Assembly: GCF_004010195.1 (NCBI RefSeq)
Contig: NC_057754.1
Location: 2,884,459-2,947,143 of the forward strand
Direction: 5' to 3'
Source: Chiloscyllium plagiosum
Taxonomy: Eukaryota
DNA: 62,685 nt
A program made the position numbers and the translations under genes. Positions 1-62,685 of the stretch are shown here, in pieces (position 1 is the stretch's first letter; every line of letters begins with the position of its first letter). Under the pieces are notes generated by a model. The model did not search any database. It was not told the DNA's origin and was given only the letters and a program-made list of their open reading frames with translations.

Positions 1-333
1 GTGGAGTGGGAGGGGGAGTTGAAGTGTTGAGCCACGGGGTGGTTGGGTTGGTTGGTCCGGGTGTCCCCGAGGTGTTCTCTGAAACATTCTGCAAGTAGGC
101 GGCCTGTCACCTTAACCTCCTTCCACCTATCGCATTTCCAACGCCCCTCCCCCAAGTCCCTCCTCCCTACCTTTTATCTTAGCCTGCTTGGCACACTTTC
201 CTCATTCCTGAAGAAGGGCTCATGCCCGAAACATCGATTCTCCTGCTCCTTGGATGCTGCCTGACCTGCTGCGCTTTTCCAGCAACACATTTTCAGCTCT
301 GATCTCCAGCAGCTGCAGTCCTCACTTTTTCCT
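1..333. mobile_element. Penelope-like element fragment: inverted GIY-YIG piece plus 3' tail with hammerhead motif
   Basis: Minus strand of 1-107 encodes TGRLLAECFREHLGDTRTNQPNHPVAQHFNSPSHS (PLE GIY-YIG-like). Plus strand 208-240 reads CTGAAGA-A-GGGC-TCAT-GCCC-GAAAC-ATC-GATTC. Confidence 0.8.
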
Positions 334-1374
334 AAACAATAAAGCACAGACTGTAAAGTGCTTTGGGAACATCTGGGGTTTGACAGGCGCTACGGAAATC
401 TAAAGTTCACATTAAAAAAAAATCTCTTAAACCGTACGATAAAGTTAGGTAGCCACAGCAGTCCCCTCCTGGTGGCAGACAGCAACTTTGGAAAAGCAGT
501 GCTCAGTGAGGTGGCCATTAACCATGTCTTCCCCCACTCCTCCCCCCCCTCCACCCCACCTCAGTCTCCCTCACCCCAAAAATCTTAAATGAGGTGCCAC
601 AAGAGGACCATGCGGAGTCCTGGAAGATAAGTCAGCATTTGGACTTTTGCAGGTAAGGCTTTATTTTCAAGAACTGGTGTCGGGGATGTTTTAAAGCCAC
701 ACAGTCCAGCTCCGAACACGCTGGAGGAGGGCTCAGTGCCGGCCAAGAGGCTCAACAGGAAATTCAACCGGTGACAACAAACATGGAAAGAATAGCTAAG
801 TGTGCAAGTGTTAAAGTCCACTCCTGCCTTCAGTCCACAACAGGCCAAGAGACAATTCAGGGGAGGGCTCCTGGGCATGTTAACCACAGCCCAGTGACAG
901 CAACAAAGAGGTCAGCTCAGACCTGTGATTATTAAGACAGGCTCCACAACCTAAATGAGACAGGATGGACAAAAAATAACGACCATACGCCCACTTCCCT
1001 GTGAATTCAAGGACCCTGTACCTCTAGCAGGCTGTCCTGATAACCACAGGTCTGAGCTGAAGGCTTTGTCGCTGCTACTGGGCTGTGGTTAATATGCCCA
1101 GGATACCTCCTTTTGCCACCCTTTTACAGGAATGAGGAACCAAAACAAGCCAAGACCAGCCTGCTCCTGGCACAGACCAACACTCCAATACTGACAGACC
1201 CTGACAAACCCAACAGTGATTTCCATAATAAAAGAACCAATAACTGTGGAGACTGGAAATCTGAAATAGAGGGTGTGTCAAGCTAAAACAAGTATATTAT
1301 TTCAAGGCACAGTAAGCCAGTGGAAGAAATCTTATGGATATGCTGGGAGGTAACCAGAAAGTATGCAGAATTTA

Positions 1375-2872
1375 ACACAACAGTGTGACAGTACTGATGG
1401 GGACACGTCTGTCACAGTGTAACATGGGGTACAGTACTGATGGGGACAGGTCTGTCACAGTATAACATTGGGGTACAGTACTGATGGGGACAGGTCTGTC
1501 ACAGTGTAACATGGGGTACAGTACTGATGGGGACACGTCTGTCAGTGTAACATGGGGTACAGTACTGATGGGGACACGTCTGTCACAGTGTAACATGGGG
1601 TATAGTACTGATGGGGACACATCTGTCAGTGTAACATGGGGTACAGTACTGATGGGGACACGTCAGTCACAGTATAACACTGGGGTACAGTACTGATGGG
1701 GACACGTCAGTCACAGTGTAACACTGGGGTACAGTACTGATAGGGACACGTCAGTCACAGTGTAACACTGGGGTACAGTACTGATGGGGACACGTCAGTC
1801 ACTGTGTAACATGGGGTACAGTACTGATGGGGACACGTCAGTCACAGTATAACACTGGGGTATAGTACTGATGGGGACAGGTCTGTCACAGTGTAACATG
1901 GGGTACAGTACTGATGGGGACACGTCTGTCACAGTATAACACTGGGGTACAGGTCTGTCACGGTATAACACGGGGTACAGGTCTGTCACAGTATAACACG
2001 GGGTACAGGTCTGTCACAGTATAACACGGGGTACAGGTCTGTCACAGTATAACACGGGGTACAGGTCTGTCACAGTATAACACGGGGTACAGGTCCGTCA
2101 CAGTATAACACGGGGTACAGGTCCGTCACAGTATAACACGGGGTACAGGTCTGTCACCGTATAACACGGGGTACAGGTCTGTCACAGTATAACACGGGGT
2201 ACAGGTCTGTCACAGTATAACACGGGGTACAGGTCTGTCACAGTATAACACGGGGTACAGGTCTGTCACAGTATAACACGGGGTACAGGTCTGTCACAGT
2301 ATAACACGGGGTACAGGTCTGTCACAGTATAACACGGGGTACAGGTCTGTCACAGTATAACACGGGGTACAGGTCTGTCACAGTATAACACGGGGTACAG
2401 GTCTGTCACAGTATAACACGGGGTACAGGTCTGTCACAGTATAACACGGGGTACAGGTCTGTCACAGTATAACACGGGGTACAGGTCTGTCACAGTATAA
2501 CACGGGGTACAGGTCTGTCACAGTATAACACGGGGTACAGGTCTGTCACAGTATAACACGGGGTACAGGTCTGTCACAGTATAACACGGGGTACAGGTCT
2601 GTCACAGTATAACACGGGGTACAGGTCTGTCACAGTATAACACGGGGTACAGGTCTGTCACAGTATAACACGGGGTACAGGTCTGTCACAGTATAACACG
2701 GGGTACAGGTCTGTCACAGTATAACAGGTCTGTCACGGTATAACACTGGGGTACAGTACTGGTGGGGACAGGTCTGTCACTATATAACACTGGGGTACAG
2801 TACTGGTGGGGATAGGTCTGTCACTGTATTACACTGGGGTACAGTACTGGTGGGGACAGGTCTGTCACTGTG
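1375..2872. repeat. Tandem satellite: 41-44 bp units flanking a homogeneous 28 bp array
   Basis: Unit GGTCTGTCACAGTGTAACATGGGGTACAGTACTGATGGGGACA; about 1950-2720 is GGTCTGTCACAGTATAACACGGGGTACA repeated. Confidence 0.97.
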
Positions 2873-3439
2873 TGGTCGTAACGTCCAGGTCTGTAAGTGG
2901 GCCTGGGAACAACTTGAAACGCATTAGCAAAACAGCCAGCATCCTCTCCAACGTGGTGCTGATTCAGGAAGTCTCTAACTCAATTTGCACCCTGCCAAGT
3001 TGGCTTTGTGGTGACATTTGGAGCCATGAGGGAAAAAGTTGTTACCACGCCTACAGTAGGGGGAGTGGGGAATGTTGGGAGACTCGACATCCAAGAGGCC
3101 ACATCAACCAGGAGCGAGACTCGATCCTGTGTTCAAGAACTGAAATGGGTGTTGATTAGTCAAATGGCTCCACCTAGCAGAAGAACAGCAAATGGCAGTC
3201 ACCCGTACACAGTACAATCACGCAGCTTCCATCTAGAAAGACAGTCACTTCTATTGGCCCCTTCTTACGTGGACTCTGTTGCCTAACCTGAGACCCTGAA
3301 GGGATTTCTCTCAACGAATATCAGATTTGGGGGAATCAAATCTAGATCTGCATTTTGATAGTTCTTGAAACCAGTGGACATCCAGAGAGCTTAACAGCCA
3401 ACGAAACATTTTTTTTAAAAAGTGGGGTCACTATTGTGA

Positions 3440-3640
3440 TGTAGCACAGCAAGTCTCACTAATACCAGCGTGATGATGACCCATACTTTTCAGTGATATT
3501 GACTGAGGGATGTTTATGGTCCCCAGTACACTGGGGAGACAATCTCTCCACCCCATTCTGCTTCAAATAGTGCACATGGAACCCAACTGGTCTCAGTTCA
3601 ACATCTCACCTGAAAGATAGTAGCTCTGCAGTGCAGATTA
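3440..3640 (-). mobile_element. Degenerate Deu-domain SINE (SacSINE1/AmnSINE1-like)
   Basis: Motifs cagtgatattgactgagggatg...ggggaga...cttcaaatagtgc...catctcacctgaaaga...gcagtgcag resemble the Deu core recalled from the literature. Related copies at about 34580-34870 and 50280-50590. Confidence 0.5.
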
Positions 3641-3844
3641 ACTCAAATGTAAATGCATACTGTCACACGTTCTGCTAAAAACGGTCAATACCAAGCCAAA
3701 ATATCAGATTATCAGCTGTGAATCATATCACAGGTGAAGAACATCACCCACAGCCCCATTACTGCCCCCTCCTCCAAATAAATAAAACACCCTGTGCTGC
3801 AGAGACCCGGATATAGTCCTAAATCACAACAGCAACTGTATCTA

Positions 3845-4295
3845 GAACAAAGCGCAATACAGCACAGGAACAGGCCCTTCGGTCTTCCAAGCGTGAGCAG
3901 ACACCTTTTGCCCTTCCATACTAAAACTGGCTTCATTTACAGGGTCCGTATCCCTCTATTCCCTTCCTAGTCATGTATTTGTCCAAGTGTTTGTTGAAAG
4001 CTGCTATTCTTCCACCAGATCCTCTGGCAGTGCGTTTCAGGACTCACCACCCTTTGTGTGAAAAGGCTGCCTCGCACATCTCTTAAATGCTGCACCCCCT
4101 CCACACCACGAGCCTGTGTTCTCTAGTAATTGATCCCACCAACCTGGGAAAAAAAAGGCTGATACCTTATCCATGCCATACACAATCTTATAAACTTCTA
4201 ACAGCTCGCTCCTCAACCCCCTGCATTCCAGTGAAAACAAACCCAGTCTATCTGGCCTTTCTTCATAGCTAAACATCCCCCATACTAGGTAACCT
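3845..4295 (-). mobile_element. CR1 LINE 3' fragment
   Basis: Minus-strand peptide SYEERPDRLGLFSLECRGLRSELLEVYKI (CR1 ORF2 C-terminus) plus the typical 3' tail. Confidence 0.85.
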
Positions 4296-5125
4296 CTGAA
4301 GTCAGCTAGACTCAAAATGTTAGCTTGCTCTCTCTCTCCATGGAAGCTGCCTGGTGTGCTGTGATCTCCAACATTTGTTGCTTTCTGTACCTCAAGGAAA
4401 ACTGACACAGGCTTAGCAGCAGAATGCAGATGGCCCAGAGAAACAATTGCAGGCACTGTTAAAAGACTGAGCAGTGAAATGCACGGGGCTCTGATTTTAA
4501 CAATCAAGCAGTGAGAGGCCACCAGCCCTTTCAACTATCATTGACAGGGCTGTTAGAAACTGGCACCAGGCAGGAACGTTAACACAGGAACTCAATGCTG
4601 AAGGATCAGGCCACCATTTTGAGTTGGGGTCACTAATTGCAAGGCTGTGCCCGCTTGATTTCAGCAGTACCATTCTCACCCTTCAACTGGGAATGAAGGG
4701 CGTTCAAACAGCCGATGTTCACTGGCCGGCTGCTACACACAGGTGGGGAACAGCTACTGTGCTCAATAACATGTTCAGTAGCGTTGACATCGGTCACACA
4801 GCAAGGCCAGATTATCGCCTTACCACCACTGGTGGCCTTGCCTTCAGCAGCCCGGAGGCCTGAAGGCTCTGGAGATCTCTCCCTGAAGCCCTCTGCCCCT
4901 CACCAGTGCTCCTTCAAGACACTCCTGAAAACCCTCTGCTCTCCTACTTCTTCTGCAGCCCAATGGCAAATTGTTTGATTACATTCCATGCAGTGTGGCA
5001 GGATTTTTACTGCATTAAAAAGGTACTTTATATAAATGCAGGGGGTTACAGCCAAGTTCTCCTGCAGCACTGAACTCACTCAGTGGGGCTGAAAAGGGGT
5101 TAATGCAAACTAGCTATCTTCAAAC

Positions 5126-5321
5126 CTCTTGGGTAGATGAGCAAAGGGATCCTTTGTTTTGGGCTGGGAAGCGAGGGCCTCATCACAGGCATCCTGCTCC
5201 TCCTCTGGGGCTGGCTCCTCCTTTTTCTCCTTCCTCTTCTCCTTCTTCTCTTGTGGCTTGGGTTCTTTCGGTTCCTTCGGTGCCTTCTCCTTCTTGGGCT
5301 GCAGTTCGGCAAACTTCTTGG
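5126..5321 (-). CDS. EEF1G: Elongation factor 1-gamma, coding exon (exon 7 equivalent, K/E-rich linker)
   Basis: (A)[64 protein letters not shown](S/R). 196 nt, cag acceptor, gtttga donor. Later exons not seen in 1-5125. Confidence 0.95.
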
Positions 5322-5911
5322 CTGCCCGGAAAGGAAAGAGCCAGGGTTAACCACGCCTCTACCACCGCACTTAGACCGGGCACAGACCACACCGAAGGCT
5401 GTGCCGTTCCCTCGCTCTGTCGCACACAGCTGCTGGGATACCTTAAACCTAACAGATGGTAGGTAGCTAGCTCCCAAATGTCCCTGTGTGGTGAAGCTGC
5501 AGATCAATACAACGCCTCAGGGAAATCCCTGCCTACAAAAAGGGTAATTTTAGTTCTGCAAACTGACCTCAAAAAGCTCCCTCTACACTGCCTCATCAAA
5601 CTATCTCAGGACAAGTTCTTAACATGTTATCCGACACAGAAACAGTTACAATTGTTCAAAAGAATGAAATCTATAGCCCAAACACAGACTATTTCACTCA
5701 ACAGCTCCATGATGGTGTCACCCCACAATTACCTTCTTCCACATCTTATTAGTGATCGCACCCCATCAACATTCTGTTCACCCAGCTTTCCCTTGAGAGC
5801 ATCGGTACTATGTGCCCCAATGACATCCTGTTGCAGAATCCTACATTCCCAGCAAAGAGCTTTCTCCCGAATTCCCAATGGACTGTTCCCTAGCAGGCGC
5901 CCTAGTTCCCT

Positions 5912-6215
5912 AGTCCCCATCAAACACTCCCAGGACAGGGACAGCACGGGGTTAGACACAGAGCAAAGCTCCCTCTACACTGTCCCCCATCAAACACTCC
6001 CCAGGACAGGGACAGCATGGGGTTAGACACGGAGCAAAGCTCCCTCTACACTGTCCCCCATCAAACACTCCCCAGGACAGGGACAGCACGGGGTTAGACA
6101 CAGAGCAAAGCTCTCTCTACACTGTCCCCAGATACGTTCAGGAAAGGGACAGCATGGGCTAAGATACAGAGTAAAGCTCTCTCAACACTGCCTCATCTAA
6201 AACTATCTCAGGGCA
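5912..6215. repeat. About 70 bp tandem repeat, roughly 4 copies, in EEF1G intron 6
   Basis: CCCCATCAAACACTCCCAGGACAGGGACAGCACGGGGTTAGACACAGAGCAAAGCTCCCTCTACACTGT repeats at 70-71 bp spacing. Degenerate copy near 5570-5640. Confidence 0.92.
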
Positions 6216-6280
6216 AGAGGTTGAATCTCAGATGTACAATTAATGAGGATTTTTTGTGGATTCAGCATATCAACACTTAC

Positions 6281-6410
6281 CGTCAAATTGTGCCATTTTA
6301 TCGCACAACTTCACTTCCCCCAGGACAGCTTTGAACTGAGGCTGGTTAATGCAGGTAATGAACCATCGGTTCATATTGGTGTAGGGCTGCCGGAAAGAGG
6401 GGTCCAGAAC
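6281..6410 (-). CDS. EEF1G: Elongation factor 1-gamma, coding exon (exon 6 equivalent)
   Basis: [43 protein letters not shown]. 130 nt, tag acceptor, gtaagt donor. Confidence 0.97.
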
Positions 6411-7934
6411 CTACACCGAGAGAGAGAGAAAAACCAGAATCAGATGGAGAAATTCCATCAAAAGCAAGCATTTACTTTCCCCTCAGAACTGGCACTGCAG
6501 ATTGACAGAATAGGACCCAGGTGCTACAGTATCACTTTGCTATTTGGAAGCCAGGCTCCCTGAGGGGTTGGGGAATAACAGGCTGATAGCAGCCTTCGAC
6601 AGGACTGTCTCCACTGCTCAGCTGTTCTGATGAAAGATCATCGATCTGACATACTGGCAGGGTTTCCACTCCCCAGTGCAGCCTGCCCTGATGATTGTCA
6701 ACATTTTCTGCTTTTGCAGGACTTGGCTTAAGCAGCAACCTTCCCAGCTAATCCCAGACAGCTATTGCAGAGCCAGGTAAACAGGAGCGACTGCTCATGT
6801 CTCATGAGCTCTCAGCCAGTGTTCACACTTCTCCCTGATGCAACCACTTTCATGTGGAAAAACACCAACCAGCAATGTGCACAGATACAGATCCAAAACA
6901 TGGCTACTTAGATGCACTGATTTTAAACCATGGAAGGTTGGGAGAGGATGGAGAACTGTCTGTTTCTCATGGGTGTTGCAGGATTTCTAATTCACATCTA
7001 AATCTGGTGGATAAGCAGGATTTCTGTTTCACGCCTCATCCAAAGGGCAGCACCTCTGACAGTGCAGCACTCCGGCAGGTGCAGACGTGCAAACTACAGC
7101 TAAGGGTAAAAAGACCCTCTTGGGCGTTATCTACAGGCCCCCAAACAGTAGTCTGGATGTTGGATGGAAGTTGAATCAGGAGCTGAAATTGACCTGTCGC
7201 AAAGATGTTACTACAGTTGTTATGGGGGATTTCAACATGCAGGTAGACTGGGAGAGTCAGGATGGTATTGGACCTCAAGAAAGAGACTTTGTGGAGTGCC
7301 TCCGAGATGGATTCTTAGAACAGCTGGTGCTGGAGAAGGCAGTTCTGGATCTGGTATTGTGCAACGAACCAGAATTGATCAGGGACCGCGAAGTGAAGGA
7401 GCCATTGGGAAGTAGTGACCATAAAACAATAAGCTTCAATCTGCAATTTGAGAGGGAGAGGGTACAGTCGGAAGTGACAATAGTTCCGTTGAATAAAAGG
7501 AACTATGGAGCTATGAGGGAGGAGCTGGCCAAAGTTCAATGGTGCAATACCTTAGCAGGGATGACCGTGGAGGAACAATGGCAGATATTTCTATGTATAA
7601 TGCAGAAGATGCAGGATCAGTTCATTCCAAAAAGGAAGATAGATCCTAGGAGGCATGGGTGGCCGTGGCTGACGAGGGAAGTTAAGAAACATACAATGTT
7701 AAAAGAGAAAAAGTATAACATAGTAAAGATAAGTGAGAAAACGGAGGACTGGGAAGCTTTTAAACAACAGAGGATTACTGAGAAGGAAATACGCAGAGTT
7801 CAAAATGAGGTACGAAATTAAATTGGCCAAAAATATAAAGGAGGGTAGTTTTGTTTAGGTATGTGAAAGGCAAAAAAATGGTTAAGACTAAAATTGGGCC
7901 CTTGAAGACAGAAACAGGGGAATATATTACGGGG

Positions 7935-8093
7935 CTGAAAATGTGTTGCTGGAAAAGCGCAGGTCAGGCAGCATCCAAGGAGCAGGAGAAACGTCGATTC
8001 TCCTGCTCCTTGGATGCTGCCTGACCTGCTGCACTTTTCCAGCAACATATTTTCAGCTCTGATCTCCAGCACCCGCAGTCCTCACTTTCTCCT
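7935..8093. mobile_element. Fold-back PLE-derived insertion with 14 bp TSD
   Basis: TSD AATATATTACGGGG at 7921-7934 and 8094-8107. Inverted arms surround GAAACGTC, a remnant of the hammerhead core. Confidence 0.88.
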
Positions 8094-9270
8094 AATATAT
8101 TACGGGGAACAAAGAAATGGCAGAAGAATTGAATTGGTACTTCTGAGCTGTGTTCACTGGGGAAGACACAAGCAAGCTCCCTGAGGTAACAGTGGCTGAA
8201 GGACCTGAACTGAAGGAAATTTATATTTGCCAGGAATTGGTGTTGGAGAGACTGTTAGGTCTGAAGGTTGATAAGTCCCCGGGGCCTGATGGTCTACATC
8301 CCAGGGTACTGAAGGAGGTGGCTCGAGAAATCGTGGATGCGTTGGTGATTATTTTCCAGATTTCGATAGATTTGGGATCAGTTCCTGCGGATTGGAGGGT
8401 GGCTAATGTTGTACCACTTTTTAAGAAAGGTGGGAGAGAGAAAGCAGGAAATTATAGACCAGTTAGTCTGACCTCAGTGGTGGGAAAGATGCTGGAGTCT
8501 ATTATAAAGGATGAAATTACGACACATCTGGATAGTAGTAACAGGATAGGACAGAGTCAGCATGGATTTATGAAGGGGAAATCATGCTTGACTAATCTTC
8601 TGGAATTTTTTGAGGATGTAACTCTGAAGATGGACGAGGGAGATCCAGTAGATGTAGTGTACCTGGACTTTCAGAAAACTTTTGATAAAGTCCCACANNN
8701 NNNNNNNNNNNNNNNNNNNNNNNNNNNNNNNNNNNNNNNNNNNNNNNNNNNNNNNNNNNNNNNNNAGCTGCATGGCAGATGCAGTTTAATGTGGATAAAT
8801 GTATGGTTGTCCACTTTGGTGGCAAGAACAGGAAGGCAGATTGCTACCTAAATGGAATCAATTTAGGTAAAGGGGTAGTACAAGGAGACCTGAGTGTTCT
8901 TGTGCACCAGTCAATGAAGGTAAGCATGCAGGTACAGCAGATAGTGAAGGCGGCTAATAGCATGCTGGCCTTCATAACAAGAGGGATTGAGTATAGAAGC
9001 AATAGAGGTTCTTCTGCAGCTGCACAGGGCCCTGGTGAGACCACACCTGGAGTACTGTGTGCAGTTCTGGTCTCCAAATTTGAGGAAAGACATTCTGGCT
9101 ATTGAGGGAGTGCAGCGTAGGTTCACGAGGTCAATTCCTGGAATGGTGGGACTACCTTTCCCTGAAAGACTGGAGGGGATCTGATTGAGACATATAAGAT
9201 TCTTAAAGGATTGGACACTCTGGAGGCAAGAAACATGTTTGCGCTGATGGCTGAGTGCCGAACCAGAGGA

Positions 9271-9474
9271 GCTGAAAATGTGTTGCTGGAAAAGCGCAGC
9301 AGGTCAAGCAGCATCCAAGGAGCATGAGCCCTTCTTCAGGAAGGGCTCCTGAAGAAGGGCTTATGCCCGAAACGCCGATTCTCCTGCTCCTTGGATGCTG
9401 CCTGACCTGCTGCGCTTTTCCAGCAACACATTTTCAGCTCTGATCTCCAGCATCTGCAGTCCTCACTTTCTCCT
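9271..9474. mobile_element. Fold-back PLE-derived insertion with hammerhead motif and ~13 bp TSD
   Basis: TSD CCGAACCAGAGGA (9258-9270) / CCAAACCAGAGGA (9475-9487). CTGAAGA-A-GGGC-TTAT-GCCC-GAAAC at 9349-9373. Confidence 0.88.
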
Positions 9475-9868
9475 CCAAACCAGAGGACACAGCTTAAAAA
9501 TAAAGGGTAGACCATTTAGGACATAGATGAGGAGAAACTTCTTCACCAGAGAGTGGTGGCTGTGTGGAATGCTCTGCCCCAGAGGGCAGTGGAGGCCCAG
9601 TCTCTGGATTCATTTAAGAAAGAGTTGGATAGAGCTCTCAAGGATTGTGGAATCAAGGGTTATGGAGATAAGGCAGGAACAGGATACTGATTAAGGATGA
9701 TCAGCCATGATCATATTGAATGGTGGCGCAGGCTCGAAGGGCAGAATGGCCCACTCCTGCACCTATTGTCTATTGTCACGACCGAGACTGGGAGCCCACT
9801 ACAGAGGCCAGCACACAGCAAATGCAAGCCCCAGATTAACCCCGACCCCTCCAGTGCTGGCACACTAC

Positions 9869-10012
9869 CTGTTTATAGAGCCAGAGGAGGGAACAGACCA
9901 CCGTGATGTCAGCCAGGGTGACCCGCTCGCCCACCAGGAAGGTACGGGTCTTCAGGAACTCGTTTAGAATACTGAGCACTTTCTTCACCTCCTCCTTGGC
10001 GTGTTCGGTGGC
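9869..10012 (-). CDS. EEF1G: Elongation factor 1-gamma, coding exon (exon 5 equivalent)
   Basis: [48 protein letters not shown] (GST-C domain). 144 nt, AG/GT boundaries. Confidence 0.97.
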
Positions 10013-10270
10013 CTGTAAGACAACAGTCACCAAATAAAACACAGCAGCTGTACATCCAAGATCCCACAATATTCAGAGATGGTGCCTTGACTCAGGAATT
10101 CCCCCATCCCAGGCAGCTCCTGGGCACTGTTTTAGAAACTGCCCCTATCCTCTACTGCTGAGAGTACTGACTGAGGTCACGATAATTTATACCTTTTGTG
10201 GGCTTCTTGAGAGGTTCTCCCCCCCCCCCAGGAGCTCTTTTTAATCTAGAATGATGCCACGATGTATGGA

Positions 10271-10580
10271 TGGCATGGTGGCTCAGTGGTTAGCACTGCA
10301 GCCTAGGGACACTGGTTCGATTCCACCCTGGGGCCACTGCCTGCGTGATGTTTGTACATTCTTCTAGTGACTGTACGGGTTTCCTCCAGGTGCTCCGGTT
10401 TCTTCCAACAGTCCAAAGACGTGCTGGTTATGTAGACTGCTTACAGTGTTGAGGCTAGGTGGATTAGCTATGGGAAATGCAGGATTACAGGGATGGGGTA
10501 GGTAGTGCATCTGGGTGAGATGCTCTTCATGGTCTCGATGGGCTGCTTGGCCTGCTTCCACACTGTTGGGATACTATGAT
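10271..10580 (+). mobile_element. HE1-type V-SINE (degenerate)
   Basis: tRNA-like head TGGCTCAGTGGTTAGCAC...GGTTCGATTCC, V-core GGGTTTCCTCCAGGTGCTCCGGTTTC and LINE-like tail. Confidence 0.85.
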
Positions 10581-11024
10581 CGTAGCATTACCTCCTGCAT
10601 TTTAAAATTTTCTTCTTTAGAATACTAAGGTAACACAAACACCAAAGATTCTATACAGGCCTACACTACACATCGCAGCCTGGAATCCAAAATAAAACTT
10701 GCTAATGTATTTATATCTCTAAAATGCATACACCCACCCCACTCCCCAGATACAGAGAAACCTAGACTATCTGAAGCACAGGGAGGGGGGTGTGGATTTT
10801 TTTTTGTTTGGTTAATTGAATTCCAGATAATAGTTAGCCAAGCATTGTGATCCAGTTCAGATACTCTGCAATACAGTTAATCGAGTTTCCTCTGTAGCTC
10901 CCTGCCACTTCCTTGGCAGCTGTGGGATCCACTGTGCTGTTCCTATTCTCCCATATACCTTCACATCAACAGACTCACCACAGAACATTCAATGATATGT
11001 TAAAAGTGATCAGTTTTCTTTCAA

Positions 11025-11283
11025 AACCGAAAGAACTGCAGATGCTGTCAGTCAGAAACAAAAACTGGAAAGGTTGCTGGAAAAGCTCGACAGGTCTGAC
11101 AGAACCTGCAAAGAGAAATCAGGGTTAACATTTAGCAATCAGTGAACCTTCCTCAGAACGGGGCAACTGAATTCCGGGAAAGGATCCCTGGACCAGACCC
11201 GAAATGTTAACTCTGATTTCTCTCCACAAGATGCTGCCAGATCTGCAGAGCTTTTCCAGCAACTTCTACCTTTGTTTCAGCTT
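11025..11283. mobile_element. Fold-back PLE-derived element, degenerate hammerhead (GAAACGTTAAC family)
   Basis: Inverted arms gttgctggaaaagctc...gagcttttccagcaac, and GACCCGAAATGTTAACTCTG in the centre-right. Confidence 0.65.
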
Positions 11284-11894
11284 CCTTTCAAACTTGACAA
11301 ACACAATTTACACAACCAAAATCGATCATGAAAGCAAACGCAAAGACGTCCAGATTTTAAGCTGTAATAAAGCAGTTTTCAAAGTGAGTTTAAGAGCTTG
11401 AGTCACAAATCCAAGTTTCCGCCCACACTCGTCCAACATCAGGAGAGCTTCTCCAACACGTTGTTTGTATACAAAGGAAGCAGATTTGTTCCAGTCATGA
11501 AGCAGGGTGCAGCTGAAGATGGAGAACGAGAGAAATTATAGCCTGAACGTTCGAAGCCAAATCTTCGAGCTCACTCATATTTGCGTGAGAGAAGGTGGTG
11601 GCAAATTAAACAACCTGAGAGATGGGGGGCCAAAACCAAAGTGGTATTATCTGGAAAGATGGCAGGTTAGGTGAAACCTGGGCTTAGTCAATCACCCAAC
11701 TGAACTGACTGAAACCTAGGTTCAGCTCTGAGAAGTTCAAGCAGGACCCATGCTGGCTCCCCGGAAACTGCTCAGACCCCTCAGGTTCAGCTGCAGCACC
11801 AGACCCAAAGCAGTGCCTCCAATTACAGAGCCTTGCCTCAAAGAACAGGTCCTTGACCAAGGAGCTGGAGTGTGACCCGGATCAGAAATTGGAG

Positions 11895-12450
11895 GCAAGA
11901 ATAGAAGTCGCTGGAGAAACTCAGCAGGTCGGACATCATCTGTGCCGAGAGAAACAGTGTTAACGCCTCGGGTCTTGTGACCCAGCTTCAGAACTATTAG
12001 TGGCCAGACAAAGATGGCATATATGCTGAAGACAAGGGCTGCCAGGAATAGGAATGAAAGTGGCAGGGGGACATGGAGCCACAAGGAGAGAAAGACATTC
12101 AAGCAGGCATGTAGATGGATAATGATAAGCCACAGAGAGAAAGAAAAGCTGCTAATGGGCTGTGTTGAAAGCAACCCATGTCACGAAAGGGCCTGGGGGG
12201 GAGTACAGGACATAGGAGATGCAGCCGAGCCCCGAAAATTCCTGAACTCAATGCCGAGTGCTGAAGGCTGCAGGATACCCAAGAGCAAAATGAGATGCTC
12301 TTCCAGCTTGCTGTGAGCCTCGTTGGGAGCACCACAGCTGTCCTGAGAACACAGTGGTTATGCTGAAGTGGTAGGCAACCAGGAGCTTGGGATCATTCAT
12401 GCAGACAGAACAGAGGTGTTCCTCAAAGTGGTTGCAGAGCGTCTGTGCTT
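11895..12450 (-). mobile_element. Penelope-like element 3' fragment (degenerate GIY-YIG plus tail)
   Basis: Minus strand gives NHFEEHLCSVCMNDPKLLVAYHF..., then the tail agttCTGAAGCtGGGTCacaaGACCCgaggcGTTaac (decayed hammerhead). Confidence 0.7.
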
Positions 12451-12939
12451 TATCTTCCTCATGTGGAGGGGACAGAGTTGGTGATTAGAGCTCGAGAGGG
12501 GGAGACAGGATCTGTGATTGGAGGAGCTTGAGGGGGAGACAGGGGAAGGGTCGGGGGAGAGAGGATCAGTGAATTGAGGTACTGCCTCCCGATTTTCCCC
12601 TGACTGGCCATCCCTCCAATTATTTTTACAGGACATTTTGCAATCAAGAGTGGATTTGCCCAAGTGCATCTTGATTGTTGGTGCTAAACCACAGAGAGAT
12701 GTGGCACTTGCTGAAATCTCAGCTAAGTAGCCATCACTCCAGAGTCCAGACCATAGGAGGTTGCTGGTCACACCTGAATTTGTCTGTGATTTCTCACCAG
12801 CTCAGGGATCATGAAGCCAGACACATGCCTGCATGCAGTGAGCAGGGATCTGGGGGCCGGGGCTGAACAGACAGCTGCCACCCTTCATGTGGAACCTGAC
12901 CGTTTGCTGGTGAGGGCCGAGCTCCGGGATTTCACTCAC

Positions 12940-13082
12940 CTGTTTGTTGTATTGCATGATTCCAAGCGTAGGGAAGACCCATGTGCTGGCTGGGGGGATG
13001 ATGTCACTGTCTGCAAAGCTAACCCACTGGAGAACCTGGGCTGCTTCTTCCTTCGTCACCCCTCGGAGGGCATCGTTCGCAA
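12940..13082 (-). CDS. EEF1G: Elongation factor 1-gamma, coding exon (exon 4 equivalent)
   Basis: (V)[47 protein letters not shown]. 143 nt, cag acceptor, gtgag donor, phase fits the previous exon. Confidence 0.97.
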
Positions 13083-13611
13083 CTGAGGTGGGGGAATGGA
13101 AACAGTCAGTGGTTCCCAAAGTTGGGAATTACTAACACGTACTTACACTTACAGCAAAACCCTCCACGCAACCGCCTCCAAACCCCTATCTTCTTCATTC
13201 CTGCCCATGGCCCTATCCTTGTAGTCATTTCTCGCTATTCAGATTTCCCCTTAAACATATTGACACAATTCACCTCAACCATTCCCTGTAAGAGCATCTT
13301 CCACATTCTCTCCACACATTTCTTCTGAATTCTCAATCTGAGTGCTCAGTTCTAAGATGGAGTTATTCTTCAATAATTAACTATCTAGATTTGAATGAGC
13401 AAATGGGGAACTAAATTATATCCCATTTGATTACAGTTAGTTTTGAAAGCACCTTCTTTAGAAGGAACAGTGCAGATTATAAGACAGATGACATGTTTAT
13501 GATTGGCAATGGCTTAGGTTAACAGAAACACAGGAACAAGAAAAACACTTCCACTCAAGGACACCACTCACTTTAAAATGGTTTACTTCTTTAACAAAAA
13601 GCAGCATACTG

Positions 13612-14182
13612 GTTATGGTGGATTGACCATGCTAAATTGTCCCATAGTGTCCAGGGATGTGCAGGTTAGGATGGATTGGCCATGCTAAATTGCCCCATAG
13701 TGCCCAGGGATGTGCGGGTTAGGGTGGATTGGCCGTGCTAAATTCTCATAATGCCCAGGGATGTGCAGGTTAGGGTGGATTGGCCGTGCTAAGTTGTCGC
13801 ATAGTGCCCAGGGATGTACAGGTTAGGGTGGATTGGCCGTGCTAAATTGTCCCATAGTGTCCAGGGATGTGCAGGTTAGGGCGGATTGGCCGTGCTAAAT
13901 TGTCGCATAGTGCCCAGGGATATGCAGGTGGATTGGCCGTGCTATATTGTCCCACAGTGTTCAGGGATGTGCAGGTTAGGGTGGGTTGGCCGTGGGAAAT
14001 TGTCCCATAGTGCCCAGGAATGTCCAGGTTAGGGTGGATTGACCGTGCTAAATTGCCCATAGTGTTCAGGGATGTGTAGATTGGATGTATTAGCCTGGGA
14101 TAAACAGGGGCTGAGTCTGGGTGGGTTACTCTTCAGAGGATCGATGTGGACTTGTGCCTGTTTCCACTCTGTAGGGAGTCTA
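13612..14182 (+). repeat. 53 bp tandem array derived from the HE1 SINE body, ending in the SINE 3' part
   Basis: GCTAAATTGTCCCATAGTGTCCAGGGATGTGCAGGTTAGGGTGGATTGGCCGT about 9 times. The same sequence occurs inside the SINE copies elsewhere in the window. Confidence 0.92.
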
Positions 14183-14597
14183 AAACATGCAACATGTTTA
14201 TTTTGAGCTTGATTTGGTTTTAGATATTGACAGTTGTTGTGGAGTCACACAGGGTTTATTTAAATATAACATATCAATAGGCTTTGGAGAACACGCAACG
14301 GGGGTGGACCGTAGCAAGTGACTGGCTTATCTAAGAACGAATCAGGAGACAATACAAAGAGACACTGTGATTTGCTACTAAAGGAACCAACCAGTTACAG
14401 ACAAACATCACACCAGCCAATCCACAATTGGTAGTCAACTTCTCAAGCCTGAATAAGCCAATCAGAATTCAGGTTGTCTCAGCATGGTCCAAGCAGGGAG
14501 GCGAGGGAGGGATGGACTGGCTAGCACAGGCTAACACCTGGTGACTCAATGCATAAGGAAGGAGATGGATCTAAACCCATAAGGTCGACCAGTTCAG

Positions 14598-14848
14598 CGC
14601 GGTGTGCACGTACTGCCTCTCCTGTTACCATATTTCAGAACGGAACCCCACTTTTGGAGGGTTCCTTGTTTCAGACATTTGACGTCCATTCCCCTTGAGA
14701 GGTGCAGCGGACTCTGCATCCATCACCACCTGTGCTGAAACATTTCAACAACGTATACCATGCAGAGGCGCGTTTTCCTGTCCTGTCTTCCTGGTTATTT
14801 TCCACTGATGCCTCCTTTAGGCTTCTGAACCAGAGGAGACAAGCGCGA
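14598..14848 (-). ncRNA. Candidate structured intronic RNA (H/ACA-like, three hairpins) in EEF1G intron 3
   Basis: Three consecutive stems, ACAGGA (ANANNA) after hairpin 1 and ACA after hairpin 3. No family recognised. Confidence 0.3.
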
Positions 14849-15215
14849 TTGTAAAACAGAAAAACACCAATTTAAAATCAACAAATTCAAATACAGGGCC
14901 AGGGACCAGGAAGCTGCCGCGAACGTACGTTTCCCACTGAAATCAATGGGTTCGGGCTTGAGGTAGGACTTGGAACAGAACCTCTGTAGGTATTTTGAGC
15001 CGGGGAGGGGGGAGAAGAGGAGGAGGACTACTGTAAATAGTTGTGATCTGAGATGCATTGCCTGATAAAATGACGGTTACTGATTCAGTAGGAACTTGCA
15101 AAGGTCTGGATGGGGAAAACGTGCGGGGGAAGGAGACAGGACTGACTGGAGAGCACTATCTCTACGGACTTACTCTCACAGTTAACCCACTTCAACATCT
15201 CCAATGTCACCTTAC

Positions 15216-15279
15216 CATAGTAAGCGATGGCATTGCTCTCGAAGATGCAGAATCCATCATCACCTTCAAAAGCTGGAAC
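15216..15279 (-). CDS. EEF1G: Elongation factor 1-gamma, coding exon (human exon 3 equivalent)
   Basis: Reverse strand reads ttccag|GTTCCAGCTTTTGAAGGT...GCTTACTATG|gtaag = VPAFEGDDGFCIFESNAIAYY(V), the GST-N part of EF1-gamma. 64 nt, canonical AG/GT. Confidence 0.96.
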
Positions 15280-15569
15280 CTGGAACAGAGGGCAACGACA
15301 GACTGAACAACGTAAGGAGCAGTTAGTGGCGCTAGGTCAGGATGCTAACACCAGGCAGGAACGCTTTCTTCTCACCCCCCCCCACCTCCGCTCCAAACAA
15401 GGCCCTGTCATTTATGAGGAGCATCAGCTCGGACAGCAGCCATACTGCAATCTCTTCATCCCACACAACTTTCTGAGTGGATTGTCCAGTTTATCAGTCA
15501 GCCATGAAACCAAATTCAGGAATAGGAAGTGAGGAGAGTGGAACTTAGGTAGAAGGTCAGTCACGATAG

Positions 15570-16460
15570 AATCAGAGATTTACAGCATGGAAAGAGGCCC
15601 TTTGGTTTTTTCATCAAGTACCTATCTACTCTAGTCCCATTTCTCAAAACTTAACCTGTAAGTCTACATGCAATGGTATTGTGGTATTCACCCAAATGGC
15701 CACCATGGGATGTGATGATTCCAGCAATTACCACCTTTTCAGACAGAGTTCCAAACACCTACCGCACTCTGGGGGATAAAAAAACTCTTAAATCAATTCC
15801 CACTGACACTGAGCCCACTAAGAGAGAAGGTTTCTTTCAACTATATCTCAAGCAGGCCAAACTATCTAGTCGCTCTTCAGAGCTGAAAAGATCCACGTAG
15901 GTAACATTCTGGTGAATCATCTCTGCACCTTCCTATAGCAATGTGGTCAGAATTAGATGCAGTACTCCAGCCTAACCAATGTCTTATACAGATCCATCAT
16001 AACCACCCTGCTCCTGTATTCAATGCATTCTTAACCACTTACATTTCCTACAGTGCTCCCATTCATCGTGTACTCTCAGTGTGTTAGTCCTTCCAAAAAG
16101 CACTACCTCACACCTCTCCCTGATTAAATTCTATTCACCAATGTTCATCTGACCAGCCTGTATACATTGTCCCACAGACTAAAACTTTCTTCCTCACTAT
16201 CCAACCCAGGCCACTGGTGAACTTACTGCGCAAACATCCTACATACATTCATGTCTCGATCATTGATGCATACAGCAAACAGCAATGGGACCAAGACTGA
16301 ACACCTACAGTAGGAGAGTGGACACAGGCTTCCAATCACAAGAATAACCTCTGACCATCACCCCCTGCCTACGGCCACTAAGCCAACTCTGGATCCAACT
16401 TTCCCAACTGACTTGAATCCCACAGGCTCTTACTGTGCGATCAGCCTCCCATGCGACCCA
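15570..16460 (-). mobile_element. Old degenerate CR1 LINE fragments
   Basis: Tail-like atagaatcagagatttacagcatggaaagaggcccttt followed by decayed reverse ORF2-like sequence. Confidence 0.6.
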
Positions 16461-17091
16461 GACTGTACCCAGCCACCTCAACGAGGGCTTTCAATTACTT
16501 TGCTGATAAGCCCCAAAGTTCACCTGCTGTTGATCCCAACAAGAGCACGGCACAAATTCACTGTGACCTTAACAACCAGACCACAGCAAATCCTTTCAAA
16601 GCTGCAGGTTACACACTGCACCTTCGAGAAGGTGTTAGAGTCTTCAAAGCAGCATTCTTACAAAGAACTTGACAAGTCACATAAGGATATTCGATGGGTG
16701 ACTGATAACTGGGTTAAAGGTTGGCATTGCTGAATGGATCAATTTCTAAGAGTTCTAGCAACTCAAAACCAGGCATCCACAAAGTGCCATGGGCAATAAC
16801 TGCATGGCTCATCACAACCTCTACTCTACCATGAGCACTACGCTGAGAAATCAGCTCAAAGAAGAGTATAGGAGGGCATTCTCAGAGCAGCACCTAAAAG
16901 GGAGGTGTCAACGTAGGACTACTTGCGTGATCAGTGGAAGCAGCACACCATCAAAAGAGCCAAGTGATCCCACAATTAATGAATCAATTCTAAGCTCTAC
17001 ACTTGTTCGTCCTGGGATCACCCAGGAGAGCAGATGGGGACTGCACCCAGTTTAACTGTAAGACTGCATCACCAACAGTGTGGCATTCTCT

Positions 17092-17287
17092 CAAATAAAA
17101 GCAATATATTGCCAGATGCTGGAAATCTGAAACAAAAACAGAAAATGTTGGAGGAACTCAACTGCTCTGGCAGCATCTGTGGAGAGTGAAACTGAGTCCA
17201 AGATGACTCTTTGAGAAGTGCTGTGTTTCTCTCCTCCACAGATGCTGTCAGGCCTGCTGAGACTCTCTAGCATTTTGTTTTTATTTA
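17092..17287. mobile_element. Fold-back non-autonomous element (PLE-tail type)
   Basis: Inverted arms gcagcatctgtggagag / ctcctccacagatgctgtc and the shared gatgctggaaatctgaaacaaaaacagaaaatg terminus. Confidence 0.65.
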
Positions 17288-17357
17288 TGGCACATCCACA
17301 ACACTGCGACCCAATGTGTCAGACGTGTTGATGGACTGATGTCAGTTAAACTCAGAT

Positions 17358-17681
17358 ATGGTGGCTCAGTGGTTAGCACTGCTGCCTCACAGCGTCAGGG
17401 ACCCAGGTTCAATTTCAGCTTCGGGTAACCATGGGGAGTTTGCACATTCTCCCCGTGTCTGCGTGGGTTTCCTCCTACAATCCAAAGATGTGCAGGTTAG
17501 GTGAAGTGGCCATGTTAAATTGCCCATAATGTTTTTGGATGTGTAGGCTAGGTGCATTAGTCAGGGGAAATGTAGAGTAATAGGGCAAGGGAGTGGGTCT
17601 GGGTGGGATACTCTTCAGAGGGTCAGTGTGGACCTGTTGGGCCAAATGGCCTGTTTCCACAATGTAAGGATTCTATTCTAT
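17358..17681 (+). mobile_element. HE1-type V-SINE
   Basis: A/B box head, V-core GGAGTTTGCACATTCTCCCCGTGTCTGCGTGGGTTTCC, tail ggcctgtttccac...ttctattcta. Confidence 0.9.
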
Positions 17682-18159
17682 ACCCTGAGGTGCTTCAAGT
17701 CTGTCAGCAAATCTGGGAAACTTGGAAAAGAATCTCTCTCCCACAGTGAGGGATATCACACAACACAATCAACAAGATAGATCAACAGGAATTAGGCAAT
17801 TTTAAAAATGAAATATCCTGGATAAAATGAGAGGCAGGTCAGCATCAGAACTTGAGTACAAGTCTCTCAGATTTAAACTGTCCACAATACTGCACTCTCC
17901 CAATATTACACTGGTGTGATAGCCATGAAATCGGAACTGGGCGTGAAATAGGGAAATATTTTTAGAGACCTGGAAGATGTTTTCTAATCAACCTGTTTGG
18001 AAAGGTTATTACACAACTCTGGAGTAGATCAAACCTAATCTGAGCCTCCTGACTCAGATATGCGCCCTAAAAGACCCGGTCTTACAATACAAACTCTATG
18101 CAAACACCTGAAAAGGGGGCTGGGGGCAAACTGACACTGAATGGATACGGTTTACGAGA

Positions 18160-18725
18160 GCACCAGACCATCAAGTCCCTTGAACCTGCTCCACCACTCA
18201 ATACGATCCACGCCCGATCTTCTTGTGGACACAGCTCCACCTTGCCTGCCCACTCATAACCCTGGAGTACCTTTCGGGCAAAAAGGCCGAATATATTCAA
18301 GGCTGTGATGAACACTGACCCAGACTCCATTGCTTCCTGGGGAAGAAAGTTCCAAAGTCAGAGGAAATTCCCTCACCTCCATCATAAAAAGAGCAGCCCC
18401 AAAGTGTGAAACTGTGTCCTCTTCATTCCCATTCCCGAAAGGGGAAACATCCTCTCAGCATCCCACCCCACCAAACACACCTCTCAAACTTGTGCGTCTC
18501 AACAAGATCACCTCACATTCTTTCACACTACGAGTACCACCAACCTACTGAACGTTTCTGTCAGCCCAGGAACGAGCAAAATGAATATTCGTTGAACTGC
18601 ACCCAATGCAATTACATCCCTCCTTAAGAAATGAGACCAAAACTATATGGTAGACTGTAGTTTCAGGCTTGTACAGCCGCGGTAAGACTTCCACACCTAT
18701 ATTCCACCCCCTCGATAAAGGGCAA
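18160..18725 (-). mobile_element. Degenerate CR1 LINE 3' fragment
   Basis: Reverse-oriented CR1 3' end (gaacctgctccaccactcaat...aatatattcaaggc) similar to the end of the 7085-9776 copy. Confidence 0.6.
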
Positions 18726-19482
18726 ATGGGGGTTAAGGTTCAGATTGGCCACTGAATAATGACAGAATAGACCCAATGGTACCTGCTGTACAAACCAGAG
18801 GGTTCTGACTCTGGGGGGTGTGTGTGCTGCTCAGGCTGCACACCCAGAGTCATCCATCTGCCACATTAATGACTAGGTTAAATCCACATTCACGCTGGGA
18901 CGTGAGCACCACATGTTGCGGATACCAACAGGATGTCTTGATCCAGCAGCAAGCATCAAGGATAACCCCTGTTCCTCAGCCTGGCAGAACCCGATCAGGG
19001 CAAGTGCACTTGATGTCAGACAATCTGACTCTGCACCCCAACAACCAAAGTGAGAGACCGGAATAATTCAGGATTGGTGTAGTGGCAAGGGTACATGTTA
19101 GAATCACTGCAAAATGGGGTAAAGGAGTGTAACATTAGCAAACTTCACATGTCTTCAAAACCAATACGGAGAAGGATGAGGGAGAACATATAAATGGGAA
19201 CACCTCCCCTCCAAGATACACTACAATAACCCAGAAACATATCGGCTGTTCCTTCAAGATCCTGGAACTCTCTTCCTAAGATCACAAGTGTCTCGACACC
19301 ACACGGACAGCAGCAGTCCATGACAGTTCACCGTTACCTTCGCCAGGGTCAATTAAGATAACAAAGAGAGTGTCAGGGACATAAAAGACGAGTTGAAGGA
19401 AAGCAATAGAGACAGACAGCCCCACCCCCTCACCCCAACAATCTCTCTGTAGCAGGGCAGAATATACCAATTCACAACAATC

Positions 19483-19960
19483 TTGTTACAGCTGTACAAG
19501 ACATTGGAGAGGCCTTTTTTGGAGTACCACACGCAGTTTGGGTCACGCTACTATAGAGAAGACATTATTAAACTAGAAAGAGTGCAGAAAAAATTTACTA
19601 AGATGCTACCTGGCTGGGAAGATTTGAATTACAAAGAGAGGCTGGATAGAGTCGAGATGGTTTTCCCTAGAGACTGAGGGGGTGACCTGAGAGAGATCAG
19701 TTGAGGTATGGATAAGGTAGATAGCCACCAGCTTTTCCCCATGACAGGGGAGTCTAAAACTAGAGGGCATGAGCTTAAGGCCATACACAAAAGGGCCTAG
19801 AGGGGCAATTTCGACGAGTACATGGATGGTACAGGATAGGTTGGAGGAATACGAACTAAACGCATGCAAATGGGACTAGATTAATTGTGAAAACTGAGCA
19901 GCATGGGCCAGCTGGGCTGAAGGGCCTGGTGTCATGCTGTAAATCTCTATGACTCTATGA
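19483..19960 (+). mobile_element. CR1/HER1 LINE 3' fragment
   Basis: LQLYKTLERPFLEYHTQFGS...KLERVQKKFTKMLPG, with the tail ctctatgactctatga. Confidence 0.88.
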
Positions 19961-20174
19961 TCCAGAGGTGGTAGGGTTTCCTCAGTGATGGTAAAGTGAC
20001 TTATTATCCATTCATGGATTGTAGTTTACTCATGCCTTCCACCAACCCCCATCCACTCTTTTCAATACATTCCTCTTTAAGAGTGAGATTTGGAGAGCTA
20101 TAACTGATAGAGGGAGGGCGGAGAGCAAAAGGTGCAGAGGGTCCGGGGGGGTGGTGGTGTGACGGCGAGTGGCC

Positions 20175-20674
20175 NNNNNNNNNNNNNNNNNNNNNNNNNN
20201 NNNNNNNNNNNNNNNNNNNNNNNNNNNNNNNNNNNNNNNNNNNNNNNNNNNNNNNNNNNNNNNNNNNNNNNNNNNNNNNNNNNNNNNNNNNNNNNNNNNN
20301 NNNNNNNNNNNNNNNNNNNNNNNNNNNNNNNNNNNNNNNNNNNNNNNNNNNNNNNNNNNNNNNNNNNNNNNNNNNNNNNNNNNNNNNNNNNNNNNNNNNN
20401 NNNNNNNNNNNNNNNNNNNNNNNNNNNNNNNNNNNNNNNNNNNNNNNNNNNNNNNNNNNNNNNNNNNNNNNNNNNNNNNNNNNNNNNNNNNNNNNNNNNN
20501 NNNNNNNNNNNNNNNNNNNNNNNNNNNNNNNNNNNNNNNNNNNNNNNNNNNNNNNNNNNNNNNNNNNNNNNNNNNNNNNNNNNNNNNNNNNNNNNNNNNN
20601 NNNNNNNNNNNNNNNNNNNNNNNNNNNNNNNNNNNNNNNNNNNNNNNNNNNNNNNNNNNNNNNNNNNNNNNNNN
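20175..20674. other. Assembly gap, exactly 500 N (probable placeholder)
   Basis: A second gap of exactly 500 N lies at 60436-60935. Smaller gaps at 8698-8765 and 57101-57163. Confidence 0.95.
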
Positions 20675-23347
20675 ATCAGGAACCTTGACCTTGGGCAATG
20701 ATATGGAAGGCATTGACACTTTGAAACCACTTCCTTTGGCATCAGGTCCCTGAATATCAACTTTAGGACCTTTGAGGTCACCCTCGAGATTAACATCTGG
20801 GACATCGACATCTGCTGTGGCCTTTGGGCCCTTGAATTTCAAATTCCAATCTGGCTTTTCAAACTTGGGTCCTGATATATTGAAATCTGGCATTTTAAGT
20901 TTTGGGCCTTTGATTTTACCAGAGCCTCCACCAACATCTAGATCTACGTCAGGTACATCAATATCACCTTCTATCTTTGGACCAGTTAGACTGACATCTG
21001 CAGCTGGAAGATTTGCATCAATAGTGACATTGGGGCCCTCTAGTTTCCCTCCACTCATTCCAAAAGTGGGCTTTTTAAATTTAGGGATGTGAAACGATTC
21101 ACTGGAACCCTTAATATCAACCCTAGGAACATCTATATCTGCCTTGGGTCCTTTGATGTCACCCTTAACCGTTGCAGAGGGAAGGTCAATATCATGGTCA
21201 GCTTTCACCTCTGGACCTTTTAGACCAAACTTGCGTCCTGATATATTGAAATCTGGCATTGTAATTTTTGGGCTTTTGATTTTACCAGAGCCTCCACCAA
21301 CCTCAAGATCCACGTCAGGTGTATCAATCTTACCTTCTATGTTTGGTCCAGTTAGACTGAAATTTGCAGCTGGAAGATTTGCATCAATATTCACATCGGG
21401 GCCCTCTACCTTACCGCCATCGCGTCCAAACCTGGGCATTTTGAATTTGGGCATATGGAGCGATCCACTGGGACCCTTAATGTCAGCCTCAGGAACATCT
21501 ATATCCACCTTGGGTCCTTTAATGTGACCCTGAACATTTGCAGAGGGAAGGTCAATATCATGGTCAGCTTTCACCCCTGGTCCTTTAAGACTCAAGTCAA
21601 TGCCCCGACTGCTTACTTTGTGTAAACCTACAGCAGGTATCGAAAATGTAAGGTCACTACTTTTGGTATGAGGTCCCTCAATATCAACTTTAGGCCCTTC
21701 AATATTCACATCTGGGCCTTTTAGATCACCCTCTAGCTTAACAGAAGTGGCATCAACATCTGCTGTGCTTTTTGGGCCTATGAATTTCAGATTGATATCA
21801 GGCTTTTCGATCTTTGGTCCTGAGATGCTTAAATCTGGCATCTTTAAATCGGGACCTTTGATTTTAGCTGACCCTCCTCTGACATTTAAATCCACATCAG
21901 GTACACAAATGTCATCTTCTATCTTTGGTCCCTTTGAATTAGCATTTGTACTGTGCCATCTAATGTCAGTGTCTGGTATATCTGGTTTTATATCTAGTTT
22001 GAGTTCTTTGATCTCTCCCTTTATATTTGCTGAGGGGAGATCAGTACCATGGTCACCCTTTCCTATTGAGCCTTTAAGATTTAAGTCAATGTCTGCAGGT
22101 TTTACAGTGGGCAGATTCATAGAAGGCACTGAAAACTTAAGCCCCCTTTCCTTGATGTCAGGTTGCTTAATACCAACTTTTGAATCACTCGTATTCAGAT
22201 CTAGACCCTTGACGTCACCCTGTAGTTTGATGTCAGGTAATTCAACATTTGGACTTTTTTGCTCCAAGTAAATATCTGGCTTTGGTACCTTTGGCCCATA
22301 GATAGTGAATCCCGTCTTGTTAAGTGTAGGGCTTTTGATGCCACTCTCCAGTTTAATGTCAGGCACATCAACATTCACTGTTGCTTTTGCACATTTGCCT
22401 TCCAGGTTAAAATCAGGCTCACAAATTTTGTGTCTGATTCCTGGCAAGTTAAAATTCGAACTTTTGATTTCACTATCACCCCCTCCAACATTCATATCCA
22501 CTGCGGGTATTTCAACATCGCTTTCTATCCTTGGTCCAGATATTTTAATGTCTGCCTCTGGAACGTTCATACTGATATTCAGATCCGGTGCTTTTGTTTT
22601 TGTCTGCGTATTTGTATTTATATCTGACCCTGAAACACTGAAGTTTGGTGTCTTCGTTTTGATATTTAGTTTCCCGTCTTGTGTGTTCAAACTTGAACCA
22701 TCAAGCTGCATCCTTAACTTTTGACCATCAGTTCTTGGACCTTTTAAATTGTCACAGCTTCCAGATACATTAAGATCAGCATCAGTCTTTGGAGAAGCAA
22801 TTACTGTTTTTGCTCCAATTGTATTAATATCAATAACTGGATCTTTCACATTTGTCATTCCAGCTTTGCAGTCAAGATCAGATATTTGCACTGTTCTTCC
22901 ATATCGTCCTGCTATGTTGGCTTGTGGCATATGGAAAGTAGCTTGGCCGTATTCCATATCTGGTCCAGTTACCTCTACAACTTTTGTTTTCACAATGTGC
23001 ATTGTATGAGTGGTCCGTTGACAGTCTCCCGTTTGAAATTTCAGAACTTCAGTGTCTGGGAGATTAACATCTACGTCCATCTCTGATGTTTCCAGTTTTG
23101 GTCCTGATCTCTCAGTGGTGACTTGCTCATATCTTGGAACTTTTATTTTAAATTCTGGATTCTGGATGTCTGTGTCTGTCATGACTGTAGGACCAGAAGT
23201 ATGAATAGTACGTGTAATAACCTTTCTGGTGATATGTACATTGGAAGTTCGGTCGGCTTGATCTGGTGCCTCTGAGCCATCTTCTGACTTCAGGCGAGGC
23301 TTGATTTTTGTTCTGAAAATCCTCTGATAGTCTTCATCATCTCCACT
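20675..23347 (-). CDS. AHNAK: AHNAK giant exon, 5' portion (truncated by assembly gap)
   Basis: Acceptor ctctag| then SGDDEDYQRIFRTKIKPRLKSEDG...PEFKIKVPR (AHNAK1-type), followed by KGPK/MPKFKMP/DIDLP/DVDL repeats. Open frame up to the N-run at 20674. Confidence 0.95.
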
Positions 23348-24535
23348 CTAGAGGGAATATAAAATCTTGTGTCATATCGAACTTCATTTTTTTTATTAAA
23401 GTGGATTTGTCAGATTTCTATCCAGGACAGTTTCGTCCTAGTTTCAGGCTTGTGCAGACCTTGTCAGTCTCAGCTAGTGTGGCAGCATGAGACCTGGGGA
23501 GGAAATAAAATATCAACTAGAAAACCCACTCTTAATACCAGTGGCTCTGTTGGAAAGAGGTTGTGTGTGGACATTCAGTGAGGATAGGATCAAGCTTAGC
23601 TGTAATATATTCCTCTGTCCACAACTGAAATATTTTTGATTATACATGATGCACCTCTTCCAGTCAGTCCCTTCCCACCAGTAATAACTGCAGATGCAAT
23701 GTGAACCTTTTGGGGCTATCAGGAAATACGTTAGTTACTGTGCTTATTTGGGTGCTACTATGTTTTTTTTTAACTGGCAAAACTTCAAAAATTGTGCATG
23801 TGCAGAACTTTCCGTAAGCGCAATGTGAACCTTTTGGGTGTCAGGACACACAGCCCATGATAAATGAGTGATGTTTGGACAACCACAAGCTGCGGGTAGA
23901 GTTAGCTCCTTCAGAAGTGATGGAGAAGATTTAGAGAAATATGTGGTCAAGGATTAAAAGAAAAATATATTAAAGAGCTTATTAGTTGCCTCTGACACTG
24001 AAGTGACTTCACAATTGGGAGGGTCTAATTACAATGCAAAACATTTATATTAGCAGTTTCTATTAAAGTGAATATTGGAACTTATAATAAATGAATTTGA
24101 TGAGTTATGCATGGATTTTAGTGTGCTACGTGAAAGATGCAAGTAGTCCGTAATTTTGTTTCAACAAAGAGAGTTGAGTATTATTTTGTTATTTATAAAC
24201 ATAAATTTCTGCCACCTCAGGTGACGTAAATGTAGACGTGCATCTGACATATTCAACATTGAAACCTGACTGAAGAGTGCTTTTCATCAGTGCCTCAAGA
24301 GGGCAGCGTATGAGGCTGCAAAAACATGACCTCCTTTCATTTCCAATTCTTGGAGAAAACAAATTTTAGAAATGTTCAGGGTTTTGATACCATGAACAGC
24401 ATCCTCTGTTTCTTTTGGTTTCTCTACAATGTTGTCCTCTCCAGTTGTATTCTTGTCTGAGTGACCATCAGCTACCTTAATTAAGTAACCAGTTACTAAA
24501 CAGACATTTACATGAATAAGGTACAAATTAGGAGC

Positions 24536-24862
24536 TGGCATGGTACGGTGGGTCAGTAGTTAGCACTTCTGCCTCACAGGGCCAGACAGGTTCGATTCTA
24601 CCCTTGAGTGACTGTCTGTGTGGAGTTTGTACATTCTCCTATGTTTGCCTGGGTTTCCTTCGGGTGCTCTGATTTCCTCCCACAATTCAAAAATGTGCAG
24701 GTTAATTGCTGATGGTGTCCAGGGATGTGCAGGCTGGGAGAATTAGCCATGGGAAATGCAGGGTTGCAAGGATATGGTAGTGGTGTGGGTCTGCTTTTGG
24801 GACAGTTAGTGTGGACTTGAAGGACCAAATGGCCTGTTTCCACACTGCAGGGACTCTATGAG
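24536..24862 (+). mobile_element. HE1-type V-SINE
   Basis: tRNA-like head, V-core and the tail ggcctgtttccacactg. Confidence 0.88.
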
Positions 24863-25519
24863 TATGCTATTTGGCACCTCAGTTCTGCTTCATCATTCAT
24901 TATGATCATGGCTCATCCAACCATGGCCCAACTTTACGTTCCTGCCTCCCTCAAAATGGATCCTCCACTCCACTCGCAATTATATTTAGCTGACTATGTG
25001 TGAACAGATTATTCAACTGTGGGAACCAACACGGAAAGCCCCCATCCTGTCCATATGCATTCATCACTCATTTCAATCAGGAGCAGGAACCCTGAATAGT
25101 GTTCCTTTCATTACTCAGACACTGAGGCCAACTATAGTGTCCCCTACCTTCAGAATAACCTGCTCAGCACAGTTCAGGATGGAATCTTCACCTTCCTGGT
25201 CTGCATTATTCATGAGTAATTGGGAAGTCTGGTCATTACTTATTTCATATTTCAATCCCACATTTCCACCACTTACACCCAAAAATAAAGCTAAAAAAAT
25301 GCTACTTTGAAACTGTTGGCATATTTGGAGGTACAGTTGTGCAACAGAATGTGCCATGCAGTGTGTCCCACAGAACTAAGGACTTTCAAATATTCTAGAC
25401 TCACTCTTTCTTGAAACTTGTATGCAGCATAAAAATAGCATCATTCTCTATCTCCAAGTTGTAAATGAAAGCATTAATTAACTATAATGTGACTTTATTC
25501 TATAACGCATTGTACATAC

Positions 25520-25710
25520 CAGTATAGCATCTGGACTTGTAGCTTCAGGTCGATCTGGACTCCATGAATAACTTCCCCCAGGAGAAAGCTTTTCTCCTTT
25601 TCGATGCAGCTTCAACCCCACAGTGTGTCGGTCCACAGTTTGTAATATTTTCTGTGCTTCTTCGTATCCCATGTCATCAAAGTAGATAGTTGCACTCACA
25701 ATTTGGTCAC
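25520..25710 (-). CDS. AHNAK: AHNAK second coding exon (rest of PDZ domain)
   Basis: (G)DQIVSATIYFDDMGYEEAQKILQTVDRHTVGLKLHRKGEKLSPGGSYSWSPDRPEATSPDAIL. 191 nt, tag acceptor, gtatg donor, phases compatible. Confidence 0.94.
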
Positions 25711-27281
25711 CTAAGAAAAAAGGTCATGTTTATACATTTATCCATTGCCTTTCAAATCTCTGAACATTTGAAAGCATTAAGAGACTCCAAGATAAAAGCC
25801 AAGCTCAGCACTGACTCAGAATAGTCAGGAGTAATATGGCTGATTGGGACTAAAACTGCAAAACTGAGTACTGTCTAGTGTGAATCTATGATATACAGAA
25901 ACAGTTCCTAGTCTGTGCAGCATTAATAATCTCAGTTGAGCTGGCAGAACTAGCTATCATTATTATCACTGCCCCAACCTATACCTTTTTATTATTTGTT
26001 CATGGGATGTGGGCATTGCTGACTCAGCTAGCATTTGGTGCCCACCCCTTACTGCCCCTGAGAAAAGCGGTGCATGTTGTCTTCTTGAAGCACTGCAGTC
26101 TCTGAGTTGTCAGGGCATCCACAGTGATGTTAGGAAAGGAGTTCTAGAATTTGACTTTGTGACTGTAAAGGAATTGCAATATAGTCCCAAGTCAGCATGA
26201 TGTATGGCTTGAAGGGGAACTTGCAGCTGGCAGTATTCCCATGTATCTGTTGCCCTTTCTACGTAGTAGAATTCATGGGACTGCAAGGTGGTGTTTGGTA
26301 CTGTTGGTGAGTTGCAGTATTTGAAACACACTCGTGCCACTGTGAACTCTATTAAATGATTCCAGCTGAAATATGGAGGTATTTCTGGACATTAGTTGAG
26401 GATAGAATTGTGGCTTGGTTGTGATGCTGAACAACTTGCCAACACTCATGGACTTAAGTCTTGTTCAACTAGATGAAGTATTACAGACAGCCATTGAAAT
26501 CTGCACCTAATCAGGAGTCAGAGTGTGCAGAAAACCCAAAGAACTGCAGATGCTGAAAAGCAGAAGCGCAAATAAATTGTGGAAAGTAGAATTAGCAGGT
26601 CTCGCTGCATCTGTAGCGAGAAAGCAGAATTAACATTTCAGGTCCAGCGACCCTAAAGAAACCAAGTATTCGTTATCTCATAATGTTGTAGCTTTTGTCA
26701 AGAGCAGAGGAAAATTGATACATAATATCAATTATGGCCCAAAACTGACTAATAGGTTCCAAAGTTCCCTAATTGAGTGACCTCAACTGGCTTTTAATTC
26801 ACAACAATTAAACTTTGCAGTTTTGAATGGACCCAGCTATTGTAGTAAAATAACATATTTCATAATACATAGTTCAACTGTTTTCTCTGTTGGGGTTGGG
26901 AAGGACAGGATGCTTTTGAAAATATTACATGGCATTGTAACCTCTCCTTCCCAACCACCCAGTCCAGTTGTACACACCAGGTGGTAAAGACAGTACCAGC
27001 ATTAATTTAGTGTACATAAATTGGTAATCCTGTGACAGGTACCATACTCTTACATGATTAAAATGACACCTAGAATGTGCCATTACCACATCAAAATGTT
27101 CCCCCTTGACCCTCACCCACCCACCCACCCCCACCCAATGTGAGAACTCTCTGCACGTACAACTTACTGTACAGCTTTATAATTAATACAAGGTTTCTCT
27201 CGATTATCTTACTTACCTGTGCAAAGGGGTAATTGAAAGGCAGGAGATGCTGTACATTAAAGTTTTGTTTAATTTTTGATC

Positions 27282-27610
27282 ACGGTGGCTCAATGGTTAT
27301 CACTGCTGCCTCACTGCAACTGGGTTCAATTTCAGTCTCAGGAGACTGTCAGTGTGGAGTTTGCATGTTCTCTTTTTGTCTGCGTGGGTTTCCTCCGGGT
27401 GCTCTGGTTTCCTCCCACAATCCAAAGGTGTGCAGATTAGGTGAATTGGCCATGCTAAATTGCCCATAATGTTCAGGGATGTGCATTAGTTAGGGGTAAA
27501 TGTAGAGTAATTGGGTAGGGAAAATGGGTCTGGGTAGGTTACTCTTTGAAGGGTTTGTGTGGACTTGTTGGGCCAAATAGCCTGTTTCCACACCGTAGGG
27601 ATTTTATAGA
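27282..27610 (+). mobile_element. HE1-type V-SINE
   Basis: Same head, core and tail as the other copies. Confidence 0.88.
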
Positions 27611-27827
27611 CTAATAGTTCTATCCTTACAAAATAGTGCACCGTATAATTTATGGCAAACTTGGTCAAGGGAGATTCCATCAATTCACTTTAAAGTCTGT
27701 AGGACTGTACTAAACCCAGAATATTTCCGATAGGTTTCTGATCATGTAGACAATTTTAAAAAGGTGTTTAAACAATCACAGCAAAATCTCCAAGAATGAA
27801 GTTAATTAGGTTTGGTTTGGAATAAAA

Positions 27828-28541
27828 TGTGGGGTTAAGAGGGTCTCTATGTTTAGGAATCAAACCATTTGTTTGAGTGTTCAACTGAAGATCTGCGTCC
27901 CCTCAAGAGGGGCCTCTTGGTTTGAGTTCGGTCAAAGGAATCGACAAATGCAGTCTATTCAAAAAGCAAGGTTCATTAGTTTATTAAATTAAGGTAGCTT
28001 GACGCAATTCTATCCAGCAACACAGAGATTGAAGCTTCTGTGTTCTGGGGTGAAGTTGCGCAATTACATTTGAAAATTACACATGATTTATGTGTTTTTT
28101 TAAGAAATAGTTTAGCCTTAATTACAAGAAAGACCAATCACATATAATAAGGTGACATGATTTACAGAAGTTAATCCAAAGATATTTCCTGGGAAAGGGT
28201 TCTTAATTACAAAAAAAGTCCAATCAACTGTAATATGGTGATATGATTGAAGACAGGCTAATCCAATGGTATTTTCTTTAAGAAGGATATCTAATTTACG
28301 TAAATTGTCATGCCATGTATTAGTTCAAGGTTAGTTCAAATGGTCAATTAATGTGTCAGGATTCATCTTATGAAAACGCTATTGTCCTCTTATCTTTGAA
28401 CTGCAAGTTAATTCTGCAAATCAGCAGTATGTTCAGCAGTATGGTTCACAGGCTATTTTATTCTTTTAAATCGAGAAACCATTTTCTTGTAATAAAAATC
28501 GACATATTTTGTTGCCTAAATTCAAATTTTAGATCCTCACA
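27828..28541 (-). mobile_element. Possible solo LTR
   Basis: Ends TGTGGGG...CCTCACA (TG..CA, short inverted repeat), an internal ~85 bp duplication with CCAAT boxes and AATAAA on the minus strand near 27980. TSD imperfect (AAAA/ACAA). Confidence 0.35.
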
Positions 28542-28596
28542 ACAACCAGGGTATAGTATGAGCAAGGAACACGAGCAATGCAGAGCCGAACCATAC

Positions 28597-28750
28597 CTTC
28601 CTTCATCACTCCGCTCTTTCCTGCTGGAGAATTCTGCACCACGTCCTTGATGAAGATCCCTTCATCACCACCACTTATACTGAACCCATGCGCAGCTGCT
28701 CCTGACCAACTTGGGAGCAGCACATCTAAATCATCTTCCTTTTTTGCCAT
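28597..28750 (-). CDS. AHNAK: AHNAK first coding exon (start of PDZ domain)
   Basis: cag|ATG MAKKEDDLDVLLPSWSGAAAHGFSISGGDEGIFIKDVVQNSPAGKSGVMKE(G)|gtatg, 154 nt. Resembles the mammalian AHNAK N-terminus (LLLPNW..GSHG..VFVQEVTQNSPAARTGVVKEG). Confidence 0.93.
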
Positions 28751-30088
28751 CTGCCAAAATCAGAAACAGTAAAGTATTAGCTGATCCCTCCTCCCTGAGG
28801 GAAAGCTAGAAGGTGAGATGTCAGGCTGTCTGAACTGGGCATTACCACTGCTATGTTGATTATGAAAAACAAAGTTCAATGCATTGAAGTGTGGGAAGAT
28901 TGGATAGAGATAATGCCAATAAATGGTACAAACTTAAAGCAGATGCAAGAGACAAATCTGGTACAGTCTTTTTTTACTTTTGGAGATGGAAAGACACGTT
29001 AACAAAATATAAAGCATTGGGCATTCTGAATCAAATTAAGTAAGTAATTGTTAAAATTTATAAAATACCATTTGACCTCAATAGGGTCTTGATTTCTATT
29101 CTGGGAACCGCATTTTAGGAAGGATGTGAAGGCTTTGACGAAGGTACAGAAAGTACTTACTGGACCTATTACATTCAGGGCATGGGGTAGTGGGATACAT
29201 CAGGGCCCAATAGTTGTGGACCCACAGGTCTGGAAGGAATGTGCTCAGATCAGGTGTGGGGCCAGGATTTCTGTCCCTGCCCCGATTACTGTTGCCTGGA
29301 GAGATTGGTATTAGATAATGTTACATAAATGGTTTCTAATCAAACTTGTAAAAGATATTGAGATATACGTAGGTGGGACTTGAACCCAGGCCTCCTGGCT
29401 CAGAAGTAGGGACACTACCATTGTACCACAAGAACCTACTTTGATTATTTTATTGTTGTATTAGCTATGACCTTCAAGTGCATTGGAACACCAGAGTTCA
29501 GTTTTAAAGAATACACTTCTTCCTTATTTTGTATAATTTTGCATTCTTGTAGTAAATTTACAAAGCTTACAGTAATGTTTAAGTATGGGGCTAGTTGAAG
29601 CACTGGTGTTTCTTTCTAGGTGATGCAGGAGATGTAAAATTTGACCCACTGTCCACAGGGTGCAATTACGGTGTAACAAGTTGAAACAGTTTCAGTTATC
29701 GATGTACATATAGGAACGTCAAATAGGAAGACTGGCAATAGGACAAGGCTTTGTAATGAGAAAATACATGCAGGCATTGGAATTTTAAAATATGATAATA
29801 GTATCTCAATCTAGTTTTCAGATGGGCTTACTCCACCTTCTGATCTTATGCGTTGTATCAAACTTTTTTTTAAATTGCCCAGCAACAAAAAATACTACCT
29901 AACTGGCTTTAAATATTTCTTACCTCTAATCACCCTGGAGGTAAGGAATTCACAGCAATTAGATTTAAGTTTTGAAAAGGGTAGGTTGTTAAAAGCCAAA
30001 TAAACTCCATGTACTTCACATGGAATAATCTTCTTAATAAGCTGTGGATCATCGGGGATCTGCTGGTATTTTCTGAACTAAGCAACTA

Positions 30089-30263
30089 CAGAGGAACCTG
30101 GATTGTCTGAACGACACGGGCGGGGAGTATTTTGTTCAGATAATTGAAATTTGGAATAATTGAATGCCTAATATCACAGTTTAGCCAAGCATTGGGACCT
30201 TGTGATCTTGCCGGATAGTCTGAAATTCGGATAATCGAATGCCAGATAATCGAGGTTCCTCTG
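30089..30263. mobile_element. Tc1/mariner(pogo)-type MITE
   Basis: TA-flanked 21 bp TIRs CAGAGGAACCTGGATTGTCTG / CAGATAATCGAGGTTCCTCTG (2 mismatches). A related right end occurs near 10810-10896. Confidence 0.85.
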
Positions 30264-30349
30264 TACTTGGAATGGGGTGTGTTCACAAACGCATTTGTGT
30301 GCCACTGTGTCAATGGGGTTTGAGGGGTAGACAAATGGAAAGAACATAC

Positions 30350-30458
30350 CTTTGTGCAGTTTCTCTGTCTCTGAAAGTATGAAACAAAATCGCTGCCGGT
30401 TCTTTGGTTGGTGCAAGGTATATTACTTCACTTTTGTGCTTGCTTCAGGCTCACAGCA
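30350..30458 (-). other. AHNAK: Candidate non-coding 5'UTR exon of AHNAK
   Basis: ctctttttccag| 109 nt with no ATG |AAG-gtatgt. The coding exon begins exactly at ATG, so an upstream exon is needed. Splicing gives AAGATGG (A at -3, G at +4). Confidence 0.55.
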
Positions 30459-33334
30459 CTGGAAAAAGAGGAGCAGTCGTCACGATTCAGCAAGTTTCAG
30501 GAGATTTATTCTAAGTCCCATGTACCATCTATAAGTCTGATCATTTGTTTTACATTTATATAGGGAAATACCTTTCCACCCAGAAAATGGCAGATGCCTG
30601 GAATTCACTGCCCCGTTTGGTGGTTGAGGTGAAAACGTTCAACTCATTGAAACTCAACCTGGGTCTGTAGCTGAAGCACTGTCATGTTCCGGAAAGTGGA
30701 ACCAGAACTAAATTAATTAATAGTTGATTAGAATGGGCAGTCAGTTTATTGTTAGTGTTTATTCAGCTGGTCCAGACACGATGGGCTGAATGGTCTCTCT
30801 CTGTGCCCTCACATTTCATAGTTGCATGACTCCAGAAAAAATAATTAAGAAAGCTGATGGATTGTCACAACAGTATACCTAATGCAATGAAATGAAAACC
30901 ACTACCCTTACCAATGACTTGTGACTCCATTCCAGTGCTCCCCAATAGCCTGAGCAGGACATCTGAGAAGATCAATCAATACTTTCCCTGGGGAAAGCTC
31001 CTGCATTCAAAGGGTTTCCTAACACCTTAAAAACCTCCCGATCTATCATAAATGATACAGAATTTTCTTAACTGCAAGAAAAAGCTCTGCCTCTTTCAGC
31101 AGAATAGATGAGCAAGCATAAATTATGTTACACAAGCTATCAGTTCTGTACCCTGCTGTTTGTCAGATCAATGATGATGCCTGAAATCTTGCTTCTCCCC
31201 TGACGTCTTTGTGATTAATTGAGTCAAACAGACCCATTCAATAGATATATCAACAAAGTGTCAATTTTGGCAAGTTTCCTGGAGGGTTTCTCTCCATGAG
31301 CCCTTGCAGATTTTCTCATGCTATCTTCCCAAACTCACTTATCACTTCCTACAGGAACCCCGCTGGTTAAATTCCCCTACTCACTATGGGCAGATGTACT
31401 GGCCACTGCTAGGACCTCCCAGGATTTCTGGCATTGCCACCATCTTTAAAGACCAGACTTGTACCTGGTCATATGCTGGAGTCCACAGCTGACCTGCACA
31501 GTTCCTGTCAACTATGCCAGCATCTGCAGTCCTCACTTTTGCCTAACTATCCCAGACGTGTCAGACAAAGGGAAATTGACATCCACTTTGCTGACTTGGG
31601 GGTCCTGGTGGAGAGGGGTGCATGGAATCATTGTCCTTGGAATATTCACTGAGATGCTGATGCCCGGTGTCAAGACGGAGGGCTAGAAGGGTAAGCATTG
31701 AGCTGGATTTATCAGCTTACCCCTGATTTTCATGTTGAGAATTCTCGCTGTCTAGTTAAATCCAGTGGGTGGGAGGGTGGGAGACTACATATTGATAAGG
31801 CAATATTGCATAAAAGTAATGATGTTAGCGTATGCTAATGTATGCAAATAGAACTCTTGTCACTCACTAGCGAGAGCCTCATCTTGCCATTCAACACTTG
31901 GAATTGATCGATTATATGAAGTAGGCTTTAGTAGTAGATCTCAAACAAGGCATGACAAAGTCAACTAAGGCTAATTTCTTTACTTGTCATTTTGTTGAAT
32001 GTGAACATCAAGCAAGGATAGGATAAGACTAGCCTGTAATGGGCACCATGGGGTTTACTGGCCATGCAGAACCAATTTAAACTGTTGGAAAAAGAACCAA
32101 AGATGTCATGAGAAAAAGTGCTTCTCTGCAGAATGGTTAGAATATGGATTGCTTTTCTTGGGAGGCATATTGAAAAAGCGGGGAAAAAAAAATTGAAAAC
32201 AACTAAGGAAATGGTAGGATAGTGGAACTTGGAGGTTACTCTTACAGAGTGCCAACATAGACACTTAGAACAAAATGGCTTTATTCCATGCTGTAACCAT
32301 TCCTGTGATTCTATTATGATCACTTGTTTGTTCTTCTTCATAAGGAAATGCCATCCATGCAAGGCATGGTAATAGAACAGCAGCCAAGGAAAAGTCCCCC
32401 AGCAAGAATTAGTACCTTCAAGAGAAGGAAATGCTTAATATTGACATTGGGAGTTGGACTTAAATGTCCATGCATAGTCTTGTTTTCCTGAGTTCAAACA
32501 TCCCTTACTTTGATGAGCACAAAAGCTTCAGAAAGAATCCAGACAAGAACAATCTGCTTTGGAAACAGAATTATTTTGCACTGGTTATATTCTGGGGAAT
32601 TAAAATGCTGGTGTTTTGACAGCTGTGAAGGAAATGTAGCTTTCAAAGGGTCAATTCCAGTTCTATCCAGTGATTATCCAACAATGCTTTCCTCATGCAT
32701 AACGTGCTGGGGCCAGTCTCCTATTACTGCCAACTTTAAATCAACAACTGCTCTTCTAATTTGACAAAACTCTGCTTTAATCTGATTAAAACCTTTTTTG
32801 ACTATCACAAACACAAAAGAACAATCTTTCAACAACTTAAGAGTTTGCAACACTGCTTTGAACTCTAAGGTTGCCTCTTATTAGAGTCATAGAGATGTTC
32901 ATCACAGAAACAGACCCTTCAGTCCAATTTGTCCTATGCCAACCAGGTATCCTAAATTAATCTAGGCCCATTTGTCAGCATTTGGCCAATATCCATCTGA
33001 ACCCTTCCTATTCAGATACCCATCCAGATTCTTTTTAAATGTTGTAATTGTACCAGCGTCCACCTTTACCTCTGGCAGTTCATGCTTCAAAACAGGGACA
33101 ACTCCCCTGCACTTTTTCTAAATGGTGTTGTGGAATCTTTCACATTCATCAGACAAGCCAGCATTATCTAGACATATATGAGGAACTGGGGATTCAGGTA
33201 TTGAAAGATACCCGTGGATTTGTAATTTGCCATGAGACTGGAAAAGAAAACCATTGGATATGAAGCCATGAAATTAAAATAAATAAAAGCTGAGTCACTC
33301 AGAACACCAGCCCAAACATTTTGGGGTTAGAAAC

Positions 33335-33860
33335 TAGAAAGAGAATTAGGCCGTTTGATCCTTTGCATCTCCTTTGCTATTTAGTAAGATGATGGCTGAT
33401 CCTCTAACTTAATGTCGTATTTCCACTTTCACCCATGTTCCTTGATACTTTTAATATCTAAGCATTTATTTTTCTTAGATATATTGTGACCCAGCCCCCA
33501 GCCTTCTGTGGTGGTGAGTTCCATAAGTTGACTACCCTCTGAGTGGAAGAATTGTTTCCTCATCTCAGTCCTATGTGGTATATCCCGTTTCTTGAGACCA
33601 TGTCCCTTAATTCTAGAGTCCCAAACCGGGAAAACATCCTCCCTACATCTAGTCTCTCTAGCCCTGTGAGAATTTTGTCTGTGTAAAATAAATTGCCTCT
33701 CATTCTTCCAAACCCTAATGAATAATAATCAAACAAATTTCTCTTCATTATGACAGTACTGATGTCCCTGCTATCAGCAAAGTGAACCTCTAAGACAAAT
33801 ATATCCTCTCTCAGTTTGGAAAAGTGCTCACAATTCTCCAGATGGAGTCCTACCAACACC
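33335..33860 (-). mobile_element. Degenerate CR1 LINE 3' fragment
   Basis: Minus-strand peptide ...RMRGNLFYTDKILTGLERLDVGRMF... matches the CR1 ORF2 C-terminus. A HER1-type tail fragment also lies at about 32883-33080. Confidence 0.75.
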
Positions 33861-36800
33861 CGTTTTTTTTTATTATTTATTCCCAGTATGAGGGTGCCGT
33901 TGACTAGGCCAGCATTTATTGCTCATTCCTATTTTCCTAGAAGGCAATTGAGTTAACCAAATTGCTGTTGGTTTGGAGTCACATATAGGCCAGACCAGGT
34001 AAGCTTGGCAGTTTCCTTTCCTAAAGGACATTAGTGAACCAGATGAGCTTTTCCAAACAATTGATTTGTAGTCATCATTAGCCAGATATTTGTTGAGCTC
34101 ACACTTCACCATCTGCAATGGCAGAATTCAAACCGGGGTCCCCAGAGCATTACTTGAGTCGCTAGATTAACAGTCCAGCAATAATACCACCAGGCCATCG
34201 GCCGCTCCTTATAACTGTAATATAATTGTAGTAAGACACCCCTACATGTGAACTCCAATCCTCTTGCAATGAAAGGCTATCATACCATTTGCCTTTATAC
34301 AAGACTGATTTTTACTCACTCGAAATAGGTTGTGAGGTCACCTGACTAAGTGTGCTTTCTTGCCACTGTCAGTCAGCTGGATGGCTGGAATGATCAGTTC
34401 TGCACCTGCTGAGGTTCCCCTGCAGGACTTTCCACTTAAAACTCTCCCTTCAATGGTAACCCTCAGGTTAAACCCATCATATCTCTCTCTCTCTCTCTTT
34501 AACCATTTACTTTTACCATACTGGTCCTCCATTTTGAGTTACACAAGACTAATATATAGAAACTGGTCCAACAGTCCAGTGCAAATCTGAGATAGTGCTG
34601 CATAGACAGGAATGCTGTCTTTCAGATGAGGTGTTGAGCACTTGTTCAGATGAAAGAAAAAAAACTTAAGATACTACTTGAAGAGCAGGATATTTCCACA
34701 GGACTCTTCATAAACATTTCTCCCTCAATGAACAATGCCAAAAACATTAACTGGTTACTCACCTCCACAGGAATTGAGCTGTCTGTATTTGTCTGCTGAC
34801 AGAACAACACTTCTGATGGTTGGTTGTGAAGTGTTTTGAGATGCCACAAAGAGTGTGATTAAATGCTATATCAGCACAGGCTCTGTCTTTATTGCATACG
34901 GTTTGCTTGCCCAGCCTTGTAAGTATCCCATCTGCTATGGTAGGATTTCAATCTGTCTGTCCTAGGACTACAAACCCACCCCAAATCACATTCCTACATG
35001 GTGACAGAAGCCTGAGAGCGCATTAGTCATGTATCAGCAACAATAGACTATCTCATACAGCATTAAAGCTGAAGCAGTTGTAAAGCACTTGAGTTTCTTC
35101 CACCACAAGACATGGCCAAACGCTGTTCTCTGTCGACTCTGGTACAACAGGACTCAGCATGTTCCGCAATCATAATCTGTATACAGTATGACTGAGGGGT
35201 ATTGAAGCACAGTGAACATAAATATTGGGAAGGATAAGATACTGAAGTTTTCTCTTACACTGAGGTGGGGAGTGGAAATCAGCCAGGTTTCCATGCCTGC
35301 TTATTGATCCAGCGACTCAATTTGAAAAGTGATTCAGTGTGGATGCCAGGAATTGACATGAAAAGCAGAATTATCATGCTGTTCAATATATAGATGGAGA
35401 CGAATGGCCACCCCAAGAGTGGGGAGGGAAGGCAGAGAAAAAAAAATCCAAAGGAACAATAAGACTTTACAGGAAATATTATAGAATTGGGACTTGGTTA
35501 CCTTTGATTGATATAATACAGCATTATTTGTGTAAGATGGGTGTGAACTGACAACGGCACCACTATACACATAGGAAGCAGTCAGTTCCTGAAACACAGG
35601 CTACTCAAACAAAAATGTCTTTGACTGATTAAAGGTAAGCAGAACAGGAATGTAGAGACAGACCTGCGTCAACAGGGGGTGCAAAGCAGAACTAGTTAAA
35701 CAGCAACAATGAGTGAAATCACAAACAATGGCATGGACTTCAGGATATTCTGGTTAAAAGTGAGCAGGTCCAATCACTTCTTCCCATAGATAACTACGCT
35801 TTCTGCACCGAAGGGCCCTAGGTTTGAAGCATTGCACTTCTTTGATGTGCTGATTTGGGAATAGTTGGGGTAATGCTCCTGATACTTACTTAAGCTGATG
35901 GCCTCTGGAAAATGCAAGGGTATGGACGTCAGGTTAGATGGCATTTTGTGATTCCCCTACCCTCCTCCTTTTACTCAGTGCTGAGGTTGGGAGGGGTATG
36001 CAATCTGTCTCTTCCAAGCTCATCCAGTAAAATGGAAAACTCGTGAAAACCTCAAAACCAAGACACTTAAACTCAAAGCTTCTCAGACGAACATTTTCAA
36101 CCAGAAAATATTATTATGATGTTTATACAGATAGTAAAGGACTAATTTTCAAACTGGGGTTGGGAATTAAATACCAAGATAAATTCCAGATCCCAAACCC
36201 ATATCTTAGCTGCTGTTTTTGAATGCACACTTAATTGGCAGGAAGTGAGCTTGGCACCCATTTAGAGGCAAGAGTGTGGTGCTGGAAAAGCACAGCCAGT
36301 CAGGCAGCACCCGAGGAGCAGGAAAATCAAAGTTTTGAGTCCTCACTTTCACCCATTTAGAGGCGTTAAGCACTTCCAAGAGGTGTGTTGGGGTAGCCAC
36401 TACCTTACTGGGTAAATCCCTCAAAAGGCTAGGCGTGATGCAATGCAGAACATGTCCACAGATGCCAAGTTAGAGTGCATTGCTCACTCAGGCTCCAGTT
36501 GGTCTATCAAATGTAATTTTAATCACAATAACAAATAAACTTTCTAATAGTAATATGCACCAGGTAGTTTAGATTTGCCAGAAGAAAACATGGAGATTTA
36601 TACAGTGGACTTGCCCCCTTAACATAACGTTAAAAAACAATGGAGCATGTTAACTGGCCCCAAGAGGATTTCTGGTTCACTCTGATAGATTTCATGCACC
36701 CACACAGTCTCCAATGCCACGAATTTGAAATCAAACCCATAACGAATCATTACCCCACAGCCACTTGAAAATCGGATCCAAAATGTGTGACTTTGATATG

Positions 36801-39202
36801 GGGGCTGAATGAAACCTATACATCCTTGTCCAGTTATCCCGGGCTTTCAAACCTGCAGGACCTAAATACTATACATTGTTTTGACTCCTTGATTTGCTTT
36901 TAACTTTGAAATCAATAGAGGGGACGATGAGCATAACAATCTGCTCATCATCATCAATAGCCTTTTGATCACATTTGAGAACTAAAATCAGCCACATGGC
37001 ATCGAATGATAAACTAAACTGTAATTCCACTAAAATGGACAGAATGAATTCTTTTTGAAAATGACTTTGTCTTTATTTGCTAACTTGCTTTCAAACATGC
37101 TCTTTGCAAAGAACATGATTTTATGTTCTTTTGCCCCTTCATGCAAAGTCTTCCTTTGCAGGTGAGTCTGGGCAGCCTATTCCATCACACAGGTAGCCCA
37201 GTCCCCTCCGTACATTTTGCAACAGGAAATATTGAAGAACAATAGTGTACCCACATGCAGCCTGGTTGACTTTCTGTCTCTCCCTAACTGACTTAAGTCA
37301 GGCCATTACCCCACCCCGCCTGAGAGCAGCGTTCAAATCTGGGTTCTCAGCATTAAAACATGTCTAAGGTCCTTATTTGTTTAAAAGGAGTGAACATCAA
37401 ACCCTCAGTTGACAAAATGTAGACCTGCCCAGGCCTGCACAGTTAGTATGAGACATGGATCAGTTTGCAGGTTTAATCTTTTGTTGTTGTTGCCTATATT
37501 GCAACACACCCAGTGCTTTGTTCACACCTGTACTGTCTGCGGGAAACTCTAAGAGTTTTTCAAGCAGGATTTATCACTAGGACTGAAGCACTTAAGTATT
37601 CCAAGACCTCAACGTAAAATATTGATTGCATAAACATGATGGTGATTTAAAATCTGTACAGGGTGCAGACTTAAGTATGCAAGGCAATCCCTCAAAATTT
37701 CATCCAAGTGTCCATTCCATAAATATGTGTGTGTTGCTACCAATGTTTGGCTGTGAATTTGGTTTACCCACTCAGGCTATCAGACAATCTCACCAGTAAA
37801 ACTGTGGCAATTGCGTCAAGGTCTCATTATGAGACATTATCTTTTTCCTCTGATTGTTTAATAACTGGCAGTATAGATCTTTAAAGAATTTACTGCAAAC
37901 GGCACAAAGATTGTTTTATTACACAATGGTGTAACTGTAGATAGTCCTTGCAATGATTTAGACATGTTAACCTTTAGGTTTCAACATAATTTACACTGAG
38001 TACCTCAGCAAGGGCTGTCACAGCTGTGATTGTCAACCAGCAGCACATTCCAACATGCACTTTCTAACAGATCATATCTACCCTAAGACTCCAACATTGC
38101 TGTCAGAATGTGAGATGCTCTTTAGTAGTCCTCTTGCATTTGTAACTCATAAAGTTGTCCACGCTTCCCTCAACTTGCAACCCTCTGTCACTTGTCCAAA
38201 GACCCAAATGGACTCTTCTACATTCCTTTCGTTTTGCACACATGCTGTATTAAAATTAAGCTTCATTGTCCTGCTATCAGTTCTAAAACCACATTTTGAG
38301 ATTGTCAGAATTGGGGAACATCTGATGTTATCCATCCAGCCATTCAGCTAAAAAAAAGATAGTCTCAGGGTCCATCAGCATCAACACTGACAAACATCAG
38401 GGGTCTCTACTGCTTGGATTGGTAAAGCCAGAATTTATTGCCCATCCCTTGAGACAGTGATAGTGAGCTACCTCTTTGAACCACTGTAGTCCATTTGCTG
38501 TAGGTAGACCACAATATACTTCTGAGTCCAGATAGTGAGTGGCTTGGAGGGGAACTTGCAGGTGGTGGTGTTCCTATGTGCCTGTTGCCCTTGTCGTTCT
38601 AAATGGAAGTGGTCTTGGGTTTGAAAAATGGGACTTTGGTGATTTTCCATAGTGCATCTTGTAGATGGCATCCTGCTGCTGCTGAGCATTGGTGGTGGAG
38701 GGAATGGATGTTTGTGGAGATGTATCCATGTGAGAAGATGTGAGCTCAACCAATCAGACTCATACATCAGTAATCACAACTTGGGCACAGGGATAGGAAA
38801 CAGGCAGGAAGGCTAAAACTATAGCCCAGCAAGGATTCAGTACCTTCGCAGAACAAACAAGATGGTTCCAGAAATGACTCTTATTCCGCCAACAATCTAC
38901 TGGACCTTCAAACCAAAGCTTGGCATCTCCTGATTGCTATGTCTTGATCTATTTTATGCTGCAAGGCCCTTCGTCTTTCAACAGAGTTTCTCCCTTCTAA
39001 ACCTACTGTTCCTTCTCTGCAGATTTCAACCCTTACTGACCAGCTTCACATTGCCCTTAGTAGGCATGACAAAGCAAAAGAATATCAACTGGCTGCTTTG
39101 TTACCGAGTATCACAAATTAGCACGATCTTGGCTTCGCCTAATGACCCCACCCAACAAACATGCATATTCCTCAATGTAGCTCAATACTATACAGTATCA
39201 TG

Positions 39203-39493
39203 TGTGGCTCAGTGATTAGCACTGCTGCCTCACGGGACCTGGGTTCGATTCCTGCCTGTCTGTGTGGAGTTTGCACATTCTCCCCGTGTCTGCGTGGGTT
39301 TCCTCCGGGTGCCCCGATTTCCTCCCACAATTCAAAGATGTGCAGGTCAGGTCAATTGGCCATGTTAAATTGCCCACAGTGTTAGGTGCATTAGTCAGGA
39401 GTGGGTCTGGGCGGGTTTCTTTTCGGAGGGTCAGTGTGGACTTGTTGGGCCGAAGGGCCTGCTTCCACACTGTAGAGAATCTAATCTAATCTA
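39203..39493 (+). mobile_element. HE1-type V-SINE
   Basis: Head, V-core and an (AATCT)n tail. Confidence 0.9.
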
Positions 39494-39836
39494 AAGATTA
39501 CTTATGTTTCTGCTCACTCACAACATGACCGAATGGGTCATATCCATCAGAAATTCCCTTCTCTCTGCTCATCTTTATTAGATTGGAATTTCTTTTCCAC
39601 CGATGCCTGCAAAGGACAGTAGTCAACAGAAATGGTAACACTCACAATAAAAAAATTGAAGTATCCACGACATTATTAAAACTGCCTACAACGGCCTCCC
39701 ATCTCTGCCCTACTTCAACTTATGTGCTGCAGGCTCTCACCCATGCTTTCTGACTATTCCAGACAGGGTAGTTGCACCACCATCACCGCCCCCCCCTCCA
39801 TCTTCCACCCTCCTTAAAATTAAGCTCACCCAAATC

Positions 39837-40293
39837 TTAGGGTGTAGGTTTGCTCGCTGAGCTGTAGGTTTGATATCCAGACGTTTCATTACCTGGCTAG
39901 GTAACATCATCAGTGGCGACCTCCAAGTGAAGCGAAGCTGTTGTCTACTGCTTTCTATTTATATGTTTGTCCTGGATGGGGTTCCTGGGGTTTGTGGTGA
40001 TGTCATTTCCTGTTCTTTTTCTGAGGGGTTAATAGATGGTATCTAGATCTATGTGTTTGTTTATGGCGTTGTGGTTGGAGTGCCAGGCCTCTAGGAATTC
40101 TCTGGCATGTCTTTGCTTAGCCTGTCCCTATAAATAGAAAGCAGGTGACAACAGCTTCGCTTCACTTGGAGGTCGCCACTGGTGATGTTACCTAGCCAGG
40201 TAATGAAACGTCTGGATATCAAACCTACAGCTCAGCGAGCAAACCTACACCCTAAACCTCAACCTGAGCTACAAACCTTCACAAACCTTGCAA
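39837..40293. mobile_element. Fold-back Penelope-like element with two inverted hammerhead motifs
   Basis: Near-perfect inverted arms (about 39838-39963 vs 40128-40255). The left part is the reverse complement of the PLE 3' end at 48350-48636. Hammerheads at 39877-39916 (-) and 40176-40215 (+). Confidence 0.9.
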
Positions 40294-40767
40294 TCACCAA
40301 AACTCTGTTGGCCCCATGTTAACTCACACAAAATTTTATGTATCCATTATTCCAGTAATGACTGGTCTACAAGGGCATTCACCAACACCTCAGTTTTAAA
40401 GTTTTCACTCTTTCAAACCCCAACATGACCTCAACCCTTGCTGTAGTTGTAACCTCTTTTAGCACTTATAGTTCCTACAAGATACAAAAGCAAAAGAGTA
40501 GATTAGATTCCCTACAGTGCGGAAGCTGGCCCATCAAGTCCACACCGACCCTTCGAAGAGTAACCCACCCAGACCCATTCCCCTACTAATGCACCTATCG
40601 CTATGGGCAATTTAGCGTGGCCAATTCACCTGACCTGCACATCTTTGATGCTGGAAATCTGAAACCTTCAACAGAACATCTTACAACTAACTATCTATAT
40701 TTCTATAATTCCATCTTCTTGTGAATCCATGCTTGACCAAAGGGTCTGTTTCCATGCCGTACATCGT

Positions 40768-41088
40768 GGGCGGCACGGTGGCACAGTGGTTAGCACTGCT
40801 GCCTCACAGCGCCAGAGACCCGGGTTCAATTCCCGACTCAGGCGACTGACTGTGTGGAGTTTGCACGTTCTCCCCGTGTCTGCGTGGGTTTCCTCCGGGT
40901 GCTCCGGTTTCCTCCCACAGTCCAAAGATGTGCAGGTCAGGTGAATTGGCCATGCTAAATTGCCCGTAGTGTTAGGTAAAGGGGTAAATGTAGGGGAATG
41001 GGTGGGTTGCGCTTCGGCGGGTCGGTGTGGACTTGTTGGGCCGAAGGGCCTGTTTCCACACTGTAAGTAATCTAATCTAATCTAATCT
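40768..41088 (+). mobile_element. Young, near-intact HE1-type V-SINE inserted into a HER1 LINE tail
   Basis: GGGCGGCACGGTGGCACAGTGGTTAGC...GGGTTCAATTCCC, CpGs retained, (TAATC)n tail. The flanks rejoin as gtacatc|tctatgactct. Confidence 0.93.
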
Positions 41089-42284
41089 CTATGACTCTGT
41101 AAAACCTACCTCTTCAACCAAATCTTGGTCACCTGCCTTAATATCTCCTTCTGTGACTGAGTGTCAATCTTTTTTCAAAAACGCTGCTATAAAGTCCTTT
41201 TGGACTGAAGTTGTTGATAAACTTCATGTGACTGCACTGTACCTCTGCTAAGAGTCACCCCTCCCAGTAATATGTCACATACTCTACATGTCAAAGGGTT
41301 TTAAAAAAAAATAAATATCATAAGCAGTTCCCTCACTTTTCAAGTTTTATGTAACTTATGAACCAATTTCTGGTCCCCGAGATAAATAGAATTTAATTAA
41401 AAAGCAGATGATTTGAACCGTTACACAAGAGCTTTGTGTATGTGAGGAAAGCTTGTTTACCACATAACCTCTGGTACTGTCTAAGTATTTAAAAGAAGGA
41501 TTTGGGAATAAAGCTTCCACAAAGGATGGCAGGAAAGGAACTCCTACAGCAGGGGGAGAAAAGCAAGTGTAGAGATAAAGAGAGAAAAACAGAAACACAA
41601 CAGTAGCTAGTATGAGAGAGATAAACAGATCACGGATAAACCAACAGTGAATTAAGAGAGAGAGAAAAAAATTCAATAGTTGGAGAATTTTTGAGTTTTG
41701 CTGTAAAAGCACATTTTTGTTGAAGCTTTTCATCCTGCACACATCTGGACAATTTGTAAGAATACCAATTCAAGAGGACAAACCAACATTTTCTACGAAA
41801 TCAGAAGAGAATGTTAACTGGTTGAGAACTGGTTGGTGCAAATGTCATCACGGAAAATGCACCATGCGACATAAAATGTTGAGTTTTTTTCCCCCCTCAA
41901 ATTGGTATCATTGTGAACGGTCTTGATGAATGCGAGACAAAAAGTTTGACAAAATGTGTCTTTTTCAGCACCAAATGGCAGCTAGGAAAACATGCATCTA
42001 TGGACACAGTGAAAGAAAACAGGAACAGAAAAACAGATAGCCAAACAGAATGGTGTGAAAGATAAACAGACATCAGGACAGACAGTGAAGACAGAATTAA
42101 ATTAGACAGAATAACAAGAGGTGATAAAAAGTGTGAGAAAAGGGAATCCTTTAAGAGTCACTTGTTGAATGAGACTGGAACTGTTAAATAGCAAGGAGAC
42201 TCAGAGACAGTAATGAGGGGTCAGAGAACCAGTGAAGATGGGAATTAGACATACTGGCTGAGATAAAGCAGTTCTCTGCCAAAC

Positions 42285-42523
42285 CAGCACCTTCATCCCC
42301 ACCCCAACTCACCTACTGTGTTCTATGCTACTTTCTCCCCATCCCCACCCTCCTCTCATTTATCTCTCCACCCTTCAGGCACTCTGCCTGTATTCCTGAA
42401 GAAGGGCTTTTGCCCGAAACATCGAGTTTACTGCTCCTCGGATGCTGCCTGACCTGCTGTGCTTTTCCAGCACCAGTCTAATCCAGAATCTTGTTTCCAG
42501 CATCTGCAGTCATTGTTTTTACC
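42285..42523 (+). mobile_element. PLE 3' tail with hammerhead motif
   Basis: ATTC-CTGAAGA-A-GGGC-TTTT-GCCC-GAAAC-ATC-GAGT at 42392-42427, followed by the shared gatgctgcctgacctgctgtgcttttccagca tail. Confidence 0.8.
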
Positions 42524-43119
42524 CAGCCCTATATCCACAACAGGCTGACAAACAAGCATCCCTATGAATGTGGGCAGGTCTGACGAACTGATAAATCATC
42601 GGAATTAGTTTCAGGGTCTCATTATTCCAATTAATCTCACATGTCCCAGAAAAATGCCCACATTAGCTTCTGTTGGGGTAATGCTGAGGCCAGCCTGTCA
42701 GGTTTTAGATCTGGAAAAGTCAGTTGGACAACAACAGGATTAATCGGACGGAACCCTCTTTTGTTAGCTGTCAATTCATTGAATTTAATTTGCTTTATTT
42801 TGTTCAGTGCTTTCTTTTCTGAACAGGATATGGATCAGCCATGACCCTGAGTCCAATAGAATTTGACACACAGCAGTCCATCACTGCTTCACCTATTAGC
42901 TGTTCTCCCCACCCCCCACGGCCCCCGACCCAAAATTGCAGCTCCCACATCTGGCAAGCAGTCCCTCACCTATTATTCTTAGAGTCCTAGGTGATGAGTG
43001 GCATAGATTTTACAGTTGTGCGAGTATCACTTACACACCAACTCTATCCTCAGCTTGAGATTCACACATTTGGTCCATCCTCCTAAATCCATTTGTCTCA
43101 CCATACCCTTCAAGTAGGC

Positions 43120-43441
43120 AAAGTCTTTTCCCTGGGTCGGGGAGTCCAGAACTAGAGGGCATAGGTTTAGGGTGAGAGGGGAAAGATATAAAAGAGACCT
43201 AAGGGGCAACTTTTCACACAGAGGGTAGTACATGTATGGAATGAGCTGCCAGAGGACGTGGTGGAGGCTGGTACAATTGCAACATTTAAGAGGCATTTGG
43301 ATGGGTATATGAATAGGAAGGGTTTGGAGGGATATGGGCCGGGTGCTGGCAGGTGGGACTAGATTGGGTTGAGATATCTGGTCAGCATGGTCGGGTTGGA
43401 ACGAAGGGTCTGTTTCCACGCTGTACATCTCTATGACTCTA
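43120..43441 (+). mobile_element. HER1/CR1 LINE 3' end
   Basis: ggggagtccagaactagagggcatagg...gtacatctctatgactct. A reverse copy lies at 50826-51058 and a short tail at about 47135-47220. Confidence 0.9.
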
Positions 43442-46400
43442 AGTATTAATCCACGTTCACAAACATCCCTGGATTGTGCATCTATCACTGCTTCTTACTA
43501 GACATTCCATACCCTAGCATTATCCTGCCGAAACAAAACCTAACCTCTCCCTTCATTGTTCAGAAGATGGTGTTAAATTTTTGTTCTCTGCTTACTAAAT
43601 AAAATAGATTTCCACTAGTTACTTCAGCTAAGACACCACTATTCTGAATACCTTCAGTAAGACACCTTCTGCAACTTTACCTCCAAACCACACAACATCC
43701 TGACTTGGAACTGCATTGGCTCTGAGTCTAGGAAAGGGGATTTTATTGTGGAGCTGAAAAAAGCTGTTCATATCTCCACATTCACATTTTAAAAAATATA
43801 ACTTCATACATTTTCAGTAAGGTCTCTTAAAGGATTGTTGTTTTGCTTACTTATGGATTGAAGTAATCCTGAAGTGATCGGTTCCAGGTGAATATTTCCT
43901 AGTTTAATCCTAAAACAGGGCTAATTCTGGGATGAGCCTATTCGTCAGCTATCAGAAACACCTTATCAAATCTTACATTGTTTCTAATGATGTCCCAGAA
44001 CAGGAGATTTTTTTTTTCCCTTTTAGCTGTAACTCTCTGTGTCTGTTTTCCACAAAGTCCACTTTCAAACCCAGTGTCGAAAATTAAAGGGGTGGTAGGG
44101 GTTTGAGACAAGCGGCTGAATTTAGCCCAGTGTGTGATTAAACCTTTCGACTATTTTTGTTTCTGTTGTCTGCTCCTATGTAAACAACAGGGGCAGCCAG
44201 TGGCTTCAAAGGAAATCAGCAAATCTGGACCCTGCACTCATAACATTCTCTGCTGCATTCCTTAGATTCTGAGGCCTTTCTGAAATTTGCCTCAGGCACA
44301 TGGGGGTCTCTGCATTATTCACTGTGCAGCTGCAAGGATAAACACAATCCAAGCAATTTAAAGACTTCCTTGTCTCCACACTCCCAAGACTGGATAGTCC
44401 CATTGGCTTCCTGTCTCCTAATGCCACATATTTAAATGTCAATTATTGTGTATAAATCCTTCCATGACCTCATCCATTCCGAGCTTGCTAACCCTCCTTC
44501 AACCATAAATCAAAAGCTCTTCTCCATCATCAAATCCTCTGATTGCATATCGTATCTGCTCACTTAACGTTTGTACCATCTTAGGCATTTCGGCTACTGT
44601 AAACCAGTCTCTGCAGTTTTCTCTCACCGTGTTGCCCTCATTTTAGGCTGTTAAAGTTTGCCTGTTTGACCAAAGATTTGGTTACTCTTCCTAATGCCAT
44701 GTTCATTCGCTCAGCTTTCCAACCCTTTAAACTTCTGTGAAGCAGCCTGGGACATCCTTCTACACTGTTGAAAAACAAGTTGTTGTCTTTGAAATAACTC
44801 CACAAAGGCAGGTATCCTGTCAGCAAGTCACCCCTTATTTACACGTGCGTAGAATTTGACACTGGGGGGGTCCGGCTTCCTCACAGCCATCTCTCCGAGT
44901 GAACAGAACCTCTGACATTCCTGCTTCTGTCTGTCAGCCAGGGCTCCCTGATTAGACTAAATTATCAGTCCCAATCAGGGAACCCAAATTCTAAGAGGTC
45001 TTTCCAGCTGACATTGTTACAATCACTAGTCTTGGTACACACATAACTGGTAATAGTTAACGGTATTCAGAAGGCTTGCCAAGGTAAAGTTGCCATCGTC
45101 CCAGAGGACCACAGGGACTGTTCTCTCTAATAGAGAGACAACAAGTGATGAGTTTAACCTGAGAGTCATCATGCCTCAAAGCAAGGGGTCAAGGTTGAAA
45201 GGTGGGACATTCATGGTGACCCTCAGCCAGTATAGGAACTGAACCCACATTGCTGGTGTTACTTAACATTGCACTACCAGTTTCAGAACTGGAAAATGCT
45301 AACATTTGTGGAAATACATAGCTGACAATTGGACAGGCCTGCCTGTGACTCTCTCTGAAAGTCCATGGTCTGATTGCAATCAGTCAGCTTGGAGGTACAT
45401 TGAAACTGCAGGTTTCACACCAGTTGGTCACAAACCCCATAAATGTACCAATTCGAAAACAATGAAAAGACCCTCCTTATATTAGGGAGCAGTTGTAGAA
45501 TCAACCCAATTTGAGATCTCTGCCTGGTCTGACCTCAGCTCAAGCCACATGTCAATCAGTCTGAATTCTCAGATTCATACTCACCCTCCTGCGGGCCTAC
45601 AGGTGGGGTGCCTTTAAGTGCTTTTGTCCCACTGCCACAGAGCAGAAATATAGCAAACTGCAATTAACCGTGTGGCCAATGGGACGAATCCAAAGCCAAA
45701 GTGAACAACTTTCAAAACAGTACAAACAAATGCTTGCTTGCTTTAACATGGAATCATTTCTGGATTCAGTTTTGTCCATGAGCAGAAGTAACTGCCAGAC
45801 CCATTCTGAATTCACTTCAGGCAAGACGCTGTCTGACTTGACTCAAATAGTAGAAACGGTCAGCTGAGTGAGGTACCACATCAGGAGCCTGGCCTTTCAG
45901 GAAACCAAAATTGGAGTGGGGGTGGGTACAAGTAAAATAATTCTTCTTCCTTCATATTTTATTTGCTTCTGTTTGCTAAAGGTCTCATGCGCCATGGCAC
46001 GTAGAACTGGAAACCTCTATCTCTCTGCACCAAGAGTTTTTATTTTCAGTTGTGGGATGTGGGCACCACTGGCAGCATTTATCGCCTCCTCCCTAGTTGC
46101 CCTTGAGAAGACGGTGGTGAGGCAAATTAAATTCAACGACAGTCTGTTAATAAAAAACCCAGAAAGAGAAAAAACAACTTCCCTCTCTGCCAGTTTCTTA
46201 AGCTCACACTGAAGGGAGAGCAAACTGCATTCCTCCAGTTAACATCAACAGGGTTCAGAAACAAAGCCAAGAAAAATAACACAGTTCTTTTCAATTCAGC
46301 CGAGGCACAGATTCCTTGACCTACATAACAGTTTGTGGCACAGAAGTTACTTGTTTACTTCGTATTTTTTAGACTTAATTTAAATTGAGACTTGTGTTTA

Positions 46401-48139
46401 GCAATTAGCTAAATGCCATTAAGAAAAGTTAATTTGCATTTGCTTTCTGCTGCACTTTCGTTGTGAAGGCATCCATTCTTGCAAAGCCCTTGTCCTCTCG
46501 GCTGTTTGCGAGCACTTGATCACAGTTTGTATGGCCAGTCGCTGTTTGTGAGAGCTTACTGTGTGCAAATTGGCTGCTGCGTTTCTTACATTACAGAAGT
46601 GCCTGCGCTTCAAAAGAACCTTGTTGTATTTTTGGGTCCTTCTGGGATCATGAAAAGTGCTGCAGAAATGGATCAGATTCTAGGTTAGTCAGCTCCTGGC
46701 TCTTTGATCTTGGTCTCCGTAAGTCCAAAATACAACTATGCTCTACAGTAAAGAACCAGGTTAAGCTCACCTCAGCTCAGTCAGCACCGACGCTGTATAG
46801 GAACAGTATCCTCGCCCTCCTGCTCACAACAGTTACAACTCTTGAAAAGTGAGGACTTGGATAGTGTGGGGCAAATGAGGCTAGATATTTGCCCAATAAC
46901 CATCCTCTCCCCTGCCTATTCATGCCGCTTGCAATACTTCATTCACAGCTTAGCTTCACACCTAAGGAAGGCTCTTAGGTGAGGTACAACATGGTGGTCA
47001 TAACTCCTAGAATACAACGCGAGATAGGCATAAACACACCTTCAGTGCTGTGAAAGCCAGTTGAAGACAGGCGTGGAAAGGCGCAATAAGAAAGTGCAGA
47101 AAATATATTGCTCATGCAAATATTTGTCAGTAGATAGGGACTAAATTGGGTTTGGATATCTGGTCGGCATGGATGGGTTGGACCGAAGGGTCTGTTTCCA
47201 TGCTGTACATCTCTAAGACTCTGTGGTCTACAGATTAGCAAGTTACGCTTTTTCTCTGAAAGACTGGACTCTTTGCCAAAACCTAAAGTAGCAACAGCCA
47301 AAATTATGCATTGTATTCCCATGTAGCTTTTCAATAGCCCTATTGCATTACATCAAATTCCAACCAGAGACGGTAACGGGAAAGAAATAAGCCAATGTTT
47401 CTACTCCAGTGAACCCCTGACTAAAAACTATGTTGTGATTTCAGGCAAGGACTAGAATTGAGATGTCACCCTTCCATGTTGGTGGATCGGACACCCTAAC
47501 ACATATTGCCCAAGTTCATCCATGAGGTATAACCACTTATGAGAGGTACTGGAGAGATCGCCACACATTGAAAGAGTCAATGCCTTCAGAAGAGATGAAG
47601 GAAATGATGGGCAAAAAGGACAAGGGCAGGAATTTAACTGGAACAAGATCACCTCCAAGCTACATACCACTCTGATTTAGCCATAAATGACTGTTCCCTC
47701 ATGTGACTTGGCTTTCCAAGCTGGATTTCCCTCCAAATGCCATATTGGTGAAATACTTTCCCAACCATCTCAAAGTGTCTTGCCATAACCTATGGTCAAA
47801 TAATCCTTCAAAACACTGAATGTAGCCCACTCCAAAGTGATGTGCAGTATTCAAGCCATCTTCTGCACTGCAACCAAACAGCAAAACGTTCATGCATCGG
47901 TCCCCAGGACAATCTCAAAAAACTTCCCAGGTAACTGGCTGAAGGGCAAAATGTCAAGAGCAGGTCATTCACTTCCTCAGTTAGAGGACTTATGCATAAG
48001 TTAAAAAGAGAATCACCCCTTCACAGTGTCTCAGAGGCTTCACCCAGTGTGAGGCTTTCCAGACCAGGAAAGATTTTGAGAGTTTCCCCAAATACTCCCT
48101 GGGGCCAGCAATCAGATGCAAGGAATGGCCACAAAACTG

Positions 48140-48636
48140 TCAACGAGAACAAATCCATGGACAAAACCAACGTCGTCTACAAAATTCCGTGCAAGGACTG
48201 CCACAAACACTACGTAGGACAAACAGGAAGAAAGTTAGCCACCAGGATACACGAACACCAGCTAGCCACAAAAAGACACGACCCTCTCTCCCTCGTAGCC
48301 CTACACATGGAGGAAATAAACTACCATTTCGACTGGGACAACACATCTATCCTGGGACAGGCTAAGCAAAGACATGCCAGAGAATTCCTGGCACTCCAAC
48401 CACAACGCCATAAACAAACACATAGATCTAGATGCCATCTATCAACCCCTCAGAAAACGAACAGGAAATGACATCACCACAAACCCCAGGAACCCCATCC
48501 AGGACAAACATATAAATAGAAAGCAGGAGACAGCAACTTCGTTTCACTTGGAGGTCGCCACTGATGATGTTACCTAGCCAGGCAATGAAACGTCTGGATA
48601 TCAAACCTACAGCTCAGTGAGCAAAGCTACACCCTA
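48140..48636 (+). mobile_element. Penelope-like retroelement 3' end: GIY-YIG endonuclease fragment plus hammerhead
   Basis: NVVYKIPCKDCHKHYVGQTGRKLATRIHEHQLATKRHDPLSLVALH (GIY-YIG with CxxC), frameshifted near 48390. Hammerhead at 48558-48597. Confidence 0.92.
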
Positions 48637-49664
48637 GAGAAATGAGCTAGACAAATCCAGCTAGGGTGCTGCTCCCATTCTGTATAGGGTCACCTCTATT
48701 CTGTAGGTCTCGATCTTAACTGAGGCCAAGATTGCAAAGTCCCAGCCTGCTGTTCTGCTCATATTACAGCTCCCCTTCTGAGCCAAATAAGGACCCTGTA
48801 TATAATGTATCTCAAATGCACTGCAACACTGCCCTCTACTTTCCCACACTTGTGCTTACTTAAAAACATTAAATCCATAGTCCCAGCCCCCTGCAAGCAG
48901 GAAATCCTAAATTATCTGTGAGTTAACAGTACTCCAGGAATAGCATTAACTGACGGGCTGTGTCTTTGTTGAGATACTAGATGCAGCATCTGGTCTTTTC
49001 AGAGTTACTTAATCTTTCTTGTGACATGTAGATATTGTTCCAGTTTCATTCACTAACACCAACCCCACTTCAGTCCTGATTCCTGGTCTGGTGGAGGACG
49101 TACCCGCACGTCATACTCAATGGGCTACACTTGATGGTTTGCCAGATTAGGCCACCATGGGAGACATAACAACTGAAATAAATTTTGTTTACATCTCATA
49201 TTCACTTTCTATCAGACAGTTATCAGGAGCAAGAGCATTCCTCACTTCTACTACTCGTCATTAGCTGGCCCTCTCATTCTCTGCTAACAGCCAGCCCCAG
49301 TGGACTAGCCCGAGCACAAAGCAGGAATCGAATCTTCATGCACAGCTGTAACGCATAGCACAGGTTCTCAAACTGGGCCCTCTGCAGCTCAATGGAGTGT
49401 GCAAACGGGTTAAATGGGCTGTGAATATTTGAACGAGGTGCCTAGTGAAGAATATGGTTTTCAGACAGTCTCTGGGTTAGTTTCAACATCAGAATGTCTT
49501 CCAAATAATGATGTCAGTATTTGTGGGAAGGAAGGTAGCCCTGGGAAGTTATCGTTTTTGCTGGGGGAATCTATGTCCTTGGACACTGCCAACATTTGCA
49601 GGATTTGGAGATGCCGTCCAATTACTCTCACTTCTCCCACTTGTTCCACATGATTCGGGGATGC

Positions 49665-49790
49665 CGGTGTTGGACTGGGGTGTACAAAGTTAGAAATCAC
49701 ACAACGCCAGGTTATAGTCCAACAGGTTTAATTGGAAGCACACTAGCTTTCGGAGCAGGGCCATAACCTGATGTTGTGTGATTTTTAACA
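49665..49790. mobile_element. Fold-back PLE-type element (GAAAGCTAGTG family)
   Basis: aaatcacacaacgccaggttat / ataacctgatgttgtgtgattt arms. Same family as 57803-57967. Confidence 0.7.
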
Positions 49791-51461
49791 CTTGCAGGGA
49801 CTCCTCACAAAATTGCCACCAGGAATGTGCCTGTATTTTCAAGGGGTTCTGGACTGTAAGCTTTGAAATCATCAACTAAAATGTAACCTCAGTATAACTG
49901 TGTATTAATAATAATTGTCTAAAGCCTCTAAATAATGTGTGCATTCCTTTCGCATGTGTGGAGCATAAACTAAGGCTGGCCTTATTTTCTATGCTTTAAA
50001 TACTTTGTAATACAGTACATACTGGTATGCACAAGTCTGCAGGGTTTATACACAATTGTTCCATGTCCCACATTGTTAAATTGCCGAAAAAGGATTATGT
50101 ATTATACATATTATCTTTTTGATGAATTAATATTAATTATCTACAATATTGTGTAATGACATATTCTAGCTGTGATTGAGCTGCGAGGCTTATGTTTATC
50201 CCTGCTCTCAGCTTTTGCAAACTGTATCTACTTTGCAAGTATTTACACCTGGTCTTGTCTCAGAAGCTCATCAGTGTTTAGCATAAGGCTTCGTTTTGAA
50301 AAACAGTCACCACTGGAATGCAGGAAAACCACAGTCGCCATTTTGTGAACGGCAGTCGTAAAGTGAACGTGCAGTCCAGCTGTTTTCGCGAGTGTGTTTG
50401 TTCAAAATAGGAACGTTGGTCGAAATACAAGGACAACTCCCTGCTGTTCTTGCAATAGCACAGCGGGACCTTCAACGTCACCCAACCCAGGAAGTTTGTG
50501 TCTTAGTTTAATATTTCATCGGAAAGACAACGTTAATGACAATGCAGCACTCTCTTAGTACTGCACTGCAGTGTTAACCTGGACCTATGGGGTCAAGTGT
50601 TTCAGAGAAACAGATGTAAATGTCTCCACTTCTTAAGGGTACACAAAATGACTATCATTCTCACACCAGGATAACTGGTTTGACATGAGCAGTAAAAATC
50701 TCAAAGCCTGACAAGATCAACATCTCTTTCTGATGATCTATTATTTTGATAGACCACGCTTGACACTCTCTTCCCTTACTACCTGTCCTCTTTACCACAG
50801 TCAGTCCAAACAGCGAAGCTCTCTTATAGTCATAGAGATGTACAGCACGGAAACAGACCCTTCGGTCCAACACGTCCATGCCGACCAGATATCCCAACCC
50901 AATCTATTCCCACCTGCCAGCACCCGGCCCATATCCCTCCAAACCCTTCCTATTCATATACCCATCCAAATGCCTCTTAAATGTTGTAATTGTACCAGCC
51001 TCCACCACTTTCTCTGGCAGCTCATTCCATACACGTATCACCATCTGTGTGAAAAAGTTGGTTATTTTCAGTTAATTCCTAAAACAAATGCTGAGTCTCA
51101 GTGTGCTAGGAGTTCTGTAATGCTAGCCACTCTATATTTCTGCCACTTTACCAGAAGTACAATACCCATTCTTTGTTAGACACTGACAACCAAGGAGCTA
51201 TTAGGCCATGGAAGATGAGCCCAATACCCACGAAATACACAGATTAAGGAATATGGAGCCTCTTATCCTGAAGTCAATTTAGGCTGAATCAGGATTGCAA
51301 CAAGGTGGGCTGGGAACTACAGTAGGCATTAAATTTGGAAACATCTAGAAGAATCAGTCAGGCTTCTCACTCCTGGATGCCACACAATGATGCCCCTCTG
51401 CAAAGTGTGTGGTTGAAAAGGAGCTGGGACTTAGTGGCTCTCAGTAGCTTAATAGCCCATG

Positions 51462-51665
51462 GAGAAAGTGAGTACTACAGGTGCTGGAGATTAGGGTCAA
51501 GAGTGTGGTGCTGGAAAAGCACAGCAGGCCAGGCAGCATCCCAGGAGCAGGAAAATCGATGTTTCGAGCAAAAGCCCTTCATCAGGATTTATTCTGATGA
51601 CTTTCCTGCTCTGGGATGCTGCCTGACCTGCTGTGCTTTTCCAGCACCACACTCTTGACTCTAAT
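51462..51665. mobile_element. Fold-back PLE-derived element with minus-strand hammerhead
   Basis: Arms gtcaagagtgtggtgctggaaaagcacagcagg / cctgctgtgcttttccagcaccacactcttgac. Flanking duplication taatagcccatgga (51450-51463 and 51662-51675). Hammerhead at 51553-51590. Confidence 0.85.
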
Positions 51666-52920
51666 AGCCCATGGACTCTATTTATAGGGGCACACATTAA
51701 ACAGGTGCACCCATGGGATGAGTTCCCCCATTCTCATCAGGAATAGAGGGTCAGGGGAAAAAGTTCTGAAATTAACTTGATAGCAGTTAAAGCTCATATC
51801 AGCTGCAGTATCTGTGTGAGCTACTTTTAATAATATACAAGAGAACTCAAGAATGTGCTCAAGAATTCCAGTGAATATAAGGGAGTACCTGAAAGAAACC
51901 AAATCAAAATTAAACCCTAGACAAAAGTGAGTAGTGCCAGGTAGGATTTCAAGAGGTGGGGAATGCAGGAAGAAATGTTGGCAGCGAGGTCAAGGGTTGG
52001 CTGTCAGTGGAGCACTCCCCCAACCCACCGCTCCCTTGTTCCTGCCTGAAACATTGACTGTCCTGCTCCCCCGGATGCTGCCTGACCTGCTGTGCTTTTC
52101 CAGCACCACACTCTTGACTCTAATCTCCAGCACCTGCAGTCCTCACTGGGTTTTTTTCCCCAGTGCCGCACTCGATCTAAACTCTCGCATCTGCAGTCCT
52201 GACTATCTCCAATGTTGACAACAGGATAACAATCTGAAGTGATCATTAACGGGTCACTTAAGGGCCTCAATAATCAGCACATTGGGAAGATCAACAATGG
52301 GTCCACCTGAATTGAACTTAATTCTGATGGAGCCAAAATTCATACTACCTAATTAAAGGGTCTTCCCATTTCTTGGCATGCTATCAGAGGATTCCACCCA
52401 ACATTTTACATTAGATATGAAGATCAGAAGAAGTCATCTATGACCTGAAACATTATTTGTTTCTCTCTCCACAGTTGCTGCCAGACCTGCTGACTATTTT
52501 CAGCATCTTCTCATTACATTTGGTACCTCCTAATGGCCAAGCAAGCATGTGACCCTGAGTAAAATTGGCAAACTTGAGAACGCTGTTGAAGCAACTCTAC
52601 CAGTAGCATCCTTCACCTGGTTTATTTACTGCTCTCTATATCAAGAGACCATTATTTGACCTTGTTTACAGGTGAGTAAGCTGTTTGAAGTACTTTGTTA
52701 CATGACTAACATGGTGTGGCCTGCACTGATTCAGCAGATTTTATCAGGGGGAGCCTGTACAACTTTCGTCAACGCTTATAAATAGTTTCGACATTAGTTG
52801 ATGGGAAGGAACAATCAGGGTTTGTGGATGGGGAAGCAATGGACCAATACAAAATGGCTTGAAAGCACCACCATTTTGTGGAAAATCTGTAACTATAGCT
52901 TGCTCTTAATCTATCTTAAT

Positions 52921-53365
52921 AGAGTCATAGAGACGTCCACTTGGCTGTTCGAGCTACGTTCCCCTGAGAATCCATCGCCCCCTACATTTCCCAAAACAGC
53001 ATACCTGTTTGAAATGGGTATATCCACAAAAGATTCCTGCACTAGCTGCCTACCTCTCTCACCCTTCCTGGAGTTAACCCATCTATGTGACTGTATCTGA
53101 GACGTTCTCTCTTTCCTATAACTGCCATCTATCACATGCTGTTGCAAATTCCTCATTGCTTCTAAATGTCTCTCCAACCGATCCATTCGACCTGATAAGA
53201 TTTGCAGCCAACAGCATTTATGGCAGATATAATCCGCAGTAACCTTTAATCTCTCCTTAAACTCCCACATCTGACAAGAAGTACATATCACTTTATTAAA
53301 GGCCATTTTTCCTCCTTCACAATCTACAGACCCAGAAAATAACACCGTCTTATTCCTCTACAAAT
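52921..53365 (-). mobile_element. CR1 LINE ORF1 fragment joined to a HER1-type tail
   Basis: MAFNKVICTSCQMWEF..YICHKCCWLQILSGRMDRLERHLEAMR..IPISNRYAVL (zinc finger/leucine zipper, CR1 ORF1-like), ending in tctctatgactct. Confidence 0.75.
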
Positions 53366-55911
53366 TTAAAATTTAAAATTCTTAAATTGAACTACTCCCA
53401 CTTCAGGACAATATACATCTGATTTCCATCACTAGAACTTTAGAGAGATCTGTTTCACCACACTCCGTTAAGAATATAAACATTACCCCTGAAATAAATG
53501 CTGCACAAAACTCTTAGAGATACAAGTGATTCTGAGGCTGACTATTGCTGTAAGCTATCCTGCAAAATTCCTATTTGCTATTTTAACAGTAGTTGCTAAT
53601 GGGTTAAAATGCTGAATGGAAGCTTTGCTCGTGTATGTCAAACCAAAAGGTTAGAAGATATTAGTATCTGGAAATGTAACCACTCCGAAACACCCCCGGA
53701 GTTTAACAAACCCCGAAGGGTAGGCTCTCTTTCACCAAAACCTGGCAGTAAATATTTACAAATTGTTTCCCACGGTCAACACAGCAAATAGCCCCACGCA
53801 ATGTCCTTTCTTTAAAACAAAATTGCAACTTTTTAAAAAAATCAGTTGCTGTGCATTGTTAGTTGGTTCCCACATTCTCAGAGTTAAATTGACAGATTTT
53901 AAAATAGACAACATGGAACCTTTGTTTTATAATCTCAGTTTATTTTGTTAACTCATTTCCCACCGAAAATGTTGACACATTCCCAAACTATTCTCGCCAA
54001 TAAATCTCTCTCTGAAGCCAATACACTTTTTTGAAGTTTCTACAGAGCATCTCATCCTATTTTAGAGTTGTCTTAAAGTGCTTCTCGCTCAATCGATTAA
54101 CTATGAACAGTATTTTGCAAAAGACTAATATTGGCAAAAAGTGTTCTGCAATGCAGGGATATACGCTGGGGCATCTCACAGCAGTACAACTAAAAACTGA
54201 CAACTGAAAAAACAAGTGATATTAGATGTAGCAACTAAAAGATAAATGAGTACTTGATTTGTTGGTTGAGAGATGAATGCTAGCCCAGACATCAGGGCCT
54301 TTAAAAAGTGCCTCATGATTTTTAGTATCCAGTCAACAAGACTGGATAGTTTAAAATATTCTGAAAACAATGCCCGGAAAAGTACTTTTTCTCAGCAACG
54401 CCTTCTCTGTACAAGAAACACCATCTTTTCTATCATCATTTTTGACAACCTCATTTAAACAGATTTTTCACAGATAAGCTGGCTAAAGTGTGTTCTCATT
54501 CAACATTTCCACTCTTACAAGGCTGCTGTGCTAAAGTTGTTAGTAAAGGCTTTTCTTTTTACATCGATAGGTAAAAACCAATTTTTCTTGTGTAAATCAT
54601 ATCTTTGGTCAATGCATGTTTAGATGAAAATTGTCACGAGCAAAATTATTCAGCCTACGTTTAAAGTTGCCATCTTATCCAACGTATGTAATTTTTTCAG
54701 GTGCATATCTCATTGGTGTCTGTGCCTTAATGTTTCCCTGTATCTTCATCAGTCTTTGTCTGTTAGTGTCTCTGTGTTTCAAAGTTTACATGACTTCAAT
54801 AACTGTGTTGCACCATGACCACGTCTTATCTTAGTTTTTGAGTGCAGTGTCAGTATGGCATATCCACACTTTTCAGTATGTGACGAACTAGCTCTGTCTC
54901 AGTATGTACCCCTGCGCCTGTGATGCTCCTCGGTAAGCTGTATCTCAGTCTGCATTGCTTCATATCTGCCTGTTTCTAATTAACTTCACTGCCAGCTCGC
55001 ACTAAAAAATAATTGTACACCCTCAAGATCACTTTCTGAGGTTGGGAAAGCAGGCTAAAATAACATTGTATACTTATAAAAAGAGAGCACAAAGAATCAG
55101 GCCAGAACCTAAAACAGCAGAAACATTTCTCAAAGTTTCCTGGAATCAGTCTTGAACCTGGGAAGACTGCAAATACCAAAAACTTGGATACATTTGCTCG
55201 GTAGAGCATGCCTGCAGGGTTGTGTTTGGTCTCTGTGTTTGATCGCAGAAGTAAGAATTCAGCAACACACTGGCAAAAATGTGTGTGTGTGTAATTTGGC
55301 ATGCCATAGTTCTCAAGATATCTCCGGGTAAAAATTTTCATCTTCTTGGTAACCTTCTCCATTTTAATTTCCCGTGACCATAGTTGTAAAGGCAACTATC
55401 CCTGTAAACACATCACGCTGTTGTTACACCCCCTAGCCAATGGAGGTGCAGCAGTGCCATCACTGGCCGGAGGGTGGTATGGCAGCCTAACAAGTTTACA
55501 TAGGACAACCTACACTATTTTTTAATTTAGAGGTAGGGATTTATCATATATGAGGATTAGATGTACAGCTTTCAAATAGGGATTGAATTACAGTTGAGCA
55601 GCGCATTACTCCTCACTTACTTATTAAAACAGCAAGTGTTGGAGAAATTCAGCATGTCTGGCAGCATTCGGAGTGAGAAACAGAACCAAGTCCGGTATCA
55701 AACTTCTTCAGAACTGCAGTTTCAAAACATTTTTTTTAAACTCCAACAACCGCAGTATTTGCTTTTGTCTTATTACTTAAAAAATCTTTACTTTGTTTTA
55801 AGTTCCTGTATCCAATGCTGTTACAAACTGGTACACATTAAGGCTCTGATTACAGGGTTGTGGTCATTGAACTCACTCTAATCGTCGGTCAGGTTTGGCT
55901 TATTCAGGAAA

Positions 55912-56230
55912 GATTAGATTAGATTCCCTACAGTGTGGGGACAGGCCCTTCAGCCCAACCAGTCCACACCAACCCTCCAAAGAGTAACCCACCCAGACCC
56001 ATTTCCCTCTGACTAACGCACTAATGCTATGGGCAATTTAGCATGGCCAATTCACCCGACCTGCACATCTTTGGATTGTGTGAGGAAACTGGAACACCCG
56101 GAGGAAACCCACGCAGACATGGAGAGAATGTGCAAACTCCACACAGACAGCTGCCCGAGGTTGGAATCGAACGTGGGACCCTGGTGGTGTGAGGCAGCAG
56201 GGCTAACCACTGAGCCACCGTGCCGTCCCT
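55912..56230 (-). mobile_element. HE1-type V-SINE
   Basis: Full reverse-oriented copy. An internally deleted copy lies at 56768-56882 and a 3' half at about 40500-40648. Confidence 0.9.
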
Positions 56231-57164
56231 AATGCCCCAGATGCTGCCAGATTTGCTAAGTTTCTCCAGCAGTTTCTGCGTTTGTCGTCCCCGTATTGAC
56301 TCAGCTCACAGACTGAAGGCGACCTCCTCCTGATCAGACTGGTGCCATCAAAAGGATGCTCCTCGAGCACTCTGCAGAACCATCACCATGTCACCTCTGC
56401 GTGACCTCAAGACTTAGTAAATCTCTGCCTCGACCCAAAATGCTGACCTCTATTCCCCCGCAGTTTGTCGAGGAGCACGGGGGCGGGTGACAGTGCTTGA
56501 ACAGGATTGGGATTTCCCCTTCCCCGGCTCCCTTCCGTCATTGTCATCTGGTCCTTGGCAGAGGGTGCAGCTCTGTGGCTGGTCTTAAGGCATCTGGTCC
56601 CAGAGGCTACCGGGTGCCCAAGAGTCTGAACAAGGCGTGGTCCGGTCAGCTATTCGGCTAGAAGGGCCATCACTGTCGAGTCTAATCCTGTCTTCAAAGC
56701 CACCGGACAGCTGGGGAGGGGTCTCAATGGTGAGATTTTTGCCCAAATTCTGACTTTCCTAACATTAGGTTAGATTCCCTACAGTGTGGAAACAGGCCCA
56801 TCAGCCCATTCGATCAATCCTGAACCTGGGACCACTGGTGCTGTGAGGCAGCAGTGCTGACCCCCTGAGCCACTCTGCCGCCCTTTGAGCAACTTACAGA
56901 CATTACGCCAAAAAAAGAAAACGCTGGAAAATCTCGGCAGGTCTGGCCCTTTGTCAAAGCCCTTTTGGTTTCAGATTGCAGCTTTGGCAGTAACTTGCTT
57001 TTAGAGCAAGGCTGTGATGTGGAAACGACCATCATATTGTTTTTGTGAACTACAAGGGGGGGGGGGGGGTAGGGGAGTGTTGGGGCAGTAGACCTGCATC
57101 NNNNNNNNNNNNNNNNNNNNNNNNNNNNNNNNNNNNNNNNNNNNNNNNNNNNNNNNNNNNNNNG

Positions 57165-59650
57165 GGAGCTGCAACCATCGAAAGCGCAGCGTCCCCCCCA
57201 CCCCCCACCCCCCCAGAGTCTCCCCGGACGGATTTGCAGATCTGCCCGAAGGCATCTCGCCTTTGCAAGAGCCCGCACCTCCCTGTAAATCCCTGCTCCG
57301 ATTCATCTGGCCCGCCTCCTTGAGCAGCTAGGGGGAGGGAGGCTGGTTCTTCAAACTTTCAGAATAATCATTTAAAAAAAAACACACGAAATCCCACTCT
57401 CCCGCAGGCGTCCGACGTTTGAATTCAACATAAAAATCCTCGCCCACCCCTCTCCCAAACACCATCCTCCCACATCGCCTTTGTTTTGTAAATTGCAAAG
57501 TGATTTCGCTGAAAAGCTGCAAAAGGATTTTTTTATTGGCTCGTTTTTTAAAAGAAAAAGTGGGACCCCGATCGGATATGGGATACACCCTACTTCAGCG
57601 AGAGAGAAGAAACAGGCAGTCTGGGCACGATTAAACTCGGACGCAAAGTGACCCACCCTTCCAACCTTGGTCCAGTTTAACACATGTATCATCTGTCAAA
57701 CACTAGCGCTATAGGCAGGGCAGGGGTTGCTTTATTTTGTGTGTACGTGTCAATCCATTATCTGGGGCACAAAGGGGACGAATAAACTAACAAAAGGCGA
57801 TGTTAAAAAAATCACACCCAACGCCAGGTTACAGCCCAACAGGTTTATTTGCAAGCACTAGCTTTCGAGGCGCTGCCCCTTCACCAGAGCGGTGCTCTGA
57901 AAGCCGAGTGCTCCCAATTAAACCTGTTGGGGGGCTGTAACCTGGTGTCGGGAGAGTTTTAACTTTGCCCAGCCCAGGCATTCTCCAAATCCTGGCCATC
58001 TTTCTAAAACAAAAACCCTCCCTGATGAAGGGCTGATGCCCGAAACGTCGATTCTCTTGCTCCTGGGACCAGCCGTGGGGCTTTGCCCGTAACATACTCT
58101 CGAATTCTTAAAAAAACCTGGGCTGAACTCCGCCAAATGAGGCGCCTCTTTATTCTGGCGGTGCCCGCGTTGCACTGTAACGGGAATAGCAAAGCGGGGG
58201 CATGAGAGGCTTCCACTGTCGGACAGACTTCGGAACGCTATTGTCCACGATCATCCCCACCCCATCAGTCCAGTCGAGAGATTAGAGTGTGCGAGACAGG
58301 ACAGCAAACTTCAAATAATATTTGCATATGAGAGACTTGACAAAAGTCAATCTCACGGATCTAAACTTGCTTAAATAACCTCGCCACACCGAACTCTACA
58401 GTCTGCAAGTCACTCCCCCACCCCTCTCTCACTCTCTCGTTGCTTCATACACAAAGTTCTGGCAGTGATTACATTTTTTTCTCTCTCTCTCCCTCACTCA
58501 CTCTCCTCCTCCCACACCCACTCCCCTCAAAAGTCTGCTTTAAGTTACACTGTCTTTTCCAACCACAGTCATGAATTCCAAGCTTAGACTCTGGCTCGCT
58601 GCCCAGAGCTGGGGGGGGGGGGGGGGGGGGGTGGGGGTGGGAGGGAAAAAAAAGGCTTTGCTACACCCCTTCTCCACACCCATGTCAAACACGATTGCAG
58701 AAACTTCGTGCAAGAGATTTTTGTTTTAAAAAAACTTGCCAAGGGTTTATTTTTCCAGCTTCACTTGTAAAAACAGAGTAGAGACCCACTGGAACAAATC
58801 TCCACAACTTGCAATGTTTTTTTTTCTCTCTCTGGTGACACGTGTGAGTGGCGAAAACATTAGGGGGTAGGGGGGGAAAAAAAGGTACTGACGGGTAATC
58901 GGATTCCTGCAGATTCCCTGTCTCTGGGCTGCTCGATCTACAAAACTTTTGTCAGCTTGTTCAGCTTAATTTTAGTGTTAAGACAGCTCGCAAGCCCAGG
59001 GGCAGCTGAAAGAATCCACGCCCACGTCTACATAATCCAAAAAAACAGCAATCGTTTTCGCTTTGCAAACAAAAAAAGATTTCCCCCCCCCAAAAAAAAA
59101 TAAACTTTCAGAGAATTCCACCAACGCCAGGTCTGAATCGTTGCTGCCACTCGGTTAGACGCGCGCATTCATCTCAAAATTCCCAGTCGAAATCTTGCAG
59201 CAAGTTCCGAGCAATTAAACACATCTCTTGGAGATTTCAGTTTGATTTACCTGGCGGCAGCGATTTCTAGGCTAAAGCCCTAGCCGTCCCATCGTACCGG
59301 GGCACCCAGTGCTTGTGTGGAGTAGCCCGTTCGTCAACGCAGCACTTTTAAGTGGAGCACCAACCTCGAGATTCCCGATAATAACCCTCTACTGTTACAG
59401 GGTTGGGCTCTTGTACAGGATCGGGTGGGTCCTCGAGGGGCGGAGACTCGCTTCGGGATGGAGGATGGACCAAAATAAAAAGGGAGAGACAGAGAGAGAG
59501 CTGACATCAGGGATGTGTCCGCGGAGTCATGCGCCCGGGCGAACCCACCTCTCCCCAAAACAGTGCCACAAAAACAAAGCTGGCAGATCAGGGGCGCAGG
59601 GCAGTCCGCGGGAGGGTGGGTCACTCAGGTGGAGGGTCACAGCACAGTCT
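57165..59650. promoter_or_regulatory. CpG-rich region, candidate AHNAK promoter and first exon
   Basis: Visibly more CpGs than the flanks (cgcgcg, ccgcgg), G/C runs, a GC-box CCACGCCCA at 59016-59024 and a possible minus-strand donor gtcagt at 58887-58892. Assignment to AHNAK is inference. Confidence 0.45.
57803..58066. mobile_element. Adjacent PLE-derived elements with hammerhead motifs inside the CpG-rich region
   Basis: Fold-back 57803-57967 with minus-strand CTGGTGA-A-GGGGCAGCGCCTC-GAAAGCTA-GTG. Plus strand 58022-58054 reads CTGATGA-A-GGGC-TGAT-GCCC-GAAAC-GTC-GATTC. Confidence 0.75.
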
Positions 59651-60435
59651 GCATGTCTGACAGAGTGGAGGAACACAGGGCTGTCTGGTTATAACAATGT
59701 CAGGCAGAACAAGAGGGAGGCGAGACAGTCGGGTTATTATGGTGGCAGTGAGAGCATGGGACAGAAGCCAGGCTGGTCAGAAGAGTTTCACATAGTGGGA
59801 CAGATTGCTCTGGTTATGTGTTTGGCAGAACACCACATTACAGTCTGGTTAAAATGTCTCTGACAGAGCAGAGGGACACAGTACAGTCTGGTTATAACTG
59901 TCTCTGACAGACCAGAGGAACACAGAACAATCTGGTTATAATGTATCTGTCAGAGCAGACGAACACAGTACAGTCCGAGTACAATGTATCTGTCAGAGCA
60001 GAGGGACACAGTACAGTCTGGTTATAATGTGTCTGTCAGAGCAGAGGGACACAGTACAGCCTGGTTATAATGTGTCTGTCAGAGCAGAGGGACACAGTAC
60101 AGTCTGGTTATAATGTATCTGTCAAAGCCGAGGGACACAGTACAGTCTGGTTATAATGTGTCTGTCAAAGCCGAGGGACACAGTACAGTCAGGTTTTAAT
60201 GTATCTGTCAGAGCAGAGGGACACAGTACAGTCTGGTTATAATATATCTGACAGAGCAGAGGGACACAGTACAGTCTGGTTATAATGCATCTGTCAGAGC
60301 AGAGGGACACAGTACAGTCTGGTTATCATGTGCCAGTCAGAGCAGAGGGACACAGTACAGTCTGGTTATAATGTATCTGTCAAAGCAGAGGGACACAGTA
60401 CCGTCCGGTTATAATGTATCTGTCAGAGCAGAGGA
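59650..60435. repeat. 43 bp tandem satellite running into a gap
   Basis: GAGGGACACAGTACAGTCTGGTTATAATGTATCTGTCAGAGCA repeated, more degenerate to the left. Confidence 0.95.
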
Positions 60436-61010
60436 NNNNNNNNNNNNNNNNNNNNNNNNNNNNNNNNNNNNNNNNNNNNNNNNNNNNNNNNNNNNNNNNN
60501 NNNNNNNNNNNNNNNNNNNNNNNNNNNNNNNNNNNNNNNNNNNNNNNNNNNNNNNNNNNNNNNNNNNNNNNNNNNNNNNNNNNNNNNNNNNNNNNNNNNN
60601 NNNNNNNNNNNNNNNNNNNNNNNNNNNNNNNNNNNNNNNNNNNNNNNNNNNNNNNNNNNNNNNNNNNNNNNNNNNNNNNNNNNNNNNNNNNNNNNNNNNN
60701 NNNNNNNNNNNNNNNNNNNNNNNNNNNNNNNNNNNNNNNNNNNNNNNNNNNNNNNNNNNNNNNNNNNNNNNNNNNNNNNNNNNNNNNNNNNNNNNNNNNN
60801 NNNNNNNNNNNNNNNNNNNNNNNNNNNNNNNNNNNNNNNNNNNNNNNNNNNNNNNNNNNNNNNNNNNNNNNNNNNNNNNNNNNNNNNNNNNNNNNNNNNN
60901 NNNNNNNNNNNNNNNNNNNNNNNNNNNNNNNNNNNTATTCCATGAGATCTAACCTTGCTCACCAGTCCCCCATGGGGCAGGCCTTAATGAAGTCCATATA
61001 GACCATCTCG

Positions 61011-61178
61011 GTAAAAACAAGGACTGCAGATGCTGGAGACCAGAGTCTAGATCCGAGTGGTGCTGGAAAAGCACAGCAGGTCAGGCAGCATCCGAGGAGC
61101 AGGAAAATCGACGTTTCAGGCAAAAGCCCTTCATCAGGAATAGAGGCAGAGAGTCTGAAGGGTGGAGAGATAAGAATA
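61011..61178 (-). mobile_element. PLE 3' tail with hammerhead motif
   Basis: Minus strand ATTC-CTGATGA-A-GGGC-TTTT-GCCT-GAAAC-GTC-GATT at 61106-61141. Same family as 42285-42523. Confidence 0.82.
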
Positions 61179-61202
61179 GATCATATCATATAGATCATGT
61201 CC

Positions 61203-62685
61203 AGAGTCAGGGTCAGGGACAGGGTCACAGTCAGGGTCAGAGTCAGGGACAGGGTCAGAGTCAGGGTCAGGGTCAGGAACAGGGTCAGAGTCAAGGTCAG
61301 AGTCAGGGACAGGGTCAGGGTCACAGTCAGGGTCAGAGTCAGGGACAGGGTCAGGGACAGGGTCAGGGTCACAGTCAGGGTCAGAGTCAAGGTCAGAGTC
61401 AGGGACAGGGTCAGGGACAGGGTCAGGGTCAGAGTCATGGTCAGAGTCAGGGTCACAGTCAGGGACAGGGTCAGAGTCAGGGTCAGAGTCAGGGACAGGG
61501 ACAGGGACAGGGACAGGGTCAGGATTAGGGACAGGGTTAGGGTCAGGGACAGGGTCAGAGTTAGGGTCAGAGTCAGGGGCAGAGTCAGGGACAGGGTTAG
61601 GGTAAGGGTCAGGGACAGGGTCAGGTATAGGGACAGGGTCAGGGTTAGGGACAGGGTCAGAGTCAGGTACAGGGTCAGTGTTAGGGACAGGGTCAGAGTC
61701 AGGTACAGGGTCAGTGTTAGGGACAGGGTCAGAGTCAGAGTCAGGGTCAGAATCAGGCTCAGCGTCAGGGACAGGGTCAGAGTCAGGGACAAGTTCAGGG
61801 ACAGGGTTAGGGTCAGGGACAGGGTCAGGGTTAGGGACAGGGTCAGGATTGGGGACAGGGTCAGAGTCAGGGACAGGGTCAGCGTCAGGGTCAGAGTCAG
61901 GGACAGGGTCAGAGTCAGAGTCAGGGACAGGGTCAGGGTTAGGGACAGGGTCAGGGTTAGGAGCAGAGTCAGGGTCAGAGGCAGAGTCAGGGACAGGGTT
62001 AGGATCAGGGTTAGGGACAGGGTCAGGGTCAGGGTCAGAGTCAGGGTCAGAGGCAGAGTCAGGGACAGGGTCAGGGTTAGGGACAGGGTCAGGGTTGGGA
62101 CAGGGTCAGGGTTAGGGACAGGGTTAGGGACAGGATCAGGATTAGGGACAGGATCAGAGTCAGAGTCAGGGTCAGGGTTAGGGACAGCGTCAGGGACAGG
62201 GTCAGGGTTAGGGACAGTGTCAAGGTCAATGTCAGGGTCAGGGTTAGGGACAGGGATAGGGTTAGGGACAGGCTCAGGGTTGGGACAGGGTCAGGGACAG
62301 GGTTAGGGACAGGATCAGGATTAGGGACAGGATCAGAGTCAGAGTCAGGGTCAGGGTTAGGGACAGCGTCAGGGACAGGGTCAGGGTTAGGGACAGTGTC
62401 AGGGTCAATGTCAGGGTCAGGGTTAGGGACAGGGATAGGGTTAGGGACAGAATCAGGATGAGGGACAGGATCAGAGTCAGAGTCAGGGTCAGGGTTAGGG
62501 ACAGGGTCAGGGTTAGGGACAGGGATAGCGTTAGGGACAGGGTCAGGGACAGGGTCAGGGTTAGGGACAGGGATAGGGTTAGGGACAGGGATAGGGTCAG
62601 GGGAGGGACAGGGGTCAGAGTCAGGGTCAGGGTTAGGGACAGCGTCAGGGACAGGGTCAGGGTTAGGGACAGGGTCAGGGTTAGG
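61203..62685 (+). repeat. Telomere-variant hexamer tract (TCAGGG/ACAGGG/TTAGGG/TCAGAG)
   Basis: About 1.5 kb of NNAGGG-type hexamers reaching the window end, with TTAGGG more frequent toward the right. Confidence 0.93.

Follow-up and report, generated by a model that had tools for sequence, protein, structure and literature searches.

Does a short hammerhead-like motif, lying downstream of a GIY-YIG endonuclease fragment in the genome of Chiloscyllium plagiosum, still act as a ribozyme, and from which retroelement does it come? The question was raised by a sequence-only reading of a 62,685-nucleotide stretch of contig NC_057754.1 (termed the window), which described positions 48140–48636 as a Penelope fragment with a minimal hammerhead of intact core and held that this copy tied the many other hammerhead motifs of the window to one shark family. 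The locus is very probably a dead, 5′-truncated Penelope/Poseidon insertion of a carpet shark (Orectolobiformes), made up of the endonuclease end, a terminal repeat with a minimal hammerhead, and a short tail. Its anatomy, family membership, high copy number and private mutations were observed directly.

A truncated insertion of a high-copy family

The region 48060–48720 was compared with public runs, namely contigs of three organisms and one RNA run (four runs). Family depth was confined to 48155–48636 (482 bases), which was covered by 10,432, 8,049 and 1,411 contigs from the three organisms, values that represent depth and not copy number, and by 299 of 12.96 million RNA reads. The shark Penelope family is very high-copy. 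Read depth and loose read ends placed the start of the insertion at 48155 and not at 48140, while the end originally given, 48636, was retained. The reads ran past 48636 into a longer tail, which is also present in the window from 40255 onward, and they continued upstream of 48155 into the element ORF, indicating that this copy (copy 1) is a 5′-truncated insertion. The features of the family in the window are as follows.

48155–48636, forward strand: 3′ end of a 5′-truncated Penelope/Poseidon-type retroelement (copy 1)
48160–48577, forward strand: remnant of the C-terminal GIY-YIG endonuclease, frameshifted by an 8-nt deletion at 48386
48558–48597, forward strand: minimal type I hammerhead motif with intact core, predicted cut 3′ of C48594 (C17)
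48567–48569, forward strand: AUG made up of A9, unpaired U48568 and G10.1, putative start codon of the element ORF
48583, forward strand: copy-specific C in stem II (U in the family), with one pair lost and a rival hairpin, 48578–83/48592–97, promoted
48598–48636, forward strand: short tail of copy 1, ending within the AC-rich loop of the family tail hairpin
39838–40128, reverse strand: copy 2 of the family, 93.8% over 291 nt
40129–40292 (right end approximate), forward strand: copy 3, an inverted terminal repeat abutting copy 2, with a long tail

The Pfam GIY-YIG match to the remnant was weak (E 0.0028; 18.4 bits, below the cut-off of 22.6), but the fragment is real, since 22 of 28 candidate protein relatives matched it, the best with an E of 6e-37 and 81% identity. 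Carpet sharks accounted for 12 of the 22 (Stegostoma, Chiloscyllium, Hemiscyllium and Rhincodon; 69–86%, plus one short 100% piece), the other 10 being four liver flukes (58–60%), one ant, one record labelled as a fish-gut bacterium and four unnamed sequences. The nearest protein record, P0009, was 92% identical to the copy 1 fragment over 52 amino acids. In copy 1 the frame is broken at 48386 and ends at the stop codon 48575–48577, inside hammerhead loop II, and the last His of the CCHH motif of the C-terminal GIY-YIG domain is a Tyr. Reverse transcriptase is absent from truncated copy 1 and lies upstream in the same ORF of its nearest relatives (RVT_1), and a Neptune-type CX2-5CxxC zinc finger was found in none of the seven linkers that could be delimited in nine reverse transcriptase–endonuclease relatives. 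Because reverse transcriptase precedes the endonuclease without a linker zinc finger, the element would belong to the Penelope/Poseidon clade by the criteria given in the accessible text of 10.1101/2021.04.23.441226, an assignment that rests on domain traits and not on a tree with Repbase references.

Three shark isoforms (P0003, P0015 and P0021, of MAP3K7, CUEDC2 and one uncharacterised gene) were seen to end in Penelope endonuclease sequence, which suggests that the element may supply alternative last exons to these genes. RNA reads ended in A runs at 48274, 48307 and 48320 (13, 13 and 12 reads), and such ends in the endonuclease region are internal oligo-dT priming or poly(A) sites. Penelope fragments 49–55% like the shark proteins were also present in bacterium-labelled records (L081, positions 74–448, and protein P0016), most likely because animal DNA had entered those assemblies.

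Copies 2 and 3 lie back to back at 39838–40292, forming an inverted repeat that carries a tail at one of its ends, and an inverted terminal repeat with an optional tail is given as the typical Penelope arrangement in the accessible text of 10.1101/2021.04.23.441226. The hammerhead of copy 2 (39916–39877) has an intact core and a fully paired stem II, and that of copy 3 (40176–40215) carries the core change A6 to G. The AC-rich stem-loop in the tail of copy 3 (40229–40270) gave a z of −3.43, with one of 200 shuffles as good. The copies nearest to copy 1 are 8.3 kb away, and no tandem match was present at copy 1, nor a tandem full element anywhere in the window. At best a weak, imperfect match was found for a target-site duplication of copy 1. 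In its short tail the start frame meets, at codon 18, a stop that is specific to this copy, and two of the 40 variants listed, out of 167, fell within the hammerhead motif. The parent element would have had copies in partial tandem, and its reverse transcription would have started in the AC-rich tail hairpin, which would give rise to both the short and the long 3′ ends.

The hammerhead motif, its covariation and a second family

The earlier reading of the letters at 48558–48597, with their stems, core, GAAA, ACGU and GUC, was correct base for base. With positions numbered after PMC4209133, stem I of copy 1 is formed by 48558–60 paired with 48595–97, and the core CUGAUGA occupies 48561–67, followed by an unpaired U (48568) between positions 9 and 10.1. 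Stem II comprises 48569–75 and 48580–86, with A48572 facing C48583, and GAAA lies at 48587–90, the palindromic ACGU (15.2–16.2) at 48590–93 and C17 at 48594; loop III is absent. The family motif as such contains the core CUGANGA, GAAA, NUH and stems I and II, of which stem II is fully paired in the family and not in copy 1. A G10.1-C11.1 pair is absent and is replaced by G.U in all three window copies of the family.

The motif was compared with more distant sequences. An exact 22-base motif was found in no metagenome contig; related loci were kept in 80 of 203 cases in metagenomes (25–53% on the best segment), all of them distant, with one in prokaryote genomes and none among 31 candidates in viral contigs. 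The distant Penelope elements L001–L003, L013, L015 and L048 were observed to carry a hammerhead that likewise pairs CCA with UGG in stem I and whose long stem II is self-complementary. The motif of a sister family was decoded by intersecting two Chiloscyllium protein records in different frames, with one conflict in 69 positions, so that its stems derive from protein records of different copies and were not read from DNA. In this decoded motif the third pair of stem I is G-C and not C-G, the 10.1–11.1 pair is G10.1-C11.1, and in stem II the G of the third pair faces C or G. The Clonorchis motif 1 hammerhead, as listed in the accessible part of PMC4209133, has 31 of 40 positions in common with copy 1 (hand count), and the four positions at which their stems differ make up two compensatory pairs, namely the third pair of each stem. 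Covariation in the stems was found, then, as two both-sided changes against Clonorchis motif 1 and against the decoded sister family, in few sequences.

Could the hammerhead appearance of 48558–48597 be a chance resemblance? The search with Rfam covariance models, one of the checks proposed for the motif, gave 14 matches at E up to 10, none of them a hammerhead, and the folding energy of the copy 1 monomer was ordinary, being no better than that of shuffles (z −0.78). Against chance, the strict core pattern was enriched, with six occurrences in the window and 0.49 expected (SD 0.67; largest 2 in 100 shuffles), and 20 similar motifs were present in 81 loci of distant relatives. Chance resemblance was ruled out by the position of the motif, which sits where it is expected, in a terminal repeat, together with the covariation of its stems, and its probability is considered negligible. 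Anatomy, protein matches and published traits bear out a minimal type I hammerhead of a Penelope-like element in the terminal repeat of a shark family.

The strict-pattern motifs comprise two of the shark Penelope family, three of a second family and one unrelated to either. The wider claim, that copy 1 ties the many motifs of the window to its own family, did not survive, because only three motifs belong to that family (cores at 48561, forward; 39913, reverse; 40179, forward) and six belong to a second, unrelated repeat family.

208, 9349, 42396 and 58022, forward strand, and 51585 and 61137, reverse strand: core-bearing motifs of a second hammerhead-headed repeat family, ~ 130 bases
7934–8093, 9269–9328, 36275–36335, 51604–51651 and 52043–52147: partial copies of the second family

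Motifs of the second family have a four-pair stem II closed by G-C, and several copies lie back to back as hairpins. The two families have no sequence likeness (best blastn match 9 nt, E 0.35), and a tblastn search with 12 Penelope proteins, by which a Neptune-type ORF could be missed, matched only the two loci of the shark Penelope family in the window.

Other contents of the window were recorded alongside. A long repetitive ORF resembling AHNAK lies at 20678–23347 on the reverse strand (a lead only, although the atlas score was fairly high) and runs into an assembly gap; the Penelope copies are upstream of this ORF, and copy 1 is antisense to it. A non-LTR retrotransposon remnant at 7060–8848 on the forward strand (endonuclease and RVT_1 matches) is interrupted at 7934–8093 by a palindromic pair of the second family. 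A SINE-like dispersed repeat of ~ 320 bases is present in seven copies (10265–10579, 17357–17680, 24540–24861, 27281–27607, 39199–39494, 40768–41085 and 55909–56228), and tandem arrays occupy 1388–2873, 13607–14100, 59632–60434 and 61137–62685, the last being a long low-complexity hexamer-type repeat at the end of the window.

A single-base change in stem II of copy 1

The A.C mismatch noted earlier in stem II is present in copy 1, but it is private to this copy and not a family trait. At position 48583, U accounted for 99.6%, 99.8% and 88.6% of the contig depth in the three organisms; 51 of 53 RNA reads also had U there, as did copies 2 and 3. In fold predictions the U-to-C change weakened stem II from −6.2 to −1.5 kcal/mol and made the rival hairpin, which covers the cut site, more stable (−2.7 kcal/mol with U, −7.7 kcal/mol with C). 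The predicted probability of stem II was ~ 0.04 in copy 1, compared with 0.87–1.0 per pair in copy 2, and that of the rival hairpin in copy 1 was 0.94; the contrast between the two copies also held in a 117-base context. Cofolding of two molecules gave a double-hammerhead energy of −4.1 kcal/mol for copy 1 and −13.5 kcal/mol for copy 2, and even in copy 2 the stem II arms preferentially formed one extended duplex (−27.3) rather than the double hammerhead. This preference agrees with the weak dimer activity and the need for protein described in the accessible parts of PMC4209133 and, for the PAc ribozyme, PMC11167929, respectively.

The description of the hammerhead as intact holds for the core. 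Copy 1 is not a good intact example, because stem II is predicted to be lost through the private change at 48583, leaving the cut site sequestered; one of the three window copies keeps both core and stems, and this is copy 2, not the copy that had been flagged. Folding models suggest that copy 1 is probably misfolded by its own mutation and likely inactive, the U-to-C change locking the cut site in the rival hairpin. With the cut site so locked and a tandem partner absent, copy 1 most likely does nothing. Copies 1 and 2 make up a natural single-base folding switch, and this pair, together with the overlap of start and stop codons described below, offers a test of the role of Penelope hammerheads.

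A further difference was observed at 48591 (C15.2), where A was present in 11 of 56 RNA reads (11 starts) compared with ~ 0.1% of DNA contig depth. This is probably one well-transcribed copy with a broken palindrome and not editing.

Evidence for cleavage

To fold, a hammerhead without a stem III of its own would need either a dimer partner, joined through the ACGU palindrome, or the element protein. One interpretation of the locus is that copy 1 is a working dimer-type ribozyme that cuts transcripts running through it, and the intact core, GAAA, ACGU and GUC, together with the presence of the family in RNA reads at ~ 3 to 1 in the direction indicating sense RNA, are consistent with it. However, the private stem II change is predicted to misfold the copy, which has no tandem partner within 8.3 kb, and read starts and ends showed no pile at the cut site at ~ 55-fold depth, in a fragmented poly(A) single-cell library that is ill suited to the purpose. 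In addition, according to the accessible part of PMC4209133, minimal monomers did not cleave and dimers did so weakly, and the PAc ribozyme needed the element protein (PMC11167929, in its accessible part). A working copy 1 is regarded as very unlikely, and the locus is best read as the dead insertion described above.

A stop codon and a putative start codon within the hammerhead

The AUG at 48567–48569 was identified as the putative start of the element ORF by way of copy 3, whose tail frame aligned with the N terminus of the reverse transcriptase-bearing P0036 from Met19 (16 of 36 identical, E 0.005, a short and weak match); its match to the very beginning of P0142, an intact protein of 832 residues, was weaker still (E 0.38). 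The stop codon in loop II also ends four of the six annotated shark proteins that reach this loop. The 40-nt hammerhead would hold both the stop of one unit and the start of the next, the latter 8 nt earlier and in another frame, and a stop placed 8 bases past the start of the next unit suggests that translation of tandem units may be coupled. The cut after C17 falls within codon 10 of the putative ORF.

An overlap of hammerhead and start codon is already known, since it was reported for the PAc hammerhead in the accessible part of PMC11167929, and it is not general, since none of 16 distant motifs opens a frame of more than 31 codons. The idea that the hammerhead AUG serves as ORF start in all Penelope elements was rejected on that count; two upstream motifs lie ~ 200 bases before their ORFs.

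The conservation of the motif is not creditable to RNA structure alone, because the motif is also coding. It could be that in the shark lineage it has been kept mainly as a protein-binding or translation signal (the overlapping stop and start, and the first ten codons), with cleavage incidental. This would accord with the presence of both codons inside the motif and, from the accessible part of PMC11167929, with the normal insertion in vitro of PAc ribozyme mutants and the lack of read ends at the cut site in PAc, as here. However, compensatory stem changes alter amino acids yet keep the pairing, the same core is found in the distant elements whose AUG opens no such ORF, and, in the same source, cleavage was lost and restored in PAc core mutants in the manner expected of a hammerhead. 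Retention mainly as such a signal is considered unlikely. For a motif that does act as a ribozyme, cleavage would most likely trim or switch off the element RNA, because a cut in codon 10 parts the AUG from its ORF; that this is its role, rather than a need for cleavage in insertion, is given about an even chance.

Affinity with flatworm elements

The best 120 of 610 matches to a shark reverse transcriptase–endonuclease query comprised 11 named carpet-shark, 83 tapeworm and five trematode sequences, one from a soft coral and one from an unresolved eukaryote, the other 19 being unnamed proteins. Neither these nor the 22 endonuclease matches included a named vertebrate apart from carpet sharks. 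Leaving carpet sharks aside, the named sequences closest to the element come, unexpectedly, from parasitic flatworms; a separate search added two bony-fish elements, three echinoderm elements and one coral element. A tree of annotated proteins was built with IQ-TREE (LG+G4, no mixture model) from 58 of 60 chosen rows, two being too short. The copy 1 fragment is itself too short for trees and was represented by P0009, and the whale shark label of row P0129 is an assumption. The eight shark rows formed one clade (99/91) inside a clade (99/94) with seven trematode and 12 unnamed rows; the soft coral was sister to this shark–trematode clade, with tapeworm elements around it. Sharks and trematodes were likewise together in a 179-row FastTree. 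Mean identity of the shark rows was 52.6% to trematodes, 45.1% to tapeworms and 34.5% to bony fish (two elements), and that between trematodes and tapeworms was 45.3%. Sharks and bony fish as one clade were rejected (p 2e-84), which alone shows only that these are different old lineages. With the 35 named rows the sharks lay within a flatworm-dominated clade (100/99).

One explanation is vertical descent from an old animal Penelope lineage, lost or unannotated in other vertebrates, the flatworm affinity then being an effect of sampling. The trees contain annotated proteins only, with two bony-fish elements, and transposon proteins are abundant in helminth annotations; the shark–trematode clade takes in 12 unnamed sequences, with a soft-coral element beside it; and with the named rows alone support for sharks with trematodes is reduced to 82/70 and the data are compatible with monophyletic trematodes (p 0.48), all of which fits vertical descent. 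However, sharks are closer to trematodes than trematodes are to cestodes or sharks to bony fish, other vertebrates are missing from the names among the 22 matches and the best 120 of 610, a single flatworm clade that excludes sharks is weakly rejected (p 0.022, tested after the tree was seen), and the Clonorchis and shark hammerheads agree at the 31 positions counted above. Vertical descent is plausible, though rather doubtful.

Horizontal transfer of some kind is the explanation towards which these comparisons lean for the shark Penelope clade. That it went from a parasitic flatworm to carpet sharks may be proposed only tentatively, at a little below an even chance. The fuller proposal, in which a parasitic-flatworm element entered the carpet-shark ancestor with a hammerhead overlapping stop and start, so that one 40-base element would couple translation of tandem units to self-cleavage, is put forward with comparable reserve, as a reading that may well prove wrong. 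No report of a flatworm–shark Penelope transfer was found in the literature searched, which covered neither most subscription papers nor Repbase, where shark Penelope families may be described. The carpet-shark clade is among the most abundant repeats of carpet-shark genomes. If true, the transfer would mean that a retroelement with a ribozyme had passed from parasite to vertebrate and gone on to reshape the recipient genome.

Comparison with known systems

The locus is a decayed copy of a known ribozyme class in a known retroelement, and as such is of little consequence. As in the minimal hammerheads of PMC4209133 (here and below, as described in the accessible parts of the papers), the motif has a short stem I, a long stem II and an unpaired base between 9 and 10.1, loop III is absent and 15.2–16.2 is palindromic, and its place is the 3′ repeat of a truncated element, near a second, inverted copy. 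The Clonorchis sinensis motif 1 of that paper (listed as Cercyon, partial) matches the shark motif in the lengths of stems and loops and likewise closes with a G.U pair. Unlike the G10.1-C11.1 of the published consensus, the shark motif has G.U, and copy 1 is decayed; G.U at 10.1–11.1 is also listed for Clonorchis, cichlid, coelacanth and Xenopus motifs. Sharks are absent from the alignment and table of the accessible part.

The likeness to PAc, an element of the Poseidon type from Anolis carolinensis (PMC11167929), is one of described architecture. In both the ORF starts at the foot of stem II, the 3′ ends carry an AC-rich tail hairpin and there are two 3′ ends; the distance from AUG to cut is 26 bases in PAc and 28 here. 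The AC-rich tail loop in which the short shark 3′ ends fall matches the reverse-transcription start of PAc, although the short end lies ~ 70 bases past the AUG here and initiation at 111–118 in PAc. The PAc ribozyme was assayed and was protein-assisted, whereas the shark element is known from sequence.

Elements of the Penelope/Poseidon clade in 10.1101/2021.04.23.441226 likewise have reverse transcriptase followed by a C-terminal GIY-YIG with the CCHH motif, a hammerhead in the repeat, and an inverted repeat with a tail; sharks are unmentioned in its accessible text. One chondrichthyan was sampled for non-LTR retrozymes (10.64898/2026.07.22.740005), which may bear on novelty in sharks. The retrozymes described there also carry a type I hammerhead derived from a Penelope repeat, but they are non-coding tandem arrays, whereas copy 1 is a single insertion with endonuclease sequence.
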